Below, piece after piece: positions 1-64,000 of a stretch of DNA of 64,000 nt (position 1 is its first letter; each line of letters starts with the position of its first letter). The stretch is from contig CAZETE010000004.1 of assembly GCA_964515075.1 (NCBI GenBank), positions 3,353-67,352 on the forward strand, given 5' to 3'. The stretch is from an uncultured Actinomycetota bacterium (GTDB taxonomy: Bacteria > Actinomycetota > Geothermincolia > Geothermincolales > Geothermincolaceae). The position numbers were made by a program, and so were the translations under genes. The notes beneath the pieces are model-generated. The model saw nothing but the letters and a program-made list of their open reading frames with translations. It was not told where the DNA came from and did not search any database.

Positions 1-297
1 CGACTCCTCCTTCAGCCGCCGGAAGCGCGGGCTGTCCAGGATGAGCTGTTCGTCCAGCTGCTGCAGGATGGCCTCCAGCTGGCCGGTGGTGATGATGTCG
101 CCGTAGCGGCGGACGTAGGCGGCCTGGATCTCGCGGAGCGAGCGCCTGCCGTCGCAGAGGGAGGCGATGAAATAGGCCGCGGGCGAGACGGCCGCCACGT
201 CCGGGAAGTAACCCTCCGGGTCGCGCAGGCCGATCATCTCGCGGCCCTGATGGGTCAGGGGGAAGGCCTCCAGCCTGCGCGTCCTGGGGTGCTCCAT
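1..297 (-). CDS. PqqD-family / RiPP-recognition-element (RRE)-like domain protein, N-terminal part only; the ORF runs off the window start
   Basis: The reverse-strand ORF starts at ATG 297..295 and is still open at position 1. Its translation is MEHPRTRRLEAFPLTHQGREMIGLRDPEGYFPDVAAVSPAAYFIASLCDGRRSLREIQAAYVRRYGDIITTGQLEAILQQLDEQLILDSPRFRRLKEES. It contains the PqqD-type signature (L-CDG-RS/T-xxEI ... helical tail). Confidence 0.5.
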   Translation of the reverse strand, partial: MEHPRTRRLEAFPLTHQGREMIGLRDPEGYFPDVAAVSPAAYFIASLCDGRRSLREIQAAYVRRYGDIITTGQLEAILQQLDEQLILDSPRFRRLKEES

Positions 298-310
298 GGG
301 TGGCCGGCCC

Positions 311-583
311 TCACTTCCAGGCGGAGCGCTTCTTGGCTTCCCTCTCCCAGCCGACGTCCAGCGCCAGCCAGGCCTTGGCCCGGATCAGCTCGTCGGTGGC
401 GGGGTCGGCGACCAGGGCCATCAGCGCCTCGATGCCCCGCTGGTCCCCCAGCCGGGTGATGGCCTCGACCACCGCGTAGCGGAGTTCGCGGTCCTCGCTT
501 CCCAGGAGCTCGATGAGCTTGCCCACGTCGCGCTGGGCCTCCAGCTTGCCCACGTCGGGCTTTCCCCCCTTGAACAAGGCCAT
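311..583 (-). CDS. small HEAT-repeat (PBS-lyase-like) protein
   Basis: A 90 aa ORF with HEAT/PBS-lyase-like repeats (...DRELRYAVVEAITRLGDQRGIEALMALVADPATDELIRAKAWLAL...). It sits 14 nt upstream of the RRE-like ORF on the same strand. Confidence 0.5.
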   Translation of the reverse strand: MALFKGGKPDVGKLEAQRDVGKLIELLGSEDRELRYAVVEAITRLGDQRGIEALMALVADPATDELIRAKAWLALDVGWEREAKKRSAWK

Positions 584-700
584 GGCATCACCAGCCGGTC
601 GTCGCTTCGGACACTGCCTCTTCCCGTTTCCTCAGACCTGAATTATAGCACCGCCGAGGGCCCCGACCAACCGGCCGGCGCGGCCCGCCGCCGGGGGCCC

Positions 701-2806
701 TCACGGCCCCCTCACCACTTCCACCATCACGTACCCCCCCTCCACCAGGCGGAGGTTCGCCTCGAGCCCCTCGGCCAGGGGAAAGGATTCGAGGTCCTGG
801 TAGACGGGCGTCTCCTCCCGCCCCTGCCGCGTGCCGCGGACCAGCAGCACCTCGCCGCCCCGTTCCTCGAAATGGAAGGCCGCGCCGCCGGCCAGGGTGA
901 CGGCTTCCGCCGGGTCCCTCAAGCGGAAGGGGGAGGGGCGGCAGAAGACGAGGGTGGTGGCGCCGGGCCCCGCCGCCGCGGCCCCGGCCCCCCCGCCGAG
1001 GACGGGCTCGGCGTACCACGGGCCACCGTCCACGCCCCCCGTCCCGGTGATGAAGGAGCCCTCCCCGCCGGGCAGCGCGCCGACGGCCGGGTAGTTGGGA
1101 GCCAGGAAGTCGTAGACGGGGCGGGAGACGTCCACCGGCACCCACCCCACGCCGTAGAGATACGCCTGATTGAGGTAGCGGTCGAAGGAGAGGGCCGTGC
1201 GGGCCGGGATGCCCGCGGCGCGGCACAGGGCGGTGAAGGCCAGGGCGCGCTCGTAGTCGTCCCCCCCGCTTCCCCCGAGGACCCGCGCAACCGCCGCGCG
1301 CGCGTACTCCTCCCCCGCCGCGCCGGTGAGAGGCGGCGGGGGCAGGGCGCGGCTGGGGCAGGCGGTGAGGTAGAAGGCGCCGTGCCGGGCCAGGCGGAGC
1401 AGGACCGCCAGCATGTCCCCCCGCTCCTCCCCGGGGATGCCCTCCAGCACCGCGGCGATCTCCGGCAGGTCGCCGGGGACGCCGGCCATGGGCAGCAGGT
1501 AGGGCCGGGCCTCTTCCGGGAAGGAGTCCGGGAAGGGATAACGGCCTGCGGGGTCCAGGCGGAAGCCGTCCGAGCGGCGGGCCGCCGCCAGGACCTCCAC
1601 CTCCGTGCGGCCCGAGACCCCCCCGAGGACCAGGTCGAGCCCGTACGGCCCCCGGCGTTCCAGCTCCCAGGACACGCCGGCCGCTCCCGCCCTCACCCGG
1701 TAGTAGAACCATTCCGGCCTCAGGAAATCGGAGGACGGCAGGGAGAGGCGGAGGCCGGCCGGCCGGCCGCTCCCGCCCTCCACCCCGAACGCGGCCCGCG
1801 CCACCAGGCGCGAGGGCTGGTAGACCTGGTCGCCGCTGTAGTGGATGCCCGAGGCGGTCCTGGCGTAGACGGCCCCGCGCGCAGAGGCGCTGACGTGCTC
1901 CACCGGCTCCCCCAGCGAAGCGAGCTCCTCCTCCGTCCCGGCGGCGGGAGAGAGGCGGGTCAGCTTGCCGGAGTTCTTGCCCAGGAGGATGTCCTCCCCG
2001 CCGATGCGGGAGGCGGAGATGACGGGGTCGTCGCTCCGCCTGACCGCGACGAGCTCCCGGCCCTCCAGGCGGTACACGCCCCTGGCCGTCACCAGGTACA
2101 GCCCGCCGGCGGGCGCCTCCACCAGCTCCACCACGCGGAAGTTCTTCTCCCCCGGCACCTCCACGGGCAGCCCCCCGGCCTCTCCCGGCAGCAGGAGCTC
2201 CAGGCGGTTCTCCCACATCTCGCAGAGGAGCCCCCTCGAGGAGCCGGCCAGGCGCACCGGCGTGCCCGAAAGGCCGGCGCCGTCCCCCCAGGCCCTCTCC
2301 CAGCCGTCCCCGGACCGCCGGAAGACACCCCCGTCGCAGCCCGCGTAGACGCCGCCGGAGAGGTCGGCATGGACGGAGACGGCGACGCCCGGCACCGCTT
2401 CGGCGGCGCGTTCCCCCGCCCGGTCCATGCGCTGCAGCCCCCCCTCGCCCGCCGCCAGGTAGACGCATCCGGTCGCGAGGTCCTGCCGTTCTCCCGCGGC
2501 CTCGAGCGCGAAGTCCTCCACGCCGTCGCCGCAAGCCGGCAGGGGGGAGAGGTGGAGGCCGGGGTCGAGGGAGTACATCTCCCGGGAATAGGTCAGCACC
2601 CACAGGACGCCGCGGGCGTCCGCCTCCATCTTCTTGACCTCCAGGCCGGGGGGGAGCTCGAGGAAGGAGAAGGCCGGCCCGGCCTTGCCCGTCCCCCCCG
2701 CGCCGCCCCCGCGGCATCCCGGCGACGCGAGGAGCAGGGCCGCGGCCAGCGCGGCGGCCAGGCGGCTAGCGCGGCGTCTCCCTTCCATGACTCCATGATA
2801 CCCCAC
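701..2806 (-). CDS. lipoprotein with repeat/propeller-like N-terminal half and transglutaminase-like cysteine-protease domain
   Basis: A 701 aa ORF with a signal peptide and lipobox (LLLASPGC). The C-terminal half carries the transglutaminase-like core (..YARAAVARVLGGSGGDDYERALAFTALCRAAGIPARTALSFDRY..). The overlapping long ORFs on the other strand have no recognisable domains. Confidence 0.6.
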   Translation of the reverse strand: MGYHGVMEGRRRASRLAAALAAALLLASPGCRGGGAGGTGKAGPAFSFLELPPGLEVKKMEADARGVLWVLTYSREMYSLDPGLHLSPLPACGDGVEDFALEAAGERQDLATGCVYLAAGEGGLQRMDRAGERAAEAVPGVAVSVHADLSGGVYAGCDGGVFRRSGDGWERAWGDGAGLSGTPVRLAGSSRGLLCEMWENRLELLLPGEAGGLPVEVPGEKNFRVVELVEAPAGGLYLVTARGVYRLEGRELVAVRRSDDPVISASRIGGEDILLGKNSGKLTRLSPAAGTEEELASLGEPVEHVSASARGAVYARTASGIHYSGDQVYQPSRLVARAAFGVEGGSGRPAGLRLSLPSSDFLRPEWFYYRVRAGAAGVSWELERRGPYGLDLVLGGVSGRTEVEVLAAARRSDGFRLDPAGRYPFPDSFPEEARPYLLPMAGVPGDLPEIAAVLEGIPGEERGDMLAVLLRLARHGAFYLTACPSRALPPPPLTGAAGEEYARAAVARVLGGSGGDDYERALAFTALCRAAGIPARTALSFDRYLNQAYLYGVGWVPVDVSRPVYDFLAPNYPAVGALPGGEGSFITGTGGVDGGPWYAEPVLGGGAGAAAAGPGATTLVFCRPSPFRLRDPAEAVTLAGGAAFHFEERGGEVLLVRGTRQGREETPVYQDLESFPLAEGLEANLRLVEGGYVMVEVVRGP

Positions 2807-2870
2807 GCCGGCAGCGAAAAGGCGGCCCTTGCGAGCCGCCTCCGTTCGTGCGCGCCCGGGCGCCCGGGAC

Positions 2871-3275
2871 CTAGAGCGGGTCGGGGTTGCGGAAGCTGGG
2901 CTTGTAGGTGACCCTGCGCATCTTGTTGAAGACCACGTTCATGGAGCGGGAGAAGACGTCGGGCTTGAGCTCCTCCACCATCTTGGTGACGAAACGCTGG
3001 TTCTTGTTGAGCGATTCCGCGATGGCGGCGGGGTCCAGCTCGCCCATGAGCTTGGTCATGAACCCGGGGTTGGCGTTGATGGGGGCGGCCAGGGCCTTGG
3101 GGTCCAGTTCGGGGATGACCTTGCCCATGAACTCCCCGCTGTCGTTGACGATGCCGGCGACGATCTTGGGATCCAGCGTGGACAGCATGCCCTTGACCAT
3201 GCCGGCCAGCAGCTTGCCCATCAGGTTGGTGATGGTGCCGGCGATGGAACCCATCATCTCGAACAGTGCGCTCAT
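2871..3275 (-). CDS. small protein with four ~23-aa tandem repeats (LDPxxxAxxxNxNxxFxxKxxxE); function unknown
   Basis: A 134 aa ORF (MSALFEMMGS...) with internal repeats LDPKIVAGIVNDSGEFMGKVIPE / LDPKALAAPINANPGFMTKLMGE / LDPAAIAESLNKNQRFVTKMVEE / LKPDVFSRSMNVVFNKMRRV. Codon usage is typical of the host. It has a GGGAGGT ribosome-binding site and an AT-rich promoter region immediately upstream. Confidence 0.55.
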   Translation of the reverse strand: MSALFEMMGSIAGTITNLMGKLLAGMVKGMLSTLDPKIVAGIVNDSGEFMGKVIPELDPKALAAPINANPGFMTKLMGELDPAAIAESLNKNQRFVTKMVEELKPDVFSRSMNVVFNKMRRVTYKPSFRNPDPL

Positions 3276-3344
3276 CCTCTACCTCCCTTAGTAGATACCA
3301 ATACTGACCATCCAGTCTTTGCAGCTTCTCTTTGCTGCCATTCC

Positions 3345-3400
3345 ATTATAGTACACTCCGTCGGAAATTCCCACCCCAATTTAGCAGGCATTATGCTTCA
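3345..3400 (-). promoter_or_regulatory. AT-rich promoter region (minus strand) with a -10-like TACTATAAT for the repeat-protein gene
   Basis: The minus-strand sequence ...TTGGGGTGGGAATTTCCGACGGAGTGTACTATAATGG... lies about 70 nt upstream of the ATG. Local GC is far below the genome average. A ribosome-binding site GGGAGGT precedes the ATG. Confidence 0.4.
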
Positions 3401-3528
3401 GCTAGTTATATTGACTAGTTAGTACATATAACTTATAGTCATCAGGAGCCGCCTCTCGGGGCCCCGCACCCCCCTTCCCGCTAGGCCCGCCTCCCGGCGC
3501 CCCCGCCGCCGGGCCCCCGGCCGGCTCA

Positions 3529-3558
3529 TTGACATCGTACCGGCCTGCGCCCATAATT
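3529..3558 (+). promoter_or_regulatory. sigma70-like promoter (TTGACA-17nt-CATAAT) upstream of the homocysteine-synthesis genes
   Basis: TTGACA at 3529-3534, a 17 nt spacer, then CATAAT at 3552-3557. Confidence 0.45.
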
Positions 3559-3564
3559 GACTGG

Positions 3565-3842
3565 TCCGGGTCGTTGATAAGTGAATATCCGAGCAAAGGC
3601 TGAGAAGGGGAGGAGTAGGTCCGCCGGTTGCGCTACAGAGAGCCGAGCCGAGGTTGAGAATCGGTGCGCGACAACGGGCCGAAGATGGCCCCGGAGCTTC
3701 CCGCCGAAAGGGCGACCGAGTAGGCGAGGACGGACGCCCCCGTCACCACGGGCTTAGGGTATCGCGCCGTAGGCGCCGCACCTGAACGGGACGGTTCTCC
3801 GGAGGGATCCGCCGGCTGGTGCGCCGCCGGTGGGTTTTTCAT
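3565..3842 (+). ncRNA. ~270 nt 5' leader RNA (candidate riboswitch or attenuator, class unassigned) ending in a terminator-like hairpin
   Basis: No credible ORF lies between the promoter at 3529 and the DUF39 start at 3932. A GC-rich hairpin CCGGC-9nt-GCCGG at about 3812-3830 is followed by TGGGTTTTTCATTT. Promoter, structured leader and terminator preceding a sulfur-amino-acid biosynthesis gene is the classic riboswitch architecture. I could not match the SAM-I/S-box consensus convincingly. Confidence 0.35.
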
Positions 3843-3931
3843 TTAAGAGAAGGGGTGGTGCGGATGCTGTGGATCATGCCCGCGCCCCCGAAAGGTCTTG
3901 ACGGGTCCGGAGGACGCGAGGAGGTGCGCGA

Positions 3932-5119
3932 ATGGCGAAGACGATCGCCGAGATAAACGAGAAGATACGGGCGGGCAGCGTGGTGGTGGTCACCGCCGAG
4001 GAGATCATCGACCTGGTCAAACGCGAAGGCGCCGAGGCCGCGGCGGAGAAGGTGGACGTGGTCACCACCGGCACCTTCGGCCCCATGTGCTCCTCGGGGG
4101 CCTTCATCAACCTGGGCCATTCCAAGCCGCGCATCAAGATCTCCCGGGCCACCCTCAACGGGGTGCCCGCCTACTCCGGCATCGCCGCGGTGGACGTCTA
4201 CATAGGGGCCACCGAGCTGCCCGAGAACGACCCCTTGAACGAGGTCTTCCCGGGCGAGTTCAAGTACGGCGGAGGGCACGTCATCGAGGACCTGGTGGCC
4301 GGGCGCAAGGTCAGGCTGGAGGCCCACTCCTACGGCACCGACTGTTACCCCAACCGCCGCTGGGAGAGGGACCTCACCCTTTCCGAGATGGGCGACGCCT
4401 TCCTCTTCAACCCGCGCAACGGCTACCAGAACTACAACGTGGCGGTGAACCGCTCCGACCGCATCATCTACACCTACATGGGCCTGCTCCGCCCCGAGCT
4501 GGGCAACGCCAACTACTGCTCGGCCGGGCAGCTCAGCCCGCTCCTGAACGACCCCTGCTTCCGCACCATCGGCGTGGGGACGCGCATCTTCCTGGGCGGC
4601 GGCGTGGGCTACGTGGCCTGGAACGGCACCCAGCACAACCCGGAGGTGCCCCGCACCGCCGGGGGCGCGCCGCGCCTGCCCTCGGGGACCCTGTCGGTCC
4701 TGGGCGACCTCAAGGGGATGAGCCCCCGCTGGCTGGTGGGCAACTCCTTCCTGGGCTACGGCGCCACCATGAGCGTGGGCCTGGGCATCCCCATCCCGGT
4801 GCTGGACGCGGAGGTGGCGCGGGCCGCCGCCGTCTCCGACGCGGAGCTGTTCGCCCCGGTGGTGGACTACTCCCTCGACTACCCGCAGGGCACCGGCAAG
4901 CTCCTGGGGGAGGTGAGCTACGCCCAGCTGAAGAGCGGCTCCTTCCGGCTGGAGGGCCGGGAGGTGCTGGCCGCCCCCCTCTCCAGCTACCCGCGGGCCC
5001 GGGAGATCGCCGAGACCTTGAAGGACTGGATAGAGAAGGGCGGGTTCCTGCTGGGCGAGCCGGCGCAGCTGCTGCCCTGCCCCGCCCGGGACGGGACCGC
5101 GCCCGCAGGAGGTGAATGA
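3932..5119 (+). CDS. DUF39 (COG1900) homocysteine-biosynthesis enzyme (L-aspartate-semialdehyde sulfurtransferase, MA1821-like)
   Basis: A 395 aa ORF (MAKTIAEINEKIRAGSVVVVTAEEIIDLVK...) typical of the DUF39 family. It is directly followed by, and overlaps by 4 nt, the gene for its known NIL-ferredoxin partner. Confidence 0.8.
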   Translation: MAKTIAEINEKIRAGSVVVVTAEEIIDLVKREGAEAAAEKVDVVTTGTFGPMCSSGAFINLGHSKPRIKISRATLNGVPAYSGIAAVDVYIGATELPENDPLNEVFPGEFKYGGGHVIEDLVAGRKVRLEAHSYGTDCYPNRRWERDLTLSEMGDAFLFNPRNGYQNYNVAVNRSDRIIYTYMGLLRPELGNANYCSAGQLSPLLNDPCFRTIGVGTRIFLGGGVGYVAWNGTQHNPEVPRTAGGAPRLPSGTLSVLGDLKGMSPRWLVGNSFLGYGATMSVGLGIPIPVLDAEVARAAAVSDAELFAPVVDYSLDYPQGTGKLLGEVSYAQLKSGSFRLEGREVLAAPLSSYPRAREIAETLKDWIEKGGFLLGEPAQLLPCPARDGTAPAGGE

Positions 5120-5526
5120 CCGTGCATCGCAAGGTGGTTCTGCATTTCCCCCACGAGCAGGTGGACAAGCCCATCGTCAGCCGCCTGGTCAAGGACTTCG
5201 ACATGGACTTCAACATCCTCAAGGCCCAGATAACCCCGCGGGAGGAGGGCATCCTGGTGCTGGACCTCATCGGGCCGGAGGAGAACTTCAACCGCAGCAT
5301 CCGCTACCTGGAGGAGCAGCGGGTGGTCATCCAGCCCCTGTCGCAGGACATCCGGCGGAACGATGAGCGCTGCACCCACTGCGGCGCCTGCACGGGCGTC
5401 TGCCCCTCCCGGGCGCTCTTCATCGACAGGAAGAGCATGGAGGTCCGCTTCGACGAGGAGGAGTGCGTGGCCTGCGAGCTGTGCGTGCGCGTCTGCCCGT
5501 CGCGGGCCATGGAGGTCCACTACTGA
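5116..5526 (+). CDS. NIL-domain / 2x[4Fe-4S] ferredoxin partner of the DUF39 enzyme (MA1822-like)
   Basis: A 136 aa ORF with an N-terminal NIL domain and two CxxCxxCxxxCP motifs (CTHCGACTGVCP, CVACELCVRVCP). Confidence 0.8.
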   Translation: MTVHRKVVLHFPHEQVDKPIVSRLVKDFDMDFNILKAQITPREEGILVLDLIGPEENFNRSIRYLEEQRVVIQPLSQDIRRNDERCTHCGACTGVCPSRALFIDRKSMEVRFDEEECVACELCVRVCPSRAMEVHY

Positions 5527-5563
5527 CGGGGACGGCGGCGCCCCGGCCTCCCCGCGCAGCGCC

Positions 5564-7003
5564 TCACAGCTGCTCGAAGGCGAGGGAGAGGCGCCGCAGG
5601 CACTCCTCCCGGCCCAGGATGTAGAGGACGTAGGGGAGGGGCGGGCCGGCGGAGCGCCCGGTCAGCGCGATGCGCAGGGGCATGAAGATGTCGCGGGGCT
5701 CGAGCCCCCTCTCCCTGAAGCCCCCGGTGATCTCGGCCAGCAGGACGCGGGCCTCCTCCAGGGCGGCGACCCGTCCCCCCTCCAGGGCGGCCCTGGCCGC
5801 TTCCATCACCTGCACGGCCCCGCGGCCGGAGAGGGCGGCCGCCATGTCCGGCTCCAGCGGGGGGAAGGCCGTGTAGACCTCCAGGTAGCGGGGGAGCTCG
5901 TTCAGCCGCTCCAGGTTGTCGCGGACGGATATGACCATGTCGGAGAAGAGCGGGTGGGCGGCCGCCGGGCCGGCGAAGGGGCGCGCCAGCTCCACCAGGC
6001 GGGCGGGGTCCGCGCGCCGGATGTGCTGCCCGTTGAACCAGTCCAGCTTGTGGGTGTCGAACACCGAGGGGCGGCGGGAGAGGGTCTCCAGCCGGAACTC
6101 CTTCACCAGCTCGGGCAGGGAGAGCACCTCGCGGCCCTCTCCCTCGGGAGACCAGGAGAGCAGCGCCAGGTGGTTGGCCACCGCCTCGGGCAGGTAGCCG
6201 GCGGAGCGGAACTCCCCCAGCGAGGCGGCCCCGTGGCGCTTGGAGAGCTTGGCGCCGTCGGCGCCCAGCAGCAGGGAGTGGTGGCAGAACGCGGGCACCC
6301 GGTAGCCGAGGGACCGGTAGAGCAGCACGTGGCGGGCGGTGTTGGTGAGATGGTCCTCGCCCCGCACCACGTGGGTGATGCCCATGGCGGCGTCGTCCAC
6401 CACCACCGAGAAGTTGAAGCCGGCCGAGCCGTCGGAGCGGAGGACGACGAAGTCCCCGATGACCTCGGAGGAGAAGGAGACCCTGCCGTGCAGCAGGTCC
6501 ACGAACTCGATGGGGCCGGGGGGGACGCGGAAGCGCAGCGCCGGCCTGCGCCCCTCGGCCTTGAGGCGCTCGCGGTCCTGCGCGGTGAGGGCGCGGCAGG
6601 TGCCGTCGTAGAGGGGCATGCGGCCCTCGGCCCGGGCCCGCTCCTTCCCGGCCTCCAGTTCCTCCGGGGTGCAGTAGCAGAAGTAGACCAGCCCCTTCTC
6701 GGCCAGGCGGCGCGCCTCCCGCAAGTAGAGATCGCGGCGTTCGCTCTGGCGGTAGGGGGCGTGGGGCCCGCCGACGTCCGGGCCCTCGTCCCAGTCCAGG
6801 CCCAGCCAGCGCAGGTCGGAGAGGATGGAGGCCTCGCACCCGGCCGAGGAGCGCCGGGGGTCGGTGTCCTCGATGCGCAGGACCATGGAGCCGCCCATGT
6901 GGCGGGCGTAGAGCCAGTTGAAGAGGGCGGTGCGGGCCGAGCCCAGGTGCAGTTCCCCGGTGGGGGAGGGGGCGAATCTGACGCGTATCTCGTCCATGGT
7001 CAC
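5564..7003 (-). CDS. gltX: glutamate--tRNA ligase
   Basis: A 479 aa ORF (MTMDEIRVRFAPSPTGELHLGSARTALFNWLYARH...) with the class I HIGH region and a full anticodon-binding domain. Confidence 0.9.
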   Translation of the reverse strand: MTMDEIRVRFAPSPTGELHLGSARTALFNWLYARHMGGSMVLRIEDTDPRRSSAGCEASILSDLRWLGLDWDEGPDVGGPHAPYRQSERRDLYLREARRLAEKGLVYFCYCTPEELEAGKERARAEGRMPLYDGTCRALTAQDRERLKAEGRRPALRFRVPPGPIEFVDLLHGRVSFSSEVIGDFVVLRSDGSAGFNFSVVVDDAAMGITHVVRGEDHLTNTARHVLLYRSLGYRVPAFCHHSLLLGADGAKLSKRHGAASLGEFRSAGYLPEAVANHLALLSWSPEGEGREVLSLPELVKEFRLETLSRRPSVFDTHKLDWFNGQHIRRADPARLVELARPFAGPAAAHPLFSDMVISVRDNLERLNELPRYLEVYTAFPPLEPDMAAALSGRGAVQVMEAARAALEGGRVAALEEARVLLAEITGGFRERGLEPRDIFMPLRIALTGRSAGPPLPYVLYILGREECLRRLSLAFEQL

Positions 7004-7162
7004 GCTCGGGTCTCCTCGTCTTTACGCTCCGGGCGGGCGCGGTCCAGGTGCATTGTAGCACACGGCCGGGACATCCCGGAGGGCCGGGCGGGCGCGGGGT
7101 TTTGTCCCGGGTAGCGGCTATACTCGGGGCGTTGAGGCGGCCCGGCGGATGGGAGGTCCCGC

Positions 7163-8536
7163 TTGAAGCCCAGGAGCGTTTTCGTCTGCAGCGAGTGCGG
7201 CGGCTCGGCGGTGAAGTGGCTGGGCCGCTGCCCGGAGTGCGGCGAGTACGGCACCATGCAGGAGGAGCGGGCCGCGCCGCCCCCCGGCTCCCCTTCCGGC
7301 CGGGCCCCCCTGCGCTCCGTCCGGCGCGACCCCCTCCCCCTCTCCTCGCTGGAGGGCGGCGGGGAGGAGCGCCGCTCCACCGGCCTGGCCGAGCTCGACC
7401 GGGTGCTGGGCGGGGGCATGGTGCGGGGCTCGGTGGTGCTCGTGGGGGGCGAGCCGGGCATCGGCAAGTCCACCCTGCTGCTGCAGGCGGCCAGCCGGCT
7501 GGCCGGGGCGGGGCGGCGGGTGCTCCTGGTCAGCGGCGAGGAGTCCTGCGCCCAGGTCCGCATGCGGGCGGAGCGCCTGGACGCCGTCTCGCCCGACCTC
7601 TTCCTCTTCTGCGAGACCGGGCTGCCCGAGGTGGTGGAGGCCGTCGAGGGCATGCTGCCCGAGGTGGTGGTGGTCGACTCCATCCAGACCCTGGCCAGCC
7701 CGGAGGTCGCCTCCCCCCCCGGGGGGGTGAGCCAGCTGCGGGAGTGCGCCCTGCGCCTGCAGGCGCTGGCCAAGGAGCGGGGCGTCACCACCTTCCTGGT
7801 GGGCCACGTCACCAAGGACGGCTCGCTGGCCGGGCCGCGCGTGCTCGAGCACATGGTGGACACGGTCCTCTACTTCGAGGGCGAACGCCACGGCTCCGTG
7901 CGCATCCTGCGCGCCTCCAAGAACCGCTTCGGCTCCGTCTCCGAGGTGGGCGTGTTCGAGATGGGCGACTCCGGCCTGCGGGAGGTGGAGGACCCCTCCC
8001 TCCTCTTCAGCCGCCTGCGCCCGGAAGGGGTCTCGGGCGTCGCCCCGGTCATCGCCATGGAGGGCAGGCGCCCCCTGCTGGTGGAGGTGCAGGCGCTGGT
8101 CACCCCCACCTCCCTGCCGGTGCCCAAGCGGGTGGCCTCCGGACTGGACCAGCGGCGCTTCGCCCTCGACCTGGCGGTGCTGGAGAAGCGGGCCCGCCTG
8201 AGCTTCTTCGACCACGACGTCTTCTGCGGCACCGCCGGCGGGCTGCAGGTGGCGGAGCCCGCGTGCGACCTGGCCATCTGCCTGGCGGTGGCCTCCTCCC
8301 GGCTGGACGCGCCCCTGCCCGCGCACCTCGCCTGCTGCGGCGAGGTCAGCCTGGCCGGGGAGGTGCGCCCGGTCTCCCGCACGGAAGAGCGGGTGCGCGA
8401 GGCCCGGCGGCTCGGCTTCTCCGGGATGCTGGTCCCCGAGGCCGGGGAGGCTCCGGAGGGCGGGCGGGGGTTCAGGCTCGAGCGGGTGGGCGACATCCGC
8501 GCCGCCCTGCGCGCCTGCGGCCTGGGCGCCGATTGA
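7163..8536 (+). CDS. radA: DNA repair protein RadA/Sms
   Basis: A 457 aa ORF with an N-terminal zinc ribbon (CSECGGSAVKWLGRCPECGEY), a RecA-like ATPase with Walker A (GEPGIGKST) and a Lon-protease-like C-terminus. Confidence 0.93.
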   Translation: MKPRSVFVCSECGGSAVKWLGRCPECGEYGTMQEERAAPPPGSPSGRAPLRSVRRDPLPLSSLEGGGEERRSTGLAELDRVLGGGMVRGSVVLVGGEPGIGKSTLLLQAASRLAGAGRRVLLVSGEESCAQVRMRAERLDAVSPDLFLFCETGLPEVVEAVEGMLPEVVVVDSIQTLASPEVASPPGGVSQLRECALRLQALAKERGVTTFLVGHVTKDGSLAGPRVLEHMVDTVLYFEGERHGSVRILRASKNRFGSVSEVGVFEMGDSGLREVEDPSLLFSRLRPEGVSGVAPVIAMEGRRPLLVEVQALVTPTSLPVPKRVASGLDQRRFALDLAVLEKRARLSFFDHDVFCGTAGGLQVAEPACDLAICLAVASSRLDAPLPAHLACCGEVSLAGEVRPVSRTEERVREARRLGFSGMLVPEAGEAPEGGRGFRLERVGDIRAALRACGLGAD

Positions 8537-8568
8537 GCTTGCGCGCCCGCGCGGCGCGGCCCGGGGCT

Positions 8569-10083
8569 TCAGGTCTTCCAGCGGACGCCGTCGCGGCGGT
8601 CCTCGAGCTTGATGCCCTTCTCCTCCAGGCGCGCCCGGATGTAGTCGGCGGACTCCCAGTCCCGGGCGGCGCGGGCGCGGGAGCGCAGCTCCACCAGCAG
8701 GTCGATTAGCTCCTCCGCCGGCGGCAGGTGCGCGCGCCCCGGGCGGGCCGCGGGCTCCGCGGCCTCCCGGGCTTCCCCCTCCGCCGCCGCCAGCCCGTAA
8801 GCCCGCACGCCCGCCTCGTCCAGCGGCGAGAAGAGGCCGAACACCCGGCACAGCTTGAGCAGGACGTCCCTGCCCTGCCCGGCCATGATGGTCCCTGCCG
8901 GGGTGGCGAAGAGGGCCTGCTCGTCCAGGTAGGTGTTGAGCTCGCGCGCCAGCTCGAAGACGGCGCCCAGGGCGCGGGCGGTGTTGAAGTCGTCGTCCAT
9001 GGCTTCCTCGAAGCGCCTCTCCACCTCGAGCAGGAACCCGGTGAGCTCCACCTCCCGCTCGGAGCGCGCCGGGGCCGTGATGCCTTCACGGTCGAGGAAC
9101 TCGCCCAGCGCGAAGAGGCAGTTCTCCAGGCGCTCGTAGGCCCGCTTGGCCTCCTCCAGGGCCTCCGGGCCGAAGTCGATGGGGCTGCGGTAGTGGGTCT
9201 GCAGCACCAGCATGCGCAGCGCGTCGGGGGGATACTTCTCCACGATCTCGCGGACGGTGACGATGTTCCCCAGCGACTTGGACATCTTCTCGTCGGAGAT
9301 GTTGACGAAGCCGTTGTGCATCCAGTGGCGGACGAAGGGCGACGAGCCGGAGTAGGCCTCGCTCTGGGCGATCTCGTTCTCGTGGTGGGGGAAGATGAGG
9401 TCCTGGCCGCCCCCGTGGATGTCGAAGCCCATCCCCAGGTGCTCCAGGGACATGGTGGAGCACTCGATGTGCCAGCCGGGGCGCCCCCGGCCCCAGGGGG
9501 AGTCCCAGGAGGGCTCGCCCGGCTTGGCGCTCTTCCACAGGGCGAAGTCGGCGGGGTGGCGCTTGCGCTCGTCCACCTCCACCCGCTCCCCCGCCCGCAT
9601 GTCCTCCAGGGAGCGCTTGGACAGCTTTCCGTACTGCGGGAAGGACTCCACCGAGAAGTAGACGTCCCCGTCCACCTCGTAGGCGTGCCCCTTCCCCACA
9701 AGGGCCGCGATCATCTCCGCCATCTTCTCCACGTAGGCGGTGGCGCGGGGGGTGACGTCGGGCGGCAGGACGTTCAAGGAGACCATGTCCCGCTTGAACT
9801 CCTCCTCGTAGCGGCGGGCCAGCTCCTCCGGGGTGGTGCCCTCCTCCGCGGCGCGGTTGATGATCTTGTCGTCCACGTCGGTGAAGTTCTGCACGTGGGT
9901 CACGGCGTACCCCCTGTGCAGCAGGTAGCGCTTGATGACGTCGAAGGTGAGGTAGGCCCGCCCGTTGCCCGCGTGGATGTAGTTGTAGACGGTGGGGCCG
10001 CAGACGTACATGCCGATGCGGCCCTCCTCCCGCGGCCGGAGCTCTTCCTTGCGGCCGGTCATGGTGTTGTAGGCCTTGATCAC
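8569..10083 (-). CDS. cysS: cysteine--tRNA ligase
   Basis: A 504 aa ORF ([40 protein letters not shown]...) with the KMSKS motif. Confidence 0.93.
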
Positions 10084-10862
10084 GGGGCCTCCTCCTCGAC
10101 CAGCCTGACCTCGGCCAGCTTCAACCCGTCCTCGGTCCGCCTGAGGCCGGCCTCGGCGTGGGAGAGCTCCTCCTCGGCCCTGCGCAGCTCCCCCTCGGTG
10201 CGCTCCAGCTCGTCACGGGTGCGCGCCAGCTCCTCCTGGGTCTCGATGAGGTGCTCCTCCAGGCTCCCGAGCCGCCGGTTGAAGCGCTCGAACATCTCCT
10301 GCACGGGGTCGGGGATGTTCTCGTGATGCAGGTCCACCACCCGCTTGCCGGCGCGGGCCACCAGCCGCCCGGGGACGCCCACCACGGTGCAGTCGGGGGG
10401 CACGTCCCGGACCACCACCGCGCCCGCGCCCACCCGGGCGCCGTCGCCGACGGTGATGGGCCCGAGCACCTTGGCCCCGGCGGCGATGACCACGTCCCGG
10501 CCGATGGTGGGGTGGCGCTTGCCCTTATCCTTGCCGGTGCCCCCCAGGGTCACGCCCTGGTAGAGGGTGGCCCCCTCGCCGACCTCGGCGGTCTCGCCGA
10601 TGACCACCCCCATGCCGTGGTCGATGAAGACGTTGCGGGCGATGCGCGCCCCGGGGTGGATCTCGATGCCGGTGACCAGCCGGTTGAAGTGGGAGAGCAG
10701 GCGGGGCAGCACCGGTATGCCCGCCCGCCACATGGCGTGGGCGAAGCGGTGCATCCACAGGGCGTGCAGGCCGGGGTAGGCCAGCATGATCTCGACGACG
10801 TTGGCGGCCGCCGGGTCGCGCTCGCGCACCGCCCCGATGTCGCTCCTCAAGAGGTCGAACAT
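10080..10862 (-). CDS. cysE: serine O-acetyltransferase with an unusual ~75-aa coiled-coil C-terminal extension
   Basis: The hexapeptide-repeat acyltransferase core is present (..[38 protein letters not shown]..). The C-terminal tail ...[55 protein letters not shown] is predicted coiled-coil. The gene overlaps the cysS start by 4 nt. Confidence 0.85.
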
Positions 10863-10895
10863 GGCATCAGGCCTTCCTAAAAAGGGGGCTGGGGC

Positions 10896-13373
<2,478 letters not shown>

Positions 13374-13597
13374 TGCTTATCGACCTCCAGTCCTTACGTT
13401 TCGTTCAGAAGATTATATACCATCCATGCCATCTTCCGCCTTCGCTTCCCCCCCGGGCCCTCCCGTGCCGGCGCCCTGGGCGCTTCGTCCGTCCTCCCTA
13501 TATGGTGTTATCCCCACAACCGGGTTATTTATGCAGGGCCCGGCCCTCCCCGGCGGCGGCCGCAAAGCGGCGATGGAGGGGTGGTGTCCGGCGCCGT

Positions 13598-15100
<1,503 letters not shown>

Positions 15101-15107
15101 GGGCCGC

Positions 15108-15614
15108 CTAACTCTCGATCCGCAGGATTTCGTAGCGGATGTTGCCGGCGGGGGTGGGGACCTCCACCGTCTCCCCCTCCCGGCGGCCCATGATGGCCTT
15201 GCCCACGGGGCTCTGGTCGGAGATGCTGTTGCGGCTGCCGCGGGCCTCCGCCGAGCTGACCACGCGGAAGGCGCTCTCCTCGTTCATCTCCAGGTCCAGC
15301 AGGACCACGGTCACCCCCAGGCCGACCTCCCCCTCCGGGATGTCGTCTTCCTTGATGATGCGGGCGTTGTCCAGGACGCGCTCGATGTCGTGGATGCGCC
15401 CGGCCACGAAGGCCTGCTCGTGCTTGGCGTCCTCGTACTCGGAGTTCTCGGTTATATCCCCGTGGGAGCGGGCCTGCTCGAGCCGGCGGGCCACCTCCCA
15501 GCGCCTGACGTTCTTGAGGTGGTCCAGCTCCTCCACCAGCTTGGCGTGCCCCTCCCGGGTGAGGATGACGTCGTCCGGCCTCTCTTCCCGGTACTCCTGC
15601 TCCGTCCCCTTCAT
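15108..15614 (-). CDS. greA: transcription elongation factor GreA
   Basis: A GreA N-terminal coiled coil and C-terminal FKBP-like domain (...GDITENSEYEDAKHEQAFVAGRI...). The start is taken at MKGTEQEY. Confidence 0.85.
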   Translation of the reverse strand: MKGTEQEYREERPDDVILTREGHAKLVEELDHLKNVRRWEVARRLEQARSHGDITENSEYEDAKHEQAFVAGRIHDIERVLDNARIIKEDDIPEGEVGLGVTVVLLDLEMNEESAFRVVSSAEARGSRNSISDQSPVGKAIMGRREGETVEVPTPAGNIRYEILRIES

Positions 15615-15645
15615 GATCTCCCGTCTTTCTCCCAACAACAACAAC

Positions 15646-15666
15646 ATCCACGCGGCGTGTGGATGT
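15646..15666. promoter_or_regulatory. 7-bp inverted repeat CATCCAC-N7-GTGGATG in the greA/acd divergent intergenic region
   Basis: A palindrome 32 nt upstream of the greA start codon. It is a possible operator. Confidence 0.2.
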
Positions 15667-15843
15667 AGCCAACATTCTAACGCCTCCCGGGGCGGTTCGC
15701 AAATCGCCGTGCCCCGCCCGGCCGCCCCGGCCCCCGGCGCCGGCGCTTCCCGGGCACGCCTTTTGCGGATGCAGGGGATATAATATACTCGTCCTCGTCA
15801 GAGGATCGATCACGTAGTCGGAGCAGCCGTCGAAGGAGCAGGC

Positions 15844-17934
15844 GTGAGGAAGTTCTTCCAACCGAGGTCGGTGGCGGTCATCGGGGCGTCGGACAAGCCC
15901 GGCAAGGTCGGGCGGGTGGTGCTGGAGAGCCTGGTCAACTCGGGGTTCCCGGGCGAGATAGTGCCGGTGAACCCCAACGACCCGCAGATCATGGGCTTTA
16001 AGTCCTACCCCGCGGTCTCGGACATCCCCTACGTGCCCGACCTGGCCATGATCATCGTGCCGGCCAGGCTGGTCCCCGGCGTGCTGGAGGAGTGCGGCGC
16101 CAAGGGCATCGAGGCGGCGGTGATCATCTCGGCCGGCTTCAAGGAGGCGGGCAAGGAGGGCTACCGGCTGGAGCGGCAGCTGGCGGAGGTGGCCGCGAAG
16201 TACCCCATGCGGGTGCTCGGCCCCAACTGCCTGGGCCTGGCCGACACCTCCACCCCCATCAACGCCACCTTCGCCAGCATCTACCCCCTCACCGGGCGGC
16301 TGGCCTTCTTCTCGCAGTCGGGAGCGCTGTGCACGGCGGCCCTGGGCTGGTCGCAGGAGATCGGGCTGGGCTTCTCCAAGTTCGTCTCCATCGGCAACAA
16401 GATGGACATCGACGAGGTGGACCTGCTCAAGGCCCTGGAGGACGACTGGCACTCGGCGGTCATCGCCGGGTACCTGGAAGGCATCAACCGGGGCGAGGAG
16501 TTCCTCCGCCTGGCCGGAGAGGTCACCCGCAAGAAGCCGGTGATCATCTTCAAGGCCGGCACCACCCAGGCGGGGGCCAAGGCGGTGTCCTCGCACACCG
16601 GCACCCTGGCCGGCTCGGAGAACGCCTACATCGCCTCCTTCAAGCGCACCGGGGTCATCCGCGCGGAGACCATGGAGGACCTCTTCCAGGTCTGCCGGGG
16701 CTTCTCCCAGCAGCCGGTCCCCGCCGGCCGCGGCGTGGTCATCGTGACCAACGCGGGCGGCCCGGGCATCATCACCGCCGACGCCCTGGAGCACGAGGAG
16801 CTCAACCTGGCCGGGCTGGAGGCCTCGACCATCGAGTCCCTGAGGCGGTGCCTGCCGCCCGCCGCCGCCGTCTACAACCCGGTGGACGTCCTGGGGGACG
16901 CCCTGGCCGAGCGCTACCGGGACGCCTTGGAGATCCTGATGCTCGACCGCAACGTCGACAGCGTCGTGGTCATCCTCACCCCGCAGGCCATGACCCAGAT
17001 CCCCGAGACCGCCCAGGCCGTGGCCGAGGCCTGCGCCGGCAAAGGCAAGAGCATCTTCACGGTGTTCATGGGGGGCTCGGAGATCGAGCCGGCGGAGAAG
17101 ATCCTCTACGCCGCGGGCATCCCCAACTACCGCTTTCCCGAGGTGGCGGTGCGCACCATCAAGGCCATGGTGGACTACCGCGAGTACCTGGACCGGCCGC
17201 CCGACGAGTTCCGGCGGTTCCCGGCGGACCGGGAGGCGGTCCGGGAGGTCCTGGACCAGGTGAGGGCGGAGGGCCGCTACCAGCTGGGCGAGGTGGAGGC
17301 CAGCGAGGTCTTCCGCCATTACGGCATCCCGGTGGCCAGGACCATCCTCGGCACCAACCTCTTCGAGTGCATCGAGGCGGGCCGGGAGATCGGCTACCCG
17401 GTGGTGGCCAAGATCGCCTCCCCCCAGATCCTGCACAAGACCGACGTGGGCGGGGTCAAGGTGGGCCTGGAGAACACCGACGACCTCATCTCCGCCTACG
17501 AGGAGATCACCGCCAACGCCCGGCGGCTGATGCCCGAGGCCCAGATCTGGGGGGTGGTGGTGCAGGAGATGCTCAAGCCCTCCAAGGAACTGATCGTGGG
17601 CGTCAACCGCGACCCCCAGTTCGGGCCGCTGATCATGGTGGGCCTGGGCGGCATCTACGTCGAGGTCATCAAGGACATCAGCTTCCGCCTGGCGCCGGTG
17701 GGGGAGCGGGAGGCCACGGAGATGATCAGGGAGCTCAAGTCCTACTGGCTGCTCCGCGGGGCCCGGGGCGAGACGCCCGCGGACATCGGCAAGCTGGCGG
17801 AGGTCATCCAGCGCATCTCCCAGCTGGTCACCGACTTCCCCGACATCCAGGAGCTGGACATAAACCCCTTGAGGGTCTTCGACAAGGGCCAAGGCTGCAC
17901 GGCGGCCGACGCCAGGATGATCATAGGAGAGTGA
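15844..17934 (+). CDS. ADP-forming acetyl/acyl-CoA synthetase (NDP-forming), fused alpha-beta type
   Basis: A 696 aa ORF starting at GTG. It has a CoA-binding and succinyl-CoA-synthetase-like alpha part plus a C-terminal ATP-grasp beta domain (..YPVVAKIASPQILHKTDVGGVKVGL..). Confidence 0.85.
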   Translation: MRKFFQPRSVAVIGASDKPGKVGRVVLESLVNSGFPGEIVPVNPNDPQIMGFKSYPAVSDIPYVPDLAMIIVPARLVPGVLEECGAKGIEAAVIISAGFKEAGKEGYRLERQLAEVAAKYPMRVLGPNCLGLADTSTPINATFASIYPLTGRLAFFSQSGALCTAALGWSQEIGLGFSKFVSIGNKMDIDEVDLLKALEDDWHSAVIAGYLEGINRGEEFLRLAGEVTRKKPVIIFKAGTTQAGAKAVSSHTGTLAGSENAYIASFKRTGVIRAETMEDLFQVCRGFSQQPVPAGRGVVIVTNAGGPGIITADALEHEELNLAGLEASTIESLRRCLPPAAAVYNPVDVLGDALAERYRDALEILMLDRNVDSVVVILTPQAMTQIPETAQAVAEACAGKGKSIFTVFMGGSEIEPAEKILYAAGIPNYRFPEVAVRTIKAMVDYREYLDRPPDEFRRFPADREAVREVLDQVRAEGRYQLGEVEASEVFRHYGIPVARTILGTNLFECIEAGREIGYPVVAKIASPQILHKTDVGGVKVGLENTDDLISAYEEITANARRLMPEAQIWGVVVQEMLKPSKELIVGVNRDPQFGPLIMVGLGGIYVEVIKDISFRLAPVGEREATEMIRELKSYWLLRGARGETPADIGKLAEVIQRISQLVTDFPDIQELDINPLRVFDKGQGCTAADARMIIGE

Positions 17935-17941
17935 TAGGGTC

Positions 17942-19009
17942 ATGAAAGCCATCTACCTCATATCGGAGCAGGGTTTCTCGGGCCTGCACACCATGGCCCT
18001 GGGCCTGTGCCAGCGCCTGCAGCAGGACGGGCACAAGGTGGGGTTCATCAAGCCGCTGGGCAACCTCTACCTGAAGGAGGGGGACCGGGTCACCGACGCC
18101 GATGCCTCCTTCCTGGTGGGGACGCTCGGGCTGGAGGAGGAGGTCAGGGACGCCTGCCCGGTCGTCCTCACCCCGCAGCTGACCAACAACGCCCTGGTGG
18201 GGGAGGGGCAGGACTGGCGCAAGGCGGTGCAGCGGGCCTTCGCCCGCGTGGCTGAGGGCAAGGACGTGGTGGTGGTGCAGGGCTCCATGTCGGCCAGGCA
18301 GGGTACCCTGCTGGGCATCTCCGCCTACCAGCTGGCCCGCGAGCTCGATGCCCGCGTCCTGATGGTGGAGAGGCTCAACGAGGCCATGGTCGCCGACAAC
18401 GTGCTGCACGCCCGGAGCATCCTGGGCGAGTCGTTGATCGGGGTCATCTTCAACATGGTCTCGCCGGGGCGGCAGTCCTTCGCCCAGGACATACTGGCCT
18501 CATACTTCGAGAACACGGCGAAGCTGCCGGTGCTGGGGCTGGTGCCGGAGGACCGCCTGCTCAGGTCCATCAGCATCCGCGAGCTGGCCGCCAACCTGCA
18601 CGGCGAGGTGCTCAGCGGCGAGGAAGCCCTGGACAACCTGGTGGAGGGGGTCATCGTGGGGGCCATGGGGCCGGAGCACGCCATATCCTTCTTCCGCAAG
18701 CGCCGGGGGGAGTGCGTGGTGACCGGCGGAGACCGCTCGGACATCCAGCTGGCGGCCCTGGAGGCCAACGTACCCTGCCTGGTCCTTTCGGGCCACCTCT
18801 ATCCCTCGCCCATCATCCTGGGCAAGGCGGACGAGATGGGGGTGCCGGTGATCCTGGTCAACGACGACACCTTGACCGCGGCCGAGAAGGCCGACATGGT
18901 CATCAAGACGGCCCGCTCCCGCGAGCCCAAGAAGCTGGAGCGCCTCAACGAACTGCTGGACATGTACCTGGACCTGGACCGGCTCTACCGCCTGGCGGGC
19001 CTGGCCTAG
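17942..19009 (+). CDS. phosphotransacetylase-N-terminal-like protein (P-loop/DRTGG domain protein)
   Basis: A 355 aa ORF resembling the N-terminal regulatory region of bacterial Pta (the DRTGG domain). It starts 8 nt after the acyl-CoA synthetase gene. Confidence 0.65.
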   Translation: MKAIYLISEQGFSGLHTMALGLCQRLQQDGHKVGFIKPLGNLYLKEGDRVTDADASFLVGTLGLEEEVRDACPVVLTPQLTNNALVGEGQDWRKAVQRAFARVAEGKDVVVVQGSMSARQGTLLGISAYQLARELDARVLMVERLNEAMVADNVLHARSILGESLIGVIFNMVSPGRQSFAQDILASYFENTAKLPVLGLVPEDRLLRSISIRELAANLHGEVLSGEEALDNLVEGVIVGAMGPEHAISFFRKRRGECVVTGGDRSDIQLAALEANVPCLVLSGHLYPSPIILGKADEMGVPVILVNDDTLTAAEKADMVIKTARSREPKKLERLNELLDMYLDLDRLYRLAGLA

Positions 19010-19019
19010 GCGGGCCGGC

Positions 19020-20117
19020 TCAGCCGTCGAGGGCGCGGAGCAGGGGATAGGGGTTGACCGCCGCCCCGCCGCCGGGGTGGTACTCGAAGTGGAGGTGGGG
19101 GCAGCCCCGGGCGTTGCCGGTGTCGCCCACGTAGCCGATGACCGTTCCGGCGGCCACGCGGCCGGAGGCCGCGAACGACTGCAGGTGCATGTACCAGAAG
19201 ACGTCGCCGTTGTCCGCCCGCAGGAAGACGTAGTTGCCGGGGTTGCCCCCGGAGTGCTGCGTCACCGTCCCGCTGGTGATGGCCACGCAGGGCACCCCGT
19301 AGTTGGCCATGATGTCGTTGCCCTTGTGGACGCGGCCCACCCGGCGCGGGGCGCCCCAGTCGTTGGTGAAGCTGTGGGGGCCCGCCACCGGGAAGTACAT
19401 GCCGTTCACCGGGCCCACCGTCCAGTAGCCGCCGCCGCTCCCGCCGCCGCTCCCGCCGCCGCCGGCCGCCACCTGCCGGGAGACCAGGGCCGATATCTCC
19501 GAGTCCAGGCCGGAGAGGATGGACTGCTGCTGCGCCAGCCTGGACTGGATGGCCGCCCGCTGCGAGGCCTGGGAGGCGGCCTGGGCCTCGTAGCGGGCCC
19601 GGGAGCTCTCCAGGCCGGCGCGCCTCTCCCGTATGCGGGCGGCGGCGGAGCGGGTGGCGTCGATCATGCCCGCGTCGTAACCGCCGATCATGCGCATGTA
19701 GTCGTAGGAGTTGAGGAAGTCGCCGAAGGAGGCCGAGTCCAGCATGACCTCCAGGGAGGACGAGTTGCCCTCCATGTACATGGCCTTGACGCGCCGGCTG
19801 AGGATGCCCTGGTAGCGCTCCAGCTCCGCTTGGGCCGCCTCCAGCTCCGCCTGGTTGCGGGAGATGTCGGCCTCCAGGGCCGCCAGCTGGGACGCGGTCT
19901 GGTTGAGCATGACCGTGAGCCGGTCGAGCTCGGCCTGGTTGGCCTGCAGCTCCTGCTTGACCTGCCTGGCCCTCTCCTGCTTCTCGCTCAGGGAGTCCCC
20001 GCGGGCGGCGCCCGGGGGCAGGAGGACGAGCGCGGACGCCAGCAGGAAGCAGAGCGCCACCTCCGCCGCGCGGCGCCCGGGCCCGCCGGCGCGCCTGCCC
20101 CTGCCGCTCACCTTGAC
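19020..20117 (-). CDS. secreted coiled-coil M23 family metallopeptidase (EnvC-like)
   Basis: A signal peptide, a long coiled coil, a Gly/Ser linker and the M23 motifs (HKGNDI..., ..CPHLHFEYH). I infer the start (GTG near 20117) from the position of the signal peptide. Confidence 0.7.
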   Translation of the reverse strand, partial: VKVSGRGRRAGGPGRRAAEVALCFLLASALVLLPPGAARGDSLSEKQERARQVKQELQANQAELDRLTVMLNQTASQLAALEADISRNQAELEAAQAELERYQGILSRRVKAMYMEGNSSSLEVMLDSASFGDFLNSYDYMRMIGGYDAGMIDATRSAAARIRERRAGLESSRARYEAQAASQASQRAAIQSRLAQQQSILSGLDSEISALVSRQVAAGGGGSGGGSGGGYWTVGPVNGMYFPVAGPHSFTNDWGAPRRVGRVHKGNDIMANYGVPCVAITSGTVTQHSGGNPGNYVFLRADNGDVFWYMHLQSFAASGRVAAGTVIGYVGDTGNARGCPHLHFEYHPGGGAAVNPYPLLRALDG

Positions 20118-20236
20118 GTCGGTCTCCGCCTTCGCCCGCACGGATCTCCTCTCTTTAGCGCGAAAAGTCCTCACATCTTGTAAAATTGTAGGATAAGCCA
20201 TTAGAAAAGGTCAAATCCCCGTGCTATAGTCGGGCT

Positions 20237-20890
20237 ATGGCCTTAGTCGTAGACGTCGAGAGGGAAGGGGTCTCCGCCGCCGCCCGCCGGGCGGCGGCGG
20301 CGCTCGAGGGCGGGGGGCTGGCGGTGCTCCCCACCGACACCGTCTACGGCCTGGCCGCCTCGGTCCACCGGCCGGAAGCGCTGCGGCGCATCTTCGCAGC
20401 CAAGGGGCGGCAGGGGGATAAATCCCTGGTGGTCATGGTCGCCAACGCCGGTGAAGCCGAGGGCCTGGCGGCGGAGGAGGAGCGCGGGTCCCTGAAGCGG
20501 CTGGCCCGCTTCTGGCCGGGCAGGCTGACCGTCGTCATCAGGCGCGGCGCGGCCGCCTGGATGGAGGGGGCGGCGCCGGGAAGGGACTCCTTAGGGCTGC
20601 GCGTGCCCGACCACCCCCTGGCCCTGGCGGTGCTGGCCCTCACCGGGCCCCTGGCGGTCACCAGCGCCAACCGCAGCGGGGGGGAGGCCCCGGTCTCCTT
20701 CGCCGACGTCCCGGCGAGCATCCTGGAGGCGGCGGACGTCGCCTGTTTCTCCCGCCACCCGGGGGAAGGGACTCCCTCCACCGTGGTGGAGGCCGGGGCC
20801 TCGGGGCTTAAGATCCTCCGCCAGGGCGCCATCACCCTCCCCGAGCTGGAGAAGGCCTGGCGCGGGGAGGCCCCGGACCGGCCCGCCTGA
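20237..20890 (+). CDS. tsaC: L-threonylcarbamoyladenylate synthase (YrdC/YwlC/TsaC family)
   Basis: A 217 aa ORF (..LAVLPTDTVYGLAASV.., ..TSANRSG..). Confidence 0.8.
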   Translation: MALVVDVEREGVSAAARRAAAALEGGGLAVLPTDTVYGLAASVHRPEALRRIFAAKGRQGDKSLVVMVANAGEAEGLAAEEERGSLKRLARFWPGRLTVVIRRGAAAWMEGAAPGRDSLGLRVPDHPLALAVLALTGPLAVTSANRSGGEAPVSFADVPASILEAADVACFSRHPGEGTPSTVVEAGASGLKILRQGAITLPELEKAWRGEAPDRPA

Positions 20891-20929
20891 AACCGCTGCC
20901 GCTTATATGCTAAACTCTCCTGGATCATC

Positions 20930-21538
20930 ATGATGAATGTACTCTTCGTCTGCACGGGAAACATCTGCCGCAGCCCCATGGCCGAGGCCATCTTCGAAGA
21001 CCGGCTGGTCAAGGGCTACCCTCACCTCTTCCCCCTGGTGAGGGCGGACTCGGCCGGCACCGCGGCCATCGACGGCAACCTGGTGACCGAGACGGCCGTA
21101 CAGGCCATGGACCTGTGGGGCATCGACTTGAGCCGCCACCGCGCCCGCTTCCTCGACTCCCGCCTGGCCCGCGAATCCGACCTCATCGTCACCATGGCCA
21201 GGGAACACCTGCTGGCCATAGAGCGGATGGGGAAGGAGCATCACGACAAGGCCCACACCCTCAAGTACCTCTCCTCGCGCAGGAAGGAGGCGCTGGCGCG
21301 GTTGGGAGACGCCCCCGTCCTGGACGAGGGCGAGCTGGGCGGGCGGCTGCTGGCGCTCAGGGCCCTGCTGGAGGAGGAGAGGCGGAGCGGGGGGCGGGAC
21401 ATGGAGATGATGTCCTCTGATATAATTGACCCCATCGGCGGCAGCCTCGAGACCTACCTGACGGTGGCCGAGGACATCTCCGCCGGCCTGGAGGAGTTGA
21501 TGCTGGTGCTGTTCGGACTGCCGGAGGTGGGGAGATGA
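20930..21538 (+). CDS. low-molecular-weight protein Tyr/Arg phosphatase (YwlE-like)
   Basis: It carries the CTGNICRSP P-loop at the N-terminus. Its position after tsaC and before rpiB matches the B. subtilis ywlC-ywlE-ywlF arrangement. Confidence 0.8.
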   Translation: MMNVLFVCTGNICRSPMAEAIFEDRLVKGYPHLFPLVRADSAGTAAIDGNLVTETAVQAMDLWGIDLSRHRARFLDSRLARESDLIVTMAREHLLAIERMGKEHHDKAHTLKYLSSRRKEALARLGDAPVLDEGELGGRLLALRALLEEERRSGGRDMEMMSSDIIDPIGGSLETYLTVAEDISAGLEELMLVLFGLPEVGR

Positions 21539-21984
21539 GGGTCGGGCTGGGCGCCGACCACGCCGGGCTCAGGCTCAAGTCGGCCATCGCCGCCCGGCTG
21601 GCCGAGTGGGGCCACGAGGCCTTGGACGCCGGCACCGGCTCCGGGGAGTCCTGCGACTACCCCGTCTTCGCCCGGCGGGTGGCCGAGGCGGTGCGCGACG
21701 GCGCCTGCGAGCGGGGCATCCTGGTCTGCGCCACCGGCGTGGGCATGGCCGTCTGCGCCAACAAGGTCCGGGGCGTGCGCGCCGGCGCCTGCAACGACCT
21801 GTACACGGCCCGCTTCAGCCGCCTGCATAACGACCTCAACGTCCTCTGCCTGGGGGAACGGGTCGTCGGGGAGGGCCTGGCCCTGGAGATAGTGGAGGTC
21901 TGGCTCCAGACCCCCTTCGAGGGGGGCCGGCACCGGCGCCGGCTGGGGCTGATCGAGGCCCTGGAGGGCGAAGGCGCGCAATGA
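21535..21984 (+). CDS. rpiB: ribose-5-phosphate isomerase B
   Basis: A 149 aa ORF ([15 protein letters not shown]...[13 protein letters not shown]...). Confidence 0.88.
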
Positions 21985-22025
21985 ACTTCGAACGCACATC
22001 CACCGTGAACGCAAAGGAGACCCGG

Positions 22026-23279
22026 ATGGACATGACCGCTTTGTGGAGGACCGACCCGGAGGTGGCGGGGATAATCCAGGCCGAACTGGAGCGGGAGCGG
22101 GGCAAGATCGAGCTCATCGCCTCGGAGAACTTCCCCTCCCTGGCCGTGCTGGAAGCGGCCGGCTCCGTGCTGACCAACAAGTACGCGGAAGGGTACCCGG
22201 GGAAGCGCTACTACGGGGGATGCGAGTGCGTGGACCTGGCCGAGGAACTGGCCATCGAGCGCGCCAAGCGGCTCTTCGGAGCGGAGCACGCCAACGTGCA
22301 GCCCCACTCCGGGGTGCAGGCCAATACCACCGTCTACTTCGCCGCCTTGAAACCGGGCGACGTCATCCTGGGGATGGACATGCGCCACGGCGGGCACCTC
22401 TCCCACGGGTCCCCGGTGAGCCTGTCGGGCACCCACTACCGGGCCTTCCACTACGGGGTGAGCCGGGAGACCGAGCGCCTGGACTACGACGAGGTGGCGG
22501 CGGCGGCGCGTTCCTGCCGGCCCCGCCTGATGGTGGCCGGGGGCAGCGCCTACCCGCGCGACATCGACTTCGCCGCCTTCCGGCGCATCGCCGACGAGGT
22601 GGGCGCCCTGCTCATGGTGGACATGGCTCACTTCGCTGGCCTGGTGGCCGGCGGCGTCCACTCCGACCCGGTGCCCCACGCCCACTTCGTCACCTCCACC
22701 ACCCACAAGACCATGCGGGGCCCGCGGGGCGGCATGGTCCTGTGCGTCGAGGAGCAGGCCCAGGCGGTGGACCGCGCCCTCTTCCCGGGGGTGCAGGGCG
22801 GCCCGCTGATGCACATCATCGCGGCCAAGGCGGTGGCCTTGAAGGAGGCCATGAACGACGAGTTCAAGGACTACGCCCGCCGCATCGTGGACAACGCGGC
22901 GGCGCTGGCCTCGGCGCTGGAGGAGCGGGGCTTCCGGCTGGTCTCCGGGGGCACCGACACCCACCTGATGCTCATCGACCTGCGCCCCCAGGGCATCACC
23001 GGCATAGAGGCGCAGCTGGCCCTGGACGAGGTGGGCATCACCGCCAACAAGAACGAGGTCCCCTTCGACGAGCGGCCCCCCGCCGTCGCCAGCGGCCTGC
23101 GGCTGGGCACGCCGGCCATGACCACGCGGGGCATGCGCGAAGCCGACATGGTCACCATCGCCGGGTTCATCGCCGAGGTCGTCAACAACATCGGGGACCG
23201 GACGGTCAAGGAGAGGGTGCGCGGGCGGGTGCGGGAGTTCCTGGAGGCCTTCCCCCTCTACCCGGAGATCCGGGGTTGA
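22026..23279 (+). CDS. glyA: serine hydroxymethyltransferase
   Basis: A SHMT signature and PLP-lysine region (..[14 protein letters not shown]..). The start is chosen at MDMTALW; the reading frame is open from 21981. Confidence 0.92.
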
Positions 23280-23290
23280 AGCCCGGGGCC

Positions 23291-23743
23291 ATGGACGACC
23301 GTCCCGACTGGAACGATTACTTCGCGGCCATCACCCGGCAGGTAGCCACCCGCTCCACCTGCCTGCGGCGGCAGGTGGGCTGCGTCATCGTCGTGGGGAG
23401 GCGCATCGTGGCCACCGGCTACAACGGGGCCCCCTCGGGCCTGGCCCACTGCTCCGAGGTCGGCTGCCTGCGGGACCAGCGCAAGGTCCCCTCCGGCGAG
23501 CGCCACGAGATCTGCCGGGGCCTGCACGCCGAGCAGAACGCCATCATCCAGGCGGCCCTTTACGGGGTGGCGGTGCGGGGGGGCGTCCTCTACTGCACCC
23601 ACCACCCCTGCACCCTCTGCACCAAGATGATCATCAACGCGGGCATCGAGCGCATCTTCTACCTGGAAGGCTACCCGGACGGGATGTCCGCGCAGCTGCT
23701 CGAGGAGGCCGGCGTGGGCGCCGAGCAGCTGCCGCCCGGATAG
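23291..23743 (+). CDS. dCMP deaminase (cytidine/deoxycytidylate deaminase family)
   Basis: [14 protein letters not shown]..., with zinc-binding HAEQNAI and PCTLCTKMI motifs. Confidence 0.8.
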
Positions 23744-23752
23744 GAGGCCCGC

Positions 23753-24934
23753 GTGCTGGTCTACGCCGTCACCTTCGCGACCGCCCTGGTCCTGGCCCTG
23801 ATCTTCACGCCGCTCAACCGCCGCTTCTCCCAGCGGGTGGGAGCCGTGGTGATGCCGCACGACCGCAAGGTCCACGAGAAGCCCACCACCACCATGGGGG
23901 GCATCGCCATGTACCTGGCGGTGCTGCTGGCCCTGCTGGCCTGCAAGATCCTGGTGAGCGCCCTGGACCCGGCCGGGCTGCCGAGGGGCATAAGCGAGGC
24001 TCTCTCCTCCCAGGAGCTCCTGGGCATCCTCCTGGCCTCCCTGATCATCCTGCTGCTGGGGATCTGGGACGACCTGCGCGAGCTGTCCCCGCTGGCCAAG
24101 CTGACCGGGCAGGTGGCGGCGGTGCTGGTGATGGCCTCCTTCGGGGTGGAGATCCGCAGCATCTCCTACATCCGCGGCGACCTCGTGGACCTGAGCGGCA
24201 GCCCCGCCGCCTCCATCCTCCTGACCCTGGTGTGGATGGTGGCCTTCATCAACTTCATCAACCTCATCGACGGGCTGGACGGGCTGGCGGCCGGCGTCGC
24301 CTGCATCTCCGCCGCGGCCTTCTTCATCTACGGCACGCAGGTGGGGCCGGACCAGGCGGTCCTGCAGGCCATGGTCATCTCGGCGGCCCTGGGCGGGGCG
24401 ACCCTGGGCTTCCTCTACTACAACTTCAACCCGGCCAGCATCTTCATGGGGGATTCCGGGGCCATGTTCCTAGGGTTCATCCTGGGAGCCGTCTCCATCC
24501 AGGGCATCCTCAAGCGCGCCGCCGTGGCCACCGTCTTCCCGCCCCTGATCATCCTGGCCATCCCCATCGCGGACACGGGGCTGGCCATCATCCGGAGGGT
24601 GCGGGGCCACCTGCCGGTCCACCACGCGGACAAGGAGCACATCCACCACCGCCTGCTCTACCTGGGGCACTCCCACCGGCGGGCGGTCATGCTGATCTAC
24701 CTGTGGACCATCCTGCTCACGGCGGTGGCCCTGGTCCTGGAGTTCGCCAGCAGCAAGAAGCTCTTTCTGGCCCTGCTGCTGGTAACCATAGGCAGCTTCT
24801 TTTTGAGCATCTTCCCCCGCTTCCTCAAGGCCCGGCGCGAGGAGGACTACATCCGCGACATGGAGGAGGAGTCCGGCCGGGCTCCCGACCTCTGGGTGGT
24901 GGAGCCCCCCGAGCCCGTCGACGACGAGGACTGA
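23753..24934 (+). CDS. undecaprenyl-phosphate N-acetylhexosamine-1-phosphate transferase (WecA/TagO, glycosyltransferase family 4)
   Basis: A polytopic membrane protein with the MraY/WecA signatures (..IWDDLREL.., ..NFINLIDGLDGLAAG..). Confidence 0.8.
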   Translation: MLVYAVTFATALVLALIFTPLNRRFSQRVGAVVMPHDRKVHEKPTTTMGGIAMYLAVLLALLACKILVSALDPAGLPRGISEALSSQELLGILLASLIILLLGIWDDLRELSPLAKLTGQVAAVLVMASFGVEIRSISYIRGDLVDLSGSPAASILLTLVWMVAFINFINLIDGLDGLAAGVACISAAAFFIYGTQVGPDQAVLQAMVISAALGGATLGFLYYNFNPASIFMGDSGAMFLGFILGAVSIQGILKRAAVATVFPPLIILAIPIADTGLAIIRRVRGHLPVHHADKEHIHHRLLYLGHSHRRAVMLIYLWTILLTAVALVLEFASSKKLFLALLLVTIGSFFLSIFPRFLKARREEDYIRDMEEESGRAPDLWVVEPPEPVDDED

Positions 24935-24971
24935 CCGGGGGCGGCGCCGCGGCGGGGAGCGGGCGGGGGGC

Positions 24972-27095
24972 CTAGGCTATGGTGGGGAGATGGGTCTCGG
25001 TCACCAGGTCCATGCGGATGACCCCGCGCTCGGCCAGCCGGAAGAAGACGTCCACCACCTCCGGGTCGAACTGGCGGCCCGACTCGTTGCGCAGCTCCGC
25101 CATGGCCTTCTCCACCGACAGGGCCTTGCGGTAGGGGCGGTCGGAGGTCATGGCCTCGAAGGCGTCGCAGACCCCGATGATGCGCGCGCCCAGGGGTATC
25201 TCCTCCCCTTTCAGGCCCTCCGGGTAGCCGCTGCCGTCGTACTTCTCCTGGTGGTGGTAGACCAGCGGCAGCACCGGCTCCAGCAGCTTGACCGGCTGGA
25301 GGATGCGGGTGCCGATGAAGGGATGGTACTGCATCTCCAGGGTCTCCTCCTCGGTCAGCTTGCCCGGCTTCTTCAAGATCTCCTCCTTGATGCCGATCTT
25401 GCCGACGTCGTGGAGGATGCTGGCGTTGCGGATGATGTCGACCTCCTCGGGGTCTAAGCCCATCTCCTCCGCGATGAGCACCGCGTACTCGGTGACGCGG
25501 TGGGAGTGCCCGTGGGTGTAGGAGTCGCGCGCGTCTATGGCCGATGCCAGGGCGGTGATGACGTCCAGGTAGATCTCCTCCAGGCTCTCGAAGAGCCGGG
25601 CGTTCTCGATGGCGATGGCGGCCTGGCTGGCCAGGCTGGTGAACAGGTTGATCTCGTGGGGGGTGAAGCTGTGCTGCTCGTTGGTGTAGATGTTGAGCAC
25701 CCCGATGACCTTGTCCTTGAGGCTCAAGGGCACGCTCAGCAGGGAGGTCAGGCCCTCTTCGCGCGCGTTGGCGGAGAAGACGTGCCGGGGGTCCGCGGAG
25801 ATGTCCGGGACGTGGATGGGCCGCCCCTCGGAGATGACCCGTCCGGCGATGCTCTCCCCCACCTTGATGTTGCCCTTGTGGATGTACTCCTCCGACATCC
25901 CGTGGGCGGCGGCCATCACCAGTTCCTGCGAGTCCTCGTCCAGCAGCATCAGCGAGGAGATCTTGGCGTCGAACAGCCCGATGCTCATCTGCACGATCTG
26001 CTGGAGCACCGTGTTCAGGTCGACGGCGGAGGTGATGGCCTTGTCGATCTCGAAGATGGCGTGCAGCTCGCCGATGCGGTCCTCCAGGTCGACGTAGAGC
26101 CGGGCGTTGTGGACGGCCACCGAGGCCTGGATGGCCAGGGCGTTGAGCAGGTTGAGGTCGTAGGAGCTGAAGGCGTTGCGGCGCAGGCTTCCCACGGAGA
26201 TGACCCCGTAGCTCTCCTCGCGCCACTTCATGGGCGCGTAGATGGCCGAGCGGATGCGCCGGGCCTCCAGGAGCTGCCGGAAGCGCGGTTCCTGATCGGT
26301 GTCCTCCACCACCAGGGGCGCGCCCATCTTCAACACCGTTCCCACCAGCCCGTACTCGCTGGGGATGCGGATGGAGCTCTCCATCTCGTTCATGTTGTAG
26401 GCGGCGGCGACGCTCAGGTACTCGCGGTCCGCCTCGAAGGTGAACACCGTCACCACGTCGCAGCCGATGGTGCGGGACACCGCCTGCATGAGGTTGTCGT
26501 AGATGGTGTTCTCCTTCAGGGTGGAGTCGAAGAGGGTGGCGAAACTGGCGAGGGTGGTCATCTCCATCATCCTCTGCCGCTTCTCCTTCCCCTCGTATTC
26601 CCGGCTCTCGGCCATGAAGCCCGAGATCCAGGTGGCGATGAGGATGACCCCCAGGGGGGTGACGAGGTTCCTGCCCAGCTCCGCCCAGACGATCTCCCGG
26701 GTGGAGAGGGTCAGCGCCGCGTAGGAGGCCATGGCGGCGAGGGAGTAGGCCGCCCCCTCCTTGATGCCGTACCAGAAAGTGACGGTGAAGCAGGGCAGGG
26801 ACAGCAGGTATTCGTAGCCCACCACCGGGTGGTTGCGGGTGACGTAGACGAAGGAGCTGAAGAGGACGATCTCGCCCGCGGTCATCAGGCCCACCGTCAG
26901 GTGCAGCTTCTCGTCGGGCGCCCGCTTGACGAAGATGTAAGAGACCACGAAGTAGGCCGCGGCGGCGGCGAGCATGGGGACGAACAGCGAGGCGGAGACG
27001 TCCCTGCGGATGAACAGGTACTGGACGGCGATGAACAGCAAGGCCAGGGCGCGGGTCGTCCGCAAGAAACCGAGCATCCGTTCCTTGAAGTCCAA
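24972..27095 (-). CDS. membrane-anchored GAF-GAF-HD-GYP c-di-GMP phosphodiesterase
   Basis: N-terminal transmembrane segments, two GAF domains and a C-terminal HD-GYP domain (..HGHSHRVTEYAVLIA...HDVGKIGI...HHQEKYDGSGYPEGL..). Confidence 0.8.
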   Translation of the reverse strand: MDFKERMLGFLRTTRALALLFIAVQYLFIRRDVSASLFVPMLAAAAAYFVVSYIFVKRAPDEKLHLTVGLMTAGEIVLFSSFVYVTRNHPVVGYEYLLSLPCFTVTFWYGIKEGAAYSLAAMASYAALTLSTREIVWAELGRNLVTPLGVILIATWISGFMAESREYEGKEKRQRMMEMTTLASFATLFDSTLKENTIYDNLMQAVSRTIGCDVVTVFTFEADREYLSVAAAYNMNEMESSIRIPSEYGLVGTVLKMGAPLVVEDTDQEPRFRQLLEARRIRSAIYAPMKWREESYGVISVGSLRRNAFSSYDLNLLNALAIQASVAVHNARLYVDLEDRIGELHAIFEIDKAITSAVDLNTVLQQIVQMSIGLFDAKISSLMLLDEDSQELVMAAAHGMSEEYIHKGNIKVGESIAGRVISEGRPIHVPDISADPRHVFSANAREEGLTSLLSVPLSLKDKVIGVLNIYTNEQHSFTPHEINLFTSLASQAAIAIENARLFESLEEIYLDVITALASAIDARDSYTHGHSHRVTEYAVLIAEEMGLDPEEVDIIRNASILHDVGKIGIKEEILKKPGKLTEEETLEMQYHPFIGTRILQPVKLLEPVLPLVYHHQEKYDGSGYPEGLKGEEIPLGARIIGVCDAFEAMTSDRPYRKALSVEKAMAELRNESGRQFDPEVVDVFFRLAERGVIRMDLVTETHLPTIA

Positions 27096-27298
27096 CGTCC
27101 TACCTCTGGCTCCCGTCAGCCGTTTCCTGACGCTACGTCATATCGCGGGCGGAAGAACGCCCTCCGACTCTATATCTTACTTCGGTTCGGGCGCTTTTGC
27201 CATTAAACCGTCCGACCCCTCTTTATGATACGCTTTTAGGGACCGGCTGTCCTTGCGCGACGACAAGCAGAGGGAGGTGTGCCGTGCTGGGAGGCTAC

Positions 27299-29188
27299 AT
27301 GGGCCGGGTGCTCGAGGTCGACCTGAGCACCGGCGAAACGCGTACTTTCTCACTATCCGACAGGATGCTGGAGCTCTACGTGGGCAGCAAGGGCCTGGGG
27401 GCCCGGCTGCTCTACGAGCTCCTGCCCCCCGGAGTGGACCCGCTGGGCCCGGAGAACGTCCTCATCGTCACCACCGCGCCCATGACCGGCACCGGGGCGC
27501 CCAGCGCCAACCGTTTCAACGTCACCTCCAAGTCGCCCGCCACCGGCCTCATCGTCAACTCCAACAGCGGCGGCAACTTCGGGGTGCACCTCAAGCGCTC
27601 GGGCTTCGACGCCCTGATCATCCGGGGCAGGGCGCCCAGGCTGAGCTGGCTGAAGATAGAGAACGGCGAGGCCTCCATCGAGGACGCCGCGCACCTGCGG
27701 GGCCTGGATACCGAGGAGACGCAGGAGAAGCTGCCCAAGAAGATGGGGAAGATGGTCATCGGGCCGGCGGGGGAGAACCTGGTCAAGTTCGCTTCCATCT
27801 TCTCCCAGGAGCGGGTGGCGGGCCGCGCCGGCATCGGCACGGTGATGGGCTCCAAGAACCTCAAGGCGGTGGCGGCGGGCGGCGACCGGAAGCCCCGGCT
27901 GCCGGACGAGGAGAAGTACAGGGAGGTCTGCAAGGGATGGCGGGAGGTGCTCAAGAGGCACCCGGCCACCGGGGAGGCCATGCCCGGCTACGGGACGGCC
28001 GGCTTCATCAACGTCTGCAACGCCACCCACACCATGCCCACCCGCAACTTCCAGCAGGGCCAGTTCCGCGCCATCGACGCGGTGAGCGGGGAGACCCTGG
28101 CCGAGACCGAGTTGGTCAAGAACTACGCCTGCTTCGGCTGCGTCATCGCCTGCGGACGCCGGGTGGAGGTGGACGGCAAGGTAGTCAAGGGCCCGGAGTA
28201 CGAGACCCTGGGGCTCTTCGGCCCCAACCTGGGCAACGCCGACCTCAAGGCCATCCTGCGCTGGAACTACGAGTGCGACCTGCTGGGCATGGACGCCATC
28301 AGCGTGGGCAACATCCTCGGCTTCGCCATGGAGGCGGGGGAGAGGGGCCTGCTCCCGACGGACTTGAGGTTCGGCAGGACCGACGGCATCTCCCGGGCCA
28401 TCGAGGACATGGCCTTCAGGCGGGGGCTGGGCGACGAAATGGCCGAGGGGGTGCGCTCCCTCTCCCGCAAGTACGGGGGGGAGGAGTTCGCCATCCAGTC
28501 CAAGGGGCTGGAGATACCCTCCTACGAACCCCGGGGCGCGGTGGGCCACGGGCTGGGATACGCCGTCTCCAACCGCGGCGGCTGCCACCTGGCCGGCGGG
28601 TACATGATCTACCTGGAGGCCAACGGGCCGGTCACCGTCGACCCCCTGGCGACCACCGGCAAGGCCGGATTGACCATCCTCAACCAGACCGTGCTGGAGG
28701 CCGTGAGCAACCTGGGGTGCTGCAACTTCACCGTCTTCACCATGCTCCACCCGCTGCTGCTGGAGTGGAACGCTCGCTCGCGGCTGGTGGCCAAGGCGCT
28801 GTCGAAGGGCTTCCTCTACTCGGGGGACCTGCTGGGCGCGGCCCTGTCCCTGCCCGACTGGACCATGCCCATCCCGGCCCCCTTCAGCATGTTCCCCCAG
28901 GTGAAGGCGCACGCCGTGTGCACCGGCACCAACTTCACCATGGGCAAGTTCCTCGCCCTGGGGCAGCGGGCCAACAACATCGACCGCCTCTTCAATGCGC
29001 GCGAGGGATTCACCGCCAAGGACGACACCCTGCCCCGCCGCTTCACCGACGAGCTGCAGCGCATGGACGAGCCCGGCTCCATCGTGCGCCTGGAGAGGAT
29101 GAAGAAGCGCTACTACCTGCTGCGCGGCTGGAAGGCGGACGGCACGCCCCGGGACTCGACCTTGCGGCGGCTGAAGATAGAGAAGTAG
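27299..29188 (+). CDS. aor: aldehyde:ferredoxin oxidoreductase (tungsten/pterin-dependent AOR family)
   Basis: An AOR N-terminal domain (MGRVLEVDLSTGE...) with conserved (..APSANRFNVTSKSPATG..) and cluster/pterin-binding regions. Alternative in-frame starts exist at GTG 27281 and ATG 27197. Confidence 0.88.
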   Translation: MGRVLEVDLSTGETRTFSLSDRMLELYVGSKGLGARLLYELLPPGVDPLGPENVLIVTTAPMTGTGAPSANRFNVTSKSPATGLIVNSNSGGNFGVHLKRSGFDALIIRGRAPRLSWLKIENGEASIEDAAHLRGLDTEETQEKLPKKMGKMVIGPAGENLVKFASIFSQERVAGRAGIGTVMGSKNLKAVAAGGDRKPRLPDEEKYREVCKGWREVLKRHPATGEAMPGYGTAGFINVCNATHTMPTRNFQQGQFRAIDAVSGETLAETELVKNYACFGCVIACGRRVEVDGKVVKGPEYETLGLFGPNLGNADLKAILRWNYECDLLGMDAISVGNILGFAMEAGERGLLPTDLRFGRTDGISRAIEDMAFRRGLGDEMAEGVRSLSRKYGGEEFAIQSKGLEIPSYEPRGAVGHGLGYAVSNRGGCHLAGGYMIYLEANGPVTVDPLATTGKAGLTILNQTVLEAVSNLGCCNFTVFTMLHPLLLEWNARSRLVAKALSKGFLYSGDLLGAALSLPDWTMPIPAPFSMFPQVKAHAVCTGTNFTMGKFLALGQRANNIDRLFNAREGFTAKDDTLPRRFTDELQRMDEPGSIVRLERMKKRYYLLRGWKADGTPRDSTLRRLKIEK

Positions 29189-29210
29189 GCGTGGCGGCGG
29201 AGGAGGGGCC

Positions 29211-29459
29211 TTGGTAGAGGTGAAGCTCTTCGCCACCCTGCGCCGGGAGGCCGGGGAGAAAGGCTTCGAGACGGACGCTGCTTCGGTGAAAGACGTGCTG
29301 CGCGAGCTGGCCGCCCGCTACGGCCCCTCCTTCACCGGGCAGTTGAAGAAGGCCACCGTCCTGGTGAACGGGCGCAACGCCGCCCACCTCAAGGGCCAGC
29401 GGACCCGCCTCGCCGACGGCGACGTGGTCAGCATCTTCCCGCCCTTGGCCGGAGGGTGA
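29211..29459 (+). CDS. MoaD/ThiS-like ubiquitin-fold sulfur-carrier protein
   Basis: An 82 aa ORF (MVEVKLFATLRREAGEK...DGDVVSIFPPLAGG) ending in a Gly-Gly C-terminus. It lies immediately downstream of aor. Confidence 0.7.
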   Translation: MVEVKLFATLRREAGEKGFETDAASVKDVLRELAARYGPSFTGQLKKATVLVNGRNAAHLKGQRTRLADGDVVSIFPPLAGG

Positions 29460-29492
29460 GGGCGCGGGCGCGGCGCCTCCGCGGCCCCGCGC

Positions 29493-29828
29493 TCAGACCG
29501 GGGTGATGGTGATGCCCCCGGGCCCGTGGTCGTGATCGTGGTCGTGTTCGTGCGAGTGTGTGTGCGTGTGCGAGTGCGAGTGTGTGTGCGCATGCGTGTG
29601 CCCGTGCATCTGGGCCTCCACCAGCTCGGCGACGGCCGCGCGCACGAGTTCCTCCGCCTCGGCCAGCCCCTTGAGGCCCTCCTGCAGCTTGCCCGCAACG
29701 CCGTCCAGGTCGACGTTGGCGGCCAGGGCCGCCCACTGGCGGAGGTGGTCCTGCTCCAGGCGGACGCGGTCGGCCCCCTGCTTGAGGGATACCTTCAGGG
29801 TGGTGAGATCGATGCCTTCCTTACACAT
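29493..29828 (-). CDS. His-rich putative metallochaperone (helical N-domain plus C-terminal His tail; CooJ/Hpn-like)
   Basis: A 111 aa ORF: MCKEGIDLTTLKVSLKQGADRVRLEQDHLRQWAALAANVDLDGVAGKLQEGLKGLAEAEELVRAAVAELVEAQMHGHTHAHTHSHSHTHTHSHEHDHDHDHGPGGITITPV. It carries 16 His in the last 35 residues. The gene is convergent with the aor-moaD pair. Confidence 0.55.
   Translation of the reverse strand: MCKEGIDLTTLKVSLKQGADRVRLEQDHLRQWAALAANVDLDGVAGKLQEGLKGLAEAEELVRAAVAELVEAQMHGHTHAHTHSHSHTHTHSHEHDHDHDHGPGGITITPV
29527..29608. repeat. GT/GTGC-rich low-complexity microsatellite encoding the His-x tail
   Basis: cgtgatcgtggtcgtgttcgtgcgagtgtgtgtgcgtgtgcgagtgcgagtgtgtgtgcgcatgcgtgtgcccgtgcat. This simple-sequence DNA is prone to slippage. 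Confidence 0.5.
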
Positions 29829-29905
29829 GCTCCCCTCTCCCGTCCTTCGTCGGATAATACCTTCGGCGGCGGCTCCGGCGGCGGCCGGAGCGGGCCGCGG
29901 CAGCG

Positions 29906-30823
29906 TCAAACGCAGTCCTCCGGCCGGGCCTTGCCCAGGTCCACCATGGCGCGGCGCAGGATCTCCCTGCCCGCCTCGCTCATGGGGAGCATGGGCAGGC
30001 GCAGGGCGCCGGAGGGCTGCCCCATCCAGGCCAGGGCCTGCTTGAAGCCGGTGGGGTTGGGCTCGCAGAAGAGCGCTTCCACCAGCGGGAGCACCCGCAG
30101 GTGGATGGCGCGCGCCTCCCGCAGCCGGCCGTCCCAGACCAGCCGGCACATCTCCGCGAACTCCCGCCCCAGGACGTGGCCTACCGCGGCGATGCAGCCG
30201 TGCCCGCCCAGGCAGAGGATGAGGTAGGTGAGGGCGTCCTCGCCCGAGTAGACGAAGAGCTCCCGCCCGGCTTCGCCCAGCAGCCTGAAGAGGGACGACG
30301 CGTACTGGATGGCGCCGGAGGCGTCCTTGATGCCCACGATGTTGTCTATGGCGGAAAGACGCACCACCGTCTCCGGCTCGATGCTGCGCCCGGTGCGCGC
30401 GGGGATGTTGTAGAGGATGACGGGGAGGGAGGTGGCTTCGGCCACCGCCAGGAAGTGGCGGTACAGCCCCTCCTGGCTGGGCCGGTTGTAGTAGGGGCTC
30501 ACCTGCAGGGTGGCGTCCACCCCCAGCCTTTCCGCGGCCACGGTCATCTCCACGGCCTCGGCCGTCGAGTTGGAGCCGGTGCCGGCGATGACCGGGACCC
30601 GCCCGGCCGTCTGCTCCAGCACCACCTCGATCACCCGCAGGTGCTCCCGGTGGTCCAGGGTAGAGGACTCGCCGGTGGTGCCGCAGGGGACGATGCCGTC
30701 CGCGCCCTGCTCCTCGATGAGGTAGTCAACCACCCGGCGCAGGGCCTCCGCGTCGATCTCCCCCGAATCCTTGAAGGGGGTGATCACCGGGATGATGCAT
30801 CCCCGCAGGTCCCATCCAGACAA
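29906..30823 (-). CDS. dapA: DapA-family class I aldolase (4-hydroxy-tetrahydrodipicolinate synthase-like)
   Basis: The GTTGESSTL motif is present, and the Schiff-base lysine lies in the ..IVGIKDASG.. context. Confidence 0.7.
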   Translation of the reverse strand: MSGWDLRGCIIPVITPFKDSGEIDAEALRRVVDYLIEEQGADGIVPCGTTGESSTLDHREHLRVIEVVLEQTAGRVPVIAGTGSNSTAEAVEMTVAAERLGVDATLQVSPYYNRPSQEGLYRHFLAVAEATSLPVILYNIPARTGRSIEPETVVRLSAIDNIVGIKDASGAIQYASSLFRLLGEAGRELFVYSGEDALTYLILCLGGHGCIAAVGHVLGREFAEMCRLVWDGRLREARAIHLRVLPLVEALFCEPNPTGFKQALAWMGQPSGALRLPMLPMSEAGREILRRAMVDLGKARPEDCV

Positions 30824-30890
30824 TTACACCAACTCCTGCCTCTCGCTCCGTGGGATTACATGATATCAGAAGCGCGGGCCGCTTGATAAG

Positions 30891-30911
30891 CCCCGCCGGC
30901 GTTCGGCGGGG
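30891..30911. promoter_or_regulatory. strong GC hairpin (CCCCGCCG-GCGTT-CGGCGGGG) in the dapA-like / crtI-like divergent region
   Basis: An 8-bp perfect GC stem. No U-tract follows on either strand, so it is not a canonical terminator. Confidence 0.25.
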
Positions 30912-31020
30912 CCGCCTCTATTACAGTATGTAAATAATAAATGCTAGCTCTGCTGAAACCCCCATTATTACCATATTATGTCAATGCCGGGATTTTACGG
31001 CGAAATTACCCCCCACCCTA

Positions 31021-31049
31021 TTGACACCCCTTGCCAGGGTGGTAAGATG
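31021..31049 (+). promoter_or_regulatory. near-consensus sigma70 promoter TTGACA-N17-TAAGAT
   Basis: TTGACACCCCTTGCCAGGGTGGTAAGATGG. It would give a ~225 nt leader before the first CrtI-like gene. Confidence 0.45.
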
Positions 31050-31160
31050 GTATTTGTTCGCTAGGTGTCAGGGGGTAATCAGGCGTCTTTTGCGCCGCCG
31101 TATTGCTTCCCAGAAAGCCCAAGGTGCCGAGTAGAAAACGGTGCGCCCGAGCGCAGCGGT

Positions 31161-31186
31161 CCCAAAGGTTCCTTGGGTTTTTCTTT
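31161..31186 (+). terminator. weak hairpin plus U-tract (CCCAAaggttccTTGGG TTTTTCTTT) inside that leader; possible attenuator
   Basis: A 5-bp stem followed by a 9-nt T-rich run. An upstream CCCAAGG at about 31131 could form an alternative pairing. Confidence 0.3.
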
Positions 31187-31281
31187 GTGGACGAAACCCG
31201 GGGAAGCTCATATAATTCATTTGTCCCCGGGCGGGGCGCGCCGCCGGGGGCGCAGGGAGTATCGAGCGCGGGTAACGGGAG

Positions 31282-32685
31282 GTGCAGCCGCTAATGGATC
31301 TCAAGGACAAGCGAGTGGTGGTCATCGGCACGGGCATCGGAGGCTCGGGCGTCGCCGCCCTGCTGGCCAAGGAGGGCGCGAAGGTGCTGGTGCTGGAGCG
31401 CAACGGCTTCTGGGGAGGCAAGGCTGCCAGCTTCGAGCGCGACGGCTTCATCTACGATACCGGGGTGCACTGGGTGGCCCGGGGCGAGAAGGGCCCGCTG
31501 GGCGAGATCAGCCGCGAAGTCGGAGGGAGCCTGCGCTTCAAGGCGCTGGAGCCGGCCATGAAGCTGATGGTGGGGGGGCGCTCCACCCTGCTCACCCAGG
31601 AACTCGGCAAGCCGGAAGAGCTGGACCGCATCCTTTCCGAGCTGGAGGTGGCCGAGGGGGAGCGGGACAAGGCCAAAGGCTTCTTTCTGGACGTGATGCG
31701 GCCGCGCACCGCGGAGGAACTGGCCGCCCTGGAGGAGGTGCCGGCGACGGAGTACCTGAGCCAGTTCACCTCGGACCCTCAGTTCATGGTGTTCGTCTCC
31801 GGCATCATCGGCATGCACCTGACCATCTCCCCCAAGCAGGCCTCCGCCTCGGAGTTCATCTACTGCTTCGAGACCCAGGCGCGCAACCAGAACCTCTCCT
31901 ACCCCATCGGCGGCATTGGGGCCATACCCAAGGACTACCTGGACGCCCTGGAGCGCGCGGGCGGGGAGGTGCGCTACGATACCGAGGTCGCCCGCGTGGT
32001 GGTGGAGGACGGCAGGGCCACGGGCGTGGAGACCGCCGCGGGCGAGATGATCCCGGCGGACGTGGTCATCAGCAACAACGGCATCAAGGAGTCGGTGGAG
32101 CTGGCCGGGCGGCACAACTTCCCCGACGACTACGTGAAGATGGTGGACAACCTGCGCCTCTCGCTGGCCGCCGTCAGCGTCAAGTACGCCCTCGACGCCG
32201 AGGTGGTCAAGACCCACCTCAATTACTACTTCCCCACCCCCGACAAGATGGACAGCCAGACGGGCATCTTCTTCCCGGTGCCCTCGGCCGCCGACCCCGG
32301 CCTGGCGCCCCCCGGCTGCCAGCTGGTGCTGGCCGGCGCCCCGACCTCACCCAACCTGGACGACCCGGTGGCGGCCGACGCCGCCTGCGAGGAGGTCCTG
32401 GACAAGATCGAGGCCACCATGCAGTACCTCTATCCGGACATCGAGGAGCACGTGGTCTGGAAGCTGCGCACCAACACCCGGTACTGCGCCGACATCTCCG
32501 GGCGCAAGACCGGCGAGGTCATCGGGGTGGCCCAGAACCGCTTCCAGGTGGGCGGAAACCGCCCCGGGAACGTGACCCCGCTTCAGGGCTTCTACCTGGT
32601 GGGCTCGGACGTCGGCGGGCGCGGCGTGGGCATGGAGATGGCCGCGGACAGCGCCCTCATCCTCTGGCGCGAGCTCAAGGCCTGA
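31282..32685 (+). CDS. FAD-dependent oxidoreductase, phytoene-desaturase (CrtI/COG1233) family, paralogue 1
   Basis: An N-terminal Rossmann GxGxxG (VVVIGTGIGGSGVAALLAKEGAKVLVLER) and CrtI-family-like architecture over 467 aa. Confidence 0.8.
   Translation: MQPLMDLKDKRVVVIGTGIGGSGVAALLAKEGAKVLVLERNGFWGGKAASFERDGFIYDTGVHWVARGEKGPLGEISREVGGSLRFKALEPAMKLMVGGRSTLLTQELGKPEELDRILSELEVAEGERDKAKGFFLDVMRPRTAEELAALEEVPATEYLSQFTSDPQFMVFVSGIIGMHLTISPKQASASEFIYCFETQARNQNLSYPIGGIGAIPKDYLDALERAGGEVRYDTEVARVVVEDGRATGVETAAGEMIPADVVISNNGIKESVELAGRHNFPDDYVKMVDNLRLSLAAVSVKYALDAEVVKTHLNYYFPTPDKMDSQTGIFFPVPSAADPGLAPPGCQLVLAGAPTSPNLDDPVAADAACEEVLDKIEATMQYLYPDIEEHVVWKLRTNTRYCADISGRKTGEVIGVAQNRFQVGGNRPGNVTPLQGFYLVGSDVGGRGVGMEMAADSALILWRELKA
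32074..32659 (+). repeat. 586-bp tract identical to 33551..34136 (3' part of paralogue 1)
   Basis: I compared the two copies directly. They match without a mismatch from aacaacggcatcaaggag... to ...gacagcgccctca. A further ~128 bp upstream (31893-32020 vs 33370-33497) is near-identical. Confidence 0.85.
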
Positions 32686-32758
32686 CGGCGGAACGGCCGG
32701 AACGGACGTTGCCATCACGGAGCCCGGCCCGGCCGGGCTCCTCTCCTTCAAGGGAGGT

Positions 32759-34162
32759 GTGATCGAGAAGATGGGGCTTGAGGACAAGCGGATCATCGTC
32801 ATCGGCACGGGTATCGGCGGGGCGGGAGTGGCGGCGCTGCTGGCCGGGGAAGGCGCGAAGGTGCTGGTACTGGAGCGCAACGGCTACCCCGGCGGCAAGG
32901 CCGCCAGCTTCCAGCGCGAGGGCTACACCTACGACACCGGGGTGCACTGGGTGGCCCGGGGCGAGAAGGGCCCGCTGGGAGAGATCAGCCGCAAGGTCGG
33001 GGGAAATCTCCGCTTCAGGGTGATGGAGCCGGCCATCTACGTGGACGTGGGCGGAAGGCGCACCTCCATGACGCAGGACATGGACGACGAGGTAATGCTG
33101 GAGAAGGCCTTCGATGACCTGGGGGTCGCGCCCGAGAACCGCGAGGGGGCCAGGGCCTTCTTCCGGGACCTCCTGAAGCCCCGCTCCGAGGAGGAACTGG
33201 GGGAGCTGGACTCCTACCCGGTGTCCGACTACCTCATGCAGTTCACCGACGACCCCCAGTTCTTCGTGCTGATATCCGGGTTTATCGGCATGTACCTGGT
33301 GATCGCCCCCAGGCAGGCCTCCACCGGCGAGTTCATCCTCTGCTACTCGGAACAGATACGCGAGCGCAACCTCTCCTACCCCATCGGCGGTATTGGGGCC
33401 ATACCCAAGGACTACCTGGACGCCCTGGAGCGCGCGGGCGGCGAGGTGCGCTACGATACCGAGGTCGCCCGCGTGGTGGTGGAGGACGGCAGGGCCGCGG
33501 GCGTGGAGCTGGAGTCCGGGGAGGTCATCTCCGGCGACGTCATCATCAGTAACAACGGCATCAAGGAGTCGGTGGAGCTGGCCGGGCGGCACAACTTCCC
33601 CGACGACTACGTGAAGATGGTGGACAACCTGCGCCTCTCGCTGGCCGCCGTCAGCGTCAAGTACGCCCTCGACGCCGAGGTGGTCAAGACCCACCTCAAT
33701 TACTACTTCCCCACCCCCGACAAGATGGACAGCCAGACGGGCATCTTCTTCCCGGTGCCCTCGGCCGCCGACCCCGGCCTGGCGCCCCCCGGCTGCCAGC
33801 TGGTGCTGGCCGGCGCCCCGACCTCACCCAACCTGGACGACCCGGTGGCGGCCGACGCCGCCTGCGAGGAGGTCCTGGACAAGATCGAGGCCACCATGCA
33901 GTACCTCTATCCGGACATCGAGGAGCACGTGGTCTGGAAGCTGCGCACCAACACCCGGTACTGCGCCGACATCTCCGGGCGCAAGACCGGCGAGGTCATC
34001 GGGGTGGCCCAGAACCGCTTCCAGGTGGGCGGAAACCGCCCCGGGAACGTGACCCCGCTTCAGGGCTTCTACCTGGTGGGCTCGGACGTCGGCGGGCGCG
34101 GCGTGGGCATGGAGATGGCCGCGGACAGCGCCCTCAACCTCTGGCGTCACCTGACGAAATAG
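32759..34162 (+). CDS. FAD-dependent oxidoreductase, phytoene-desaturase (CrtI/COG1233) family, paralogue 2 (tandem duplicate)
   Basis: It is the same length as paralogue 1. The N-terminal halves have diverged while the C-terminal ~195 aa are identical to paralogue 1. Confidence 0.8.
   Translation: MIEKMGLEDKRIIVIGTGIGGAGVAALLAGEGAKVLVLERNGYPGGKAASFQREGYTYDTGVHWVARGEKGPLGEISRKVGGNLRFRVMEPAIYVDVGGRRTSMTQDMDDEVMLEKAFDDLGVAPENREGARAFFRDLLKPRSEEELGELDSYPVSDYLMQFTDDPQFFVLISGFIGMYLVIAPRQASTGEFILCYSEQIRERNLSYPIGGIGAIPKDYLDALERAGGEVRYDTEVARVVVEDGRAAGVELESGEVISGDVIISNNGIKESVELAGRHNFPDDYVKMVDNLRLSLAAVSVKYALDAEVVKTHLNYYFPTPDKMDSQTGIFFPVPSAADPGLAPPGCQLVLAGAPTSPNLDDPVAADAACEEVLDKIEATMQYLYPDIEEHVVWKLRTNTRYCADISGRKTGEVIGVAQNRFQVGGNRPGNVTPLQGFYLVGSDVGGRGVGMEMAADSALNLWRHLTK
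33551..34136 (+). repeat. 586-bp tract identical to 32074..32659 (3' part of paralogue 2)
   Basis: See the paired feature. The identical minus-strand 64-aa ORFs in the track (32226..32420 and 33703..33897) reflect the same duplication. Confidence 0.85.
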
Positions 34163-34959
34163 ACCACCAGCAGGGCCGCCGCCAGCGCGATGCGGTAGGC
34201 CACGAAGGGCTTGAGGTCCCTGGCCTTCACCCGGCGCAGCAGGAAGGCGATGGCGAGAATCCCGGTCAGAAAGGACGCGCCCGCGCCCAGGAGCATGGGG
34301 CCGAGGGTGCCCTCGGGCACGCCTTCCCCCACCATCTTCAGGCAGGAGAAGGCAAAGGCCGCCCCGATGGTGGGAACGGAGAGGAGGAAGGCGAACTCCA
34401 CCGCCTCCTCCCGCGTAAGCCCCTGCAGCAGGCCGGCGGAGACCGTCGCGCCCGAACGGGAGACCCCCGGGATCATGGCCAGGACCTGGAAGACCCCGGT
34501 GACCAGGCTGCCCCTCCAGCCCAGGTCCGCGGCCGTGAGCTCGAGCCGGGCGGCGCGGTCGGCCTGCCACAGGACCAGGCTGAAGAGGAACATGGCCAGC
34601 ACGATCAGCAGGGGCATGGCGGCCATCATGTCGGCCGAGTCGGCCGCGAAGGCCCCGACGGCCAGGGCGGGCAGGGCGGCCACGAACAGGTACGACGCCA
34701 TCAAGCGGTCGCGCTCCTCGCCCACCTTCCTCTCCACGAGGATGCGCCAGGCCGCCGCCAGCAGCCTCAGCAGGGCTGTGCGGAAGTAGACGACCACCGC
34801 CAGGAGGGTCCCGGCGTGCAGGGCCAGGTTGAAGGAGAGCCGCGGCTCCCCCCAGCCGGTCAACCAGAGGAGCAGGGCGAAGTGGGCGGAGGAGGAGATG
34901 GGCCAGAACTCGGTGAGCCCCTGTGCCGCCCCCAGCGTCAAGGCCTGGTACCAGGGCAT
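34147..34959 (-). CDS. uppP: undecaprenyl-diphosphatase
   Basis: A 270 aa polytopic membrane protein (MPWYQALTLGAAQGLTEFWPISSSAHF..., ..PGVSRSGAT..). Confidence 0.88.
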   Translation of the reverse strand: MPWYQALTLGAAQGLTEFWPISSSAHFALLLWLTGWGEPRLSFNLALHAGTLLAVVVYFRTALLRLLAAAWRILVERKVGEERDRLMASYLFVAALPALAVGAFAADSADMMAAMPLLIVLAMFLFSLVLWQADRAARLELTAADLGWRGSLVTGVFQVLAMIPGVSRSGATVSAGLLQGLTREEAVEFAFLLSVPTIGAAFAFSCLKMVGEGVPEGTLGPMLLGAGASFLTGILAIAFLLRRVKARDLKPFVAYRIALAAALLVVYFVR

Positions 34960-34960
34960 C

Positions 34961-36445
34961 TCAGGCGTCCCGCTTCCGCCCGGGGCCCCGCAGGTACCCG
35001 CCCCGGGCCGCCAGGCAGCTCATCACCCGCACCGCCCGCTCCGGCGTGGAGTAGATGCACACCTGCCGGTGCCCCTCGGGGAGCCTGCTCGCCTCGTCCT
35101 CGCGCTGGGGCATGCCCACGGTCAGGATGGGCTTGCCGTGGCGGGCGATGAGCTCGATGAGGGCGCTCATGAAATCCTCGGTCATGGCCTGCATGCGCCG
35201 CCGCATCGCCGCCCGCGCCTCGCCGTCCAGGTCGCTCGACCCGCTGGCCAGCATCTCCTGGAAGGAGACGTTGGCGTTGACCGTGCCCAGGGAGATCACG
35301 GCGTCGTAAGCGTCGCTGGCCGCCAGCTCCTCGAGGCAGCGGGTGTGGGACTCGACGTCGAAGACCCCCACCAGGTCCACGGGGTTGCCCTTGCTCCAGT
35401 AGGACGGGAGCAGCTCCGAGAACCTCCGCTTGAGCTCGTCGGGCAGCGGGTCCACCGAGAGCCCCTCGCGCTCGCAGAGGTCGGCCGTGACCACGCCCCA
35501 CCCGCCGCCCCAGGTGAGGACGGCCACCCGGCTGCCCCGGGGCAGGGGCATCTTCACCAGGGCGTCGGAGACGTCCAGCATCTCCTCGGTGGTGGCGGCG
35601 CGGACCAGGCCCAGCTGGTCGATCATCCCCTCGTAGACCTCCCGGCTGCCGGCCAGGGCCGCGGAGTGGGAGGCGGCGGCGGCGCTACCGGCGCGGGTGC
35701 CGCCCGCCTTGTAGATGACGATGGGCTTGGCCGCGCTGATCCGGCGGGCCGCCTCGCAGAAGCGGCGGGGGTCCTTGAAGCCCTCCACGTAGAGGAGGAT
35801 GACCCGGGTCAGGTCGTCCCGGGAGAAGTACTCCAGGTAGTCCACGAAGTCCAGGTCGCACTCGTTGCCGATGCAGACGAAGCGGGAGAAGCCCACCCCG
35901 CGATGCGCCCCGAAGCCCAGCATCTGGGTGCCCAGGTTGCCGCTCTGGGCGGCGAAGGCGATGCTGCCGGGGAGGGGGCGGATCGGGGGCATCAGCGCCG
36001 TCAGGCTGTGGGGGGCGGAATAGACGCCCATGGTGTTGGGGCCGACGACACGCAGGCCGCTGGAGTGGGCGCGCCGGACCATCTCCGCTTCCAGCTCCCG
36101 GCCTTCCGGGCCGGACTCGCTGAACCCCCCGGAGATGACGATGACCGCTCTGGCGCCCGCCCGGCCGCACTCCTCCATCATCCCCCCGGCCCGCCCCGCG
36201 GGGATGGTCATCAGCACCAGGTCCGGCCGGTCGGGGACCTCTTCCAGGCTGCGGTACACGGGCATGCCGTGGACGGTGCCGCCCCGCGGGTTCACCAGGT
36301 ACAGCCTGCCCCGGTAGCCTCCCCGCAGGATGTTGCCGGGGATGATGCTGCCCCACTTGTCGTAATGCCTGGAGGCGCCGAGGACCGCGACGCTGCGCGG
36401 GTTGAAGAGGGCCTCCGCGGCCTCCTGGGCATCCGGTACGCTCAT
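34961..36445 (-). CDS. CoA-binding acyl-CoA synthetase (NDP-forming) alpha-type protein without ATP-grasp domain
   Basis: A 494 aa ORF with a CoA-binding Rossmann fold and succinyl-CoA-synthetase-like flavodoxin domain (..RSVAVLGASRHYDKWG.., ..VGPNTMGV..). It is a paralogue of the alpha part of the 15844 gene. Confidence 0.7.
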   Translation of the reverse strand: MSVPDAQEAAEALFNPRSVAVLGASRHYDKWGSIIPGNILRGGYRGRLYLVNPRGGTVHGMPVYRSLEEVPDRPDLVLMTIPAGRAGGMMEECGRAGARAVIVISGGFSESGPEGRELEAEMVRRAHSSGLRVVGPNTMGVYSAPHSLTALMPPIRPLPGSIAFAAQSGNLGTQMLGFGAHRGVGFSRFVCIGNECDLDFVDYLEYFSRDDLTRVILLYVEGFKDPRRFCEAARRISAAKPIVIYKAGGTRAGSAAAASHSAALAGSREVYEGMIDQLGLVRAATTEEMLDVSDALVKMPLPRGSRVAVLTWGGGWGVVTADLCEREGLSVDPLPDELKRRFSELLPSYWSKGNPVDLVGVFDVESHTRCLEELAASDAYDAVISLGTVNANVSFQEMLASGSSDLDGEARAAMRRRMQAMTEDFMSALIELIARHGKPILTVGMPQREDEASRLPEGHRQVCIYSTPERAVRVMSCLAARGGYLRGPGRKRDA

Positions 36446-36478
36446 CTCCCTCCCTTCCGGCTCCCCCGGTGACCGGGG

Positions 36479-37333
36479 CTACAGGTCGCCCAGCTCCGTG
36501 CTGAGCCGGCGGAACTCCTCGTCCAGCAGCAGCAGCCGGTCCATCAACTCGGCGAAACCCGGGGGCAGGCCGTAATCCGACTGGAAGAAGGAGACGAGGT
36601 GCTCGGCCAGCCTGGAGTACATCCTGTCCGGGGCCCCTGCGTCGCCGGCCTGGACGTCGTCCCTCCCTTCCCGGAGGATGTCCCGCACGCCCGCGAAGAG
36701 CTTGATGAAATAGTCGGCGAAGGCCGCCGTTCCCTCCCCGGCCTCCGCCTGCAGGGCCTTTATGCAGGCCTCCGCCAAGTCGACGTCCCTGTCGATGGCC
36801 GCCAGGAGGTCGGCCCGCGGGGCGGCCGGCGCGCCCTCCTTGAAGGTCTCCATGCCCTGCACGAAGAACCCGTCCAGGATGGGGGAGATGTTGTAGAGTT
36901 GGTCGTAGGCCGACTCGAAGTCGCCCATCAGGGCCTGGCCGTTGCGGAAGAAGTCGAGCAGGCCGGCGTGGAAGTCCCGCAGCCCGCCCGGGGGCCTGGC
37001 CTTCTCCATCTCCCGGAGGGAGTCCGCGAAGAGCCTCTTCAGCTTCTGCGAGGTCTCCAGCCCCCTGATGGCCACCTGTTTGAAATCCTCCTCCGCCCCC
37101 CGCCCCTCGAGCTGCGAGAAGAGCGTGTCGGCCTCCTTGCCGAAGCGCCTGTAGGCGTCCCTGGCGGCGGCGGCGTACTCCTCCCGGCTCATCTCGCCGC
37201 AGCCCGACAGGGCGGCGGCGAGCAGCGCCACGGCGGCGAGCAGCGCCGCGGCGCGGGCGGCGCGGGCCCGTCCGGGCAGCCCGGCTTCGTCGAGGGCCTT
37301 CCCTGGTCTCATCTTCAGAAAATCATAGCACAT
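36479..37333 (-). CDS. lipoprotein of unknown function
   Basis: A signal peptide with lipobox (LLAAALSGC) followed by a helical, acidic domain. The start is probably the internal MRPGK. Confidence 0.5.
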   Translation of the reverse strand: MCYDFLKMRPGKALDEAGLPGRARAARAAALLAAVALLAAALSGCGEMSREEYAAAARDAYRRFGKEADTLFSQLEGRGAEEDFKQVAIRGLETSQKLKRLFADSLREMEKARPPGGLRDFHAGLLDFFRNGQALMGDFESAYDQLYNISPILDGFFVQGMETFKEGAPAAPRADLLAAIDRDVDLAEACIKALQAEAGEGTAAFADYFIKLFAGVRDILREGRDDVQAGDAGAPDRMYSRLAEHLVSFFQSDYGLPPGFAELMDRLLLLDEEFRRLSTELGDL

Positions 37334-37449
37334 GCGGGTCGGAACCGGCGCCGGCTTTATGAATCTGCCCGGAGATGGTAGAATTGACTGCGTTCGGGAG
37401 GGAAAACGGCTTCCGCGGACGGAAATGCGGGTCGGGCGGATAGGAGAGC

Positions 37450-37698
37450 ATGAGCAAGGACACCGGTTACACCGCCAGGGACATCTACAAGGTGCGGATC
37501 AGCAAGGGGTTCGTGGATGCCGACTTCGGAGAGGGCTTCCTGGTCGAGATCTGGGACTTCCGCACGCAGCGCATCGTCTACGGGGAGAAGTTTCACGACC
37601 TGGAGCGCGCCCGGCGGGTGGAGAAGGAGATCAAGGGCGACCTGGAGGCCATGACCCTCGACCGCTTCCAGCAGAACTACCTCAAGCGCAGGCCCTGA
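37450..37698 (+). CDS. small hypothetical protein (82 aa)
   Basis: MSKDTGYTARDIYKVRISKGFVDADFGEGFLVEIWDFRTQRIVYGEKFHDLERARRVEKEIKGDLEAMTLDRFQQNYLKRRP. The composition is protein-like, but I recognise no family. Confidence 0.4.
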   Translation: MSKDTGYTARDIYKVRISKGFVDADFGEGFLVEIWDFRTQRIVYGEKFHDLERARRVEKEIKGDLEAMTLDRFQQNYLKRRP

Positions 37699-37718
37699 AG
37701 CCGCGGGCGCGCGGGCTT

Positions 37719-38699
37719 TCAGTCCGCGTACATCTTCAGCAGGTTGTTGACCCTGCGCAGGACGTCCCGCCGCAGTTCCTCGGGCTCCAGGATCTCCACC
37801 TCGGTGCCGTAGCGCAGCAGCTCCTTCTCCAGCCAGGCCAGGTTCTCGGCGTAGAGGGTGCACAGCACCGACCCGTCCTTCTGCCGCTTCTTCCGGGAGA
37901 ACATGTCCTGCTCCATGACCCAGTTGGCGTAGAAGGGGGCGAAGCGCAGGCGGACTTGGCGTCCCTTGAACCTCGAGGGATCGACGGGAAAGCCCTTCAG
38001 GGCCTCCCGCTCCATGAACTCCTCCGGCTTGAACTTCCTCGCCAGCAGCTTGATCTCCCGGATGCGGTCCACGCGGAAGAGGCGGTTCTCGCCCGAGAGG
38101 TGGTCCCAGCCCAGCACGTACCAGTTGCCCGAGCCGAAGAGCAGGTTGAGGGGGTTGAGGCGGCGGCTGGTGAGCGCGTCCCGGCCCGAGCTCAAGTATT
38201 CCATCTCCACCTGGCGCCGCTCGTCCAGGGCCTGCCGCAGCAGCTGCAGCCGGGGGTGGTCGGGATGGTCCGGGCGGATCTCCACCGCGTCCGCCACCGC
38301 CGCCAGGCCCGCCTTCTCCCCCGGGAGCAGCGCCCTCTCCAGCTTGGAGAGGGCCGACTGGAAGGTGGCCGCCTCCTTCAGCCCCGCCAGGTCGGACAGG
38401 GCCCGCCCGGCCAGGTACAGCGAGATGAGCTCGCCGGCGGTGAAGCGGAAGGGGCGGGAGAAGTAGTCGGCCATGCGGATGAAGATGCCCTCCCCCTCGA
38501 AGACCACCTCGATGAGGTCGCCGGGGGTGTACTCCGGCTTGCCGCACAGGTTGACCAGTTCCAGTTCCTTGAGCAGGTCGCCGCGGGCGATGCGGAAGAC
38601 CCGGCAGAGCTCGTCCACCTTGACCCCGGGATGCTGCACGATGTAGGGGATCAGGTTGAGCAGGCGGTAGATCTGGGAATCGGTCCTGGCCACGCTCAT
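37719..38699 (-). CDS. HTH-WYL-WCX transcriptional regulator (PafC-like, second of a tandem pair)
   Basis: A 326 aa ORF: MSVARTDSQIYRLLNLIPYIVQH... (wHTH), then the WYL region (..RRLNPLNLLFGSGNWYVLGWDHLSGENRLFRVDRI..). Its start overlaps the stop of the upstream gene (ATGA). Confidence 0.78.
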   Translation of the reverse strand: MSVARTDSQIYRLLNLIPYIVQHPGVKVDELCRVFRIARGDLLKELELVNLCGKPEYTPGDLIEVVFEGEGIFIRMADYFSRPFRFTAGELISLYLAGRALSDLAGLKEAATFQSALSKLERALLPGEKAGLAAVADAVEIRPDHPDHPRLQLLRQALDERRQVEMEYLSSGRDALTSRRLNPLNLLFGSGNWYVLGWDHLSGENRLFRVDRIREIKLLARKFKPEEFMEREALKGFPVDPSRFKGRQVRLRFAPFYANWVMEQDMFSRKKRQKDGSVLCTLYAENLAWLEKELLRYGTEVEILEPEELRRDVLRRVNNLLKMYAD

Positions 38700-39712
38700 C
38701 CCTTCCTCGCGCCGAGGGCCGCCTTGATCTCCTTGAGGCGCGCGCGCATGGCCTCCCGCACCTGGGGGGGGTCGAGTATCTCCGCGTCCTCCCCGAAGGA
38801 GAGGGCCCAGGCCAGCAGGGTGTCCCGGCTCCTGGCCTTGAGGGTGAGGATGCCGCCCCCGTCCTTCTGCCGCTTGAAGGCATAGCCGTAGGAAGCGACG
38901 TTCTCCTTCACCCACCAGGCCACCTTGGGGGAGAAGCGCATGGTCACCTTGAACTCCGGCGAGTCCTCGAACTGCCAGGGCGGCTTGGCGGAATAGTCGC
39001 GCACCCGGAAGCCTTCGGGCCTTGCGAAGTCGGGCGCCTTGGACCTGGCTTCCGGGATCTCCACCTCTCCGTGCATGCGGGACACCCGGAAGCAGCGGAT
39101 GTCCGAGCGCAGGCGGCAGAAGCCCACCATGTACCAGCTGCCGTGCTCGAAGAAGAGGCCGTAGGGGTCGGCCTCGCGCCCCTGGGGCTCCGCGTCGTGC
39201 AGGGAGAGGTAATCGAAGCGCACCCTCTTCTGGTCGATGACCGCGCGCAGCAGCACCTGCAGGCGCTCCTCCGCCCGGCCGTCCCCGGTGATGCACCAGT
39301 CCATGGTGGGCAGCGCGTCCGGCCCGGCCGCGCCCAGGTCCGGTGTCAGCTTGAGCAGCGCCTTGCGGGCGTCCAGGGAGCAGGGGAAGGCTCCCTGCCA
39401 CACCAGCTTATGGAGCAGCCACAGGGCCAGCCGCTCGTCCGGGTCGAAGTCGATCTCCGGCAGGTAGTAAGCGTCCTTGGGGATGCGGTAGCCCTGCTCC
39501 TCCCCGAAGGGGTCGGTCGCCTCCACCTCGATGGGTATGCCCATGTCCCTCAACTCTCGCTTGTCCCGCTCGAACATGCGCTTGAAGGAGTTGATGTCGT
39601 CCTGCTGGTAGCCGCCGACCTTCTCCCGGATCTGCTCCAGGGTTACCGGCACCCGCGCCTCGAGCAGCGCGGTGATCAGGTTGAGCTGCCGTTCGGTCTT
39701 CCTCCTGCTCAC
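38696..39712 (-). CDS. HTH-WYL-WCX transcriptional regulator (PafB-like, first of a tandem pair)
   Basis: A 338 aa ORF starting at GTG: VSRRKTERQLNLITALLEARVPVTLEQIREKV... (wHTH), with the WYL region (..ADPYGLFFEHGSWYMVGFCRLRSDIRCFRVSRM..). Confidence 0.78.
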   Translation of the reverse strand: MSRRKTERQLNLITALLEARVPVTLEQIREKVGGYQQDDINSFKRMFERDKRELRDMGIPIEVEATDPFGEEQGYRIPKDAYYLPEIDFDPDERLALWLLHKLVWQGAFPCSLDARKALLKLTPDLGAAGPDALPTMDWCITGDGRAEERLQVLLRAVIDQKRVRFDYLSLHDAEPQGREADPYGLFFEHGSWYMVGFCRLRSDIRCFRVSRMHGEVEIPEARSKAPDFARPEGFRVRDYSAKPPWQFEDSPEFKVTMRFSPKVAWWVKENVASYGYAFKRQKDGGGILTLKARSRDTLLAWALSFGEDAEILDPPQVREAMRARLKEIKAALGARKG

Positions 39713-39784
39713 GTGGTCCCGCCCTCCGGGTAGATGGCTTCCGCCCCTATTATAAGCAAAGGGGGGCCGTAGTAATATAGCATC

Positions 39785-40345
39785 ATGTCCGCGGGTATCG
39801 TCTTCGCCGTTTTCGGCCTGGTCTTCCTGGCCGAGCTGGGGGACAAGACCCAGCTCATCGTGCTCGCCCTGGCGGCCCGGACGCGGGCGCGCACGGTGCT
39901 GGCCGGGGCCTTCTCCGCCTTCTTCCTGTTGGACCTGGCGGCGGTGGCCGCGGGGGCCGCCGTCTACCGCTGGCTGCCCCTGCGGCCGCTGCAGTTGGCG
40001 GCGGGGGGGCTGATGGCCCTCTTCGGCGCCCTCTCCATCCTGGGAAAGGCCGGCGGCCCCGGGGAGGAACGGGCGGGCGGGGGGTCGTTTATCAAGGTGT
40101 TGGGCCTGGTCATGCTGATGGAACTGGGGGACAAGACCCAGCTCACCCTGATGGCCCTCGCGGCCAGCCACGGGGAGCCGGCGTCCGTTTTCGTCGGCGG
40201 CACGCTGGCCCTGTGGACCTCCACGCTGCTGGCGGTGGCCCTGGGCGGGCGGCTCGCGCGGCGGGTCCCCGCGGGCGCCGTCCACAAGGTCTCGGGGGCG
40301 GTCTTCCTCGTCTTCGGCCTGGCCATGATCATGGACCTCGCCTGA
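39785..40345 (+). CDS. GDT1/TMEM165 (UPF0016) family cation (Ca2+/Mn2+):H+ antiporter-like membrane protein
   Basis: A 186 aa ORF with two copies of the E-x-G-D-K-T motif (AELGDKTQLIVLAL; MELGDKTQLTLMAL). Confidence 0.8.
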   Translation: MSAGIVFAVFGLVFLAELGDKTQLIVLALAARTRARTVLAGAFSAFFLLDLAAVAAGAAVYRWLPLRPLQLAAGGLMALFGALSILGKAGGPGEERAGGGSFIKVLGLVMLMELGDKTQLTLMALAASHGEPASVFVGGTLALWTSTLLAVALGGRLARRVPAGAVHKVSGAVFLVFGLAMIMDLA

Positions 40346-40386
40346 GGGAGCCGGGGTTCCGGGCGGGGTTATATTATAATGTGGGC

Positions 40387-41136
40387 ATGAAGAAGAACCT
40401 CTGGCTGGTGGCGCTCGGCGTGAGCCTGGCGTTCCTGTCCCTGGGACTCTACCTCGTGCACTACCTCGTCTTCCGGGATGCCCACCACATCTACATCTAC
40501 CTGGTGGGGGACCTGGCCTTCCTCCCGGTGGAGGTGCTCCTGGTCACCCTCATCGTCGACCGCATGCTGGGCATGCGCGAGAAGCGGGCGGTGATGGAGA
40601 AGATGAACATGGTCATCGGGGCCTTCTTCAGCGAGATGGGGCTGGAGCTGCTCAAGCGGTTCATAGCCTCCGGGGCCTTCCCCGGGGACCTGGCGGAAGG
40701 CGTCACCTTCACCGGGAGCTGGTCGGAGGCCGACTTCAAGCGGGCCGCCCTCGAGGCCCGCGAGTCCGACTACCGTCTGGACCCCGGGCGGGGCGGCCTG
40801 GCGGAGCTGCGGTCGTTCCTCGAGGGGGAGCGGCCCTTCTTCCTGCGCCTGCTGGAGAACCCCAACCTGCTGGAGCACGACACCTTCACCGACCTGCTCT
40901 GGGCGGTCAGCCACCTCTCGGAGGAGCTGTCCTTCCGCCGGGACCCCGACAGCCTGGGCGCCGCGGACTTCCGGCACGTCGAGAGCGACGTCCGCAGGGC
41001 CTTCCGGCTGCTCCTCTTCGAGTGGCTGCATTACCTGGCGCACCTGAAGGGCCGCTACCCCTACCTCTACTCGCTGGCCATGCGCACCAACCCCTTCGAC
41101 CGCGAGGCCCGCGCGGAGATAAGCGAGGCCTCCTGA
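40387..41136 (+). CDS. membrane-anchored hypothetical protein
   Basis: Two N-terminal transmembrane helices (MKKNLWLVALGVSLAFLSLGLYLVHYLVF...) followed by a soluble domain with no family I recognise. Confidence 0.45.
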   Translation: MKKNLWLVALGVSLAFLSLGLYLVHYLVFRDAHHIYIYLVGDLAFLPVEVLLVTLIVDRMLGMREKRAVMEKMNMVIGAFFSEMGLELLKRFIASGAFPGDLAEGVTFTGSWSEADFKRAALEARESDYRLDPGRGGLAELRSFLEGERPFFLRLLENPNLLEHDTFTDLLWAVSHLSEELSFRRDPDSLGAADFRHVESDVRRAFRLLLFEWLHYLAHLKGRYPYLYSLAMRTNPFDREARAEISEAS

Positions 41137-43425
<2,289 letters not shown>

Positions 43426-43468
43426 CCAACGCCCAGGGTCCTTGACGGAAGAGGAAGAGGGAAAGGAG

Positions 43469-44050
43469 ATGACCGTGCCGAGCGTAAAGGGAACCAGGAC
43501 CGAAGTGAACCTGCTCACCGCCTTCGCGGGGGAGTCGCAGGCCAGGAACCGCTACAGCTACTTCGCCAGCAAGGCCAAGAAGGAGGGGTACGTGCAGATG
43601 TCGCTGGTCTTCGAGGAGACCGCCAACCAGGAGAAGGAGCATGCCAAGCGGCTCTTCAAGTTCCTCGAGGGCGGCGAGGTCGAGGTGGCGGCGGCCTTCC
43701 CGGCGGGGGTCATCGGCGCCACCGCCGAGAACCTCAAGGCGGCGGCGGCCGGCGAGAACTACGAGTGGACCGACATGTATCCGTCCTTCGCCGCGACGGC
43801 GCGGGAGGAGGGCCTGGAGGAGATCGCCGTGGTGTTCGAGTCCATCGCGGTGGCCGAGAAGCAGCACGAACGGCGCTACCTGGGCCTGCTGGCCAACCTG
43901 GAGGCCGGCACCGTCTTCAAGAAGGACCAGCCGGTCAAGTGGCGCTGCCTCAACTGCGGCTACGTCCACGAGGGCGAAGGCGTTCCCGACAAGTGCCCCG
44001 CCTGCGACCACCCGCGGGACTACTTCGAGCTGCTGGCCGAGAACTGGTAG
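43469..44050 (+). CDS. rbr: rubrerythrin
   Basis: A ferritin-like di-iron four-helix bundle (..EKEHAKRLF.., ..EKQHERRY..) plus a C-terminal rubredoxin-like CxxC...CxxC (CLNCGY...CPACDHP). Confidence 0.88.
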
Positions 44051-44068
44051 GCGGTTGAGCCGGCCGGC

Positions 44069-44386
44069 TCAACCCCGCCGCCGCAGCGGCAGGCCGGACA
44101 GCCTCTTCAGCCAGGGCGTCGGGGGCCCCGGTGGAGCCGGGGCCCCCTCTTCCCGGGGGAAGGGGCTCTCGATGCCGTACATGGGCCGGCACGCCGAGGG
44201 GATGCGGCGGGGCCGGTCCGGCTGGCGGATGGCCTTCTGCGGGCAGGCCTCGTAGCAGCCGCCGCATTCGCCGCAGCGCCGCTGGTCGATGACGGCGACG
44301 TCCCCGGCCATGCTCAGCGCCCCCTTCTCGCAGAAACTCAGGCAGACGCGGCAGCCGACGCAGAGCCCCTCGTCCACCGTGTACAT
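44069..44386 (-). CDS. 2x[4Fe-4S] ferredoxin with Pro-rich C-terminal extension
   Basis: CVGCRVCLSFCE and CGECGGCYEACP motifs in the first 55 aa, followed by a ~45-aa proline-rich tail. Confidence 0.65.
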   Translation of the reverse strand: MYTVDEGLCVGCRVCLSFCEKGALSMAGDVAVIDQRRCGECGGCYEACPQKAIRQPDRPRRIPSACRPMYGIESPFPREEGAPAPPGPPTPWLKRLSGLPLRRRG

Positions 44387-44396
44387 GCGCGGCCCC

Positions 44397-45428
44397 TCAG
44401 CCTCCGAGGTACGACGAGAGGTCGGGCACCTCGATGCCGTCCAGGTTGTCGAAGGAGAGCGGGGCCCGGCCGGCCTGCACCGAGCGGATGATCCGGGCCA
44501 CCTGGTCGTTGACGGGGGTGGGCACCCCAGCTTCGGCCGAGCGGGCCGAGAGGTAGCCGTTGAGCGCCTCCACCTCGCAGGCCAGCCCCTTGCGCAGGTC
44601 CTGCAGCATGCTGGGCACCTGGTCGCGGTGGGGCCCCCAGACCATGCGCACCACGCCCACGGCCGTCTCCAGCCCCTGCGCGGCCACCTCCAGCATGACC
44701 ATGGGGTCCACGCCCTGCATGGGCTCCATCTTTATCCCCAGGGCCCGGGCGGTGAGGATGGTCTCGATGATGATGCACAGCGCGGCGGCCGCGGCCTTGT
44801 CGTCGTCGAGGATGCCGCCGTAGGTGCTGTCGATGGCCGCGCCCAGCCCGGACATGCTCACGTTGGCCAGCAGCTTGGTCCAGCGCACCCCCTTGAGGTT
44901 CTCGCTCAGGACCACCTCGCCGCAGTGGCCCAGCACCTGCTTGACCTGCTCGAGGCGCGGCGTGATGCGGCCGTCCAGCTCCCCCAGGTCGAAGGTCATC
45001 TTCTCCGGCTCGCTGGTCAGCTCGGAGACGCCGGGGCGCAGCCAGGTGGCCCCCCATCCGATGGCCCCGCCCATGGTGCGCTCCCGTCCCACCGCGGCGG
45101 CGACCTTCTCCTCGGGCACCCCGTTCTGCAGGGTCACCAGCACGCCGTCCGCGGCCAGATGCGGGATGATCTGGGGCAGCGCCGTCTCGTCGTAGGTGGC
45201 CTTGACCAGGTAGAGCACCAGGTCGAAGAGGCCCTCCAGCCCCTCCGGGGTGACGGCCTTCACCGGCACGGTCAGCTCCATGTGCCCGGTGACCCGCGCC
45301 CCGGAGGCGTTGAGGGCGTCCACATGGGCCCGGTTGGCGTCCACCAGGGTGATGTCCAGGCCGGCCCTGCTCACCAGGGCGCCGATGACGGTGCCCATGG
45401 AGCCCGCTCCCATCAGTGCCATGCGCAT
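44397..45428 (-). CDS. panE: 2-dehydropantoate 2-reductase (ketopantoate reductase family)
   Basis: MRMALMGAGSMGTVIGALV... with an N-terminal Rossmann fold and ApbA C-terminal domain. Confidence 0.78.
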   Translation of the reverse strand: MRMALMGAGSMGTVIGALVSRAGLDITLVDANRAHVDALNASGARVTGHMELTVPVKAVTPEGLEGLFDLVLYLVKATYDETALPQIIPHLAADGVLVTLQNGVPEEKVAAAVGRERTMGGAIGWGATWLRPGVSELTSEPEKMTFDLGELDGRITPRLEQVKQVLGHCGEVVLSENLKGVRWTKLLANVSMSGLGAAIDSTYGGILDDDKAAAAALCIIIETILTARALGIKMEPMQGVDPMVMLEVAAQGLETAVGVVRMVWGPHRDQVPSMLQDLRKGLACEVEALNGYLSARSAEAGVPTPVNDQVARIIRSVQAGRAPLSFDNLDGIEVPDLSSYLGG

Positions 45429-45557
45429 CGCGATCCCCTCCTTTCGATGACCTCACGGGCGGGTGGTTGCCGCCTCTACTCCATTATCGCCCATCCGCCT
45501 CGCGCCATCCAATCCGGGGCACCCGCACTCAAAGCGGCGGACGGGACGGCCGATAAT

Positions 45558-46220
45558 ATGACCGTCATGAAAAGGCTCTATCGTGCCGGGGGCGGCGCGG
45601 TCCTCGCGGCGCTCTCGTTGCTGGCAATCGTGTATATGGCGGGCTGCGGGTCGCCCCAGGCGCGGCCGGACATGGGGACGGAGACCGTCGACCCGCAGGT
45701 GGCGGCGGACTCCCTCTCCGTGAGGCTCAACGACCTGGAGGGCAAGCAGCAACAGCTGGAGCAGCGCATCCACGAACTGGTCAACCAGCGGCGGGCCGAG
45801 AACGGCCTGGCCGAGATGGCCTGGGAGGAGCGCCTGGCGGAGATCGCCCGCTACCACAGCCGGGACATGGCCGAGCGCTGCTACTTCGACCACCTGAGCC
45901 CGGAGGGCGAGGACTTCACGGCCCGCTACGCCATGTTCGGGTACGACGCCGGCAACCGGGTGGGCGACGTGGTCTACCGCGGGGCGGAGAACCTCTTCCT
46001 CAACAGCCTCTACAGGTCCTACACCTACATCAAGGACACCGGCGAGGTGGTGAAGTACGACTTCAGCACCCTCGAGGAGATCGCCCTGAGCACGGTGGAC
46101 GGGTGGATGGAGAGCGAGGGCCACCGGGAGAACCTGCTCATGCCCCACTTCATCAAGGAGGGCGTCGGCGTGGTCTTTGCCCGCGACGGCAGGATCTACA
46201 TCTCCCAGAACTTCAACTGA
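45558..46220 (+). CDS. CAP/SCP/PR-1-like domain lipoprotein
   Basis: A signal peptide and lipobox (LLAIVYMAGC), then the CAP domain (..ELVNQRRAENGLAEMAWEERLAEIARYHSRDMAERCYFDHLSPEG...HRENLL..). Confidence 0.72.
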   Translation: MTVMKRLYRAGGGAVLAALSLLAIVYMAGCGSPQARPDMGTETVDPQVAADSLSVRLNDLEGKQQQLEQRIHELVNQRRAENGLAEMAWEERLAEIARYHSRDMAERCYFDHLSPEGEDFTARYAMFGYDAGNRVGDVVYRGAENLFLNSLYRSYTYIKDTGEVVKYDFSTLEEIALSTVDGWMESEGHRENLLMPHFIKEGVGVVFARDGRIYISQNFN

Positions 46221-46270
46221 GCCCCTGACCGCGCCGGCGCCGGCACAACGGCCCGCCCGGCCCGCAAGTC

Positions 46271-46298
46271 GCAGGTTCGAGTCCTGCCAGGCGTGCCA
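46271..46298 (+). other. tRNA 3'-end-like fragment (T-arm GCAGG-TTCGAGT-CCTGC, acceptor strand, discriminator, CCA); putative integration-site remnant
   Basis: gcaggttcgagtcctgccaggcgtgcca reproduces the canonical T-stem/loop and 3' acceptor strand ending in CCA. I could not fold a matching 5' half upstream. GC content collapses immediately downstream. Confidence 0.4.
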
Positions 46299-46303
46299 GC
46301 AAT

Positions 46304-47242
46304 TCAAGCGGATGTGCGAGTATCCGCTTTTTCTTTTACATATGCCCTTGCATCGAAACTGAGTCGTATCCTGTAGTGCATGATGGTGACTATTGTCATC
46401 ACTCCGATTTGTGGAATCACAAACATCAGCACAGCAACGGGAATCGACACAACATCCGCCCAAGGATAGACAATCACGAAGGGCAAGCTGATCAGTGCAG
46501 TAATCACACAGACAAGAACAGCATCTTTCTTAAAGCTTATCCGCCTCTCTTTCTTCTTGCGATAGAAATAGTCGGCCAGCGCAACGAGGGAAACGAAGGC
46601 AAGGTAAACTACGACTGCCAATGGATACTCATAAGGCTTAGGCTTATCTAATGATTTGAAATATTCGTCCATTCTTTTATCTTCTTTTTCCAATATATAT
46701 GCCCCAAGACTATCTGCCCAATCAGCCAACTCGTCTTTCCCTTGTTGCTTATAGATTTGACTCAGCAAACCATATCCAGCAGCTTGGCTTGGCTGTCCGT
46801 ATTCAAATGCCAATGCCCTATAAGCAAGGGATTCAGCCTCGTTCAACATCCCATAATCAAGATAGGACATGGCTATAGCAATTAAAGTCGTAAAATCATA
46901 GGGGTTTGCATCAAACGCTTGCTGGAGAATCTCCGATACTCTCTCCCTGTTTCCGATTGAATTGTAGACATCGGCTAGACTTCTATAATCCCAAACAGAG
47001 AAGGACTCCGGGTCAAGCGCATAAGCTTTTTCATAGAGGCTTATAGCTTCTCTTGCCTCTTCTTGGGTAATCGAGTCCAAGCCCTTCTTGGTTATTGAAT
47101 CTGCTTGATCGATCAGCTTCTGTGCTTCGTCTTTCGATTGATCCTGTTGCGCCAATACTCCAACATTTGAGGTGGCCATAGCGGTGCACAGCAAAATAGA
47201 CCCAACGGTCAAGGCCTTCTTCCAAATGCCAAATGCATTCAT
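46304..47242 (-). CDS. secreted/membrane TPR-repeat protein (low-GC, foreign)
   Basis: The start is taken at MNAFGIWKKALTVGSILLCTAMA (signal peptide). It has TPR-like repeats and two C-terminal transmembrane helices. Confidence 0.55.
   Translation of the reverse strand: MNAFGIWKKALTVGSILLCTAMATSNVGVLAQQDQSKDEAQKLIDQADSITKKGLDSITQEEAREAISLYEKAYALDPESFSVWDYRSLADVYNSIGNRERVSEILQQAFDANPYDFTTLIAIAMSYLDYGMLNEAESLAYRALAFEYGQPSQAAGYGLLSQIYKQQGKDELADWADSLGAYILEKEDKRMDEYFKSLDKPKPYEYPLAVVVYLAFVSLVALADYFYRKKKERRISFKKDAVLVCVITALISLPFVIVYPWADVVSIPVAVLMFVIPQIGVMTIVTIMHYRIRLSFDARAYVKEKADTRTSA
46308..46337 (+). terminator. intrinsic terminator GCGGAT-GTGCGAGT-ATCCGC TTTTTCTTTT (for the CAP-domain gene)
   Basis: A 6-bp stem, an 8-nt loop and a 10-nt T-rich run. 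It lies within the 3' end of the convergent TPR gene. Confidence 0.5.
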
Positions 47243-47549
47243 ACTTAGCCTGCTCAGTTTATCGTCCTTTCTTCCCACAAAGCGAATGCCCCCTTTTCGC
47301 AAGTATTCTACCATCCATCAAGCCAGCATTGCTTTTCTACTCATCCCCACCCTCAGCTGGCGATACCCAGTATGGGGATACTGTAATCCTGTTCTGCGTT
47401 CATCAGTCTGGTTCGAACTTCGTCCACAGTGGGGTGCCAAATACAATAGTAAATCAGAGGGTATTACCTTCGTCCTGCTCTTAATGGGCCATGTTCCTTA
47501 TTAATTACCGTGCGATTTGTGTGCTACATGGTCACGCGCAAGGCGAGCC

Positions 47550-47921
47550 TCAGTCGTTTATTGCGTCCAACGCCCGTTGGCGTATCCTGTCTCGCTCTAT
47601 CACGGTGAACATCCCGGTCAAGGTAATGCTCTGCTCTCGAAGTATGCCTGACAAGATCTCTCCGGCTTCGTCCGGAGAAGCCGGAGCGAAGCGGAAGTAG
47701 ACGATGCCGTTGACATTGCGCGCCTTGTGCCGGAAGATCAGCTCTCCGTAATCACGGTCAAAGGTCAGGATGATACGATCCTCTTCGATTGCCCGTTCGA
47801 GCACTTGCCGGTCTGTCGCGCCAGGCATTTCGTCAGCGATACGAAGGACGTCATGACCACTCTCCTCGAGCAGCCTGGTACTTGACCGGGGAATGTTTTC
47901 GTTGGCAAGGAAGTCCATCAC
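47550..47921 (-). CDS. DUF5615 (COG4634) PIN-like putative toxin
   Basis: MMDFLANENIPRSSTRLLEESGHDVL...ILTFDRDYGELIF... is typical of DUF5615. Confidence 0.7.
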   Translation of the reverse strand: MMDFLANENIPRSSTRLLEESGHDVLRIADEMPGATDRQVLERAIEEDRIILTFDRDYGELIFRHKARNVNGIVYFRFAPASPDEAGEILSGILREQSITLTGMFTVIERDRIRQRALDAIND

Positions 47922-48163
47922 ACGGCTTTGGAGTCAAGAGGATAAAGGGATTCCTCACGCATGCATTCGGTCGCGAAGGCGAATATCGCCCGGATGTTCT
48001 CGGCAATAAGATTGGGGTACTCCTCAAGCACCCTGCTTTCCGTCCAGCCCTCGGCGAACAGGCCCAGGATAAATTCGACTGAGAGCCGGGTTCCTTTGAC
48101 CACGGGCTTGCCCATCAATACATCGGGATCAGAGGTAATAGTTTTTCTCCAATCGACTTCCAT
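47918..48163 (-). CDS. DUF433 (COG2442) putative antitoxin
   Basis: ..VLMGKPVVKGTRLSVEFILGLFAEGWTESRVLEEYPNLIAENIRAIFAFA.. Its stop overlaps the DUF5615 start (ATGA). Confidence 0.7.
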   Translation of the reverse strand: MEVDWRKTITSDPDVLMGKPVVKGTRLSVEFILGLFAEGWTESRVLEEYPNLIAENIRAIFAFATECMREESLYPLDSKAV

Positions 48164-48231
48164 CACGACTCCTTCCTTACAGGTATAGCGTACCACAAAG
48201 AAAAGACGGGGTCAGTCCGGGGTCCCGGGGC

Positions 48232-51183
48232 CTACTCCCCCGGCCGTTCCGGGAGGAGTTGGGGGTTGAGGATCTCCCGCAGGGTCAGGTCATCGCCGAA
48301 GACCAGCACCGGGATGCGCGCCGCGGGGTCGGCGGCGCCCCAGTCGGCGCAGGGGAAGACGGGGTAGCGCCCCGGGGCGGAGGGGCGGGCGGCCACGGAA
48401 CCGCTCACCAGGTCGACGCGCAGGCGGGCCAGCGCGGCGGGCAGGCAGAGGAACGCCGCCCCGCGGCTGTAGTAGCCGAGGGACTGGTCCATATAGCGGT
48501 TGCACTCGTAGGCGCCGCGCCGCGGCCCCTCGCGGGGGGGCTGCTCGCGGTAGAAGACGCTGTCCCAGAAGCCGCCGTTCATGTTGCAGGCCCACCAGTG
48601 CTCCAGGCCCCAGTAGCCCTCCAGCCGCCCGGCCTGCCCCTCCGGCCACCCCTCCGCCTCCAGGTAGAAGCCGAGGGCGTCGCGCCAGGCGTTCTGCGAC
48701 ATCCACTGGCAGTCGTCCCCGCCGCTGGTGTGCACGCATCCGAACTCGCGCCGCGTGGCCCGGTCCGCGGTGACCAGGTCCAGGCGCATGCGCTCCAGGT
48801 TGTCCGGCTCCAGCCCGGTCTGCCCCCCCGAGGCCAGCAGCCACAGCAGGCCGTTGGCCGGGTAGATGGAGCAGGCGTCCCGCTCGCAGGGCTGGGCGCC
48901 GGGGTCGCTGGAGACGGCGAAGTGGGCGCCCCGCCACATCGCCTCCCGCAAGGTCGCGTTGACCAGCTGCAGCCGCTCCTCGCAGGCGGCGATGAAGTCC
49001 TCGGGCCGCGCCTCCTGGGCCCCGGCCATGTCCGCCGCCGCCCGCACCGCCGCGGCCGCCTTCACCCCCAGGTAGGTCTGGTTGCGCCCGCTGATGAAGA
49101 AGAGGCGGGCCTGGTCGATGCTGTTGTCCGCGTTGACGTCGGGCAGGCCGTCTCCATCGGTGTCGCAGGAGAGGATGTACTCGGCGTAGCCCCGGACGCG
49201 GGGGAACAGCTCCCGCACCAGGGCGGTGCCGCCGGCCTGTTTCCAGTAAGCGTAGAGCAGCAGGATGAAGTCGGCGTTCTCCTCCACCTCCATGCCGAAC
49301 ATGTCGTAGGTCATGCCGATGATGCGGTTGTCCGTGCCGATGTCGTGGGACAGATAGGCGCCGATGCCGTCCTCCCGCTCGAAGAGCGTCCACTGGCGCA
49401 GCTGCCTCTCGAGCAGGTCCGGCCAGAAACTCAGGAAGAACCAGGCGCTGTTGTACTCCACGTCGATGGTGGACATGAAGTAGAAGGGCGGCCCCTCCCA
49501 GGCGGCGAACCATTCCCGGCCGTCCGGGTCGCTGACCCACCAGGCGTTGACGATGTAGTTCTGCAGGCCCAGGGCGGCCAGGCCCTTCCCCGCGGGGGTC
49601 ATGCCGCTGAGGCAGGGCTCGGAGAGCACCCCGTCGAAGAAGGCCGTCCTGGCCTCGATGTCCGCCCGCTCCGGCCCCAGCGCGTAGTCCAGCACCGCCT
49701 GAAGCGAGGTGAGGCCGGGGCCGTCGGGGCGGTTGTAGGCGAAGCTGAAGTCCCGCTCGCCCTCGACCTCCATCACCCCGTCCGGCGAGTGCGCGGCCAG
49801 CACCACGGTGCGCCGGGCCGACCCGCCGGGCGCCAGCCTGAAGCCCCAGGAGAAGCCGGAGTGGCCCCGCGGCCGCCAGGTGAAGGCCGCGTGATCGCAG
49901 GCGAGGGGGTAGCCTGCGGGGCCGGGCCAGATCCACGACGAATCCTCCACTTCCCGGTAATGCCAGTCGACGCCGGAAGCGTCGTCCAGGGCCACCGCCT
50001 CCTCGAAGCGGTACGCCGCGCCGGGGCATCCCTCGCCGGCGTAACTGCCGTCGGCGAAGTTGTAACGCTCGGAGAAGCGGTAGCCGGCCGCGCCCCCCTC
50101 GAGGGGGCGGGGCCTCTCCGCCTCCGACACGTAGCGGTGCGGCCGGGCGAAGAGGAACTCGCCCTCCTGCGGGGCCCCGGTGGGGTTGTCCAGCTCGACG
50201 TCCATGTAGAAGAAGGGGGCGCCGCTCAGCTTGAAGTCCTGCGGGTAGAAGGGCGCGGTCAGGGTGACGGTCGCCGCGAAGGGCAGCGAGGGGTCGCTGC
50301 AGCGGTAGGACACGCCGGTAATGGTCATCTCCTGGTGCATGCCGGAAAAGACGGGGTAGCGGTCGGTGAAGGGGAGGCAGCGCGCCTCCCCGCCGGGCGA
50401 GCGGAAGGCCAGCACCATCTCGGAGAGGTCGTCCGACCAGGTGCCGAGGGGGGACTGGCGCCAGCCCAGCAGCTGCGGCACCGGGTTGAGGCAGAAGCGC
50501 GAGCCGAAGCGCCCCAGCACCACCTCCGAGAGGTCCTGCCCTTCGCCGTTGGCGTAGCGGAGGGGCATGGGCCGGGGCACCCAGTGGCGGCTCTCCATCC
50601 CGTTGAACTCCAGCAGGGAGCGGCCCTGCGCCACCAGGCGCACGTAGCTGACGGTGGCCTCCCCCGCCTCGGCCTTGAAGGCGATGTCGACGCGGCCGCC
50701 CGGGGCGCGCACCCCCCGGGCGCAGGCCTCCCAGGGCACCCCGGCGCCCGCCCCGGCCGCCAGGTCGATGCCGGTCAGCTCGGGCAGGGGGACGCCGTCG
50801 GCGTAGACGGTGAAGACCCGCTCGCCCGGCGCGCGGCCCTGCCACTCCAGGCAGGAGACCTCGAGGTCGAAGACATCCCGGCGCAGGCCGCTGATGGAGT
50901 AGCAGAACTCCTTGCCCAGCCGGGCCTGGGCGAAGCGGTTGGCGTAATGGTCCAGCCCGTTGATGCCTAAAAAGCCGGGCGTGTCCAGCACCTTGCCGTA
51001 GGAGCCGCCGCCCAGCTCAACCACCAGGCGGCCGTCCGCCCCGCCGGGGGGGTGCGCCGGCCGGCGGGCCGGTGGCCCTCCCGTCTCCTTGGCGGCGGGG
51101 ACGAAGAGGCAGCAGGCCGCCAGGCCCAGCACCAGCAGCCCTGCCGCCGCCGCCGCCAGCAGGCTCATCCGCTTGTCGCTCAT
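48232..51183 (-). CDS. large secreted protein: N-terminal malectin-like carbohydrate-binding domain plus (alpha/alpha)6-barrel glycoside-hydrolase-like domain
   Basis: A signal peptide (LLVLGLAAC), a malectin-like segment (..FTVYADGVPLPELTGIDLAAGAGAG..) and a C-terminal region with six-hairpin-glycosidase-like sequence (..FAAWEGPPFYFMSTIDVEYNSAWFFLSFWPDLL..). I am unsure of the family assignment. Confidence 0.45.
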   Translation of the reverse strand: MSDKRMSLLAAAAAGLLVLGLAACCLFVPAAKETGGPPARRPAHPPGGADGRLVVELGGGSYGKVLDTPGFLGINGLDHYANRFAQARLGKEFCYSISGLRRDVFDLEVSCLEWQGRAPGERVFTVYADGVPLPELTGIDLAAGAGAGVPWEACARGVRAPGGRVDIAFKAEAGEATVSYVRLVAQGRSLLEFNGMESRHWVPRPMPLRYANGEGQDLSEVVLGRFGSRFCLNPVPQLLGWRQSPLGTWSDDLSEMVLAFRSPGGEARCLPFTDRYPVFSGMHQEMTITGVSYRCSDPSLPFAATVTLTAPFYPQDFKLSGAPFFYMDVELDNPTGAPQEGEFLFARPHRYVSEAERPRPLEGGAAGYRFSERYNFADGSYAGEGCPGAAYRFEEAVALDDASGVDWHYREVEDSSWIWPGPAGYPLACDHAAFTWRPRGHSGFSWGFRLAPGGSARRTVVLAAHSPDGVMEVEGERDFSFAYNRPDGPGLTSLQAVLDYALGPERADIEARTAFFDGVLSEPCLSGMTPAGKGLAALGLQNYIVNAWWVSDPDGREWFAAWEGPPFYFMSTIDVEYNSAWFFLSFWPDLLERQLRQWTLFEREDGIGAYLSHDIGTDNRIIGMTYDMFGMEVEENADFILLLYAYWKQAGGTALVRELFPRVRGYAEYILSCDTDGDGLPDVNADNSIDQARLFFISGRNQTYLGVKAAAAVRAAADMAGAQEARPEDFIAACEERLQLVNATLREAMWRGAHFAVSSDPGAQPCERDACSIYPANGLLWLLASGGQTGLEPDNLERMRLDLVTADRATRREFGCVHTSGGDDCQWMSQNAWRDALGFYLEAEGWPEGQAGRLEGYWGLEHWWACNMNGGFWDSVFYREQPPREGPRRGAYECNRYMDQSLGYYSRGAAFLCLPAALARLRVDLVSGSVAARPSAPGRYPVFPCADWGAADPAARIPVLVFGDDLTLREILNPQLLPERPGE

Positions 51184-51243
51184 AGCCTCATTCCAGACCG
51201 CGCGGCCGGGCCGGGCGCCGATGCCGGGAGCGGGCCCGCGCCC

Positions 51244-52803
51244 TCAGGCGTCGGCCGGGTAGAAGAAGAGCCCCACGGTGCCGGGGCCGGTGTGCGAGCC
51301 GATGACCGGGCCGGTCTCGTTGACGAGGATGCTTCCGGCCTCGCAGCCGAACGCCTCGGCCACCAGCTCCTTCAGGGCCTGGCCGGCCCGCTCGTCGGAG
51401 ACGTGGGTGACGCCCAGCACCGGCCGGCGGCCGCCCAGGTCCTCCTTGGCCAGCTCGACGATGCGCGCCACCGCCTTCTGGGTGCCCCGGGCCTTCTCCT
51501 TGGCGTCGATGGTACCGTGGATGGTCAGGATGGGCTTGACCTTGAGCACGCCGCCCAGGAAGGCCTGCGCCCCCCCGATGCGCCCCCCCTTGCGCAGGTA
51601 CTCCAGGGTGTCCACGGCGAAGTAGACCTTCGACCCGTCGACGACGGCCCGGAGCCGCTCCACGACGGCGTCGAGGTCCGCGCCGTCCCGGATCATCCCG
51701 AGGGCCTCCTCGATGAGCATGTAGATGCCCATGGAGGTGGACATGGAGTCCACCACCTCGATGCGGGTGCCCGCCATCTCGGCGGCGGCGGAGCGCGCCG
51801 ACTCCATGGTGCCGCTGATCCCCCCGGAGATGTGGATGGAGAGGATCTGCTCGTACCTGCCGGCCATCTCCTTGTACGCCTCCGAGAACTCGCCCACGCT
51901 GGGCTGGGAGGTGGTGGGAAACCCGTCGAAGGCCTTGAGTTTTGAGAAGAACTCCTCGTGCGTGAGGTCGACTCCCTCGCAGAAGGACTCGTCCGCGAAG
52001 ATGACCTTCAGCGGGACCACCTTGATATCGCGCTCGCGCACGTAATCCTCGTCCAGGTACGCGGTGCTGTCGGTCACTATGCCAATTTTCCCCGCCAATT
52101 CGCACTCCCCTTTCCTTGGTCCTCGCCTCTCCTCCATCAGGGAACAGGCCGCGCGCGCGGCCATCTGTTCGGCCTCCTTCTTGCTGCGCCCCTCTCCCTG
52201 CCCCGCCTTCTCCCCTCCCAGCCACACCTCGGCGTGGAAGAGCTTAGCGTGGTCCGGGCCCTCGCCCCAGGCGCGGTAGGCGGGCAGCACGCCGCGGGCC
52301 TTGACGGACCACTCCTGCAGCCGGGTCTTGTAGTCGGAGCGCGGGCCCCGGCTCGCCGCCTCCCGCATGCGCTCCCCCAGGACCCTCTCCACCAGCCTGC
52401 CGGCCTCCTCCAGGCCCTTGTCCAGGTAGACCGCCCCGATGAGGGCCTCCAGGGCGTCGGCCAGGACTGATTCCTTGCCCCGGGCGCCGTCCGACTCCGC
52501 CGACGGGCTGAGCAGTATGTGCTCCCCCAGGCCCGCCTCGCCCGCCGCCCGCGCCAGGGCCGCGTCGCTGACCAGCCAGGCCCGGGCCTTGGTGAGGTCG
52601 CCTTCCGCGGCCTCCGGGTCGCTGCGGTAGAGGTAGTCGGTGACCACCATCCCGAGCACCGCGTCGCCGAGGAACTCCAGCCGCTCGAAGGAGCCGGCGG
52701 CCCCGCCTCCCTGCCAGTGGGCGCGCGAGCGGTGGGTCAGGGCCAGCTCCAGCAGCCCCTTGTCGCGGAAGTCCAGCCCCAGGGATGCCTCGAGGTCCCC
52801 CAT
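51244..52803 (-). CDS. rnc: ribonuclease III fused in-frame to a DegV/FakB fatty-acid-binding domain
   Basis: The first 234 aa form a complete RNase III (..ERLEFLGDAVLG.., dsRBD ..KKEAEQMAARAACSLMEE). With no stop codon, a complete DegV follows (..KIGIVTDSTAYLDEDYVRERDIKVVPL....VGLFFYPADA). The internal sequence GGGGAG-N6-TTG at about 52096 could also allow separate DegV initiation. Confidence 0.75.
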   Translation of the reverse strand: MGDLEASLGLDFRDKGLLELALTHRSRAHWQGGGAAGSFERLEFLGDAVLGMVVTDYLYRSDPEAAEGDLTKARAWLVSDAALARAAGEAGLGEHILLSPSAESDGARGKESVLADALEALIGAVYLDKGLEEAGRLVERVLGERMREAASRGPRSDYKTRLQEWSVKARGVLPAYRAWGEGPDHAKLFHAEVWLGGEKAGQGEGRSKKEAEQMAARAACSLMEERRGPRKGECELAGKIGIVTDSTAYLDEDYVRERDIKVVPLKVIFADESFCEGVDLTHEEFFSKLKAFDGFPTTSQPSVGEFSEAYKEMAGRYEQILSIHISGGISGTMESARSAAAEMAGTRIEVVDSMSTSMGIYMLIEEALGMIRDGADLDAVVERLRAVVDGSKVYFAVDTLEYLRKGGRIGGAQAFLGGVLKVKPILTIHGTIDAKEKARGTQKAVARIVELAKEDLGGRRPVLGVTHVSDERAGQALKELVAEAFGCEAGSILVNETGPVIGSHTGPGTVGLFFYPADA

Positions 52804-52807
52804 GCGC

Positions 52808-53818
52808 CTACCCCGTCCCGGCGAGCGCCTCGATGCGGCCCGGCAGCCCGCCGGCGGCCGCCTCCGCCGCCACCTTCAGGGCCCCGGCCACGGCCCTGGC
52901 GCGCGAGCTGCCGTGGCCGATGACGCAGACCCCCTTCACCCCCAGCAGCAGCGCCCCGCCCGCCTCCTCGTGGTCCAGCTCCGCCTTGACCCGGGCCAGG
53001 GCGGGCAGCACCGGCTCGAGCGCCTCCCGCTCCAGCCGGCCCAGGGCGGAGGCGAGGGCCCCGGTGATGAAGGCGGCGGTCCCCTCGATGGTCTTCACGG
53101 CCACGTTGCCGGTGAAGCCGTCGGTCACCACCACGTCCACCCCCTTCCCCGCCAGGTCCCGCCCTTCCACGTTCCCCGAGAAGCTCAGCCGCGGGTCCGC
53201 CTCGAGCAGCGCGTAGGCCGCCTTGGCCAGCTCGCTGCCCTTGCCCGCCTCGCTCCCGATGTTGAGCAGGCCCACCCGGGCGTCCTCCCGACCGGTGAGG
53301 ATGCGCCAGTAAGCCGCGCCCATCAGCGCGAACTGCTTAAGGTGCTCGGGCCGGCAGTCGGCGTTGGCCCCCGCGTCCAGCAGGACCTTGGGCGCGTCGG
53401 CCGGCGGCAGCAGCACCGCCACCGCCGGCCGCTTGATGCCCTTGATGCGCCCCCAGGAGAGCAGGGCGGCGGACATGGCCGCCCCGGTGTTGCCGGCGGA
53501 GACCAGCGCGCCGGCCCTCCCCTCGCGCACGCATTCCGCCCCCCGCACCAGCGAGGAGTCCGGGTGGGCCCTCACCGACCAGGCCCCCTCGTCGGCCATG
53601 CCCACGGCCTCGGAAGCCTCTATTATCTCGAAGGGCGCCGCTCCCAGCAGGGCCACCTGTTCCTCGATGGCCTCCCGCATCCCGCTGAGCACCACCTCCA
53701 GGCCCAGCTGCTCGCGGGCCAGGACGGCTCCCGCCACCGTTTCTGAGGGAGCGTGATCGCCGCCCATGGCGTCCAGGACCACCCGGATGCCGGCGACTGG
53801 TTCCCGCTTTGCAGCCAT
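52808..53818 (-). CDS. plsX: phosphate acyltransferase
   Basis: A 336 aa ORF (..IRVVLDAMGGDHAP.., ..GFTGNVAVKT..). Confidence 0.9.
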   Translation of the reverse strand: MAAKREPVAGIRVVLDAMGGDHAPSETVAGAVLAREQLGLEVVLSGMREAIEEQVALLGAAPFEIIEASEAVGMADEGAWSVRAHPDSSLVRGAECVREGRAGALVSAGNTGAAMSAALLSWGRIKGIKRPAVAVLLPPADAPKVLLDAGANADCRPEHLKQFALMGAAYWRILTGREDARVGLLNIGSEAGKGSELAKAAYALLEADPRLSFSGNVEGRDLAGKGVDVVVTDGFTGNVAVKTIEGTAAFITGALASALGRLEREALEPVLPALARVKAELDHEEAGGALLLGVKGVCVIGHGSSRARAVAGALKVAAEAAAGGLPGRIEALAGTG

Positions 53819-53828
53819 GGAAGGGGCG

Positions 53829-54008
53829 TTAGTCTACCTTGGCGACCTCTCTTCCCGCGTAATATCCGCAGGAAGGGCAGGCGTGGTGGGGCAGTTTGGG
53901 CGCGTGGCACTGGGGGCATGCGGACTTGGTGGGCACCCGGCCGGCCTTCCACACCGACTTGCGCGAGGCCGCTCGCGAGCGGGACTTCTTCCTCTTGGGC
54001 ACTGCCAT
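53829..54008 (-). CDS. rpmF: 50S ribosomal protein L32
   Basis: MAVPKRKKSRSRAASRKSVWKA... with the CxxC...CxxC zinc ribbon. The start is chosen inside a longer ORF. Confidence 0.85.
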   Translation of the reverse strand: MAVPKRKKSRSRAASRKSVWKAGRVPTKSACPQCHAPKLPHHACPSCGYYAGREVAKVD

Positions 54009-54054
54009 ATCTTGCCACTCCTCCAATAGAATTAAAACCAAAGTCTGAGTATAG

Positions 54055-54627
54055 TTACTCTTCACCCTCCCGGTCAAGCCACTGCCTCAGCTTCTCGAGG
54101 CGCGGGTCGGTCCGCTCCTCCCGGCAGCCGCACTCCCCCCGATTGAGGTCGGCCCCGCAGGAAGGGCACACGCCGCGGCAGTCGGGACGGCAGAGCCGCC
54201 GGATGGGCAGGGAGAGGATGACCTGGTCGTTGACCATCTCGTTCAGCTCCAGCTCCTCCCCCTCCAGCCGGTAACTCTCCTCCCGCGGCACCTCCGCCTC
54301 CTCCCGCCCTTCCGGGGAGAGGAGGGGCAGGGTGGTGCGGGTGAAGAACTCGTCGACCTCCGCGGAGAAGGGGAAGTCCACCGGCGCGGCGCAGCGCGTG
54401 CACTCAAGGGGCAGGGTGCCGGCGATGGTCCCGGTGACGCGGATGCCGCCCGGCGAGCTCTCCAGCAGCAGGTCGAGGTCGGCCGGGCTGCCGGCCGGCG
54501 ACTCGCGCAGGCCCTCCTCCCCCATCGCCAGCAGGAGCCTTACGCGCAGGCGCTCGCGGGCGTAGGTGTCGCGCAGCAGCCTCCCCACGCCTATCTTCAG
54601 TTCCTTGCTGTCCAGATGACCGCCCAT
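54055..54627 (-). CDS. yceD: YceD/DUF177 family protein (23S rRNA accumulation protein)
   Basis: C-terminal Cys cluster (CRPDCRGVCPSCGADLNRGECGC). It occupies the conserved position upstream of rpmF-plsX. Confidence 0.78.
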   Translation of the reverse strand: MGGHLDSKELKIGVGRLLRDTYARERLRVRLLLAMGEEGLRESPAGSPADLDLLLESSPGGIRVTGTIAGTLPLECTRCAAPVDFPFSAEVDEFFTRTTLPLLSPEGREEAEVPREESYRLEGEELELNEMVNDQVILSLPIRRLCRPDCRGVCPSCGADLNRGECGCREERTDPRLEKLRQWLDREGEE

Positions 54628-54659
54628 CCATCTAGGTTAACGGCGGCGGCGGCCCCTTT

Positions 54660-56201
54660 TCAAGTGCCCGGGGCCGCCCCTTCCTCCCGCGCGAAGGCCA
54701 GGTCCAGGGTCTTGCGGGAGGGCCCGCGGGTGAAGCGGGACACCAGCGGCAGCACCAGCAGGGGCGCCAGCATGGACACCGAGGCGGCGAAGGGCACCCA
54801 GGGGGATTTGAGGGTGAAGGCCACCCCCATCTTCCCGGACCACCAGGCGGAGAGGGCCACCGGCAGGACCACGGCGCAGGCCAGCCCCGAGAGCATGGCG
54901 GCCCAGGCCCCCGCGCGGGTGGCCTTCCTCCAGAAGAGGCCGTAGAGGTAGGGGGCCAGGAAGGCGCCGGCCACCGCCCCCCACGAGAGGGACATCATGT
55001 TGACGATGAAGGTCCATTCCTTGAGGGCCAGCAGCAGCGACAGGGCCACGAAGGCCGCGCAGAGCGCGCGCATCATCAGGGTGGCGCGCCGCGGGCCCAG
55101 CCTTTCGTCTCCCCCGGCCATGTCGATGGTGACGGCGGAGGAGGAGACCAGGACCAGCGAGGAGAGGGTGGACATGGAGGCGGAGAGGATGAGCATCATC
55201 ACGATGATGGTCAGGGCGGTGGGCAGGTAGTCCTGGATCACGACCGGCATCAGGTTGTCCAGCCCGCCCGGTATCTGCCTGACCTGCTCGGCGGTGAAGA
55301 TGGCGCGGGTCACGGCCCCGGAGAAATAGGCCGCGAAGGCGCAGATGAAGGAGAAGGCGGTGGCCACGACGGCGGCCTTGCGGATGTGTTCCTCCCCCTT
55401 GATGGAGTAGAACTTCTGCACCATCTGCGGCAGGCCCAGCGGCCCCACCGAGGTCAGCACCACCAGGCTGAGCAGGCCCAGCCACGGCGGCGGGGCGTGG
55501 GGGGGGTTGGGCACCGCGTTGGCGTTGACGGCGTCGATGACCTCGGGCAGCCCCCCCGGGCCCGGAGACCCCAGCAGCTCGCCGGCTTTCCCGGTGAGGA
55601 AGAGCACCAGCAGCGCCGCTCCCGCCACCATGATCACTCCCTGGACGAAGTCGGTGAGGGTCACCGCCACGTAACCGCCCAGCACCAGGTAGATGCCGGT
55701 AAGCACGGCCATGGCCACCAGGGCCTGGGTGTAGTCGATGCCCAGGACGTTGGTGAAGAGGTAGGAGAGGCCCTGGTAGATGCTGGCGGTGTAGGGTATC
55801 AGGAAGATGAAGATGATCCCGGCCGAGACCCACTTCAGCCACCTGCTCTCGTAGCGCGCGGCCAGAAACTCCGGCATGGTCAGGGCGTTGAGCCTCACGG
55901 TCATGCCGCGGGTGCGCCGGGCCAGCAGCACCCACGCGAGCAGGGTGCCGAGCAGGACGTTGCCGGCCACGATCCACAGGTCGTTGAAGCCGTACTGCCA
56001 GCCGAAGCGGCCCGCGTACCCCACGAAGAGGACGGCCGAGAAATAGGTGGTGCCGTAGGCGAAGGCCGATACCCAGGGGCCGATGGTGCGGGAGCCGAGG
56101 AAGAAGTCCCCGGCGCTGCGGGTGCGCCGGGCGCTCCATATGCCGATGCCGATGAGCACGAGGATGTAGGCGGCGACGAAGGAGGCCTTGACGGCGTTCA
56201 C
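54660..56201 (-). CDS. sodium:solute symporter (SSS) family transporter
   Basis: A 513 aa protein with about 13 transmembrane helices and SSS-family sequence features (..GRFGWQYGFNDLW..). Confidence 0.8.
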   Translation of the reverse strand: MNAVKASFVAAYILVLIGIGIWSARRTRSAGDFFLGSRTIGPWVSAFAYGTTYFSAVLFVGYAGRFGWQYGFNDLWIVAGNVLLGTLLAWVLLARRTRGMTVRLNALTMPEFLAARYESRWLKWVSAGIIFIFLIPYTASIYQGLSYLFTNVLGIDYTQALVAMAVLTGIYLVLGGYVAVTLTDFVQGVIMVAGAALLVLFLTGKAGELLGSPGPGGLPEVIDAVNANAVPNPPHAPPPWLGLLSLVVLTSVGPLGLPQMVQKFYSIKGEEHIRKAAVVATAFSFICAFAAYFSGAVTRAIFTAEQVRQIPGGLDNLMPVVIQDYLPTALTIIVMMLILSASMSTLSSLVLVSSSAVTIDMAGGDERLGPRRATLMMRALCAAFVALSLLLALKEWTFIVNMMSLSWGAVAGAFLAPYLYGLFWRKATRAGAWAAMLSGLACAVVLPVALSAWWSGKMGVAFTLKSPWVPFAASVSMLAPLLVLPLVSRFTRGPSRKTLDLAFAREEGAAPGT

Positions 56202-56374
56202 GGCGCTCTCCGATCTCTTAGTGCGGCTGTGCTGCGTTCGTCGAAAGAAGCGGTCCGATTATATCACGCGGGGAGGGGAAAGGCATTGAGGGGCGGCGGG
56301 AGGCGGGGCGGAAAGGGGCCGGGCCCCGAGGTCGCGGTCCTCGAGGCCCGGCCCCGCTCCGCGGGTCGGCCCGG

Positions 56375-56857
56375 TCAGCGCAGGTCCTCGAACTCCTCCC
56401 GGGCCTCTTCCTCGGGCTGGCCCTGCAGCCGCTCCCGGGCGCGCTTGATCACCTCGAGCAGCTTGAAGCAGGTGACCTCCAGGTTGGCCAGGCGCTCGTC
56501 GGCGTAGTCCTCGGCCTCCAGCCGTATCTCGCGCGACCGGGAGTTGGCCTCCTCCATGATGCGGTCGGCGTCGGCCGTGGCCTGCTTGATTATCTCCGTC
56601 TCCGCGACGAGGGCCTCGCGCTCGGCGCGCGCCTCTTCCTTGATGCGGTCGGCCTCCTTGTAGGACTCGTCGATGAGCTCCTGCTTCTCCTTGACCATCC
56701 AGCGGGCCTGCTTCAACTCCTCCGGAAGGGAGCTGCGGAGCTCGTCCAGGAGCTCGAAGAGCTCGGTCTCGTTGACCATCACCGAGGAGGAGAACGGGAC
56801 GTGCTTGCTGGAGACGATGAAGTCCTCAATCCGGTCAAGCCTCTCGAATACGTCCAT
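56375..56857 (-). CDS. hypothetical coiled-coil protein (ATP-synthase-b-like composition)
   Basis: A 160 aa acidic, helical protein. It is the gene immediately downstream of coaD, which is the same position some helical proteins occupy in Firmicutes. Confidence 0.4.
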   Translation of the reverse strand: MDVFERLDRIEDFIVSSKHVPFSSSVMVNETELFELLDELRSSLPEELKQARWMVKEKQELIDESYKEADRIKEEARAEREALVAETEIIKQATADADRIMEEANSRSREIRLEAEDYADERLANLEVTCFKLLEVIKRARERLQGQPEEEAREEFEDLR

Positions 56858-56860
56858 CCC

Positions 56861-57367
56861 TTACGCTCCTTTCCTCTTCCTTCCGTACTTCTCGTCGAAC
56901 AGCCTGATGAGGTCTCCCTCGATCTCCTCCGGCACCAGGCCGGCGATGCTGCCGCCGTAGACGCCCAGTTCCCGCACGGCGCTGGAGCTCAGGAAGGAAT
57001 ACTCGGTCGAGGCCATCACGAAGAAGGTCTCGATGTTTTCGTCCATGATGCTGTTGATCTGCGACATCTGGAACTCGTACTCGAAGTCGCTGATGGCCCG
57101 CAGGCCCTTGACGATGGCCGTGGCGCCCAGTTCCCGGGCCAGCGGCACGAGCAGCGAATCGAAGGACCTCACCTCCACGTTGGCGAGGCCTCCGGTGGTC
57201 TTCTCGAGCAGCCGCACCCGCTCCTCCAGGCTGAACATGGGCTGCTTGGCGGCGCTGGCCGCCACGGCGATGACGAACCTGTCGAAGAAGCGGCTGGCCC
57301 GGGCGATGACGTCCAGGTGCCCGCTGGTAACGGGGTCGAAGGTCCCCGGACAGACGGCCACTCTCAT
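56861..57367 (-). CDS. coaD: phosphopantetheine adenylyltransferase
   Basis: MRVAVCPGTFDPVTSGHLDVI... shows the T/HxGH nucleotidyltransferase motif. It overlaps the rsmD stop by 4 nt. Confidence 0.88.
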   Translation of the reverse strand: MRVAVCPGTFDPVTSGHLDVIARASRFFDRFVIAVAASAAKQPMFSLEERVRLLEKTTGGLANVEVRSFDSLLVPLARELGATAIVKGLRAISDFEYEFQMSQINSIMDENIETFFVMASTEYSFLSSSAVRELGVYGGSIAGLVPEEIEGDLIRLFDEKYGRKRKGA

Positions 57368-57954
57368 GTCGGCGATGTCGCTCCTCCTTCTCCTGCCTCC
57401 GGGCGCTCCCACCCGTAGAAACCGATCTCCGTGTCCCCGTATATCTTTCTCTTGTATAACTTGATGTCCTTCGCCAGCGGCACGGCCTCCCGCCGCGCCG
57501 GCCCCTCCAGCACCAGCGTGCCCTCCGGCCCGAGCAACCCCTTTCCCAGGATAGCTAAAACAATACCCTGTAAATATTTCGTTTCAATTCTATAAGGTGG
57601 GTCGGCAAAAATCAAATCGAATGCGCCCTCGAGGCCGCCGCGTACGGCCTGATGCGCCTCGCTCCGGATCACCCGGGCCTGCCCCGCCCGGCCCACCGTT
57701 CCCAGGTTCTCATGGACCAGGGCCACGGCCCGGGACGAGCTGTCGACGAAGACGGCCTCCCGCGCGCCCCGGCTCAGGGCCTCGATGCCCAGCGCTCCGG
57801 TGCCCGCGAAGAGGTCCAGCACCCGCGCCCCGCGGACCCGGCCGCCCAGGGCGGCGAAGACCGCCTCGCGCACCCGGTCGGGCGTGGGCCGGATGCCGCT
57901 GCCCTTGAAGGCCTTGAGGCGGCGCCCCGCGTCCTCTCCCCCTATCACTCTCAT
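57364..57954 (-). CDS. rsmD: 16S rRNA (guanine966-N2)-methyltransferase
   Basis: ..DLFAGTGALGIEALSRGA...FADPPY.. are the SAM-methyltransferase motifs. Confidence 0.85.
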   Translation of the reverse strand: MRVIGGEDAGRRLKAFKGSGIRPTPDRVREAVFAALGGRVRGARVLDLFAGTGALGIEALSRGAREAVFVDSSSRAVALVHENLGTVGRAGQARVIRSEAHQAVRGGLEGAFDLIFADPPYRIETKYLQGIVLAILGKGLLGPEGTLVLEGPARREAVPLAKDIKLYKRKIYGDTEIGFYGWERPEAGEGGATSPT

Positions 57955-57967
57955 GAGACGATTATAC

Positions 57968-58056
57968 GGGGTCAGGCCCTGACGATAATTGACAAAACGC
58001 CGATGCCCCTGCAGGCCGCAGCCCAGTTTTGTCAATTATCGTCAGGGCCTGACCCC
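57968..58056. repeat. perfect 31-bp-arm inverted repeat with 27-nt loop (GGGGTCAGGCCCTGACGATAATTGACAAAAC ... GTTTTGTCAATTATCGTCAGGGCCTGACCCC)
   Basis: I checked the two arms base by base. It lies in the recG-rsmD intergenic space on the transcribed (minus) strand side. Confidence 0.7.
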
Positions 58057-58150
58057 GGATTGGGTGGGCGGGGGGGTGGGTTGGGTGGGTGGGTAGGGGG
58101 ACGGGTGGGTGGGAGGGGAGGGTAGGTGGTTGGGTGGGGGGGGGCGAGAG
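58057..58150. repeat. GGGT/GGGTG-rich tract of ~95 nt with G-quadruplex potential
   Basis: ggattgggtgggcgggggggtgggttgggtgggtgggtagggggacgggtgggtgggaggggagggtaggtggttgggtggggggggg. It is C-rich on the recG-sense strand, immediately 3' of the recG stop. Confidence 0.55.
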
Positions 58151-58155
58151 GGTGG

Positions 58156-60276
58156 TCAGGCGTGGAAGAGCCAGTCCAGGTTGGCGGAGAAGCGGCGGCG
58201 CACCTCCCGCAGCAGCTGGCGGTGCTCCTCCGCCTCCAGCCGCGGGTCCTCCTCCACCAGCTGGAAGGCGTCCCTGCGCGCCCGCTGCAGCAGCGGGTAA
58301 TCCCGGCGCAGCTTGGCCAGGCGCAGGTCCGGGAGGCCCGACTGGCGCTCCGAGAAGAGGGAGCCCTCGCCGCGCAGCTCCAGGTCCACCTCGGCCAGCT
58401 TGAAGCCGTCGGAGATGTCCTGCATAGCCTCCATGCGCCGCTGCGCCTCCTCGTTCTCGGCCGCGGAGAGCAGCAGGCACCAGGACTTGTGGCTCCCCCG
58501 GCCCACCCGCCCGCGCAGCTGATGCAGCTGCGACAGGCCGAAGCGGTCGGCGTCCTCCACCACCATCACCGTGGCGTTGGGGATGTCGATGCCCACCTCT
58601 ATGACGGTGGTGGACACCAGCACGTCCGAGCGCCCCTCGCGGAAGTCCTGCATGGCCCGGTCCTTCTCGGCCTTCTTCATCTGCCCGTGCAGCAGGCCGA
58701 CGGTCCGCCCGGGGAACACCCCGCGCAGGTTGTCCGCCTCGCTCTGCGCGGCCCTGGCCTCCAGGCGCTCGGACTCCTCCACCAGCGGGCAGACCACGAA
58801 GACCTGCCGCCCCGCCCGCATCTCCCGCTCGGCCAGCTCGTAGGCCTCGGCCCTTTCGCGCGGGTGGAAGACCCGGGTGACGGTCTCCGCCCGCCCCGCC
58901 GGCAGCTCGTCCAGCACCGAGATCTCCAGGTCGCCGTAGAGGGTGAGGGAGAGGGTGCGCGGGATGGGGGTGGCGGTCATGATCAGGTAGTGGGGGTGCT
59001 TGCCCTTCTCCTTCAGCGACACCCGCTGGCGCACCCCGAAGCGGTGCTGTTCGTCGACGACGACCAGCCCCAGGGCCGCGAAATCCACGTCCCGCTGGAT
59101 GAGGGCGTGGGTGCCCACCAGGACGTCCACCTCTCCCGCGGCCGCCGCCTCGAGGGTGCGCCGGCGCTCCGCCTCGGGCGTGGACGAGGTGAGCAGGGCG
59201 ATGCGCAGGGAGGGCACGCCCTCCGCCATGCGCTCGAGCGTGGCGTGGTGCTGCTCCGCCAGCACCTCGGTGGGGGCCATGAAGGCCCCCTGCATCCCGT
59301 TCTCCACCGCAAGCAGCAGGGCCAGCAGGGCCACCAGGGTCTTGCCCGAACCCACCTCCCCCTGGAGCAGGCGGTTCATGGGATGGCTCTCGCCCATGTC
59401 CGCGGCGATCTCCGAGAAGGAACGCCGCTGCGCCCCGGTCAGGCGGAAGGGCAGGCCGGCGAGGAAGGCCTCGACCAACTCCCCGGGCGGCGCGTGGGGC
59501 ACGCTTACGCTCTCCTCCCGCACCCGCTTGCGCCGGATGGCCAGGCCGGCCTGGAGGATGAAGAGCTCCTCGTAGATCATGCGCCGCCTGGCCTCCTTCA
59601 GAGCCTTCAAGCCGCTGGGGAAGTGGATCTCGCGCAGGGCCGCGGAGTGGGAGGGCACGCGGTACCTCGCCGTCAGCCTCTCAGGCAGGGGGTCGGGAAG
59701 CTCCCCGTATTCGTCCAGGGCCTGCTTGACCAGGCGGCGCAGCAGGGAAGCGGGGACTTTCTGGCTGGCCGGGTGGAGCGGGATGACCCGCCCGGTGTTG
59801 AGCGTCTCCACCCCCACCTCCCCGGGGTCGTTGAGGACGTCGTAGGCCGGGTAGGTCATCTGGAGCTGGTTGTAGCGGTACTGCACCTTGCCGGAGAAGG
59901 CCACCTCCGTGCCCACCTTGAGCCGGTCGGCCTGCCAGGGCTGGTTGAACCAGACCCCGTAGAGGTAGGCGGTCCCGTCGTAGACCCCCACCTGCAGGAC
60001 GCTCTGCCGCTGCGCCGTCTTCCGCTCGTCCACCCTGCGCACCGTCCCCACCACGGTGACCTCCTCGCCGATGCGCACCTGGCGGATGGGGACGACCTGG
60101 CTGCGGTCGAGGTAGCGCCGGGGGAAGTGGTAGACCAGCCCCTCCACCGTCTCGATGCCCATGGAAGCGAGGTGGCGGCGGATGCCCGGGCCGACGCCCT
60201 TCACCGCGTCGGCGGGCCGCTCGAGGGCGAGGTAGTTCCTCTCCCGCAGCTCCCTCAGGTCCTCCGGATCGTCCAT
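58156..60276 (-). CDS. recG: ATP-dependent DNA helicase RecG
   Basis: A wedge domain plus SF2 helicase motifs (..GEVGSGKT.., DEQHRFG, ..QLRGRVGRG..). The start is MDDPEDL within a longer ORF. Confidence 0.92.
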   Translation of the reverse strand: MDDPEDLRELRERNYLALERPADAVKGVGPGIRRHLASMGIETVEGLVYHFPRRYLDRSQVVPIRQVRIGEEVTVVGTVRRVDERKTAQRQSVLQVGVYDGTAYLYGVWFNQPWQADRLKVGTEVAFSGKVQYRYNQLQMTYPAYDVLNDPGEVGVETLNTGRVIPLHPASQKVPASLLRRLVKQALDEYGELPDPLPERLTARYRVPSHSAALREIHFPSGLKALKEARRRMIYEELFILQAGLAIRRKRVREESVSVPHAPPGELVEAFLAGLPFRLTGAQRRSFSEIAADMGESHPMNRLLQGEVGSGKTLVALLALLLAVENGMQGAFMAPTEVLAEQHHATLERMAEGVPSLRIALLTSSTPEAERRRTLEAAAAGEVDVLVGTHALIQRDVDFAALGLVVVDEQHRFGVRQRVSLKEKGKHPHYLIMTATPIPRTLSLTLYGDLEISVLDELPAGRAETVTRVFHPRERAEAYELAEREMRAGRQVFVVCPLVEESERLEARAAQSEADNLRGVFPGRTVGLLHGQMKKAEKDRAMQDFREGRSDVLVSTTVIEVGIDIPNATVMVVEDADRFGLSQLHQLRGRVGRGSHKSWCLLLSAAENEEAQRRMEAMQDISDGFKLAEVDLELRGEGSLFSERQSGLPDLRLAKLRRDYPLLQRARRDAFQLVEEDPRLEAEEHRQLLREVRRRFSANLDWLFHA

Positions 60277-60304
60277 GCGCCCGCGCGAGCCGCCGCGCCT
60301 TCCC

Positions 60305-61909
60305 CTACTCGGCCCCGATGATGTAGTGGTAGACGGGCTGGCCGCCGTCGATGACCTCGACCTCCAGGCCGCTCTCCTCGATGGAGCCCAGGATGCTCGC
60401 GCGGCTGGCCTCGTCGGCATCCTCCCCGACGATGAAGGTGATCAGGTCGGTCCCGTCGCCGGCCATCTCCCGGATGAGCTCGGTGGTGGTGGCCTCCAGC
60501 TCCTTGCCCGCCGAGACGATCCGCTTCCCGTACAGCCCGATGAAGTCGCCCTTTTTGATCTTGCCCGCCCCGGACCGCGAGTCGCGCACCGCCCGGGTCA
60601 CCGCGCCGGTGCGGATGGAGGAACAGGCCCTGGTCATGTTCTCCAGGTTGCCCTCCCAGGACTCCCGGGGATCGAAGGAGACCAGCGCGGTGAACCCCTC
60701 GGTGATGGCCTTGGCCGGTATCACTCCCACCTTCTTCGCGGTGAGCTCCCGGGTCTGTTCGGCCGCGGGGATGATGTTCTTGTTGTTGGGCAGGACCAGG
60801 ACCTCCTGCTGGGGCACGCTCTCTATGGCCTTGAGCATCTCGGCGGTGGAGGGGTTCATGCTCTGGCCCCCGTTGACGATGACGTCCACGCCCATGTCCT
60901 TGAGGATGCCCTTGATGCCCTCGCCGTTGGCGATGGCCACCAGGCCGATGCGCCTGCCGTTGAGGTCGGCCCGCCCGGCGGCGACCTCCTCCGCCTGCTC
61001 CCGGAGGTCGTCTATCTCCACCTGGGAGAGGCGCCCGACGGCGCTGGCCTCCTCGACGACGCGGCCGAGCTGGTCGGTGTGCACGTGCACCCGGTAAAGC
61101 TTCTCGCCGCCCACCACCAGGACGGAGGTGCCCAGTTCGCGCAGGCGCTCGCGGAAGGCGTCCACCCTGGCGTCCCGGCACTTGAGCATGAACTGGATCT
61201 CGTAGCGCCCCTCCTCTTCCTCGGCGGCCGGGGCGGCCGCGCCGGCCCCGGGGGCCTCGCGGTCGGCCGGGTATCTCTTGAGCTCCTCGCCGGTCAGGCC
61301 GGCGTAGATGCCCTCCAGGAAGACCACCAGCCCCCGTCCGCCCGCGTCCACCACCCCCGCTTCCTTGAGGACGGGCAGGAGCTCGGGGGTGAGCTCCAGC
61401 GAGGCGCGGGAGGCCGCGAGCACCCCGTCCAGCCACTCCTCCACGCTGCCCGCCTGCCGGGCCAGGGCCCGGCCCTGCTCGGACGCCTCCCGCACCACCG
61501 TGAGGATGGTGCCTTCCACCGGCTTCATCACCGCCCGGTAGGCGACCTCGGAGCCGCGGGCCAGGGCCTCGGACAGCTCGGCCACACCGGCGGTCTCGCA
61601 CTCCGCAAGGACCTCGCAGAGGCCCTTGAGGATCTGGGAGAGCACCACGCCGGAGTTGCCGCGCGCGCCCATCAGGGAGCCGCGGGAGATGGCGCGGCAC
61701 AGCGGGCCCATCCCGGCGGCCGGGGCCTTGCCCATCTCCTCCACCACCGCCTGCACGGTGAGGTACATGTTGGTCCCGGTGTCCCCGTCCGGCACCGGGA
61801 AGACGTTGAGCGCGTTGACCTCGTCGCGGTGCAGTTCCAGCGCGTCCAGCGCCTTCCTGACCAGGCACTCCAGGTCCCGCGCTCCGATCCGTTCCGTCAA
61901 GGGCCACAC
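60305..61909 (-). CDS. fakA: DAK2-domain protein YloV / fatty acid kinase FakA
   Basis: An N-terminal DAK2 domain (..NVFPVPDGDTGTNM..), a middle domain and a C-terminal DegV-interaction-like domain. It sits in the conserved yloU-yloV-recG position. Confidence 0.75.
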   Translation of the reverse strand: MWPLTERIGARDLECLVRKALDALELHRDEVNALNVFPVPDGDTGTNMYLTVQAVVEEMGKAPAAGMGPLCRAISRGSLMGARGNSGVVLSQILKGLCEVLAECETAGVAELSEALARGSEVAYRAVMKPVEGTILTVVREASEQGRALARQAGSVEEWLDGVLAASRASLELTPELLPVLKEAGVVDAGGRGLVVFLEGIYAGLTGEELKRYPADREAPGAGAAAPAAEEEEGRYEIQFMLKCRDARVDAFRERLRELGTSVLVVGGEKLYRVHVHTDQLGRVVEEASAVGRLSQVEIDDLREQAEEVAAGRADLNGRRIGLVAIANGEGIKGILKDMGVDVIVNGGQSMNPSTAEMLKAIESVPQQEVLVLPNNKNIIPAAEQTRELTAKKVGVIPAKAITEGFTALVSFDPRESWEGNLENMTRACSSIRTGAVTRAVRDSRSGAGKIKKGDFIGLYGKRIVSAGKELEATTTELIREMAGDGTDLITFIVGEDADEASRASILGSIEESGLEVEVIDGGQPVYHYIIGAE

Positions 61910-61952
61910 TCCTCCCCGTCAAACCCTTAAGCCAACAAGCCCGGCGGCCGCC

Positions 61953-62372
61953 TCAGTGGGCGCGCACGCCCTGGATGTGCACCTGGACGTCCTCGACCTC
62001 CAGTCCGGTGGCGCTGGTCACCGTGTACTTCACCTGGTCGATGAGGTTCCGCGCCACCTCGGTCATGTTGATCCCGGCCTCCACGATGATGAACAGGCTG
62101 AAGGAGACCTGGTTACCCTTTCTCTTCAGCTTGACCCCGCGCTTGAGGGTCTCCCGGCCCAGCAGCTGGGCCACGCCCTCCTGCAGGCTCTGGCCGGCCA
62201 TGCCCACCACGCCGTAGCACTGGGTGCAGGAGATGCCGGCCAGTTCGGCCAGCACGTCGTCTGAGATGCGGATGCCGCCCAGGGGTGTGCGGACCTCCCC
62301 GTCCTCCCGCACTTCCCTCTCCTTCGCCTCCAGCGGCGGCGCGGCCGCCTCCTCCCTGCCGCGGCGGATCAT
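61953..62372 (-). CDS. Asp23/Gls24 family stress protein (YloU-like)
   Basis: The ..GIRISDDVLAELAGISCTQCYGVVGM.. Asp23 core. Confidence 0.8.
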   Translation of the reverse strand: MIRRGREEAAAPPLEAKEREVREDGEVRTPLGGIRISDDVLAELAGISCTQCYGVVGMAGQSLQEGVAQLLGRETLKRGVKLKRKGNQVSFSLFIIVEAGINMTEVARNLIDQVKYTVTSATGLEVEDVQVHIQGVRAH

Positions 62373-62494
62373 CCCGCGTCCTCCTCCCGCGTTCCGGGCC
62401 TTCCCCGGAGCGCCCGCATCCGCGTTGGGGCGGGGAGGGCCCGGGGGCGACCTCGTTCCGGAGTCAATGGCCTGTCCATCATCTGAGCATTATA

Positions 62495-63964
62495 TCACTC
62501 GCGGAAGAATACCCGGTTGCGCCCGGATTCCTTGGCCTCGTAAAGGGCGGAGTCGGCCTTGGCCACGATGTCCGACCGGCTGGTTATCCCGGCCGAGGGG
62601 TAGCAGGTCACGCCCTGGCTGACGGTGACCTTGAGCCCCTTGCCGTGGCTGGCCATGAAGTCGTGGCTCTCCACCGCCCGGCGGATGCGCTCGGCCGTCT
62701 GCACCGCCTCGGGCAGGTTGGTCTCGGGCAGGAGGATGGCGAACTCCTCGCCGCCGTAGCGGGCCAGCAGGTCCATGGTGCGCAGGCACCCCTTGACCAG
62801 GTCCGCCATCTCCTTCAATATCTCGTCGCCGTAGAGGTGCCCGTAGGTGTCGTTGATCCGCTTGAAGAAGTCGATGTCCAGCATGATCAGGGAGAAGATG
62901 GTGCCGTACCTGTCCGAGCGCTTGTACTCCTTCTCGAAGAGCTCCTGGAAGAAGCGGTGGTTGTAGATGCGGGTCAGCCCGTCGGTGATGGCCAGGCGCT
63001 TGGCCGACTCGTAGAGGCGCGCGTTGTCCAGGACCATGGTGACCTCGTTGAGGATGAGGTTGAGCAGGGCCGGGGCGTCGCGTTTGAAGGCCGGGGTGGC
63101 CGGGCCCGCCAGCAGCAGCACCCCCACGATCTTCTTCTGGGCGGTCAGCGGCACGTGGAAGCAGGCCGGCGCCCTCTGCCCCTCGACCCCCTCCACCCTC
63201 AGCTCCTCGTTGAAAACGACCGGGTTGAGCTCCTCGACCCCCCTCCTCTCCCAGGCGTAGCCCACCGCGACGTCGACGAGGGCGCCGTAGAACTCCTCGA
63301 GGGAGGCGTCGGTATATTCCCGGTTGGGGTAGACGAAGAGGTCGTTCTCCTCGAAGAGGAGCAGCCCGCCCAGGTTGTAGCCGGCCAGCTTGCCGATGAT
63401 CTCGAAGACGGAGCGGATGGTCTCGGAGTAGTCCTGCAGGGTGACGGAGAGGCCGGCGATCTCGTTGAGCACGGTGGTCTCGTAGAGCTTGGTGTCCAGC
63501 AGGTCCATGACCTTGTCGATGACGTAATCCTCGGTGACCTCCCGGGTGCGCCGGCGGGCCGCCTCCCGGGCCTGGCCGGCCTCCTTCCCCTTCTCCAGCA
63601 GCCCCTCGACGGCCTCGAGGAGGGTCTCGGGCTTGAAGCCCTTGGTGATGTAGGCGTCGGCCCCGGTCTTCAAGCCCCAGAACATGTCGCTCTTCTGCTC
63701 CCTGCCGGTGAGCATGATGACGGGTATCCACGAGGTCTGGGGGTCGTCCTTGAGCAGCCGGCAGACCTGGTAGCCCTTGATCTTGGGCATCTCGATGTCC
63801 AGCATGATCAGGTCGGGCAGCAGGGAGTAGGCCCGGCTGACCGCCTCCACCCCGTCCCAGGCCACGTCCACCTCGTAGCCCTCTTTCTCCAGGATGGAGC
63901 TGTTGACCTTCACGACCAGCTTGTTGTCGTCGGCCAGCAGGATGTGCGCCTTCGGAGCCATTTC
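62495..63964 (-). CDS. response-regulator receiver / GAF-like / GGDEF diguanylate cyclase
   Basis: A REC domain (..ILLADDN...MLDIEMP.., phospho-Asp context), a central sensory domain and a GGDEF domain (..RYGGEEFAILL..). Confidence 0.8.
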   Translation of the reverse strand, partial: EMAPKAHILLADDNKLVVKVNSSILEKEGYEVDVAWDGVEAVSRAYSLLPDLIMLDIEMPKIKGYQVCRLLKDDPQTSWIPVIMLTGREQKSDMFWGLKTGADAYITKGFKPETLLEAVEGLLEKGKEAGQAREAARRRTREVTEDYVIDKVMDLLDTKLYETTVLNEIAGLSVTLQDYSETIRSVFEIIGKLAGYNLGGLLLFEENDLFVYPNREYTDASLEEFYGALVDVAVGYAWERRGVEELNPVVFNEELRVEGVEGQRAPACFHVPLTAQKKIVGVLLLAGPATPAFKRDAPALLNLILNEVTMVLDNARLYESAKRLAITDGLTRIYNHRFFQELFEKEYKRSDRYGTIFSLIMLDIDFFKRINDTYGHLYGDEILKEMADLVKGCLRTMDLLARYGGEEFAILLPETNLPEAVQTAERIRRAVESHDFMASHGKGLKVTVSQGVTCYPSAGITSRSDIVAKADSALYEAKESGRNRVFFRE

Positions 63965-64000
63965 CCCTCCCCGCGGGTCCACTCGTCGGTCAGGGAATAT

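Follow-up and report, generated by a model that had tools for sequence, protein, structure and literature searches.

Four co-oriented genes lie on the minus strand at the left edge of the window, the 64-kb stretch of DNA of an uncultured Geothermincolia-type actinobacterium analysed here, and they raise the question of whether they form a single operon for peptide maturation. A sequence-only reading had placed them on one transcript and had seen in them the hallmark pair of RiPP maturation, of the lasso-like or another type: a PqqD-type RRE and a transglutaminase-like protease would process a precursor, and further genes would follow leftward. The coordinates confirm the four ORFs and their gaps of 64, 117 and 13 nt (Table 1), and GC3 values of 0.94–0.96 in all of them resemble those of real genes in a genome of ~72% GC. 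The description of the genes as uncharacterised is likewise supported. According to our analysis, however, the region fairly probably comprises three adjacent co-oriented transcription units, including an RRE–Memo enzyme, rather than one RiPP operon.

Table 1. Genes and predicted regulatory features at the left edge of the window
Feature	Position	Strand	Remarks
Gene 1	2871..3275	(-)	134 aa
Gene 2	701..2806	(-)	701 aa from GTG, or 695 aa from ATG at 2788
Gene 3	311..583	(-)	90 aa
Gene 4, first 99 codons	1..297	(-)	fragment cut by window edge
Gene 1 -10 box, TATAAT	3345..3350	(-)	69 nt 5' of gene 1, in 52% GC stretch
Terminator-like GC-rich hairpin	~2815..2842	(-)	10-bp stem, GCAA-type loop, then UUUU; directly 3' of gene 1 stop
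-10-like box, TATCAT	2795..2800	(-)	6 nt 5' of gene 2 ATG
Extended -10 element, TGCTATAAT (TGnTATAAT)	642..650	(-)	58 nt 5' of gene 3
Divergent promoter, TTGACA-17-CATAAT	3529-3557	(+)	context, outside cluster
T-box leader	3593-3762	(+)	RF00230 68.1 bits, E 1.2e-13, under gathering score 93
Terminator-like hairpin	3815-3839	(+)	context, outside cluster

The loci L002–L005 are 100% identical to the window across 1377–2634 nt and were used to extend it past position 1. The operon had been expected to continue there, but gene 4 alone runs on, for ~927 nt (308 codons, Memo domain) to a full length of 407 aa, and a convergent SBP_bac_5 gene lies 20 nt after it. The cluster terminates immediately after gene 4. 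A leftward search for an rSAM, ATP-grasp, asparagine-synthetase-like cyclase, ABC exporter or short precursor ORF had been proposed, and none of these follows gene 4 in the extension. The RiPP operon is largely refuted by this extension, and we now hold it to be very improbable. The proximity and common orientation of the genes speak for it, and so do the RRE fold and the Transglut_core match discussed below; the particulars of genes 2 and 4 speak against it.

A single transcript from one promoter is also at odds with predicted signals between the genes, namely the hairpin after gene 1, the -10-like box before gene 2 and TGCTATAAT before gene 3. The TATAAT box of the sequence-only reading is present 5' of gene 1, but it is not the sole one, as a second exact copy lies within TGCTATAAT. 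In the window, 13 exact TATAAT copies occur versus 0.83 expected (~15-fold enrichment), mostly 38–116 nt 5' of ORF starts. Within the 5' UTR of gene 1, a small hairpin lies at 3321-3338 (GCAGC...GCTGC), ahead of a strong Shine-Dalgarno sequence (AAGGGAGGT, 3281-3289), and the GTGTACTATAAT motif is kept together with this UTR and Shine-Dalgarno sequence in L011 and L007. A hairpin with a U-tract stands at the same position after gene 1 in L007, L008 and L011; in L008 the stem has another sequence. A consensus terminator scanner missed the hairpin of the window because its T run has only four T. With only four U, the terminator could be leaky, and read-through into genes 2–4 is therefore possible. 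Upstream of gene 2, L011 and L007 have TATCAT or TATGAT at the same spacing to the start codon, and the TATCAT box of the window is a possible promoter of gene 2's own, giving a leaderless mRNA. The element before gene 3 is identical and in the same place in L011, and reads TGGTAAAAT in L007. Taken together, the hairpin after gene 1 and the TGnTATAAT before gene 3 suggest three transcription units, into which the four genes are probably divided if these predicted promoters and terminators function. Gene 1 would then be monocistronic and strongly expressed, with its consensus -10 box, strong Shine-Dalgarno sequence and own terminator; gene 2 would form the second unit and genes 3 and 4 the third. 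The AT-rich intergenic region that carries the gene 1 promoter is shared with a divergent unit, in which a plus-strand promoter, a T-box leader and a hairpin (3529..3839) precede homocysteine-synthesis genes.

Gene 2 was the protease of the supposed pair. Its match to Pfam Transglut_core exceeds the cut-off (29.2 bits versus 23; residues 505–559, nt 1130–1294) and spans only profile positions 42–107 of 108. Gene 2 resembles lasso B2 and other transglutaminase-like cysteine proteases (PF01841; 3ISR, TgpA 6G49) over the C-terminal two-thirds of the profile, where it has both the GIPAR helix and the closing Asp. Unlike them, it has Asp517 in the catalytic Cys column and no His between R536 and D559 when aligned to PDB segments 3isr, 6g49 and 2f4m, with Asp559 retained; the L007 homologue has the same pattern. 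Gene 2 thus lacks the Cys–His part of the catalytic triad and would therefore be a pseudo-enzyme with a binding or structural role rather than a protease. It also differs from such proteases in its length of ~700 aa, its signal-peptide-like N-terminus, its large unassigned N-terminal region (~480 aa, matching no known family) and its restriction to nearest relatives, with only three homologues among 5.8 billion proteins; a comparison with PDB sequences gave no match. Gene calls in the source databases (entries P0122 and P0123) likewise begin the protein at MEGRRR. By eye, its N-terminus has a charged n-region, then hydrophobic residues, then a Cys within ...LLLASPGC, a non-canonical lipobox, from which we infer export, possibly with a lipid anchor. 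Hence, the transglutaminase lipoprotein of the sequence-only reading keeps its Transglut_core-like core, but its lipoprotein character is only plausible; the doubt already voiced there that gene 2 is a cytoplasmic B2 protease was justified. Most relatives that retain the other genes lack gene 2, and an acyl-CoA-synthetase-alpha-like (acetate-CoA-ligase-alpha-like) gene stands in its place in other relatives. Gene 2 may be a late, clade-specific replacement of that gene, and a functional link to its neighbours seems improbable.

The RRE/PqqD-like protein claimed at the window edge does have an RRE-fold domain, but this is the N-terminus (~100 aa) of a Memo-family protein whose C-terminal ~300 aa form the Memo domain. 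The Pfam PqqD match scores 21.2 bits, slightly below the cut-off of 23.4, in contrast to the Transglut_core and HEAT_2 matches that the same Pfam comparison placed above theirs. Judged by its AF2 model (pLDDT 94.9), the RRE fold of the N-domain is genuine. We compared it with PqqD, the lasso B1 proteins TfuB1 and TbiB1, and the RRE domains of LynD, NisB, MibB, MccB and TigE. Unlike these, its sequence scores under curated cut-offs, it is fused to Memo, being neither a B1 protein nor a B2-protease fusion, and its locus lacks a precursor gene and RiPP tailoring or export genes. Moreover, identity across phyla is 38% for the N-domain versus 39% for the catalytic domain, and such strong conservation over phyla would set the domain apart from typical RREs. 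With the RRE-like ORF part of another kind of protein and the genes probably transcribed separately, the operon of the sequence-only reading is in large part overturned.

The Memo domain itself is clear (PF01875, E 1.4e-30), and a profile of the gene 4 family matches MEMO1 structures (E 5e-24). The APH, TCH, EHS, LAH and VCG motifs of gene 4 align with those of MEMO1, and their conservation among 65 family members is 90% or higher; this alignment shows that the His/His/His/Cys metal-site residues of human MEMO1 are retained. Gene 4 differs from the MEMO1 family (human 3BCZ, 7KQ8) in being bacterial, in its extra N-terminal RRE/PqqD-fold domain and in its pairing with a HEAT mini-protein in this lineage. 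To our knowledge, the reaction catalysed by Memo proteins is unsettled, and our literature search found no paper establishing biochemical activity for any bacterial member of the family. Gene 4 would most likely act as a metal-dependent (Fe or Cu) Memo-type enzyme directed at a peptide or protein, of which the RRE-fold domain would keep an extended peptide segment beside the metal centre. RRE–Memo fusions are on record only as uncharacterised predictions, which the authors of RRE-Finder flagged as 'unprecedented in RiPPs' (PMC12710340).

Gene 4 could alternatively supply component B of an AmmeMemoRadiSam system whose genes are dispersed, with AMMECR1 and the radical SAM protein encoded elsewhere and the neighbours here irrelevant. 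TIGR04336 gives 85 bits for gene 4, yet its cut-off of 26 is very low and the model spans the Memo domain only; source databases give homologues this name, and gene 4 is a long form with an additional N-domain. Among the called neighbours in all inspected loci, neither AMMECR1 nor Radical_SAM Pfam was matched. An ORF with the AMMECR1 motif RGCIG lies directly upstream of Memo in one of 84 long-form Memo loci (L082), and in none of the 84 does an ORF carry an rSAM-type CxxxCxxC within its first 150 residues. By a crude motif test, the window contains no RGCIG ORF and, with four bare CxxxCxxC matches, no convincing radical-SAM ORF. The three-gene context that defines the system, with an AMMECR1 homologue and a radical SAM enzyme beside Memo, is lacking in the window and in the inspected loci, L082 being a possible exception. 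We judge a dispersed system of this kind quite unlikely.

The HEAT mini-protein of the sequence-only reading stood, as gene 3 matches Pfam HEAT_2 (PF13646, PBS-lyase type) with 33.9 bits against a cut-off of 27.7 (E 3.9e-8); it differs from other PBS-lyase-type HEAT proteins in having only 90 aa, about two repeats and no lyase context. Except in L041, the HEAT gene lies directly 5' of Memo in every Geothermincolia-type locus having the region, with a spacing of 13–35 nt across the class. In the window, a GAGGG Shine-Dalgarno sequence in the gap between genes 3 and 4 overlaps the stop codon of gene 3, and the two genes may be translationally coupled, with the HEAT protein acting as an adaptor or partner of gene 4 in this lineage. 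Outside this class, long-form Memo stands alone, without HEAT or gene 1 (84 loci); no family of neighbours is shared by more than 14 of these loci, and none of the loci has RiPP-type neighbours, a further point against a RiPP operon. As long-form Memo is mostly alone, any substrate must usually be encoded elsewhere, or the RRE fold may have a non-peptide role, e.g. dimerisation.

The latter would fit four functionally unrelated neighbours, with an RRE-fold domain that serves dimerisation or regulation instead of peptide recruitment. Separately predicted promoters and a terminator, the exchange of gene 2 in relatives, the solitary Memo of most lineages and the RRE-like domains that protein lysine methyltransferases also carry are all consistent with this. 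The class-wide HEAT–Memo spacing argues against it, as does L041, in which a gene 1 homologue (30% identical), the acyl-CoA-synthetase-alpha-like gene and Memo are packed with gaps of 0–5 nt. In addition, the N-domain surface motifs LRDP, DG..S..DIQ and LD..L.LDS..F are nearly invariant across phyla, which a conserved ligand would explain no less well than a dimer interface would. We consider unrelated neighbours an unlikely explanation.

For the peptide- or protein-directed enzyme, gene 1, the conserved upstream neighbour, would be the strongest candidate for an additional partner or for a substrate. In ~13 assemblies, HEAT and Memo are adjacent and gene 1 lies 2–2.5 kb upstream on the same strand, in three different flank or middle-gene arrangements, and gene 1 keeps its place 5' of Memo as its identity falls from 87% to 30% and the middle gene is exchanged. 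All these loci belong to one actinobacterial class, and shared ancestry may therefore explain part of the synteny. A gene 1 homologue of 40% identity (L021) and two remoter gene-1-like genes (26–28%) have no Memo nearby.

A stronger version of this link is a new RRE-dependent cassette for peptide or protein modification, composed of gene 1, an acyl-CoA-synthetase-alpha-like gene and a HEAT gene (both optional), RRE–Memo and an optional MFS exporter. The RRE fold would dock the gene 1 tail, ...FNKMRKxTY(K/R)P, or its N-terminal helix for oxidative modification at the Memo metal centre, and the ligase and exporter would have been lost from the lineage of the window. Persistence of gene 1 through three rearrangements, the tight L041 arrangement and an EntS-like MFS efflux gene 3' of Memo in many relatives accord with such a cassette, as do the RRE-Finder remark and a layout like that of a precursor gene, in which a strong promoter and a terminator-like hairpin precede enzyme genes. 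Against it, gene 1 encodes a folded helical-repeat protein whose giant membrane-anchored paralogues carry the same repeat, unlike a leader–core peptide; it is missing near most long-form Memo genes, L021 and the most distant gene-1-like genes are not beside Memo, and phylogenetic inertia may account for a linkage limited to one class. We give this cassette only a small chance.

The gene 1 protein is rich in Met, Lys and Asn and has a long N-terminal helix, four 23-aa helical-hairpin repeats (consensus LDPxxxAxxxNxNxxFxxKxxxE) and a conserved tail, ...VVFNKMRRVTYKP. The tetra-repeat noted from the sequence is real: units 1–3 share 8–11 of 23 identities, unit 4 is degenerate, and the observed score was not equalled in any of 20000 shuffles. 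The predicted model, of moderate confidence only (pLDDT 64.5), stacks helical hairpins, and the product may be a small alpha-solenoid similar to HEAT/ARM-like and STI1/XPC-binding-like DP repeats; unlike these, its 23-aa period and LDP...N.N..F motif matched no curated family. The repeat family is undescribed and expanded in this lineage, and matches of its large paralogues to XPC-binding, MgtE_N and FliG stay below threshold.

The four minus-strand ORFs at the window edge code for a small repeat protein (gene 1), a transglutaminase-like protein (gene 2), a HEAT mini-protein (gene 3) and a protein that runs off the edge (gene 4). Their coordinates bear out the spacings of 64, 117 and 13 nt read earlier from the sequence alone, and all four have a GC3 of 0.94–0.96, the coding signature of a genome with ~72% GC. 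Six metagenomic contigs came up in an exact-sequence look-up with the gene 3 protein; four of these (L002–L005) match the window at 100% identity over 1377–2634 nt and therefore extend it leftward. There gene 4 is 407 aa at full length, and a convergent 545-aa SBP_bac_5 (OppA-like) gene begins 20 nt past its stop codon. Past gene 4, this extension contains no cyclase, radical SAM, ATP-grasp, exporter or precursor gene. As it adds the remainder of gene 4 and the convergent gene only, the cluster ends with gene 4, and the operon does not continue beyond position 1 in the way that the sequence-only reading had supposed when it proposed this leftward extension.

Coordinates of features, in the window unless another locus is named
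Feature	Position	Strand	Remarks
Gene 1	2871-3275	-	134 aa
Gene 2	701-2806	-	701 aa from GTG, or 695 aa from ATG at 2788
Gene 3	311-583	-	90 aa
Gene 4	1-297	-	open 99-codon fragment within the window
TATAAT	3345-3350	-	69 nt before gene 1
TATAAT	642-647	-	preceded by TGC; 58 nt before gene 3
Promoter-like TTGACA-17-CATAAT	3529-3557	+	divergent unit
T-box leader (RF00230)	3593-3762	+	68 bits, E 1e-13, below gathering score
Divergent regulatory region	3529-3839	+	includes terminator-like hairpin; upstream of 3932-5526 (+)
Giant gene 1 paralogue arrays (examples)	L026 7256-13480; L031 10001-18193		repeat LDPxxLAxxxNxNxxFxxxL, 23 aa, as in gene 1
TPR-like membrane protein	46304-47314	-	inside low-GC island
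Small PIN/DUF5615-like ORF	47550-47921	-	inside low-GC island

Gene 4 is a Memo protein with an additional N-terminal domain of RRE/PqqD fold, here called long-form Memo. The Memo domain (residues 111–403) matches PF01875 with 106.8 bits (E 1.4e-30; gathering score 27) over profile positions 2–268 of 269, the family profile matches MEMO1 chains in the PDB with an E-value of 5e-24, and the score against TIGR04336, ‘AmmeMemoRadiSam system protein B’, is 85 bits at a cut-off of 26. Alignment with human MEMO1 (3BCZ, 7KQ8) showed that gene 4 retains the motifs APH, (G)TCH, EHSIE, (D)LAH and (V)CG, in which APH, TCH, LAH and VCG stand opposite APH, PSH, CH and ICG of MEMO1. Across the family alignment, conservation at these motif positions is 90% or more, and we take them to be the putative metal- and active-site His/His/His/Cys of MEMO1. 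The Memo family is conserved between bacteria and humans, and MEMO1 has roles in cell motility and metal homeostasis. To our knowledge, no biochemical reaction has been agreed upon for Memo proteins, and a literature search on bacterial Memo and AmmeMemoRadiSam biochemistry retrieved nothing mechanistic.

The gene 4 fragment in the window scores 21.2 bits against Pfam PqqD, just under the cut-off of 23.4, and 20.3 bits against TIGR03859, which has a cut-off of 46. A model of the N-domain, built from the 99 window-encoded residues and a 65-sequence alignment, reached a pLDDT of 94.9 with the topology strand-strand-strand-helix-helix-helix; Foldseek searches with this domain gave the same ranking with non-significant E-values. 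Judging from this predicted fold, the RRE/PqqD-like assignment made before any database search is structurally right. A PqqD of a PQQ operon was rejected, given the score below the TIGR03859 cut-off, an ORF that runs on into the Memo domain, and flanks free of pqq genes.

Long-form Memo proteins are widespread, with 436 hits at E<=1e-5 in a word-indexed search. Identity among members is 57–76% in Actinomycetota/Geothermincolia MAGs and ~40% in Methylomirabilia and Binataceae MAGs, and between clades the N-domain is conserved to the same degree as the catalytic domain (38% versus 39% identity). Fusions of RRE and Memo domains have already been listed as predicted, uncharacterised and ‘unprecedented in RiPPs’ (PMC12710340). 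Outside the Geothermincolia-type class, the long-form gene stands alone in varied contexts (L010, L036–L038); when neighbours were clustered over 84 long-form loci, no family occurred in more than 14 of them, and a co-directional upstream gene within 150 nt was absent in 44 of 71 loci. Although gene 4 reaches the HMM score of AmmeMemoRadiSam protein B, the gene clustering of that system was absent from the loci inspected, where neither AMMECR1 nor radical SAM appeared among the Pfam-annotated neighbours. In the 64-kb window, a crude scan for motifs detected no AMMECR1-motif ORF, and its four CxxxCxxC matches were not radical-SAM-like in appearance; among 84 related loci, an AMMECR1-motif (RGCIG) ORF was present in one and a radical-SAM-motif N-terminus in none. 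The sole case, L082 3059-4495, is a 478-aa ORF with the RGCIG motif directly upstream of Memo. An AmmeMemoRadiSam system whose partners are encoded elsewhere in the genome is considered unlikely.

The sequence-only reading took a PqqD-type domain next to a transglutaminase-like protease domain for the hallmark pair of lasso-peptide and other RiPP maturation systems, with the reservation that a 700-aa lipoprotein does not fit a cytoplasmic B2 protease. Its domain calls were largely recovered, with Transglut_core and HEAT_2 above the Pfam cut-offs and PqqD just below. In gene 2, Transglut_core (PF01841) matches residues 505–559 with 29.2 bits at a gathering score of 23, and this match spans only profile positions 42–107 of 108. 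We aligned gene 2 and its homologues with transglutaminase-like PDB segments (3isr, 6g49 TgpA and 2f4m PNGase) that had been retrieved via a consensus peptide. In this alignment, Asp517 occupies the catalytic-Cys column of gene 2, as does an Asp in the homologue from the related locus L007, no His lies between Arg536 and Asp559, and Asp559 is the only triad residue kept; Cys528, the sole other Cys in the core, pairs with a Cys of 3isr outside the catalytic column. As judged from these residues, gene 2 has lost the catalytic Cys and His and is not a cysteine protease. A PDB sequence search with gene 2 gave no transglutaminase hit, and its N-terminal ~480 aa matched neither a family nor a PDB sequence. 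Close homologues are rare: a word-indexed search found three among 5.8 billion proteins, to which the L007 and L011 copies are added.

The N-terminus of gene 2, MEGRRRASRLAAALAAALLLASPGC, shows by eye an n-region and an h-region followed by a Cys, and resembles an export signal with Cys at its end. When read by eye against the lipobox consensus [LVI][ASTVI][GAS]C, it departs from the canonical form, with Ser at -3 and Pro at -2; in the homologue from L007, LAPMGC stands at this position. That gene 2 is a lipoprotein, as proposed, is plausible. A cytoplasmic leader protease with an intact Cys-His-Asp triad was considered and rejected, given Asp517, the missing His and the signal-peptide-like N-terminus.

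Neither an Asn-synthetase-like lasso cyclase or other class-defining enzyme nor a short precursor was found in the contig extension or related loci, and upstream of gene 1 is a divergent T-box/homocysteine operon. The RiPP interpretation therefore fails in three defining features, namely protease triad, cyclase and precursor, and it is further opposed by the end of the cluster at gene 4. A PqqD hit beside a transglutaminase hit is no RiPP signature here, which is worth knowing for genome-mining pipelines.

The divergent plus-strand unit shares the AT-rich region upstream of gene 1. Its T-box leader was detected in an E-value search only; over the whole window, neither Rfam at its gathering threshold nor ARAGORN gave a hit. 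The specifier loop, read by eye as GAA-G-AUG-G, indicates that the T-box is probably Met-specific, and the leader is conserved in L007 and L011. Downstream lie a COG1900/HcyBio homocysteine-synthesis gene and a NIL plus 4Fe-4S ferredoxin gene.

The window contains 13 copies of exact TATAAT, versus 0.83 expected from shuffles. At least eight of them sit 38–116 nt ahead of an ORF in the same orientation, which makes the hexamer a useful promoter marker in this high-GC genome. One copy precedes gene 1, which also has a strong Shine-Dalgarno sequence, AAGGGAGGT, and a conserved 5′ UTR. Directly 3′ of the gene 1 stop codon is a terminator-like 10-bp GC-rich hairpin followed by UUUU, and equivalent hairpins with U-tracts are present in L007, L011 and L008, the last with another stem sequence. 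The second copy precedes gene 3, and this element is conserved as TGCTATAAT in L011 and TGGTAAAAT in L007. For gene 2, a TATCAT six nt ahead of the ATG at 2788 (TATCAT in L011 and TATGAT in L007 at the same place) suggests a leaderless mRNA; leaderless mRNAs are common in Actinobacteria. Genes 3 and 4 are separated by 13 nt only, and a GAGGG that overlaps the gene 3 stop codon suggests that they are translationally coupled. These predicted signals suggest three transcription units. The single polycistronic transcript from one promoter proposed earlier is opposed by the predicted terminator-like hairpin after gene 1 in four lineages, by the second TATAAT before gene 3 and by the exchange of gene 2 in relatives.

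The tetra-repeat noticed in gene 1 is real: it consists of four 23-aa units, of which units 1–3 agree with one another at 8–11 of 23 positions whereas unit 4 has degenerated, and none of 20000 shuffles reached its sum-of-pairs score. Gene 1 has no match in Pfam or NCBIfam. As a word-indexed search was insufficient (one hit), homologues were obtained by exhaustive HMMER search, which gave 84 representatives at E<=1e-3, comprising small orthologues of 125–139 aa and giant paralogues of 440 to more than 1000 aa. The latter have 7–12 matched stretches and an N-terminal transmembrane helix, and occur in tandem arrays of 3–4 genes in Geothermincolia MAGs (L024–L035). No Pfam family covers their repeat, and only sub-threshold hits to XPC-binding/STI1, MgtE_N and FliG were obtained. 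Gene 1 marks an undescribed family of 23-residue helical repeats, which has giant paralogues in Geothermincolia. A horizontal origin of gene 1 was rejected: its GC of 62% is lower, yet its GC3 of 0.96 equals that of the neighbours, and the lower GC results from amino-acid composition. In L007 (4952-5369), the gene 1 orthologue is split by a frameshift into ORFs of 88 and 38 aa, which may stem from an assembly error or mark a pseudogene. Gene 3 agrees with its HEAT mini-protein call, with 33.9 bits against HEAT_2 (PF13646; gathering score 27.7).

Synteny was compared by tblastn, with the four proteins as queries against loci retrieved through gene 1 relatives and Memo relatives. In clade A (window, L011, L007/L023, L012) the order is HcyBio (divergent), gene 1, gene 2, HEAT and Memo. 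In clade B (L008/L009/L017, L013–L016, L018–L020, L022), which includes Ca. Solincola MAGs, it is glutaredoxin (divergent), gene 1, acetate-CoA-ligase-alpha-like, HEAT, Memo and EntS-like MFS. In L041, gaps of only 0–5 nt separate a gene 1 homologue of 30% identity, the ligase-alpha-like gene and Memo, and this cluster has no HEAT gene. From these arrangements, the conserved pairs are HEAT–Memo and gene 1–Memo; by gene order, gene 2 came in recently as a replacement in the window’s clade. Counter-examples are L021, with a gene 1 homologue of 40% identity, and two gene-1-like genes at 26–28%, with Memo not nearby. The 465-aa ligase-alpha-like gene, which has no beta/ATP-grasp part, fills the gene 2 slot in most relatives (for example in the regions L008 6240-10491 and L041 6001-9051), and in most of them Memo is followed by an EntS-like MFS efflux gene; the window’s locus has neither. 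An orthologue of the slot gene elsewhere in the window was also rejected, the only candidates being paralogues of 34–35% identity.

We infer that gene 4 is a metal-dependent Memo-type enzyme whose RRE-fold domain would hold a peptide segment, with the HEAT protein and possibly gene 1 as lineage-specific partners and gene 2 presumably unrelated in function. A more specific proposal, to which we give little credence, makes the abundant gene 1 repeat protein of Geothermincolia, or the HEAT mini-protein, the physiological substrate or partner: an extended segment, e.g. the conserved gene 1 tail ...FNKMRKxTY(K/R)P, would be docked by the RRE-type domain and modified at the Memo His/His/Cys metal centre. 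If true, a Memo-family protein would have a substrate assigned for the first time, and the enzyme would represent a new RRE-guided class whose target is a protein in place of a classical RiPP precursor. What remains is an already annotated, widespread and uncharacterised long-form Memo with lineage-specific neighbours and an undescribed small repeat protein; on present evidence, the locus is a useful lead for Memo biochemistry and no new kind of system. A widespread bacterial long-form Memo with a bona fide RRE-fold domain offers a handle on that biochemistry, and its few conserved neighbours within one class (HEAT mini-protein, gene 1 repeat protein, ligase-alpha-like protein and MFS exporter) are concrete candidates to assay for binding and modification.

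Elsewhere in the window, a low-GC island at ~46200-48230 (43–55% GC in the ~72% GC genome), preceded by a CAP/SCP-like secreted protein, was probably acquired horizontally.

Follow-up and report, generated by a model that had tools for sequence, protein, structure and literature searches.

The 64,000-nucleotide stretch of DNA analysed here (the window) carries on its minus strand, at positions 2871 to 3275 with the stop codon included, a gene for a 134-residue protein, which was delimited by ORF analysis and by its homologues. The protein is built from 23-residue units, and the sequence comparisons indicate that this "LDP-NxN-F" repeat defines a family that is absent from Pfam, NCBIfam and the PDB and that has not been described before. 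As modelled, the protein may be a variant of the alpha-solenoid repeat proteins. As for its role, we propose tentatively, with somewhat less than even confidence, that it is a non-enzymatic protein made in large amounts, which acts as an adaptor or scaffold at or near the membrane.

The start codon is the ATG at 3275-3273, with an in-frame TAG two codons upstream. The reading frame has a GC3 of 0.956 (GC1 0.53, GC2 0.37), in a window of 68.9 % GC, and since an antisense ORF at 2908-3291 on the plus strand has an equally high GC3 (0.94), composition leaves the strand undecided. The homologues, the Shine-Dalgarno sequence and the repeat family together settle it in favour of the minus strand. 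The identical protein was called on seven independent short metagenome contigs, and a word-indexed search gave one homologue with 67 % identity. Orthologues in the same position are 84, 87 (a frameshifted copy) and 67 % identical, the first two coming from two soil MAGs. Among the copies of the window and of two of the loci compared (L008 and L001), dN/dS is 0.41-0.52, values that are inflated because the extreme GC3 depresses dS. The minus-strand frame is a genuine chromosomal gene under purifying selection. Searches of phage records, plasmid records and viral contigs for a mobile-element origin gave no match, and no paralogue is present in the window or in any fetched locus. The contrary reading, in which the minus-strand frame is an untranslated chance ORF or the antisense frame is the real gene, draws on the high GC3 of the latter and on the absence of the exact 134-residue sequence from one protein collection queried. 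We give it a negligible probability, since length and ends are conserved across a family of more than 100 members, the Shine-Dalgarno sequence, start context and terminator are conserved on the minus strand, and the recurrence of the gene call on the seven contigs, the internal repeats and the confident structural model described below all speak against it.

The 23-residue units begin at residues 34, 57, 80 and 103. Four strict repeats had been described in the original prediction, and this is accurate for units 1-3, which match the pattern L-D-P-x3-A-x3-N-x-N/S-x2-F-x2-K-x3-E at every stated position, but not for unit 4 (LKPDVFSRSMNVVFNKMRRVTYK), which is degenerate: of the pattern it retains L, K, P and N11 alone, and it shares 17-22 % identity with the other units. 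The repetitive build itself is confirmed by the sum-of-pairs BLOSUM62 score of the four units, which is 175 against −124 ± 24 in 20,000 shuffles (z = 12.6). Cys, His and Trp are absent from the protein, and Met makes up 9.0 % of its residues, compared with 2.5 ± 0.8 % (maximum 5 %) in the 41 other window genes. This Met-richness is not family-wide, being 1.4-4 % in the actinobacterial subgroup. No signal peptide, lipobox or transmembrane segment was found in the 134-residue protein.

AlphaFold modelling, which had been suggested as a check, was carried out with AF2 and yields an all-helical model. With two sequences the pLDDT was 58, while an alignment of 25 sequences gave a pLDDT of 83 overall and of 85-92 across the repeats, with a pTM of only 0.53. 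From this prediction and the sequence, the protein can be divided into an N-terminal amphipathic helix (residues 1-33), three 23-residue, DP/NP-capped helical hairpins (residues 34-102), a degenerate fourth unit predicted as a single helix (residues 103-125) and a basic, low-confidence tail (residues 122-134, ...NKxRxATYRP). The predicted helices span residues 3-33, then 36-45 and 47-56, 59-68 and 70-79, 82-91 and 93-102, and finally 105-121, so that each repeat is modelled as two 10-residue helices folded into a hairpin and N-capped by the conserved D-P and N-[PGQ], and the region of unit 4 as one long helix rather than a hairpin. Helix A of the repeat is almost wholly hydrophobic (positions 5, 6, 7, 9 and 10), which suggests a buried core, and helix B is amphipathic (positions 16, 17, 20 and 21). 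The model is consistent with repeats that form a short, two-layer alpha-solenoid. The first 14 residues are an amphipathic helix across the family, cationic in most members, with hydrophobic moments (muH) of 0.41-0.94; in 17 of 18 members at most 5 % of shuffled sequences reach the observed value.

With regard to the curated libraries, the earlier statement that the protein belongs to no recognisable family stands: Pfam, NCBIfam and PHROGs returned nothing or chance matches only, with no Pfam family at E ≤ 10, and in the PDB the sequence searches, whether run with the protein itself, the family profile or the repeat profile, returned chance-level matches only. A word-index search with the 46-column repeat alignment also gave no match. 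The protein is nevertheless not an orphan, as an exhaustive HMMER search of 1.84 billion representatives recovered 117 cluster representatives at E ≤ 1e-3, 47 of them at E ≤ 1e-10. A search in Firmicutes had been recommended; the lineages found are instead Chloroflexota and Actinomycetota. One apparent homologue, in a Woesearchaeota locus (L010, 36 % identity over 57 residues), was rejected as a chance match: it is a histidine-phosphatase-like ORF whose resemblance comes down to the seed peptide PINANPDF. A name for the repeat would provide an annotation for no fewer than 117 cluster representatives, though the practical use of this stays modest as long as no function or partner has come to light.

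Forty-seven full-length double units yield the repeat consensus L-D-P-x-[VA]-[LIV]-A-x-[VA]-[IV]-N-x-N-[PGQ]-x-F-[LMV]-[TS]-x-L-[ILM]-x-x, and we define membership of the family by at least two consecutive units that fit it, as the window protein has. The 46-column double-repeat profile finds 607 matched stretches in a set of 146 proteins, and it matches the window protein twice (i-E 2e-22 and 6e-23). Two architectures predominate. The first consists of proteins of 130-160 residues that align end to end with the 134-residue protein, from sources that include Anaerolinea, an Actinomycetota MAG and Candidatus Geothermincolia. These small proteins share the N-terminus M-S-x-L-x-x-x-G-x-x-x-G-K-...-L-I-x-G-...-D-P, followed by three or four repeats and by the C-terminus P-(N/D)-V-F-x-R-S-...-N-K-x-R-x-A-T-Y-R-P, and M1, G9, G29, D81 and P105 are invariant in the 11 to 19 small proteins aligned. 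The window protein belongs to this subfamily by its N-terminal segment, its 3-4 repeats, its C-terminal motif and its end-to-end alignment. The second architecture consists of proteins of 670-1014 residues with 9-14 matched stretches and an N-terminal transmembrane helix, which we call giants.

Among the nearest known kinds of protein are the HEAT/ARM alpha-solenoids, including the PBS-lyase HEAT-like repeats, whose unit is about 30-47 residues long, compared with 23 here. The window protein has no HEAT, ARM or HEAT_PBS match in Pfam, and one family member matches ARM_5 at E = 0.004 (16 bits against a cut-off of 27). The 23-residue helical hairpin would thus be an unusually short addition to the known solenoid types. 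MgtE_N and FliG form a right-handed superhelix of short helices with repeats of the type L-x-P-x-x-A-A-x-(I/L)-L. The giants come close to the MgtE_N model (25.4 against 25.9 bits, with no single stretch passing) and are also sub-threshold for FliG_C and FliG_M, and the cytosolic domain of MgtE was the top Foldseek match of the model with pLDDT 58 (E = 0.1). However, only one of 25 small members matches, at E = 0.1, there is no Mg2+ transporter or flagellar context, and Foldseek with the pLDDT-83 model gave no match to MgtE or to any other fold. Membership of MgtE_N/FliG was rejected, as the scores lie below the gathering score and the fold match vanishes with the better model.

The most recurrent Pfam signal in the family is the XPC-binding domain (PF09280), detected in three of the 25 small members (best E = 1.7e-5), and the giants score 28-32 bits for it, above the cut-off of 26.4 when summed over weak stretches. 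The XPC-binding domain of RAD23 is a module of STI1 type, and STI1 domains are eukaryotic co-chaperone modules. Like the DP2 domain of Hop and the XPC-binding domain of RAD23, the repeats consist of short helices that start with DP or NP, and the subgroup of the window protein is Met-rich and has a possible "placeholder" helix at its N-terminus. A Met-rich hydrophobic groove with an internal placeholder helix has been described for ubiquilin STI1 domains (PMC13083928). In contrast, the repeat family has a regular 23-residue period whereas STI1 is an irregular domain of five or six helices, and the Met-richness is not conserved across the repeat family. We verified the sequences of Hop DP1 and DP2, yeast Sti1 DP2 and hHR23B against the PDB before running hhalign, which gave probabilities of 0.8-5.7 % against these DP domains and hHR23B, and homology was rejected; neither the repeat profile nor the fold found any STI1 or RAD23 chain in the PDB. 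The protein may still act in a manner similar to STI1, without homology.

The gene had been described as highly expressed-looking, and the signals predicted for it are present and conserved in its relatives. The strong Shine-Dalgarno sequence GGGAGGT lies on the minus strand at 3287-3281, 5 nt upstream of the ATG, and is invariant in four loci (the window, L008, L009 and L001). The 30 nt upstream of the ATG are identical in these four, while their proteins are only 67-87 % identical. The upstream region 3276-3450 has 42 % GC and contains, on the minus strand at 3345-3350, a perfect −10 hexamer TATAAT that is invariant in the same loci, with a weak predicted −35 element. A second promoter-like site, TAGTCA-16-CATAAT (3390-3417, minus strand), lies inside the AT-rich region and is only partly conserved. 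A dedicated AT-rich promoter, as originally proposed, is thereby upheld as a prediction, with a poor −35 element. From a putative transcription start, the 5′ leader would be about 60 nt long (3276-3339, minus strand) and would fold into three hairpins (3338-3321, 3316-3303 and 3295-3278), with a minimum free energy of −17.1 kcal/mol (z = −2.67). The first hairpin sits at the predicted 5′ end, and its stem, compared by eye, differs on both sides between L009 (GTAA...TTAC) and the window (GCAGC...GCTGC). In the predicted fold the 5′ part of the Shine-Dalgarno sequence falls in the loop of the small hairpin at 3295-3278.

The claim of optimal-looking codons can be kept in part. GC3 is uninformative, as it is about 0.95 in all window genes and does not distinguish the repeat gene, but the share of C-ending codons in the four-fold families is 0.74, against 0.56 ± 0.04, the highest of the 42 window genes (z = 4.3, an outlier based on roughly 60 codons). 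Downstream, between the stop codon and the following lipoprotein gene, lies a terminator-like hairpin, GAGGCGGCUC-GCAA-GGGCCGCCUU followed by UUCGC (2815-2842, minus strand), with a 10-bp GC-rich stem that is conserved in the four loci. Its T run is short (4 T in the window), which is why a simple terminator scan missed it. More distant Anaerolineae-type copies have textbook terminators, with 8 T in L032 and 6 T in L035, and their upstream regions have 30-43 % GC compared with 50-67 % for the locus. With a conserved terminator-like hairpin after it, the gene does not look like the leader of an unknown operon, as had been supposed, and looks instead like a monocistronic, strongly translated unit.

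The gene order of the window recurs on a second contig, whose version of the small protein shares a 90 % cluster with UniRef A0A7C4PKW7 (Anaerolinea thermolimosa). On one side of the small gene the shared order is clpC, cysE, cysS, radA, gltX, NIL/4Fe-4S and HcyBio, and on the other a Transglut_core protein, [CoA-binding protein], HEAT_2 and Memo. Between the two contigs, identity is 70-84 % for the housekeeping proteins, 53 % for the small protein and 40 % for the transglutaminase-like protein. On these similarities the analysis placed the host among Anaerolineae-like Chloroflexota and not among Firmicutes; the source assembly is classified by GTDB in the Actinomycetota (Geothermincolia). The neighbourhood is not conserved outside this Anaerolineae synteny block, and the shared neighbours inside it may reflect only the general synteny of housekeeping genes. 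Elsewhere, DUF1269, DUF308, DUF6325 and SHOCT genes adjoin the small gene in two related lineages; in L011, L013 and L014 the homologue lies among genes for DUF1269, DUF308 (HdeD-like), DUF6325, SHOCT and PLDc_N-SHOCT proteins. In a Geothermincolia MAG, DUF5719 giants and a beta-propeller protein are found near it. L015 and L016 have a glycosyltransferase, a GH94 protein and a penicillin amidase near the homologue and two Phasin (PF05597) genes about 4 kb away, and L031 has glutaredoxin and CoA-binding genes. No conserved partner gene was found across the loci compared. Membrane or envelope genes do recur beside the small genes (the transglutaminase-like lipoprotein, the DUF5719 giants and the DUF1269/DUF308/SHOCT membrane proteins), which is weak evidence for a link with the envelope. 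No paper in the literature search mentioned DUF5719 or the UniRef accession of the Anaerolinea orthologue.

We also considered the 134-residue protein, which has one conserved Gln and 11 Lys, as a substrate of the neighbouring Transglut_core protein, and dropped this candidate. The match of the neighbour is confined to the C-terminal half of the Transglut_core model; the protein is lipoprotein-like and exported, and appears by eye to be without the Cys and His of the triad. Its gene is absent beside the distant homologues, and it is unrelated to the neighbours of the giants.

The giants were located by a metagenome scan with an alignment of their N-termini, whereas a scan with one giant alone (P0002) gave no match. 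In 14 metagenome loci they occur as three tandem paralogues of 950-1010 residues, and those of about 1000 residues carry around 20 copies of the repeat. Their layout is an N-terminal transmembrane helix, then G-x-L-x-G-K, then the repeats, and residues 8-35 of the small protein have their homologous counterpart in the segment after the helix (P-x-[RK]-x-P-x-G-x-L-x-G-K-x-x-S...L-x-x-L-D-P). The genes next to this conserved three-gene cassette encode secreted proteins, a subtilase (Peptidase_S8+Big_7+DUF5719) and a SpoIID+DUF5719 protein, and also a HisKA_7TM kinase. The giants are Asn-rich and acidic, with a net charge of −19 to −83 and 2.6-7 % Lys+Arg, unlike the small proteins, whose charge content is ordinary and balanced. 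The charges flanking the transmembrane helix are higher on the N-terminal than on the C-terminal side in 23 of 37 giants and lower in one, so that the sequences weakly favour an N-in/C-out topology. Taken together, composition and flanking charges suggest that the giants are probably surface proteins, while the small ones have no recognisable export signal. A search of the window and of the 20-kb flanks around L008 and L009 turned up no giant gene. The small protein and the giants may act in different compartments. Among the other repeat-bearing relatives, read by eye, P0097 has an apparent signal peptide, and P0035 and P0060 have N-terminal regions of surface type.

In the adaptor or scaffold role that we propose, the small protein would be an abundant, non-catalytic binding module in the form of a short alpha-solenoid. 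The amphipathic N-terminal helix would tether it to the cytoplasmic membrane or to a partner, the stack of hairpins and the conserved basic C-terminus would supply the interaction surface, and a stable monocistronic mRNA would provide for high-level expression. This role retains the core of the original prediction, an abundant structural or scaffold protein, which fits the small, non-enzymatic-looking, all-helical repeats and the predicted high-expression signals. The examples then given, a phasin or an inclusion or shell accessory, do not fit. A phasin-like protein or another coat of inclusions or compartments, whose amphipathic helices cover a storage granule or protein shell, would likewise be small, probably abundant and helical with amphipathic segments, and in phasins and exchangeable apolipoproteins, with their Pro-punctuated amphipathic 11/22-mer repeats, as here, Pro opens each unit of about 22-23 residues. 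The Phasin genes of L015 and L016 also point this way, although this neighbourhood is confined to one distant lineage. Neither the window protein nor any of the 25 family members scanned fits a phasin or apolipoprotein model, and the units of phasins and apolipoproteins form one long surface-seeking helix, whereas here they form two Pro-capped helices of about 10 residues, of which the hydrophobic helix A suggests a buried core and not a surface-seeking face. The window genes scanned include no PHA synthase or other PHA, microcompartment or encapsulin genes and are housekeeping genes instead. We therefore regard such a coat as highly improbable.

The Met content and the DP/NP-capped helices noted above, together with the recurrence of PF09280 in small members and giants, would suit an STI1/DP-like holdase in which a Met-rich groove binds hydrophobic or transmembrane segments and the N-terminal helix serves as placeholder; against the rejected homology and the variable Met content, we judge this improbable. 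A stress-protective or dormancy protein, with a role like that of general stress or LEA-like proteins and strongly induced under particular conditions rather than a constitutive scaffold, would agree with the stand-alone gene, its strong promoter-like region and a long upstream region with room for regulatory sites. It would also agree with the neighbours in L011, L013 and L014, which we take to be small membrane or stress-type families. This context is, however, limited to one subgroup, the conserved upstream part contains, by eye, no recognisable stress-regulator operator, and the protein is predicted to be well folded rather than hydrophilic or disordered, which makes this role unlikely. 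An exported building block or partner of a cell-surface layer made by the giants, reaching it by a non-classical route, is suggested by the repeat and juxtamembrane segment that the small protein has in common with the extracytoplasmic-looking giants, by the N-termini of P0097, P0035 and P0060, and by the envelope genes that adjoin several small copies. The small protein has none of the export features searched for, its balanced charge is cytoplasm-like, unlike that of the giants, and no giant genes were found at the loci named above; we judge export to be as improbable as the holdase.

A wider reading, which we consider rather unlikely, is that the 23-residue DP/NP-capped hairpin is the unit of an undescribed architecture of Chloroflexota and some Actinomycetota. 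The three tandem giants would then build a surface or sheath-like layer, and the leaderless, very highly expressed form of about 130 residues would be their own partner in the cytoplasm or envelope, such as a chaperone for assembly, an adaptor on the membrane side or one of the subunits. Were this true, the gene would give access to the envelope of the filamentous Anaerolineae, which is poorly understood. Should the expression signals predicted here hold, the small protein would rank among the most abundant of the Anaerolineae-type Chloroflexota, a common group in sediments, soils and digesters.

On the flank of the small repeat gene (2871-3275, minus strand) that carries the homocysteine-synthesis genes, we found a match to the T-box leader RF00230 (3593-3762, plus strand; 68 bits, E = 7.6e-15), which falls below the gathering score of 93. 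The match is preceded by a promoter-like site, TTGACA-17-CATAAT (3529-3557, plus strand), and followed by a hairpin and T run that resemble a terminator (3815-3831, plus strand), so that the three elements lie in this order within 3529-3831. The genes downstream of the leader, encoding HcyBio (3932-5119) and a NIL/4Fe-4S protein (5116-5526), are both involved in homocysteine synthesis. The sequence of the specifier region, GAAGAUGG, makes an AUG (Met) specifier plausible.

Downstream of the small gene lies a lipoprotein-like protein of ~695 aa (701-2788, minus strand), which matches the Transglut_core model over the C-terminal half of that model only (profile positions 42-107, E = 1.2e-6). This transglutaminase-like protein is possibly a pseudo-enzyme, because the catalytic Cys and His are absent from it by eye (GDDYERALAF... 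/ NQAYLYGVGW). It also diverges fast, with 40 % identity compared with 70-84 % for housekeeping genes. Also encoded downstream of the small gene are a 90-aa HEAT_2 protein (311-583, minus strand) and, at ~1-290 (minus strand), the N-terminal part of a protein of the Memo family. Three other loci (L032, L033 and L035) keep the order small gene, transglutaminase-like gene, CoA-binding protein, HEAT_2 and Memo, where the CoA-binding protein is ADP-forming acetyl-CoA-synthetase-like; this gene is absent from the window between the transglutaminase-like and HEAT_2 genes. In another locus (L009 of MAG MFD04716.bin.1.266, 9974-10391, plus strand), the small-gene copy is frameshifted past ...ELDPGG and the rest of the protein is readable in another frame, which reflects either an assembly error or a pseudogene.

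The giant relatives that share the repeat are encoded in metagenome loci L017-L030 by three paralogous genes in tandem, as in L026 (2014-10760) and L023 (2100-10934). Each giant has ~950-1010 aa, with one N-terminal transmembrane helix followed by ~20 repeats, and none of those in L017-L030 has a Pfam family. Their genes adjoin there those for Peptidase_S8+Big_7+DUF5719, SpoIID+DUF5719 and HisKA_7TM kinase proteins.

Elsewhere in the window, a single 519-aa ORF (51244-52803, minus strand) combines RNase III (Ribonucleas_3_3 + dsrm) with a complete DegV domain. The ORF represents an unusual fusion, or else two genes that share one frame. Two CoA_binding/Succ_CoA_lig genes of the ADP-forming acyl-CoA synthetase type (15844-17934, plus strand, with an ATP-grasp_5 domain; 34961-36445, minus strand) and an aldehyde:ferredoxin oxidoreductase gene (27197-29188) are consistent with a fermentative anaerobe.

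Follow-up and report, generated by a model that had tools for sequence, protein, structure and literature searches.

The leader of the HcyBio/NIL-ferredoxin homocysteine-synthesis operon is probably a methionine-specific T-box riboswitch that would control these genes (probability about 0.8). The T-box class is already known; the layout variant and the target operon are new, and our literature search found no paper linking T-boxes with COG1900. The leader lies on the forward strand of a 64-kb stretch of DNA (64,000 nucleotides, here called the window, to which all positions refer) and precedes the genes for an HcyBio/DUF39 homocysteine biosynthesis enzyme (3932 to 5119, + strand; Pfam PF01837, E = 2e-150) and a NIL-domain 4Fe-4S ferredoxin (5116 to 5526, + strand; PF09383 and Fer4 families). 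The Pfam matches confirm the gene assignments of a preliminary description of this DNA, and the same gene pair is also found 3′ of the leader in relatives. That description had further proposed a structured cis-regulatory leader for a methionine-pathway operon and had suggested comparing the sequences upstream of DUF39 genes. The proposal of a structured leader proved sound, and the leader is conserved in 19 to 20 orthologous loci, with covarying stems.

A scan against Rfam matched the leader to the T-box family, RF00230, at 3593 to 3762 (68.1 bits, E = 1.3e-14), which is the sole Rfam match at E ≤ 0.001 within the 64-kb window. The match spans the full model length, with the stem III and antiterminator segments skipped as unaligned gaps; in the window leader, the model stays unaligned over its 3′ third. 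Because this score falls below the RF00230 gathering cut-off of 93 bits, a default scan at gathering thresholds returned no matches in the whole window, and the T-box match is visible only in the E-value mode. The preliminary description had named T-boxes among the usual regulators at such positions and had advised a cmscan that included RF00230; that scan was blank under default settings and identified the leader when E-values were used. Seven of the nine closest orthologous loci match RF00230 as well (66.8 to 83.4 bits), and the E-values for the window and its relatives, 1e-12 to 1e-16, are far beyond chance despite the sub-threshold bit scores. These alignments establish the homology of the 5′ module to T-boxes. 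A motif of the specifier region is common to 24 metagenome loci, 17 of which have an HcyBio gene downstream, accompanied in 13 of those 17 by the NIL-ferredoxin gene; several of the remaining loci are contigs that end just past the motif. No tRNA genes were found in the window, and no tRNA-Met genes were found in the related loci.

Promoter and decoding module of the leader

Transcription is predicted to start near position 3564, downstream of a sigma-70-type promoter at 3529 to 3557 on the + strand (TTGACA at 3529 to 3534, a 17-nt spacer, and CATAAT at 3552 to 3557). The promoter matched 11 of 12 consensus positions in a promoter scan, in agreement with its earlier description as near consensus, and three promoter-like sites were present in 3200 to 4100, compared to 0.2 expected from shuffles. 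All 20 orthologous leaders carry a TTGACA/TTGACT-17/18-TATCAT-like promoter at the equivalent relative position, 82 to 98 nt ahead of a fixed stem I base. Stem I is preceded by a conserved element of the 5′ leader (GTTGATAAGTGAATATCCGA, 3573 to 3592, + strand), which lies 3′ of the predicted start and reads ATTGAYAAC..nATAYCC in relatives. All orthologous leaders retain both its sequence and its position, and its spacing excludes it as a second promoter. The interval from 3558 to 3931 contains only mechanical open reading frames of 58, 43, and 45 amino acids on the + strand, consistent with the earlier observation of approximately 370 nt without an ORF.

Over its 5′ 170 nt, the leader aligns to the complete decoding module of a T-box, with AUG as the specifier. 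In the RF00230 alignment, stem I (3598 to 3698, + strand) comprises a GA (K-turn) motif (3602–3603/3604–3605), a specifier loop, an AGAGA bulge, and a distal loop. The S-turn sequences AGUA (3614 to 3617) and GAA (3681 to 3683) are present in the specifier loop, where the specifier codon AUG (3685 to 3687) is followed by the purine G3688. The AUG and its 3′ purine are invariant in 19/19 leaders, with G or C as the base 5′ of the AUG, and the GA motif columns are invariant across the aligned leaders. The distal stem I platform, the part of a T-box that docks on the tRNA elbow, corresponds to ACAGAGAG at 3635 to 3642 and the GGUUGAGAA loop. Both elements align to the RF00230 consensus and are invariant in 19 to 20 leaders, a match at the level of sequence. 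A model of stem I built here (R1) scored 120 bits at the window leader.

Stem II (3699 to 3730, + strand), with its GAAA...AGUA S-turn sequences, was assigned from the RF00230 alignment and from RNAalifold pairs 109–115/141–148. It is followed by the stem IIA/B pseudoknot (3729 to 3753, + strand), of which IIA (3729 to 3733 paired with 3740 to 3744) derives from the RF00230 alignment and IIB (loop bases 3736 to 3739 paired with 3750 to 3753) from covariation. An extra hairpin, H4 (GGGUAUCGCGCC-GUA-GGCGCCGCACCU; 3757 to 3783, + strand), is located between the pseudoknot and the stem III position. RNAalifold recovered stem I, stem II, the IIB strand, H4, and a GC-rich hairpin further downstream, with 14 pairs changed on both sides. 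Covariation was found for several pairs of stem I (e.g., 56–71, GC:10 and AU:9), for the IIB pair at alignment columns 157–168 (UA:10, CG:8), and for both sets of H4 pairs (175–178/200–203 and 182–185/193–196). The aligned leaders therefore establish the AUG specifier together with the conservation and covariation of the stems.

T-box sequence, sequestrator helix, and proposed switch

The segment at 3850 to 3863 on the + strand (AAGGGGUGGUGCGG) is a variant of the T-box sequence, with GGUGGUG at 3854 to 3860 and, within it, UGGU at 3856 to 3859. GGUGGUG is invariant in 19 leaders, and we propose that UGGU is the binding site for the 3′-ACCA end of the tRNA. The U of UGGU fits a discriminator base A, which is usual for bacterial tRNA-Met. 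In one relative (L002), the RF00230 alignment puts the T-box sequence and UGGU of the model on the equivalent bases, after the hairpin and U-run. In a relative without stems I to III, both invariant motifs are mutated, and the UGGU motif has become UGAU. A canonical bulge between helices A1 and A2 has 7 nt and ends in ACC. Here the 3′-ACC is lacking, and UGGU is followed by a G and by bases that differ among leaders (window, GCG; relatives, GAA, GGC, and GAC). The GGGG at the 5′ side of UGGU (3852 to 3855) is proposed to be a Shine-Dalgarno decoy that forms the 5′ strand of helix A1. The A1/A2 (antisequestrator) model was 85% compatible with the leaders and its apical hairpin was 95% paired; no significant covariation was detected, because the bases of the antisequestrator are invariant.

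A stem III that abuts A1 through a 5′-RRRxG...AA-3′ motif has been described as essential (PMC7583486). In the window, stem III does not abut A1, as the hairpin ends at 3834 to 3840 and A1 starts at 3852. A purine-rich RAAGG lies 5′ of A1 in all leaders. By eye, a small local hairpin can be seen before A1 in some of the leaders with long spacers. Downstream of the T-box sequence is a near-invariant block (UGUGGAUCAUG; 3868 to 3878, + strand), which reads UAUGGRUCAUG in relatives and is invariant in 19 leaders. The 3′ half of the block, UCAUG, is complementary to the start codon region, and the 5′ half, UAUG, is able to pair with UCAUG as a decoy of the start codon. The decoy strand was only marginally more similar to its own ribosome binding site than to those of other leaders (permutation p = 0.06).

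The block is followed by a pyrimidine-rich switching strand, or anti-Shine-Dalgarno (CCCGCGCCCCC; 3879 to 3889, + strand), that pairs with the Shine-Dalgarno region in folds. The ribosome binding site (3918 to 3934, + strand), which consists of GAGGAGG at 3918 to 3924 and ATG at 3932 to 3934, supplies the 3′ strand of the putative sequestrator, and a GGAGG core is found 6 to 10 nt ahead of the start codon in 17/19 leaders. In the predicted folds, 3879 to 3889 pairs with 3918 to 3930, and CAU at 3875 to 3877 pairs with AUG at 3932 to 3934 (fold of 3870 to 3935), a pairing that recurs in relatives. The sequestrator helix is part of the minimum-free-energy fold of most leaders. Across leaders, the duplex has energies of −9 to −23 kcal/mol and a mean z of −2.3 relative to shuffles; in the window, z is only −1.6 and the duplex can adopt either of two registers. 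With the register held fixed, 10 of the 13 sequestrator pairs have changed on both sides, a count above those of shuffles and of all slid registers. The sequences thus show that the switching strand is complementary to the region of the Shine-Dalgarno sequence and start codon. Both of these are covered by the final helix, and no U-run follows it in the window leader. A sequestrator helix without a trailing U-run is of the translational type, and the output is therefore likely translational.

Under the mechanism we propose, transcription from the promoter at 3529 to 3557 would start near 3564 and produce a decoding module of stem I, stem II, and the IIA/B pseudoknot, in which AUG 3685 to 3687 would select tRNA-Met via its CAU anticodon. 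UGGU (3856 to 3859) would pair with the free 3′-ACCA end of uncharged tRNA-Met. The outcome would be set by a competition among three segments, in which the strand at 3875 to 3889 (CAUG...CCCGCGCCCCC) has two possible partners. Pairing with the Shine-Dalgarno sequence (3918 to 3924) and AUG (3932 to 3934) would block translation. The second partner would be an imperfect upstream copy of these elements, made up of GGGG (3852 to 3855) and a UAUG-like segment (3868 to 3871) that flank UGGU. Uncharged tRNA-Met, signaling methionine shortage, would stabilize the pairing with this copy, free the ribosome binding site, and turn homocysteine synthesis on. The hairpin and U-run at 3802 to 3840 may cause polymerase pausing or partial termination before the discriminator is made. 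In this scheme, the binding of tRNA, the direction of regulation, and the function of the hairpin are inferred.

The hairpin at the stem III position and competing explanations

The GC-rich hairpin at the stem III position (3802 to 3840, + strand) has its core at 3808 to 3834 and its U-run at 3835 to 3839 in the minimum-free-energy fold; a scan placed the stem at 3815 to 3831, followed by GGGTTTTTCA. The hairpin and U-run end 92 nt ahead of the ATG at 3932, close to the 90 nt reported previously. One such hairpin with a U-run was found in the region compared to 0.6 expected, a count not above chance. The hairpin is nevertheless kept in 19/19 aligned relatives, where it covaries and 89% of its cells are paired, and T accounts for 5 to 8 of the first 9 bases 3′ of it in 19/19 leaders. 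The pattern of an intrinsic terminator (a GC hairpin and U-run) is thus present and retained in all of these leaders as a pattern of sequence. The preliminary description had taken it for the usual terminator of a riboswitch, a role that does not fit its position: because it lies upstream of the UGGU-containing T-box sequence, the hairpin is not a canonical T-box terminator. It is separated from helix A1 by 17 nt in the window and by 18 to 307 nt in relatives, and its spacing to UGGU likewise varies from 18 to 307 nt. An additional step of pausing or attenuation is suggested by the conservation of both the U-run and an alternative pairing that is open to the 5′ strand of the hairpin. A UGGU in the hairpin loop (3817 to 3820) was rejected as a conserved site, since only the window and L001 carry it. 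No internal promoter was found consistently in the long spacers of relatives.

It is unlikely that the T-box acts mainly by transcription termination at this hairpin. In such a leader, a CGG...CGGUA-like segment at about 3789 to 3800 would be the antiterminator that pairs with the 5′ strand of the hairpin, the tRNA-bound decoding module would tip the balance between terminator and antiterminator, and the GGUGGUG/anti-Shine-Dalgarno element would be a secondary translational layer or a constitutive structure only. The U-rich tail is kept in a genome with a GC content of 65 to 75%, the hairpin is among very few with an uninterrupted T5 run in 60 kb, and the postulated pairing with the upstream CGG...CGGUA is 83% paired and covaries (5 pairs changed on both sides; the observed values were reached by 0 to 1 of 500 shuffles). 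Its topology, A1-bulge-A2, is that of a T-box antiterminator. The variable spacing between the hairpin and UGGU would be unexpected for a true stem III, and in the canonical metG T-boxes L102 and L103 stem III is not followed by a U-run. However, the bulge of the alternative structure contains no UGGN and so provides no visible means of sensing tRNA charging there, and in every leader the hairpin has a much higher thermodynamic stability than this alternative. A third alternative hairpin, b:c (ACCCG/CGGGU), which would complete a trp-style attenuator, was not supported, being 72% paired without covariation. In folds, the U-run can also pair with the purine-rich 5′ flank, of which it would form the 3′ partner in an extended stem. 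Finally, terminator-like sites are not enriched in the window or in the genome, and the polymerase of this organism may therefore not rely on them. We tentatively consider it possible that both steps operate, in a third T-box architecture with two serial checkpoints, an internal terminator and then a discriminator that acts as a decoy of the ribosome binding site. The first step would be an intrinsic terminator that comes after a full-length decoding module and has its own T-box-like antiterminator devoid of UGGN. After the variable spacer, the second would be a discriminator without stem III contact or ACC, in which UGGU is held between mimics of the Shine-Dalgarno sequence and of the start codon. 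If this arrangement is real, tRNA identity and tRNA charging would be read separately, one step being transcriptional and the other translational.

Leader-peptide (ribosome-mediated) or protein-dependent attenuation, with a small open reading frame from AUG/GUG 3869 or AUG 3864, is highly improbable. The AUG (GUG in the window) is near-invariant inside the conserved block, a Shine-Dalgarno-like AAGGUGGUG lies ahead of it, and the short frame ends beside the real Shine-Dalgarno sequence in several leaders. The frame from the invariant AUG, however, ranges from 4 to >59 codons with no conserved peptide past three residues, and the other frame lacks a start codon in 7/19 leaders. Codon third positions show no more variation than the other two, a sign that it is the RNA and not a peptide that is constrained. 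Leader-peptide attenuation was rejected on the grounds that the candidate upstream frame is conserved in neither length nor start codon. Least credible is the new or divergent riboswitch for a small molecule (SAM, SAH, homocysteine, or sulfide) put forward in the preliminary description, with the hairpin and U-run as its terminator. A long, structured, and conserved leader before a sulfur amino-acid operon would suit such a sensor, and a SAM-I riboswitch is indeed used by orthologues in other phyla, but the SAM-I, SAM-II, SAM-IV, and SAH families (RF00162, RF00521, RF00634, and RF01057) gave no match at E ≤ 10 in 3280 to 3960. In that scan, no other riboswitch family apart from the T-box matched either. 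The T-box decoding module, with its invariant Met specifier codon, covers 170 nt at E = 1e-14, and UGGU together with complementarity to the ribosome binding site accounts for the rest of the conserved blocks. The RF00230 matches of the window leader and its relatives largely refute a small-molecule aptamer and favor the methionine T-box.

Comparison with known leaders and implications

At the equivalent place before HcyBio orthologues, Clostridia, Syntrophomonadaceae, and a deltaproteobacterium carry SAM-I riboswitches (S box, RF00162), which lie directly upstream of HcyBio/NIL-ferredoxin in L011, L013, L020, and L021 (81 to 97 bits). They share with the present leader their position and their purpose, feedback control of methionine/SAM supply, but differ in having an unrelated RNA fold and SAM rather than tRNA-Met as the ligand. 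It is well known that methionine-synthesis genes can carry Met T-boxes (PMC2494555). The canonical, transcriptional Met T-boxes (RF00230) are found on met genes of Lactobacillales and Staphylococcus, and those compared here precede a cysK/CBS-like gene (L098, 123 bits) and metG (L102 and L103). The stem I GA motif, the AUG in the specifier loop, the distal platform, stem II, and the IIA/B pseudoknot are common to both, a 23-nt motif of the specifier and stem I base (GAANATGGCCCNNGAGCTTCCCG) is identical, and the metG T-boxes also have hairpin H4 (by eye). The logic would be the same as well, with uncharged tRNA-Met turning methionine supply on. In the canonical leaders, AGGGUGGNACCGCG directly follows stem III and is itself followed by a terminator with a U-run. 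In the present type of leader, by contrast, it is the hairpin at the stem III position that carries the U-run, the T-box sequence (GGUGGUG without ACC) comes 18 to 307 nt later, and the Shine-Dalgarno sequence and start codon are covered by a final helix that lacks a U-run.

In Actinobacteria, T-boxes that act on translation through a Shine-Dalgarno sequestrator are an established type (PMC7583486, PMC12647780). The ileS class II T-boxes of Mycobacterium tuberculosis, M. smegmatis, and Nocardia belong to the same phylum as the present leader, Actinomycetota, and resemble it in their mutually exclusive antisequestrator and sequestrator with a masked Shine-Dalgarno sequence, in the sensing of the tRNA 3′ end by UGGN, and in stem II and the pseudoknot (PMC7583486, PMC12647780). 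The known ileS T-boxes are specific for Ile and precede a tRNA synthetase gene; in most of them, stem I is short or "ultrashort" and lacks the distal platform. Their stem III is compact and adjoins the antisequestrator (PMC7583486). The present leader, in contrast, is Met specific, precedes a biosynthetic operon, and has a full-length stem I, the extra H4, the terminator-like hairpin, and a variable spacer.

Although the leader still belongs to a very well-studied class, a long stem I with translational output, a non-canonical bulge, and a conserved terminator-like hairpin ahead of the T-box sequence are unusual for T-boxes, and these features could serve to test whether T-boxes really depend on the compact stem III discriminator. 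Because the family falls under the Rfam cut-off, standard annotation pipelines miss such leaders. In this uncultured class, which branches deeply within the Actinomycetota and is related to Candidatus Geothermincolia, the HcyBio/NIL-ferredoxin operon would be controlled by the charging of tRNA-Met and not by SAM. With SAM-I in Firmicutes and a Met T-box here, one operon would thus present a clear case of the replacement of one RNA sensor by another.

Promoter and decoding module of the leader

As the preliminary description had proposed, the leader is followed by genes for HcyBio/DUF39 (PF01837, E = 2e-150) and for a protein with NIL and 4Fe-4S ferredoxin domains. The near-consensus promoter claimed there is present at 3529-3557 (TTGACA-17-CATAAT; 11/12 consensus positions). 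Three promoter-like sites were found in the leader region, where 0.2 are expected, and an equivalent promoter occurs at an equal distance from stem I in 20/20 orthologous leaders. The expectation of an ORF-free leader was also borne out, with only short mechanical ORFs between the promoter and the ATG at 3932.

Scanned at Rfam gathering thresholds, the whole window yielded no match. With E-value reporting, positions 3593-3762 matched the T-box leader family, RF00230 (68.1 bits, E = 1.3e-14), the sole Rfam match at E ≤ 0.001 within the 64-kb window. The match spans model positions 1 to 219 but skips the stem III and antiterminator segments as unaligned gaps, which accounts for a score below the gathering cut-off of 93 bits. 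T-boxes are RNA switches that read tRNA charging through a specifier codon, which selects the tRNA, and a UGGN sequence, which senses the tRNA 3′ end. In the RF00230 alignment, the specifier loop falls at GAA-G-AUG-G (3681-3688), and the codon is therefore AUG, methionine. All 19 aligned leaders have this AUG with a purine after it, whereas the base 5′ of the codon varies.

The consensus structure of the 19 leaders (RNAalifold) comprises stem I (3598-3698), stem II (3699-3730), pseudoknot helices IIA (3729-3733 with 3740-3744) and IIB (3736-3739 with 3750-3753), an extra hairpin termed H4 (3757-3783), and a GC hairpin with a U-run (3802-3840). In total, 14 pairs changed on both sides, including stem I pair 56-71 (GC in 10 leaders, AU in 9) and IIB pair 157-168 (UA in 10, CG in 8).

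Several further features lie around these elements. The segment at 3573-3592, GTTGATAAGTGAATATCCGA (ATTGAYAAC..nATAYCC in relatives), which follows the predicted transcription start and precedes stem I, is conserved in all orthologous leaders; its spacing excludes a second promoter. An AT-rich island (3290-3440) carries divergent promoter-like sites at 3411-3439 (plus strand) and 3417-3390 (minus strand) and is followed, immediately 5′ of the T-box promoter, by an extreme C/G tract (3450-3525; CCGCCTCCCGGCGCCCCCGCCGCCGGGCCCCCGGCCGG). Downstream, the region from the NIL-ferredoxin gene to a RadA/Sms-like gene (7163-8536) has long ORFs on both strands (5527-7160; 583, 513, and 479 aa), and neither the 583-aa nor the 513-aa ORF matched a Pfam family.

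The GC hairpin and alternative modes of control

The scan located a GC hairpin at 3815-3831 followed by GGGTTTTTCA, which folds as a longer stem spanning 3802-3840. Taken alone, the hairpin does not exceed chance (1 found versus 0.6 expected); it is convincing, as is the promoter, because it is kept in relatives. Across the 19 leaders it is 89% paired, with covariation, and 5 to 8 of the 9 bases that follow are T in every case; the hairpin and U-tract of the preliminary description thus exist. The terminator role assigned to them there is another matter. In the relative L002, the Rfam alignment continues through the hairpin as stem III, and the T-box sequence (AAGGAAGGUGGU) comes after the U-run. 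In the window, the counterpart at 3850-3863 is AAGGGGUGGUGCGG, which contains UGGU at 3856-3859. Because it lies 5′ of this presumed tRNA-acceptor sensing site, the hairpin cannot be the canonical, final T-box terminator. A UGGU in the hairpin loop (3817-3820) occurs in the window and in one relative, L001; it is not kept in the remaining 17 leaders and is likely a coincidence.

The hairpin could still act as an internal terminator that constitutes the main regulated step. Its 5′ strand has an alternative upstream partner (CGG, a 1- to 6-nt bulge, and CGGUA) that is 83% paired, with covariation exceeding almost all shuffles. Judged from sequence, the two structures look like an antiterminator/terminator pair, though the bulge lacks UGGN, and the T-rich tail is present in every leader. 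However, no element at that step is able to sense tRNA charging, and we consider this reading unlikely. The hairpin is more stable than the alternative pairing in every case, and no support was obtained for a third pairing, which a trp-style attenuator would require. Leader peptide or protein-dependent attenuation is far less probable still, given that the frame from the invariant AUG ranges from 4 to >59 codons and the other frame has no start in 7/19 leaders. A small-molecule riboswitch is effectively excluded by the T-box match in the window and its relatives and by the lack of any SAM or SAH family match, even at E ≤ 10, in the leader region. The proposal of a novel or divergent sulfur/methionine riboswitch therefore holds insofar as this is a regulatory leader for methionine supply, but the leader is a T-box and not a new aptamer. 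We class it as a T-box because of its decoding module, UGGU motif, and alternative helices. To a methionine T-box with translational output we assign a probability of roughly 0.8.

Proposed sequestration of the ribosome-binding site

The leader alignment contains two invariant blocks, GGUGGUG and UAUGGRUCAUG. Downstream of them is a strand rich in pyrimidines, GCCUCCC (window sequence, CCCGCGCCCCC). For most leaders, the minimum-free-energy fold pairs this strand with the Shine-Dalgarno region, with duplex energies of -9 to -23 kcal/mol (mean z = -2.3 versus shuffles). The flanks of the two strands change together (UCCUACCUCC with GGAGGUAGGA, GCCUUGCCUCC with GGAGGUAAGGC). In a fixed register, 10/13 pairs changed on both sides, a result matched by 8/500 shuffles, and the paired fraction was the highest among slid registers. 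The GGAGG core lies 6 to 10 nt from the start codon in 17/19 leaders. Within the fold of 3870-3935, 3881-3889 pairs with 3920-3928 and the CAU at 3875-3877 with the AUG at 3932-3934; complementarity to the start codon region explains the invariance of UCAUG. No U-run follows the sequestrator helix in the window. The most plausible output is translational control, in which the Shine-Dalgarno sequence and the start codon are sequestered, an established mechanism of actinobacterial ileS T-boxes (PMC7583486, PMC12647780).

In the proposed antisequestrator, the partner of CCUCC would be the GGNGG that immediately precedes UGGU, in most cases with one central mismatch, and the partner of CAUG would be UAUG. 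UGGU would thus sit within a 5′ strand that imperfectly copies the ribosome-binding site. The leader alignment is 85% compatible with this model, and the invariance of the bases precludes confirmation by covariation. A single-molecule study found that a translational T-box is decided cotranscriptionally, after synthesis of the antisequestrator and before that of the Shine-Dalgarno sequence (PMC12647780). A hairpin-plus-U pause or leaky terminator just 5′ would suit such kinetic control.

Relation to known T-boxes and distribution

Two known systems come closest to the leader. It has the whole decoding module, including an identical 23-nt motif, in common with the Met-specific transcriptional T-boxes (PMC2494555), and phylum and output logic in common with the actinobacterial translational ileS T-boxes. 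It differs from both in its non-ACC bulge (the three bases 3′ of UGGU differ from ACC), nonabutting hairpin, U-tail, and alternative 5′-strand partner. A review describes stem III, together with its flanking purines, as belonging to the discriminator and essential to it (PMC7583486). Here, the hairpin is separated from helix A1, which flanks the bulge, by a purine-rich, nonconserved spacer, ∼17 nt long in the window and 18 to 307 nt in relatives. The U-rich tail is universal in this clade and absent after stem III of canonical metG Met T-boxes. Two of the latter, L102 (~3465-3900) and L103 (minus strand, around 11664-11686), carry the canonical AGGGUGGUACCGCG and a terminator; they share with the leader both the extra hairpin H4, located between pseudoknot and stem III, and a score below the Rfam gathering threshold. 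A canonical Met T-box in a low-GC organism (L098, 2022-2293, minus strand; 123 bits, bulge UGGC) precedes a cysK/cystathionine-beta-synthase-like PLP enzyme gene. Within an incomplete coverage of the literature, we found no paper linking T-boxes to COG1900/DUF39 genes, which is weak evidence of novelty. The leader is a known T-box class with an altered layout and a new target operon.

The nearest HcyBio relatives in the genome collection are from uncultured Actinomycetota: a MAG (90% identity), "Candidatus Geothermincola primus" (79%; class "Candidatus Geothermincolia"), and "Candidatus Solincola" (74 to 76%). The same subthreshold T-box match (67 to 83 bits) was found at 7/9 of the closest HcyBio loci. 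A metagenome scan recovered the specifier-region motif at 24 loci, 17 with HcyBio downstream (13 of these also with NIL-ferredoxin); several of the others are contigs ending right after the motif. L102, L103, and L098 are among the 24, as are two chance matches in coding DNA: in L100 (435-457) and L101 (11658-11680), the 23-nt motif falls within a protein-coding gene (M.F.TGITGIQNMAPELPVQ...) that is followed by a second large ORF. These two matches are not T-boxes, and their genes may encode phage structural proteins. In L004, a related actinobacterial MAG, only 157 nt (2344-2500) separate a Usp-like gene from HcyBio. This space is insufficient for stems I to III, which are absent, and retains a 3′-domain remnant in which UGGU has become UGAU and UCAUG has become GCAUG. 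The locus resembles a T-box stripped of its decoding module and offers anecdotal support for the expression platform proposed above.

Among 80 species-representative HcyBio loci, a stem I model built here (R1) detected the element in 7, all from this actinobacterial clade, and matched no other phylum. In four loci from other phyla, a SAM-I riboswitch (81 to 97 bits) lies directly upstream of orthologous HcyBio (L011, 1975-2089; L013, 119-229; L020, 2320-2418; L021, 2296-2404); the hosts are Clostridia, Syntrophomonadaceae, and a deltaproteobacterial MAG. L020 also has a weak R1 match (566-669; 25 bits, E = 0.002) ∼1.9 kb upstream of its riboswitch-controlled HcyBio, which may be another T-box on a neighboring gene. 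RNA-based feedback therefore governs the operon in several phyla through sensors that differ: SAM-I riboswitches upstream of HcyBio elsewhere and a Met T-box here.

Follow-up and report, generated by a model that had tools for sequence, protein, structure and literature searches.

Organization of the hcyBio locus

The window analyzed in this study is a stretch of DNA of 64 kb (64,000 nt). It contains on the plus strand the gene hcyBio (3932..5119), whose product of 395 aa was assigned as catalytic subunit of an L-aspartate-semialdehyde sulfurtransferase (COG1900a/DUF39) carrying Cys53 and Cys138. It is followed, also on the plus strand, by a gene (5116..5526) for an MA1822-like ferredoxin subunit of 136 aa. 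In Pfam, the product of the first ORF is matched by PF01837 (HcyBio) over the full profile (E 2.1e-150; positions 1-349 of 349). The second product matched the NIL (PF09383; E 3.3e-18) and Fer4 families and contains CxxCxxCxxxCP twice, thus two 4Fe-4S motifs, while its N-terminal domain is similar to the C-terminal domain of MetN (PDB 2QSW, 2QRR, 3DHX). Both ORFs have the composition of coding sequence (GC3 0.95-0.96). They overlap by the four nucleotides ATGA (GGAGGTGAATGACC; ATG at 5116-5118, TGA at 5117-5119), with an internal GGAGG there. The adjacent DUF39 and NIL/4Fe-4S ferredoxin genes and their 4-nt overlap, as described in an earlier sequence-only reading of this DNA, were thereby recovered with exact ORFs. 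A NIL-ferredoxin homologue directly 3′ of hcyBio on the same strand was also present in 106 of 148 related loci.

Downstream of the pair, gltX (5564..7003, minus strand) is convergent with it, followed by radA (7163..8536, plus strand), cysS (8569..10083, minus strand) and cysE (10080..10862, minus strand), with clpC next. The pair had been described as sitting next to a gltX-cysE-cysS block for translation and Cys. This proximity holds, but a common operon does not exist because gltX, cysS and cysE are located on the minus strand and radA lies between them.

The gene order hcyBio-NIL-ferredoxin-gltX-radA-cysS is shared with Candidatus Geothermincola primus (64-72% amino-acid identity), and the closest named relatives among the matches listed were Candidatus Geothermincola and Candidatus Solincola (Actinomycetota). 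The closest MAGs among these matches were CAWFDJ01, whose hcyBio is 90% identical to that of the window, and JACVIX01, which represents Candidatus Geothermincola primus. The window also encodes an aldehyde:ferredoxin oxidoreductase and a rubrerythrin. Judged by these sequences, the host is an anaerobe of high GC content belonging to the class Candidatus Geothermincolia of the phylum Actinomycetota and not the Firmicutes-like bacterium originally suggested.

Probable assignment of the gene pair to homocysteine synthesis

The domain of COG1900 occurs in several subfamilies, and the subfamily was assigned from characteristic residues and insertions. The signature of COG1900a consists of Cys54 and Cys131, of which Cys54 is essential in MA1821 (PMC12068725) and Cys131 is the persulfide site; an inserted ferredoxin within the COG1900 domain separates COG1900d/MMP16 from COG1900a. 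The equivalence to MA1821 Cys54/Cys131 was judged via a CBS-fused representative used as proxy for MA1821 and MJ0100. HcyBio of the window is 51% identical to a 504-aa HcyBio+CBS representative, and both signature cysteines align. Cys53 (GTFGPMCSSG; TTGTFGPMCSSG) has an aligned Cys counterpart in P0123, a CBS-fused representative, as well as in close relatives, and for Cys138 (YGTDCYP) the same motif aligned in P0121, P0123, P0125 and P0128. The MMP16-like representative P0265 lacks both signature cysteines and carries, by reading of the alignment, a Cys-rich insertion; the Pfam scan of P0265 lists HcyBio alone. No inserted ferredoxin domain was found in HcyBio of the window when aligned with P0265 and other representatives, and the Pfam scan revealed no CBS domain in it. 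A search for a solved structure of a COG1900 domain returned none.

The protein might instead be a COG1900 paralogue with another function, e.g., one that synthesizes coenzyme M (MMP16/ComF-like) or a sulfurtransferase for a different aldehyde. PF01837 indeed takes in several subfamilies, the MMP16 model TIGR03287 gave a partial match (E 7.8e-35), and in M. acetivorans L-ASST can partly replace MMP16 (PMC12068725). However, the TIGR03287 match reached only 120 bits compared to a cut-off of 364, both COG1900a cysteines are there while the ferredoxin insertion is absent, a NIL-ferredoxin partner adjoins hcyBio, and no coenzyme M genes were found in the 64-kb window. In addition, the leader described below contains a Met-specific T-box, and orthologues with 63-67% identity to HcyBio of the window are located behind SAM-I riboswitches. 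We consider the paralogue explanation very improbable; on sequence criteria, the protein is of the homocysteine type (COG1900a) and not of the coenzyme M type.

By analogy to the characterized homologues, from which the reaction is taken, the two genes very probably encode a sulfide-dependent homocysteine synthase. The COG1900a/DUF39 protein would add sulfur to aspartate semialdehyde to form homocysteine, the precursor of methionine, while the NIL-[4Fe-4S]2 ferredoxin would serve as its electron supplier; the overlapping genes would be translationally coupled and provide the two subunits of one synthase. The proposed correspondence to MA1821/MA1822 is well borne out in this respect, with the same L-aspartate-semialdehyde sulfurtransferase system, the homocysteine subfamily and methionine-linked control by T-box or SAM-I elements. 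Its designation as archaeal-type, in the sense of something unusual, could not be maintained: hcyBio relatives are present in at least 500 bacterial species-level loci, and there is genetic proof for the system in Desulfovibrio (PMC5764234, PMC4045070). Orthologues from MAGs labelled Deltaproteobacteria, Desulfobacterales or Desulfobacteraceae were 65-67% identical to HcyBio of the window among the matches listed. The DUF39 homocysteine system is common in anaerobic bacteria and not restricted to archaea, and the gene pair is an ordinary bacterial version of this known combination of DUF39 protein and NIL-ferredoxin.

None of the genes metX/A, metY/Z and metB/C was found among the genes of the 64-kb window. 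The synthase could be real and nevertheless be only one of several routes to homocysteine, with canonical sulfhydrylation or trans-sulfuration genes located elsewhere, in which case a homoserine-ester-independent pathway would not be indicated. For the methionine biosynthesis independent of O-acetylhomoserine and cystathionine that the earlier reading deduced from the pair, the data cover 64 kb, too short a stretch to demonstrate a lack of the canonical routes, and the searches for the canonical genes were confined to this window. On the other hand, no canonical met gene occurs within it, and the tight Met-specific control of the hcyBio operon suggests a main biosynthetic role. We regard the existence of parallel routes as rather unlikely.

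Promoter, T-box and terminator in the hcyBio leader

Upstream of hcyBio, a sigma-70-like promoter was detected at 3529..3557 on the plus strand (TTGACA-17 nt-CATAAT; 11 of 12 consensus matches); promoter-like sites in the leader region numbered three, compared to 0.2 expected from shuffles. As a side observation, reading of several related leaders reveals TTGAC-type promoter-like boxes in the corresponding position.

A T-box leader with Stem I, Stem II and the IIA/B region extends from 3593 to 3762 on the plus strand (Rfam RF00230, 68.1 bits, E 1.1e-14). It was found with E-value thresholds, since its score does not reach the gathering score of 93 and scanning the whole window with Rfam at gathering scores yielded no match; the relatives L004, L005, L006, L008 and L011 scored 71-83 bits. 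Infernal alignment placed the specifier codon AUG (Met) at 3685..3687 within GAAG-AUG-G, and the context GAA-N-AUG-G is kept in all related leaders. The AG bulge (AGAGA), the distal loop (GUUGAGA) and the specifier loop (GAAG-AUG-G) of Stem I are kept in at least 14 relatives. Further downstream, the RNAalifold consensus of 14 leaders contains a Stem III-like helix (GGGUAUCGCGCC...GGCGCCGCACCU; 3757..3783, plus strand), whose pairs are maintained over these leaders with some compensatory changes. It is followed on the same strand by an intrinsic-terminator-like hairpin (AUCCGCCGGC...GCCGGUGGGU, then UUUUUCAUUU; 3807..3845) matched in a terminator scan. The base of this stem covaries in the 14 leaders, where two pairs show 5-6 double changes, and the hairpin is always followed by a U-rich tract. 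When the whole leader was folded as a single sequence, the result did not surpass shuffles (z 0.30).

A conserved UGGN acceptor-binding bulge between Stem III and terminator was found neither in the window nor in the related leaders. An antiterminator-like fold can be drawn in the T-box leaders, but the bulge in it varies and has no UGG. Therefore, one of the elements that define the T-box mechanism is missing or displaced; the sole conserved GGUGGU is located downstream of the terminator.

The AUG-specifier T-box in the leader ties the operon to methionine supply. Based on Stem I, specifier and terminator, methionine-linked T-box control of hcyBio is likely, and from the anatomy of the leader the signal would be the charging of tRNA. 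Rfam families for SAM, SAM-II to SAM-VI and SMK gave no match in the leader, and no SAM aptamer was detected in the window. SAM-I riboswitches (RF00162; 81-96 bits) were found upstream of 14 hcyBio orthologues with 65-67% identity.

A conserved short ORF between terminator and hcyBio

Between the T-box terminator and hcyBio, we detected a short upstream ORF on the plus strand (AUG CUG UGG AUC AUG..., 3864..3956), which comprises 30 codons, encodes the peptide MLWIMPAPP... and ends inside hcyBio in another frame. It is preceded by the Shine-Dalgarno-like sequence AAGGGGUGGUG (3850..3860, plus strand), kept across lineages as GGAGGUGGUG or GGUGGUGGUG, and contains a conserved internal Met codon at 3876..3878. 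Of 154 loci, 30 had the peptide motif 5′ of hcyBio, with 0.015 expected per locus (P about 5e-24). Including the window, the nucleotide core of the ORF was found in 34 leaders (33 further loci) from five labelled phyla. An in-frame upstream AUG occurred in 24 of these 34 leaders in the frame of the upstream ORF and in none of the 34 in the control frame, and the Ile and Leu codons vary synonymously. A relaxed pattern of the nucleotide core gave 28 matches elsewhere in the loci, most of which were read as lying inside coding sequence; as their context is random-looking, the element is specific to hcyBio leaders among the loci examined. The conserved block was also considered as a peptide in another frame (M-D-H-A...). 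This was rejected as main frame because the SD-AUG spacing is too long outside Geothermincolia and because the upstream-ORF frame always has its own start codon.

The ribosome-binding site of hcyBio with the start codon AUG (GGAGGUGCGCGA; 3920..3934, plus strand; GGAGG 7 nt before the ATG at 3932) is complementary to a stretch starting at the conserved Met codon (anti-RBS arm CAUGCCCGCGCCCCC; 3875..3889, plus strand), as determined with RNAduplex. In other clades the sequence of the arms differs and the complementarity is kept (AUGCGUUGCCC/GGGCAACGCAU and CCUACCUCC/GGAGGUAGG). Because the pairing registers differ between clades, pairwise duplex energies and a hand-specified helix were used for evaluation; RNAalifold on MAFFT alignments of this region gave no long-range consensus across or within clades. 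Compared to shuffles, the duplexes had a mean z of -1.9, and 13 of 29 leaders were at or below 0.05, while the duplex of the GC-rich window itself was no better than shuffles (fraction 0.15). A hand-specified 11-bp helix was paired in 91% of cells compared to 23-50% when slid. Covariation of the helix within clades is weak, with one double change.

Conservation of the ORF and its complementarity to the RBS are the sequence features from which we tentatively propose methionine-sensitive translational attenuation, with ribosome pausing deduced from the anatomy. Only one internal Met codon is invariant, so that the ORF has fewer regulatory codons than classical attenuators. Furthermore, the A before UGG is nearly invariant and W-to-C variants exist, which point to nucleotide-level constraints unexplained by the peptide model.

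These constraints bear on a different explanation, in which the element acts not as a peptide but as a small structured RNA sensor directly binding uncharged (initiator) tRNA-Met or SAM and thereby freeing or hiding the RBS. We judge this to be somewhat unlikely, although several observations fit it. Nucleotide conservation exceeds the coding need, since the codon preceding UGG ends in A in 27 of 28 leaders, and a second AUG in another frame is retained even in the W-to-C variants. GGUGGU is conserved and complementary to the tRNA 3′ ACCA, and Infernal aligned the element of L005 to T-box sequence plus the antiterminator helix. A precedent also exists in Xanthomonas SAM-I, where tRNA-fMet is bound on an anti-SD platform without T-box features (PMC7270179). 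However, the element had no Rfam match even at permissive E-values, RNAalifold showed no conserved internal helices, and the spacing from the SD-like block to the core varies (9, 11, 12 or 14 nt) with an in-frame start codon always within it. Moreover, the element occurs without T-box Stem I in L007, L093, L017, L021, L061 and others.

The position of GGUGGU allows yet another interpretation for Geothermincolia. Here, the element would belong to the T-box as its displaced discriminator domain and act translationally, like the ileS T-boxes of actinobacteria, and the "terminator" would be only Stem III. Translational T-boxes in Actinobacteria were reportedly described by Sherwood et al. in 2015. 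The element harbors the sole conserved GGUGGU, its purine-rich 5′ side and pyrimidine-rich 3′ side are able to pair into an A1-like helix, and the SD is an alternative pairing partner for the pyrimidine stretch. Against this, the element follows Stem I-III at distances anywhere between about 15 and about 375 nt, it occurs on its own in other phyla as well as in L007, and the intervening hairpin covaries like a terminator with a U-run always next. A displaced discriminator thus appears improbable, and translational attenuation by the upstream ORF is retained as the preferred reading.

Proposed two-step control and its implications

Taken together, it is quite probable that the locus comprises a homocysteine synthase pair in a Geothermincolia host under methionine-linked control, for which we propose two stacked steps. 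In a first step, the AUG-specifier T-box would read tRNA-Met and thereby set read-through of the intrinsic terminator. In the read-through transcript, the RBS of hcyBio would be paired with the stretch beginning at the Met codon of the upstream ORF. When Met-tRNA is scarce, a ribosome pausing at this codon would hold the pairing open, and hcyBio would be translated. As a working proposal, the M-(x0-2)-[LVI]-[W/C]-[ITV]-M ORF may represent an undescribed Met-responsive translational attenuator occurring in at least five labelled phyla; in Geothermincolia, it would be located behind an atypical UGGN-less Met T-box, so that tRNA-Met would be checked twice, first during transcription and then during translation.

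The gene pair matters mainly for annotation, as the DUF39 homocysteine route reaches deep-branching anaerobic Actinomycetota. Missing metX, metY and metB alone should therefore not score such a genome as methionine auxotroph. The leader is of greater import. What is new here are the conserved short ORF and the RBS-complementary stretch in hcyBio leaders; the control region with its T-box and the ORF without an Rfam match was less expected than the gene pair. If confirmed, the upstream ORF would be the first known leader-peptide-type methionine sensor (the open literature searched gave no relevant match for its peptide), and the T-box would be a variant controlling a gene without the standard acceptor-binding motif.

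Comparison with known systems

MA1821/MA1822 of M. acetivorans (also MJ0100) resemble the pair of the window in having two genes, a full COG1900 domain with both cysteines, and a NIL domain with two [4Fe-4S] motifs. They differ in that the archaeal MA1821-type proteins carry a C-terminal CBS pair, a SAM-sensing domain (PMC4045070), which is missing in HcyBio of the window. Its host is bacterial, and control is placed at the RNA level by T-box and upstream ORF. This pair is a feature of archaeal members that bacterial ones do not need. Dde_3007 likewise has no CBS pair (PMC4045070), and the Desulfovibrio DUF39 proteins (Dde_3007, DvMF_1464, DVU2938) are CBS-less bacterial enzymes like that of the window. 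Homocysteine synthesis in Desulfovibrio needs DUF39, NIL/ferredoxin and COG2122 and does not proceed via homoserine (PMC5764234, PMC4045070). For this third component (ApbE-like/UPF0280), no matching ORF was found within the 64-kb window. By locus tags, DUF39, NIL/ferredoxin (DvMF_0262) and COG2122 (DvMF_0044) are scattered in Desulfovibrio, whereas the first two are in one operon in the window.

With regard to the leader, the Met T-box of S. aureus metICFE-mdh shares with that of the window the AG bulge, distal loop, AUG specifier, Stems II, IIA/B and III and the terminator, and both control methionine biosynthesis genes (PMC3771891). Compared to Met T-boxes, the type found here scores below the gathering threshold, has no conserved UGGN bulge, is followed by a second element downstream, controls hcyBio and occurs in Actinomycetota.

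In leader-peptide attenuation of cat and erm genes, part of the leader ORF forms the 5′ arm of a helix that masks the RBS of the regulated gene, and a ribosome paused at a defined codon opens this helix. By analogy, the short leader ORF and the RBS-hiding helix proposed for the window resemble cat/erm and classical amino-acid attenuators. The proposed signal would be Met-tRNA supply and not an antibiotic, and in contrast to classical attenuators the leader ORF has no more than one to three Met codons and the output would be translational instead of transcription termination. Finally, the SAM-I riboswitches (RF00162) in front of the 14 hcyBio orthologues represent the same gene and the same logic, namely repression when methionine/SAM is plentiful, with another sensor.

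The hcyBio and NIL-ferredoxin genes

The hcyBio gene (3932..5119, +) encodes a 395-aa protein matching the whole PF01837 profile (HcyBio, formerly DUF39, COG1900; E 2.1e-150). The NIL-ferredoxin gene (5116..5526, +) encodes 136 aa, with a NIL domain (E 3.3e-18) at the N-terminus and CxxCxxCxxxCP present twice in complete form. Third-position GC of 0.95-0.96 is a coding-type composition for both ORFs (genome ~70% GC). The hcyBio stop and NIL-ferredoxin start codons overlap in ATGA, and GGAGG lies a few bases upstream, from which a classical translationally coupled pair is predicted. Among related loci, 106 of 148 carry the NIL-ferredoxin gene directly 3′ of hcyBio. MetN, the ATPase of the methionine importer, binds methionine through its C-terminal domain. 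The NIL domain of the 5116..5526 product resembles this domain (PDB 2QSW, 2QRR, 3DHX; E ~3e-4), making a ligand-binding role possible by analogy. No solved structure was found for the COG1900 domain.

For subfamily assignment, 1.84 billion cluster representatives were searched exhaustively with HMMER, which yielded 991 family members, and 13 full-length representatives were aligned with the window protein. Homocysteine enzymes of COG1900a (L-aspartate-semialdehyde sulfurtransferase, abbreviated L-ASST; MA1821) almost always carry two cysteines, Cys54 and Cys131, while in the coenzyme M synthase COG1900d (MMP16) a ferredoxin domain interrupts the COG1900 domain (PMC12068725). A 504-aa representative combining HcyBio with a CBS pair, the architecture described for archaeal L-ASSTs, has 51% identity to the window protein and shares with it GTFxxMCSSG (Cys53) and YGTDCYP (Cys138). 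In one representative a Cys-rich ferredoxin-like segment is inserted, and neither signature cysteine is present. The NCBI MMP16 model scored 120 bits on the window protein against a cut-off of 364. Both cysteines, this score and the NIL-ferredoxin neighbour make a non-homocysteine COG1900 paralogue very unlikely, and clustering with such paralogues, the refuting condition named in the sequence-only reading, does not apply.

Homocysteine synthesis in Desulfovibrio alaskensis requires Dde_3007 (DUF39) (PMC4045070). D. vulgaris mutants in DUF39, NIL/ferredoxin or COG2122 are auxotrophic for methionine, and homoserine does not serve as an intermediate; the same route is predicted for Dehalococcoides (PMC5764234). 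A genome-collection scan gave more than 500 bacterial species-level hcyBio loci among the matches listed, including Chloroflexota, Desulfobacterota, Bacillota, Omnitrophota and others at 62-67% identity. Close homologues are already annotated publicly as "homocysteine biosynthesis protein" or "L-aspartate semialdehyde sulfurtransferase". The pair thus belongs to a known and widespread kind: the sequence-only reading had placed both ORFs and named both families correctly, the pair is ordinary as such, and the label "archaeal-type" is wrong in view of the Desulfovibrio genetics and the bacterial loci listed.

Host and genomic surroundings

The nearest hcyBio proteins were metagenome sequences (99-80% identity); next came those of Candidatus Geothermincola primus (79%), Candidatus Solincola (74-76%) and further Actinomycetota MAGs. 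A gene order of hcyBio, NIL-ferredoxin, gltX, radA, cysS is common to the window and the G. primus contig, with 64-72% amino-acid identity for the latter four products. In MAG CAWFDJ01, gltX and radA reach ~85% and NIL-ferredoxin 93%, with only cysS fragments on the contig part compared. Since Geothermincola belongs to the Actinomycetota (class Candidatus Geothermincolia), the host had been misplaced as "Firmicutes-like".

The gltX-cysE-cysS genes named as the neighbouring block are indeed near, but they lie on the other strand and are interrupted by radA: gltX (5564..7003, -), convergent with the hcyBio operon, is followed by radA (7163..8536, +), cysS and cysE (8569..10862, -) and clpC (10896..13373, -). 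Rather than a sulfur operon, this is the conserved housekeeping region clpC-radA-...-gltX-cysE-cysS. Neither metX/A, metY/Z or metB/C nor an ApbE-like COG2122 gene was found within the 64-kb window.

The rest of the window includes lysS, greA, two ADP-forming acyl-CoA synthetase-like proteins, a DRTGG protein, glyA, dapA, recG and others. An aldehyde:ferredoxin oxidoreductase is directly followed by a MoaD/SAMP-like small sulfur-carrier protein (27197..29459, +; carrier at 29211..29459); together with rubrerythrin and katG (41230..44050) it forms a gene set fitting an anaerobe exposed to oxygen. Two 467-aa flavin amine-oxidase-like paralogues in tandem (31282..32685 and 32759..34162, +) have identical domain layouts. 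A low-GC island (46200..48200; 41-57% GC vs ~70% for the genome), probably horizontally acquired, encodes a membrane protein with TPR repeats (46304..47314, -) and, in a toxin-antitoxin-like arrangement, two small ORFs that overlap (47550..47921 and 47918..48196, -). One 519-aa ORF (51244..52803, -) joins RNase III (Ribonuclease_3 plus dsrm) to a complete DegV domain, either as an unusual fusion or as two genes lacking a stop between them.

Methionine T-box leader

The interesting residue of the finding is the leader, not the gene pair. Downstream of a near-consensus promoter (3529..3557, +), a T-box leader (RF00230) was detected at 3593..3762 (+) with 68 bits (E 1e-14), short of the 93-bit gathering score. 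In the Infernal alignment GAAG-AUG-G falls in the specifier loop; therefore, the specifier codon is AUG (3685..3687), reading tRNA-Met. Every readable Geothermincolia-type locus has the same leader 5′ of hcyBio with the same GAA-N-AUG-G. Stem II, the IIA/B region and a Stem III-like helix are followed by a GC-rich terminator-like hairpin (3807..3835, +) and UUUUUCAUUU. In 14 leaders the stem base covaries and a U-rich tract always lies 3′ of the hairpin, and the arrangement looks like ordinary transcription attenuation. The conserved UGGN bulge, which pairs with the tRNA 3′ end, was not found in the T-box leaders compared; an antiterminator-like fold can be drawn, its bulge varying between leaders (GUAAA, GUGAUA, GAGAGA, UUCUC and others). 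The window leader is thus predicted to be an atypical Met T-box, stacked on the upstream ORF/RBS-sequestrator element described below. Independent support for a methionine role of hcyBio comes from bona fide SAM-I riboswitches (81-96 bits) preceding 14 orthologues that share 65-67% identity with the window protein.

In several related loci (L095-L100, L105, L106, L124) a SAM-I riboswitch lies 280-390 nt 5′ of hcyBio, not directly before it. A c-di-GMP-II riboswitch near the Solincola locus L008 (7965..8050, -) and a TPP riboswitch near the Chloroflexia locus L061 (8480..8591, +) are unrelated to hcyBio. A short AT-rich stretch of the window (3400..3450; agctagttatattgactagttagtacatataacttatagtcatcagg) with two divergent promoter-like sites lies between an ORF (2871..3275, -) and the hcyBio leader.

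A conserved upstream ORF and its predicted pairing with the hcyBio RBS

Between terminator and hcyBio, a Shine-Dalgarno (SD)-like AAGGGGUGGUG (3850..3860, +) precedes an upstream ORF starting with AUG CUG UGG AUC AUG (3864..3878, +). This block was found in 33 loci plus the window. It stands alone, with no T-box, in one further Actinomycetota MAG (L007) and in loci carrying the labels Deltaproteobacteria, Dehalococcoidia/Chloroflexia, Omnitrophota and Spirochaetota. Evidence for translation includes the strong SD and an SD-to-core spacing that ranges over 9-14 nt, as expected from added codons. In addition, 24/34 leaders have an in-frame AUG 12-18 nt 5′ of the conserved Met codon (control frame 0/34), and most of the others have UUG, GUG or CUG. 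Synonymous variation is seen at Ile (AUC/AUA/AUU) and Leu (CUA/UUA/CUG). The peptide motif occurs in 30/154 leaders vs 0.015 expected per locus (binomial P ~5e-24, overstated because the loci are related). Neither an Rfam family nor anything in the searchable literature matched the block, and this cross-phylum upstream ORF plus RBS-sequestrator element appears to be undescribed.

Terminator and ORF are separated by just 15-25 nt in the window, L004, L005, L008, L084 and L085. Several Geothermincolia-type leaders (L006, 445..740; L010 and L012, ~5795..5920; L086, L089, L090, L091) have a 60-330 nt non-conserved purine-rich insert here.

An arm beginning at the conserved Met codon (CAUGCCCGCGCCCCC, 3875..3889, +) can base-pair with the RBS and start codon of hcyBio (GGAGGUGCGCGAAUG, 3920..3934, +), "CAU" directly 5′ of a conserved G pairing with the start codon. 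On average, duplex energies were better than those of shuffles (z -1.9; 13/29 leaders at <=0.05); the GC-rich window duplex itself was not. Chloroflexota-type leaders form near-perfect 10-11 bp helices (AUGCGUUGCCC/GGGCAACGCAU; 91% paired vs 23-50% when slid) and Geothermincolia-type leaders pair through other sequences (CCUACCUCC/GGAGGUAGG or CCUCCCG/CGGGAGG), so complementarity is kept while sequence changes. RNAalifold gave no cross-clade consensus for this helix, and within-clade covariation is weak.

In three distant leaders (L017, ~3660..3790; L021, ~5890..6000; L163, ~770..910) the upstream ORF SD (GGUGGUGGG or GGAGGUGGUGAACA) is complementary to CCCACCAC or UGUUCACUACCUUU just 5′ of the hcyBio RBS, which suggests a three-way competition of pairings.

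The upstream ORF contains only one invariant internal Met codon. An A precedes UGG in 27/28 leaders; this A and the UGG-to-UGU variants keep a second AUG, in another frame, for which a peptide model does not account. The block may instead be a tRNA-binding or ligand-binding RNA, a real alternative, though one considered less likely than not; a precedent is the Xanthomonas SAM-I riboswitch, where tRNA-fMet is sensed at an anti-SD platform (PMC7270179). The most economical reading of the leader anatomy, held tentatively and at somewhat short of even confidence, is translation of the upstream ORF: the hcyBio RBS would be paired with the arm starting at its Met codon, and a ribosome waiting there for Met-tRNA would keep the RBS open. 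The cat and erm leader peptides have a matching anatomy.
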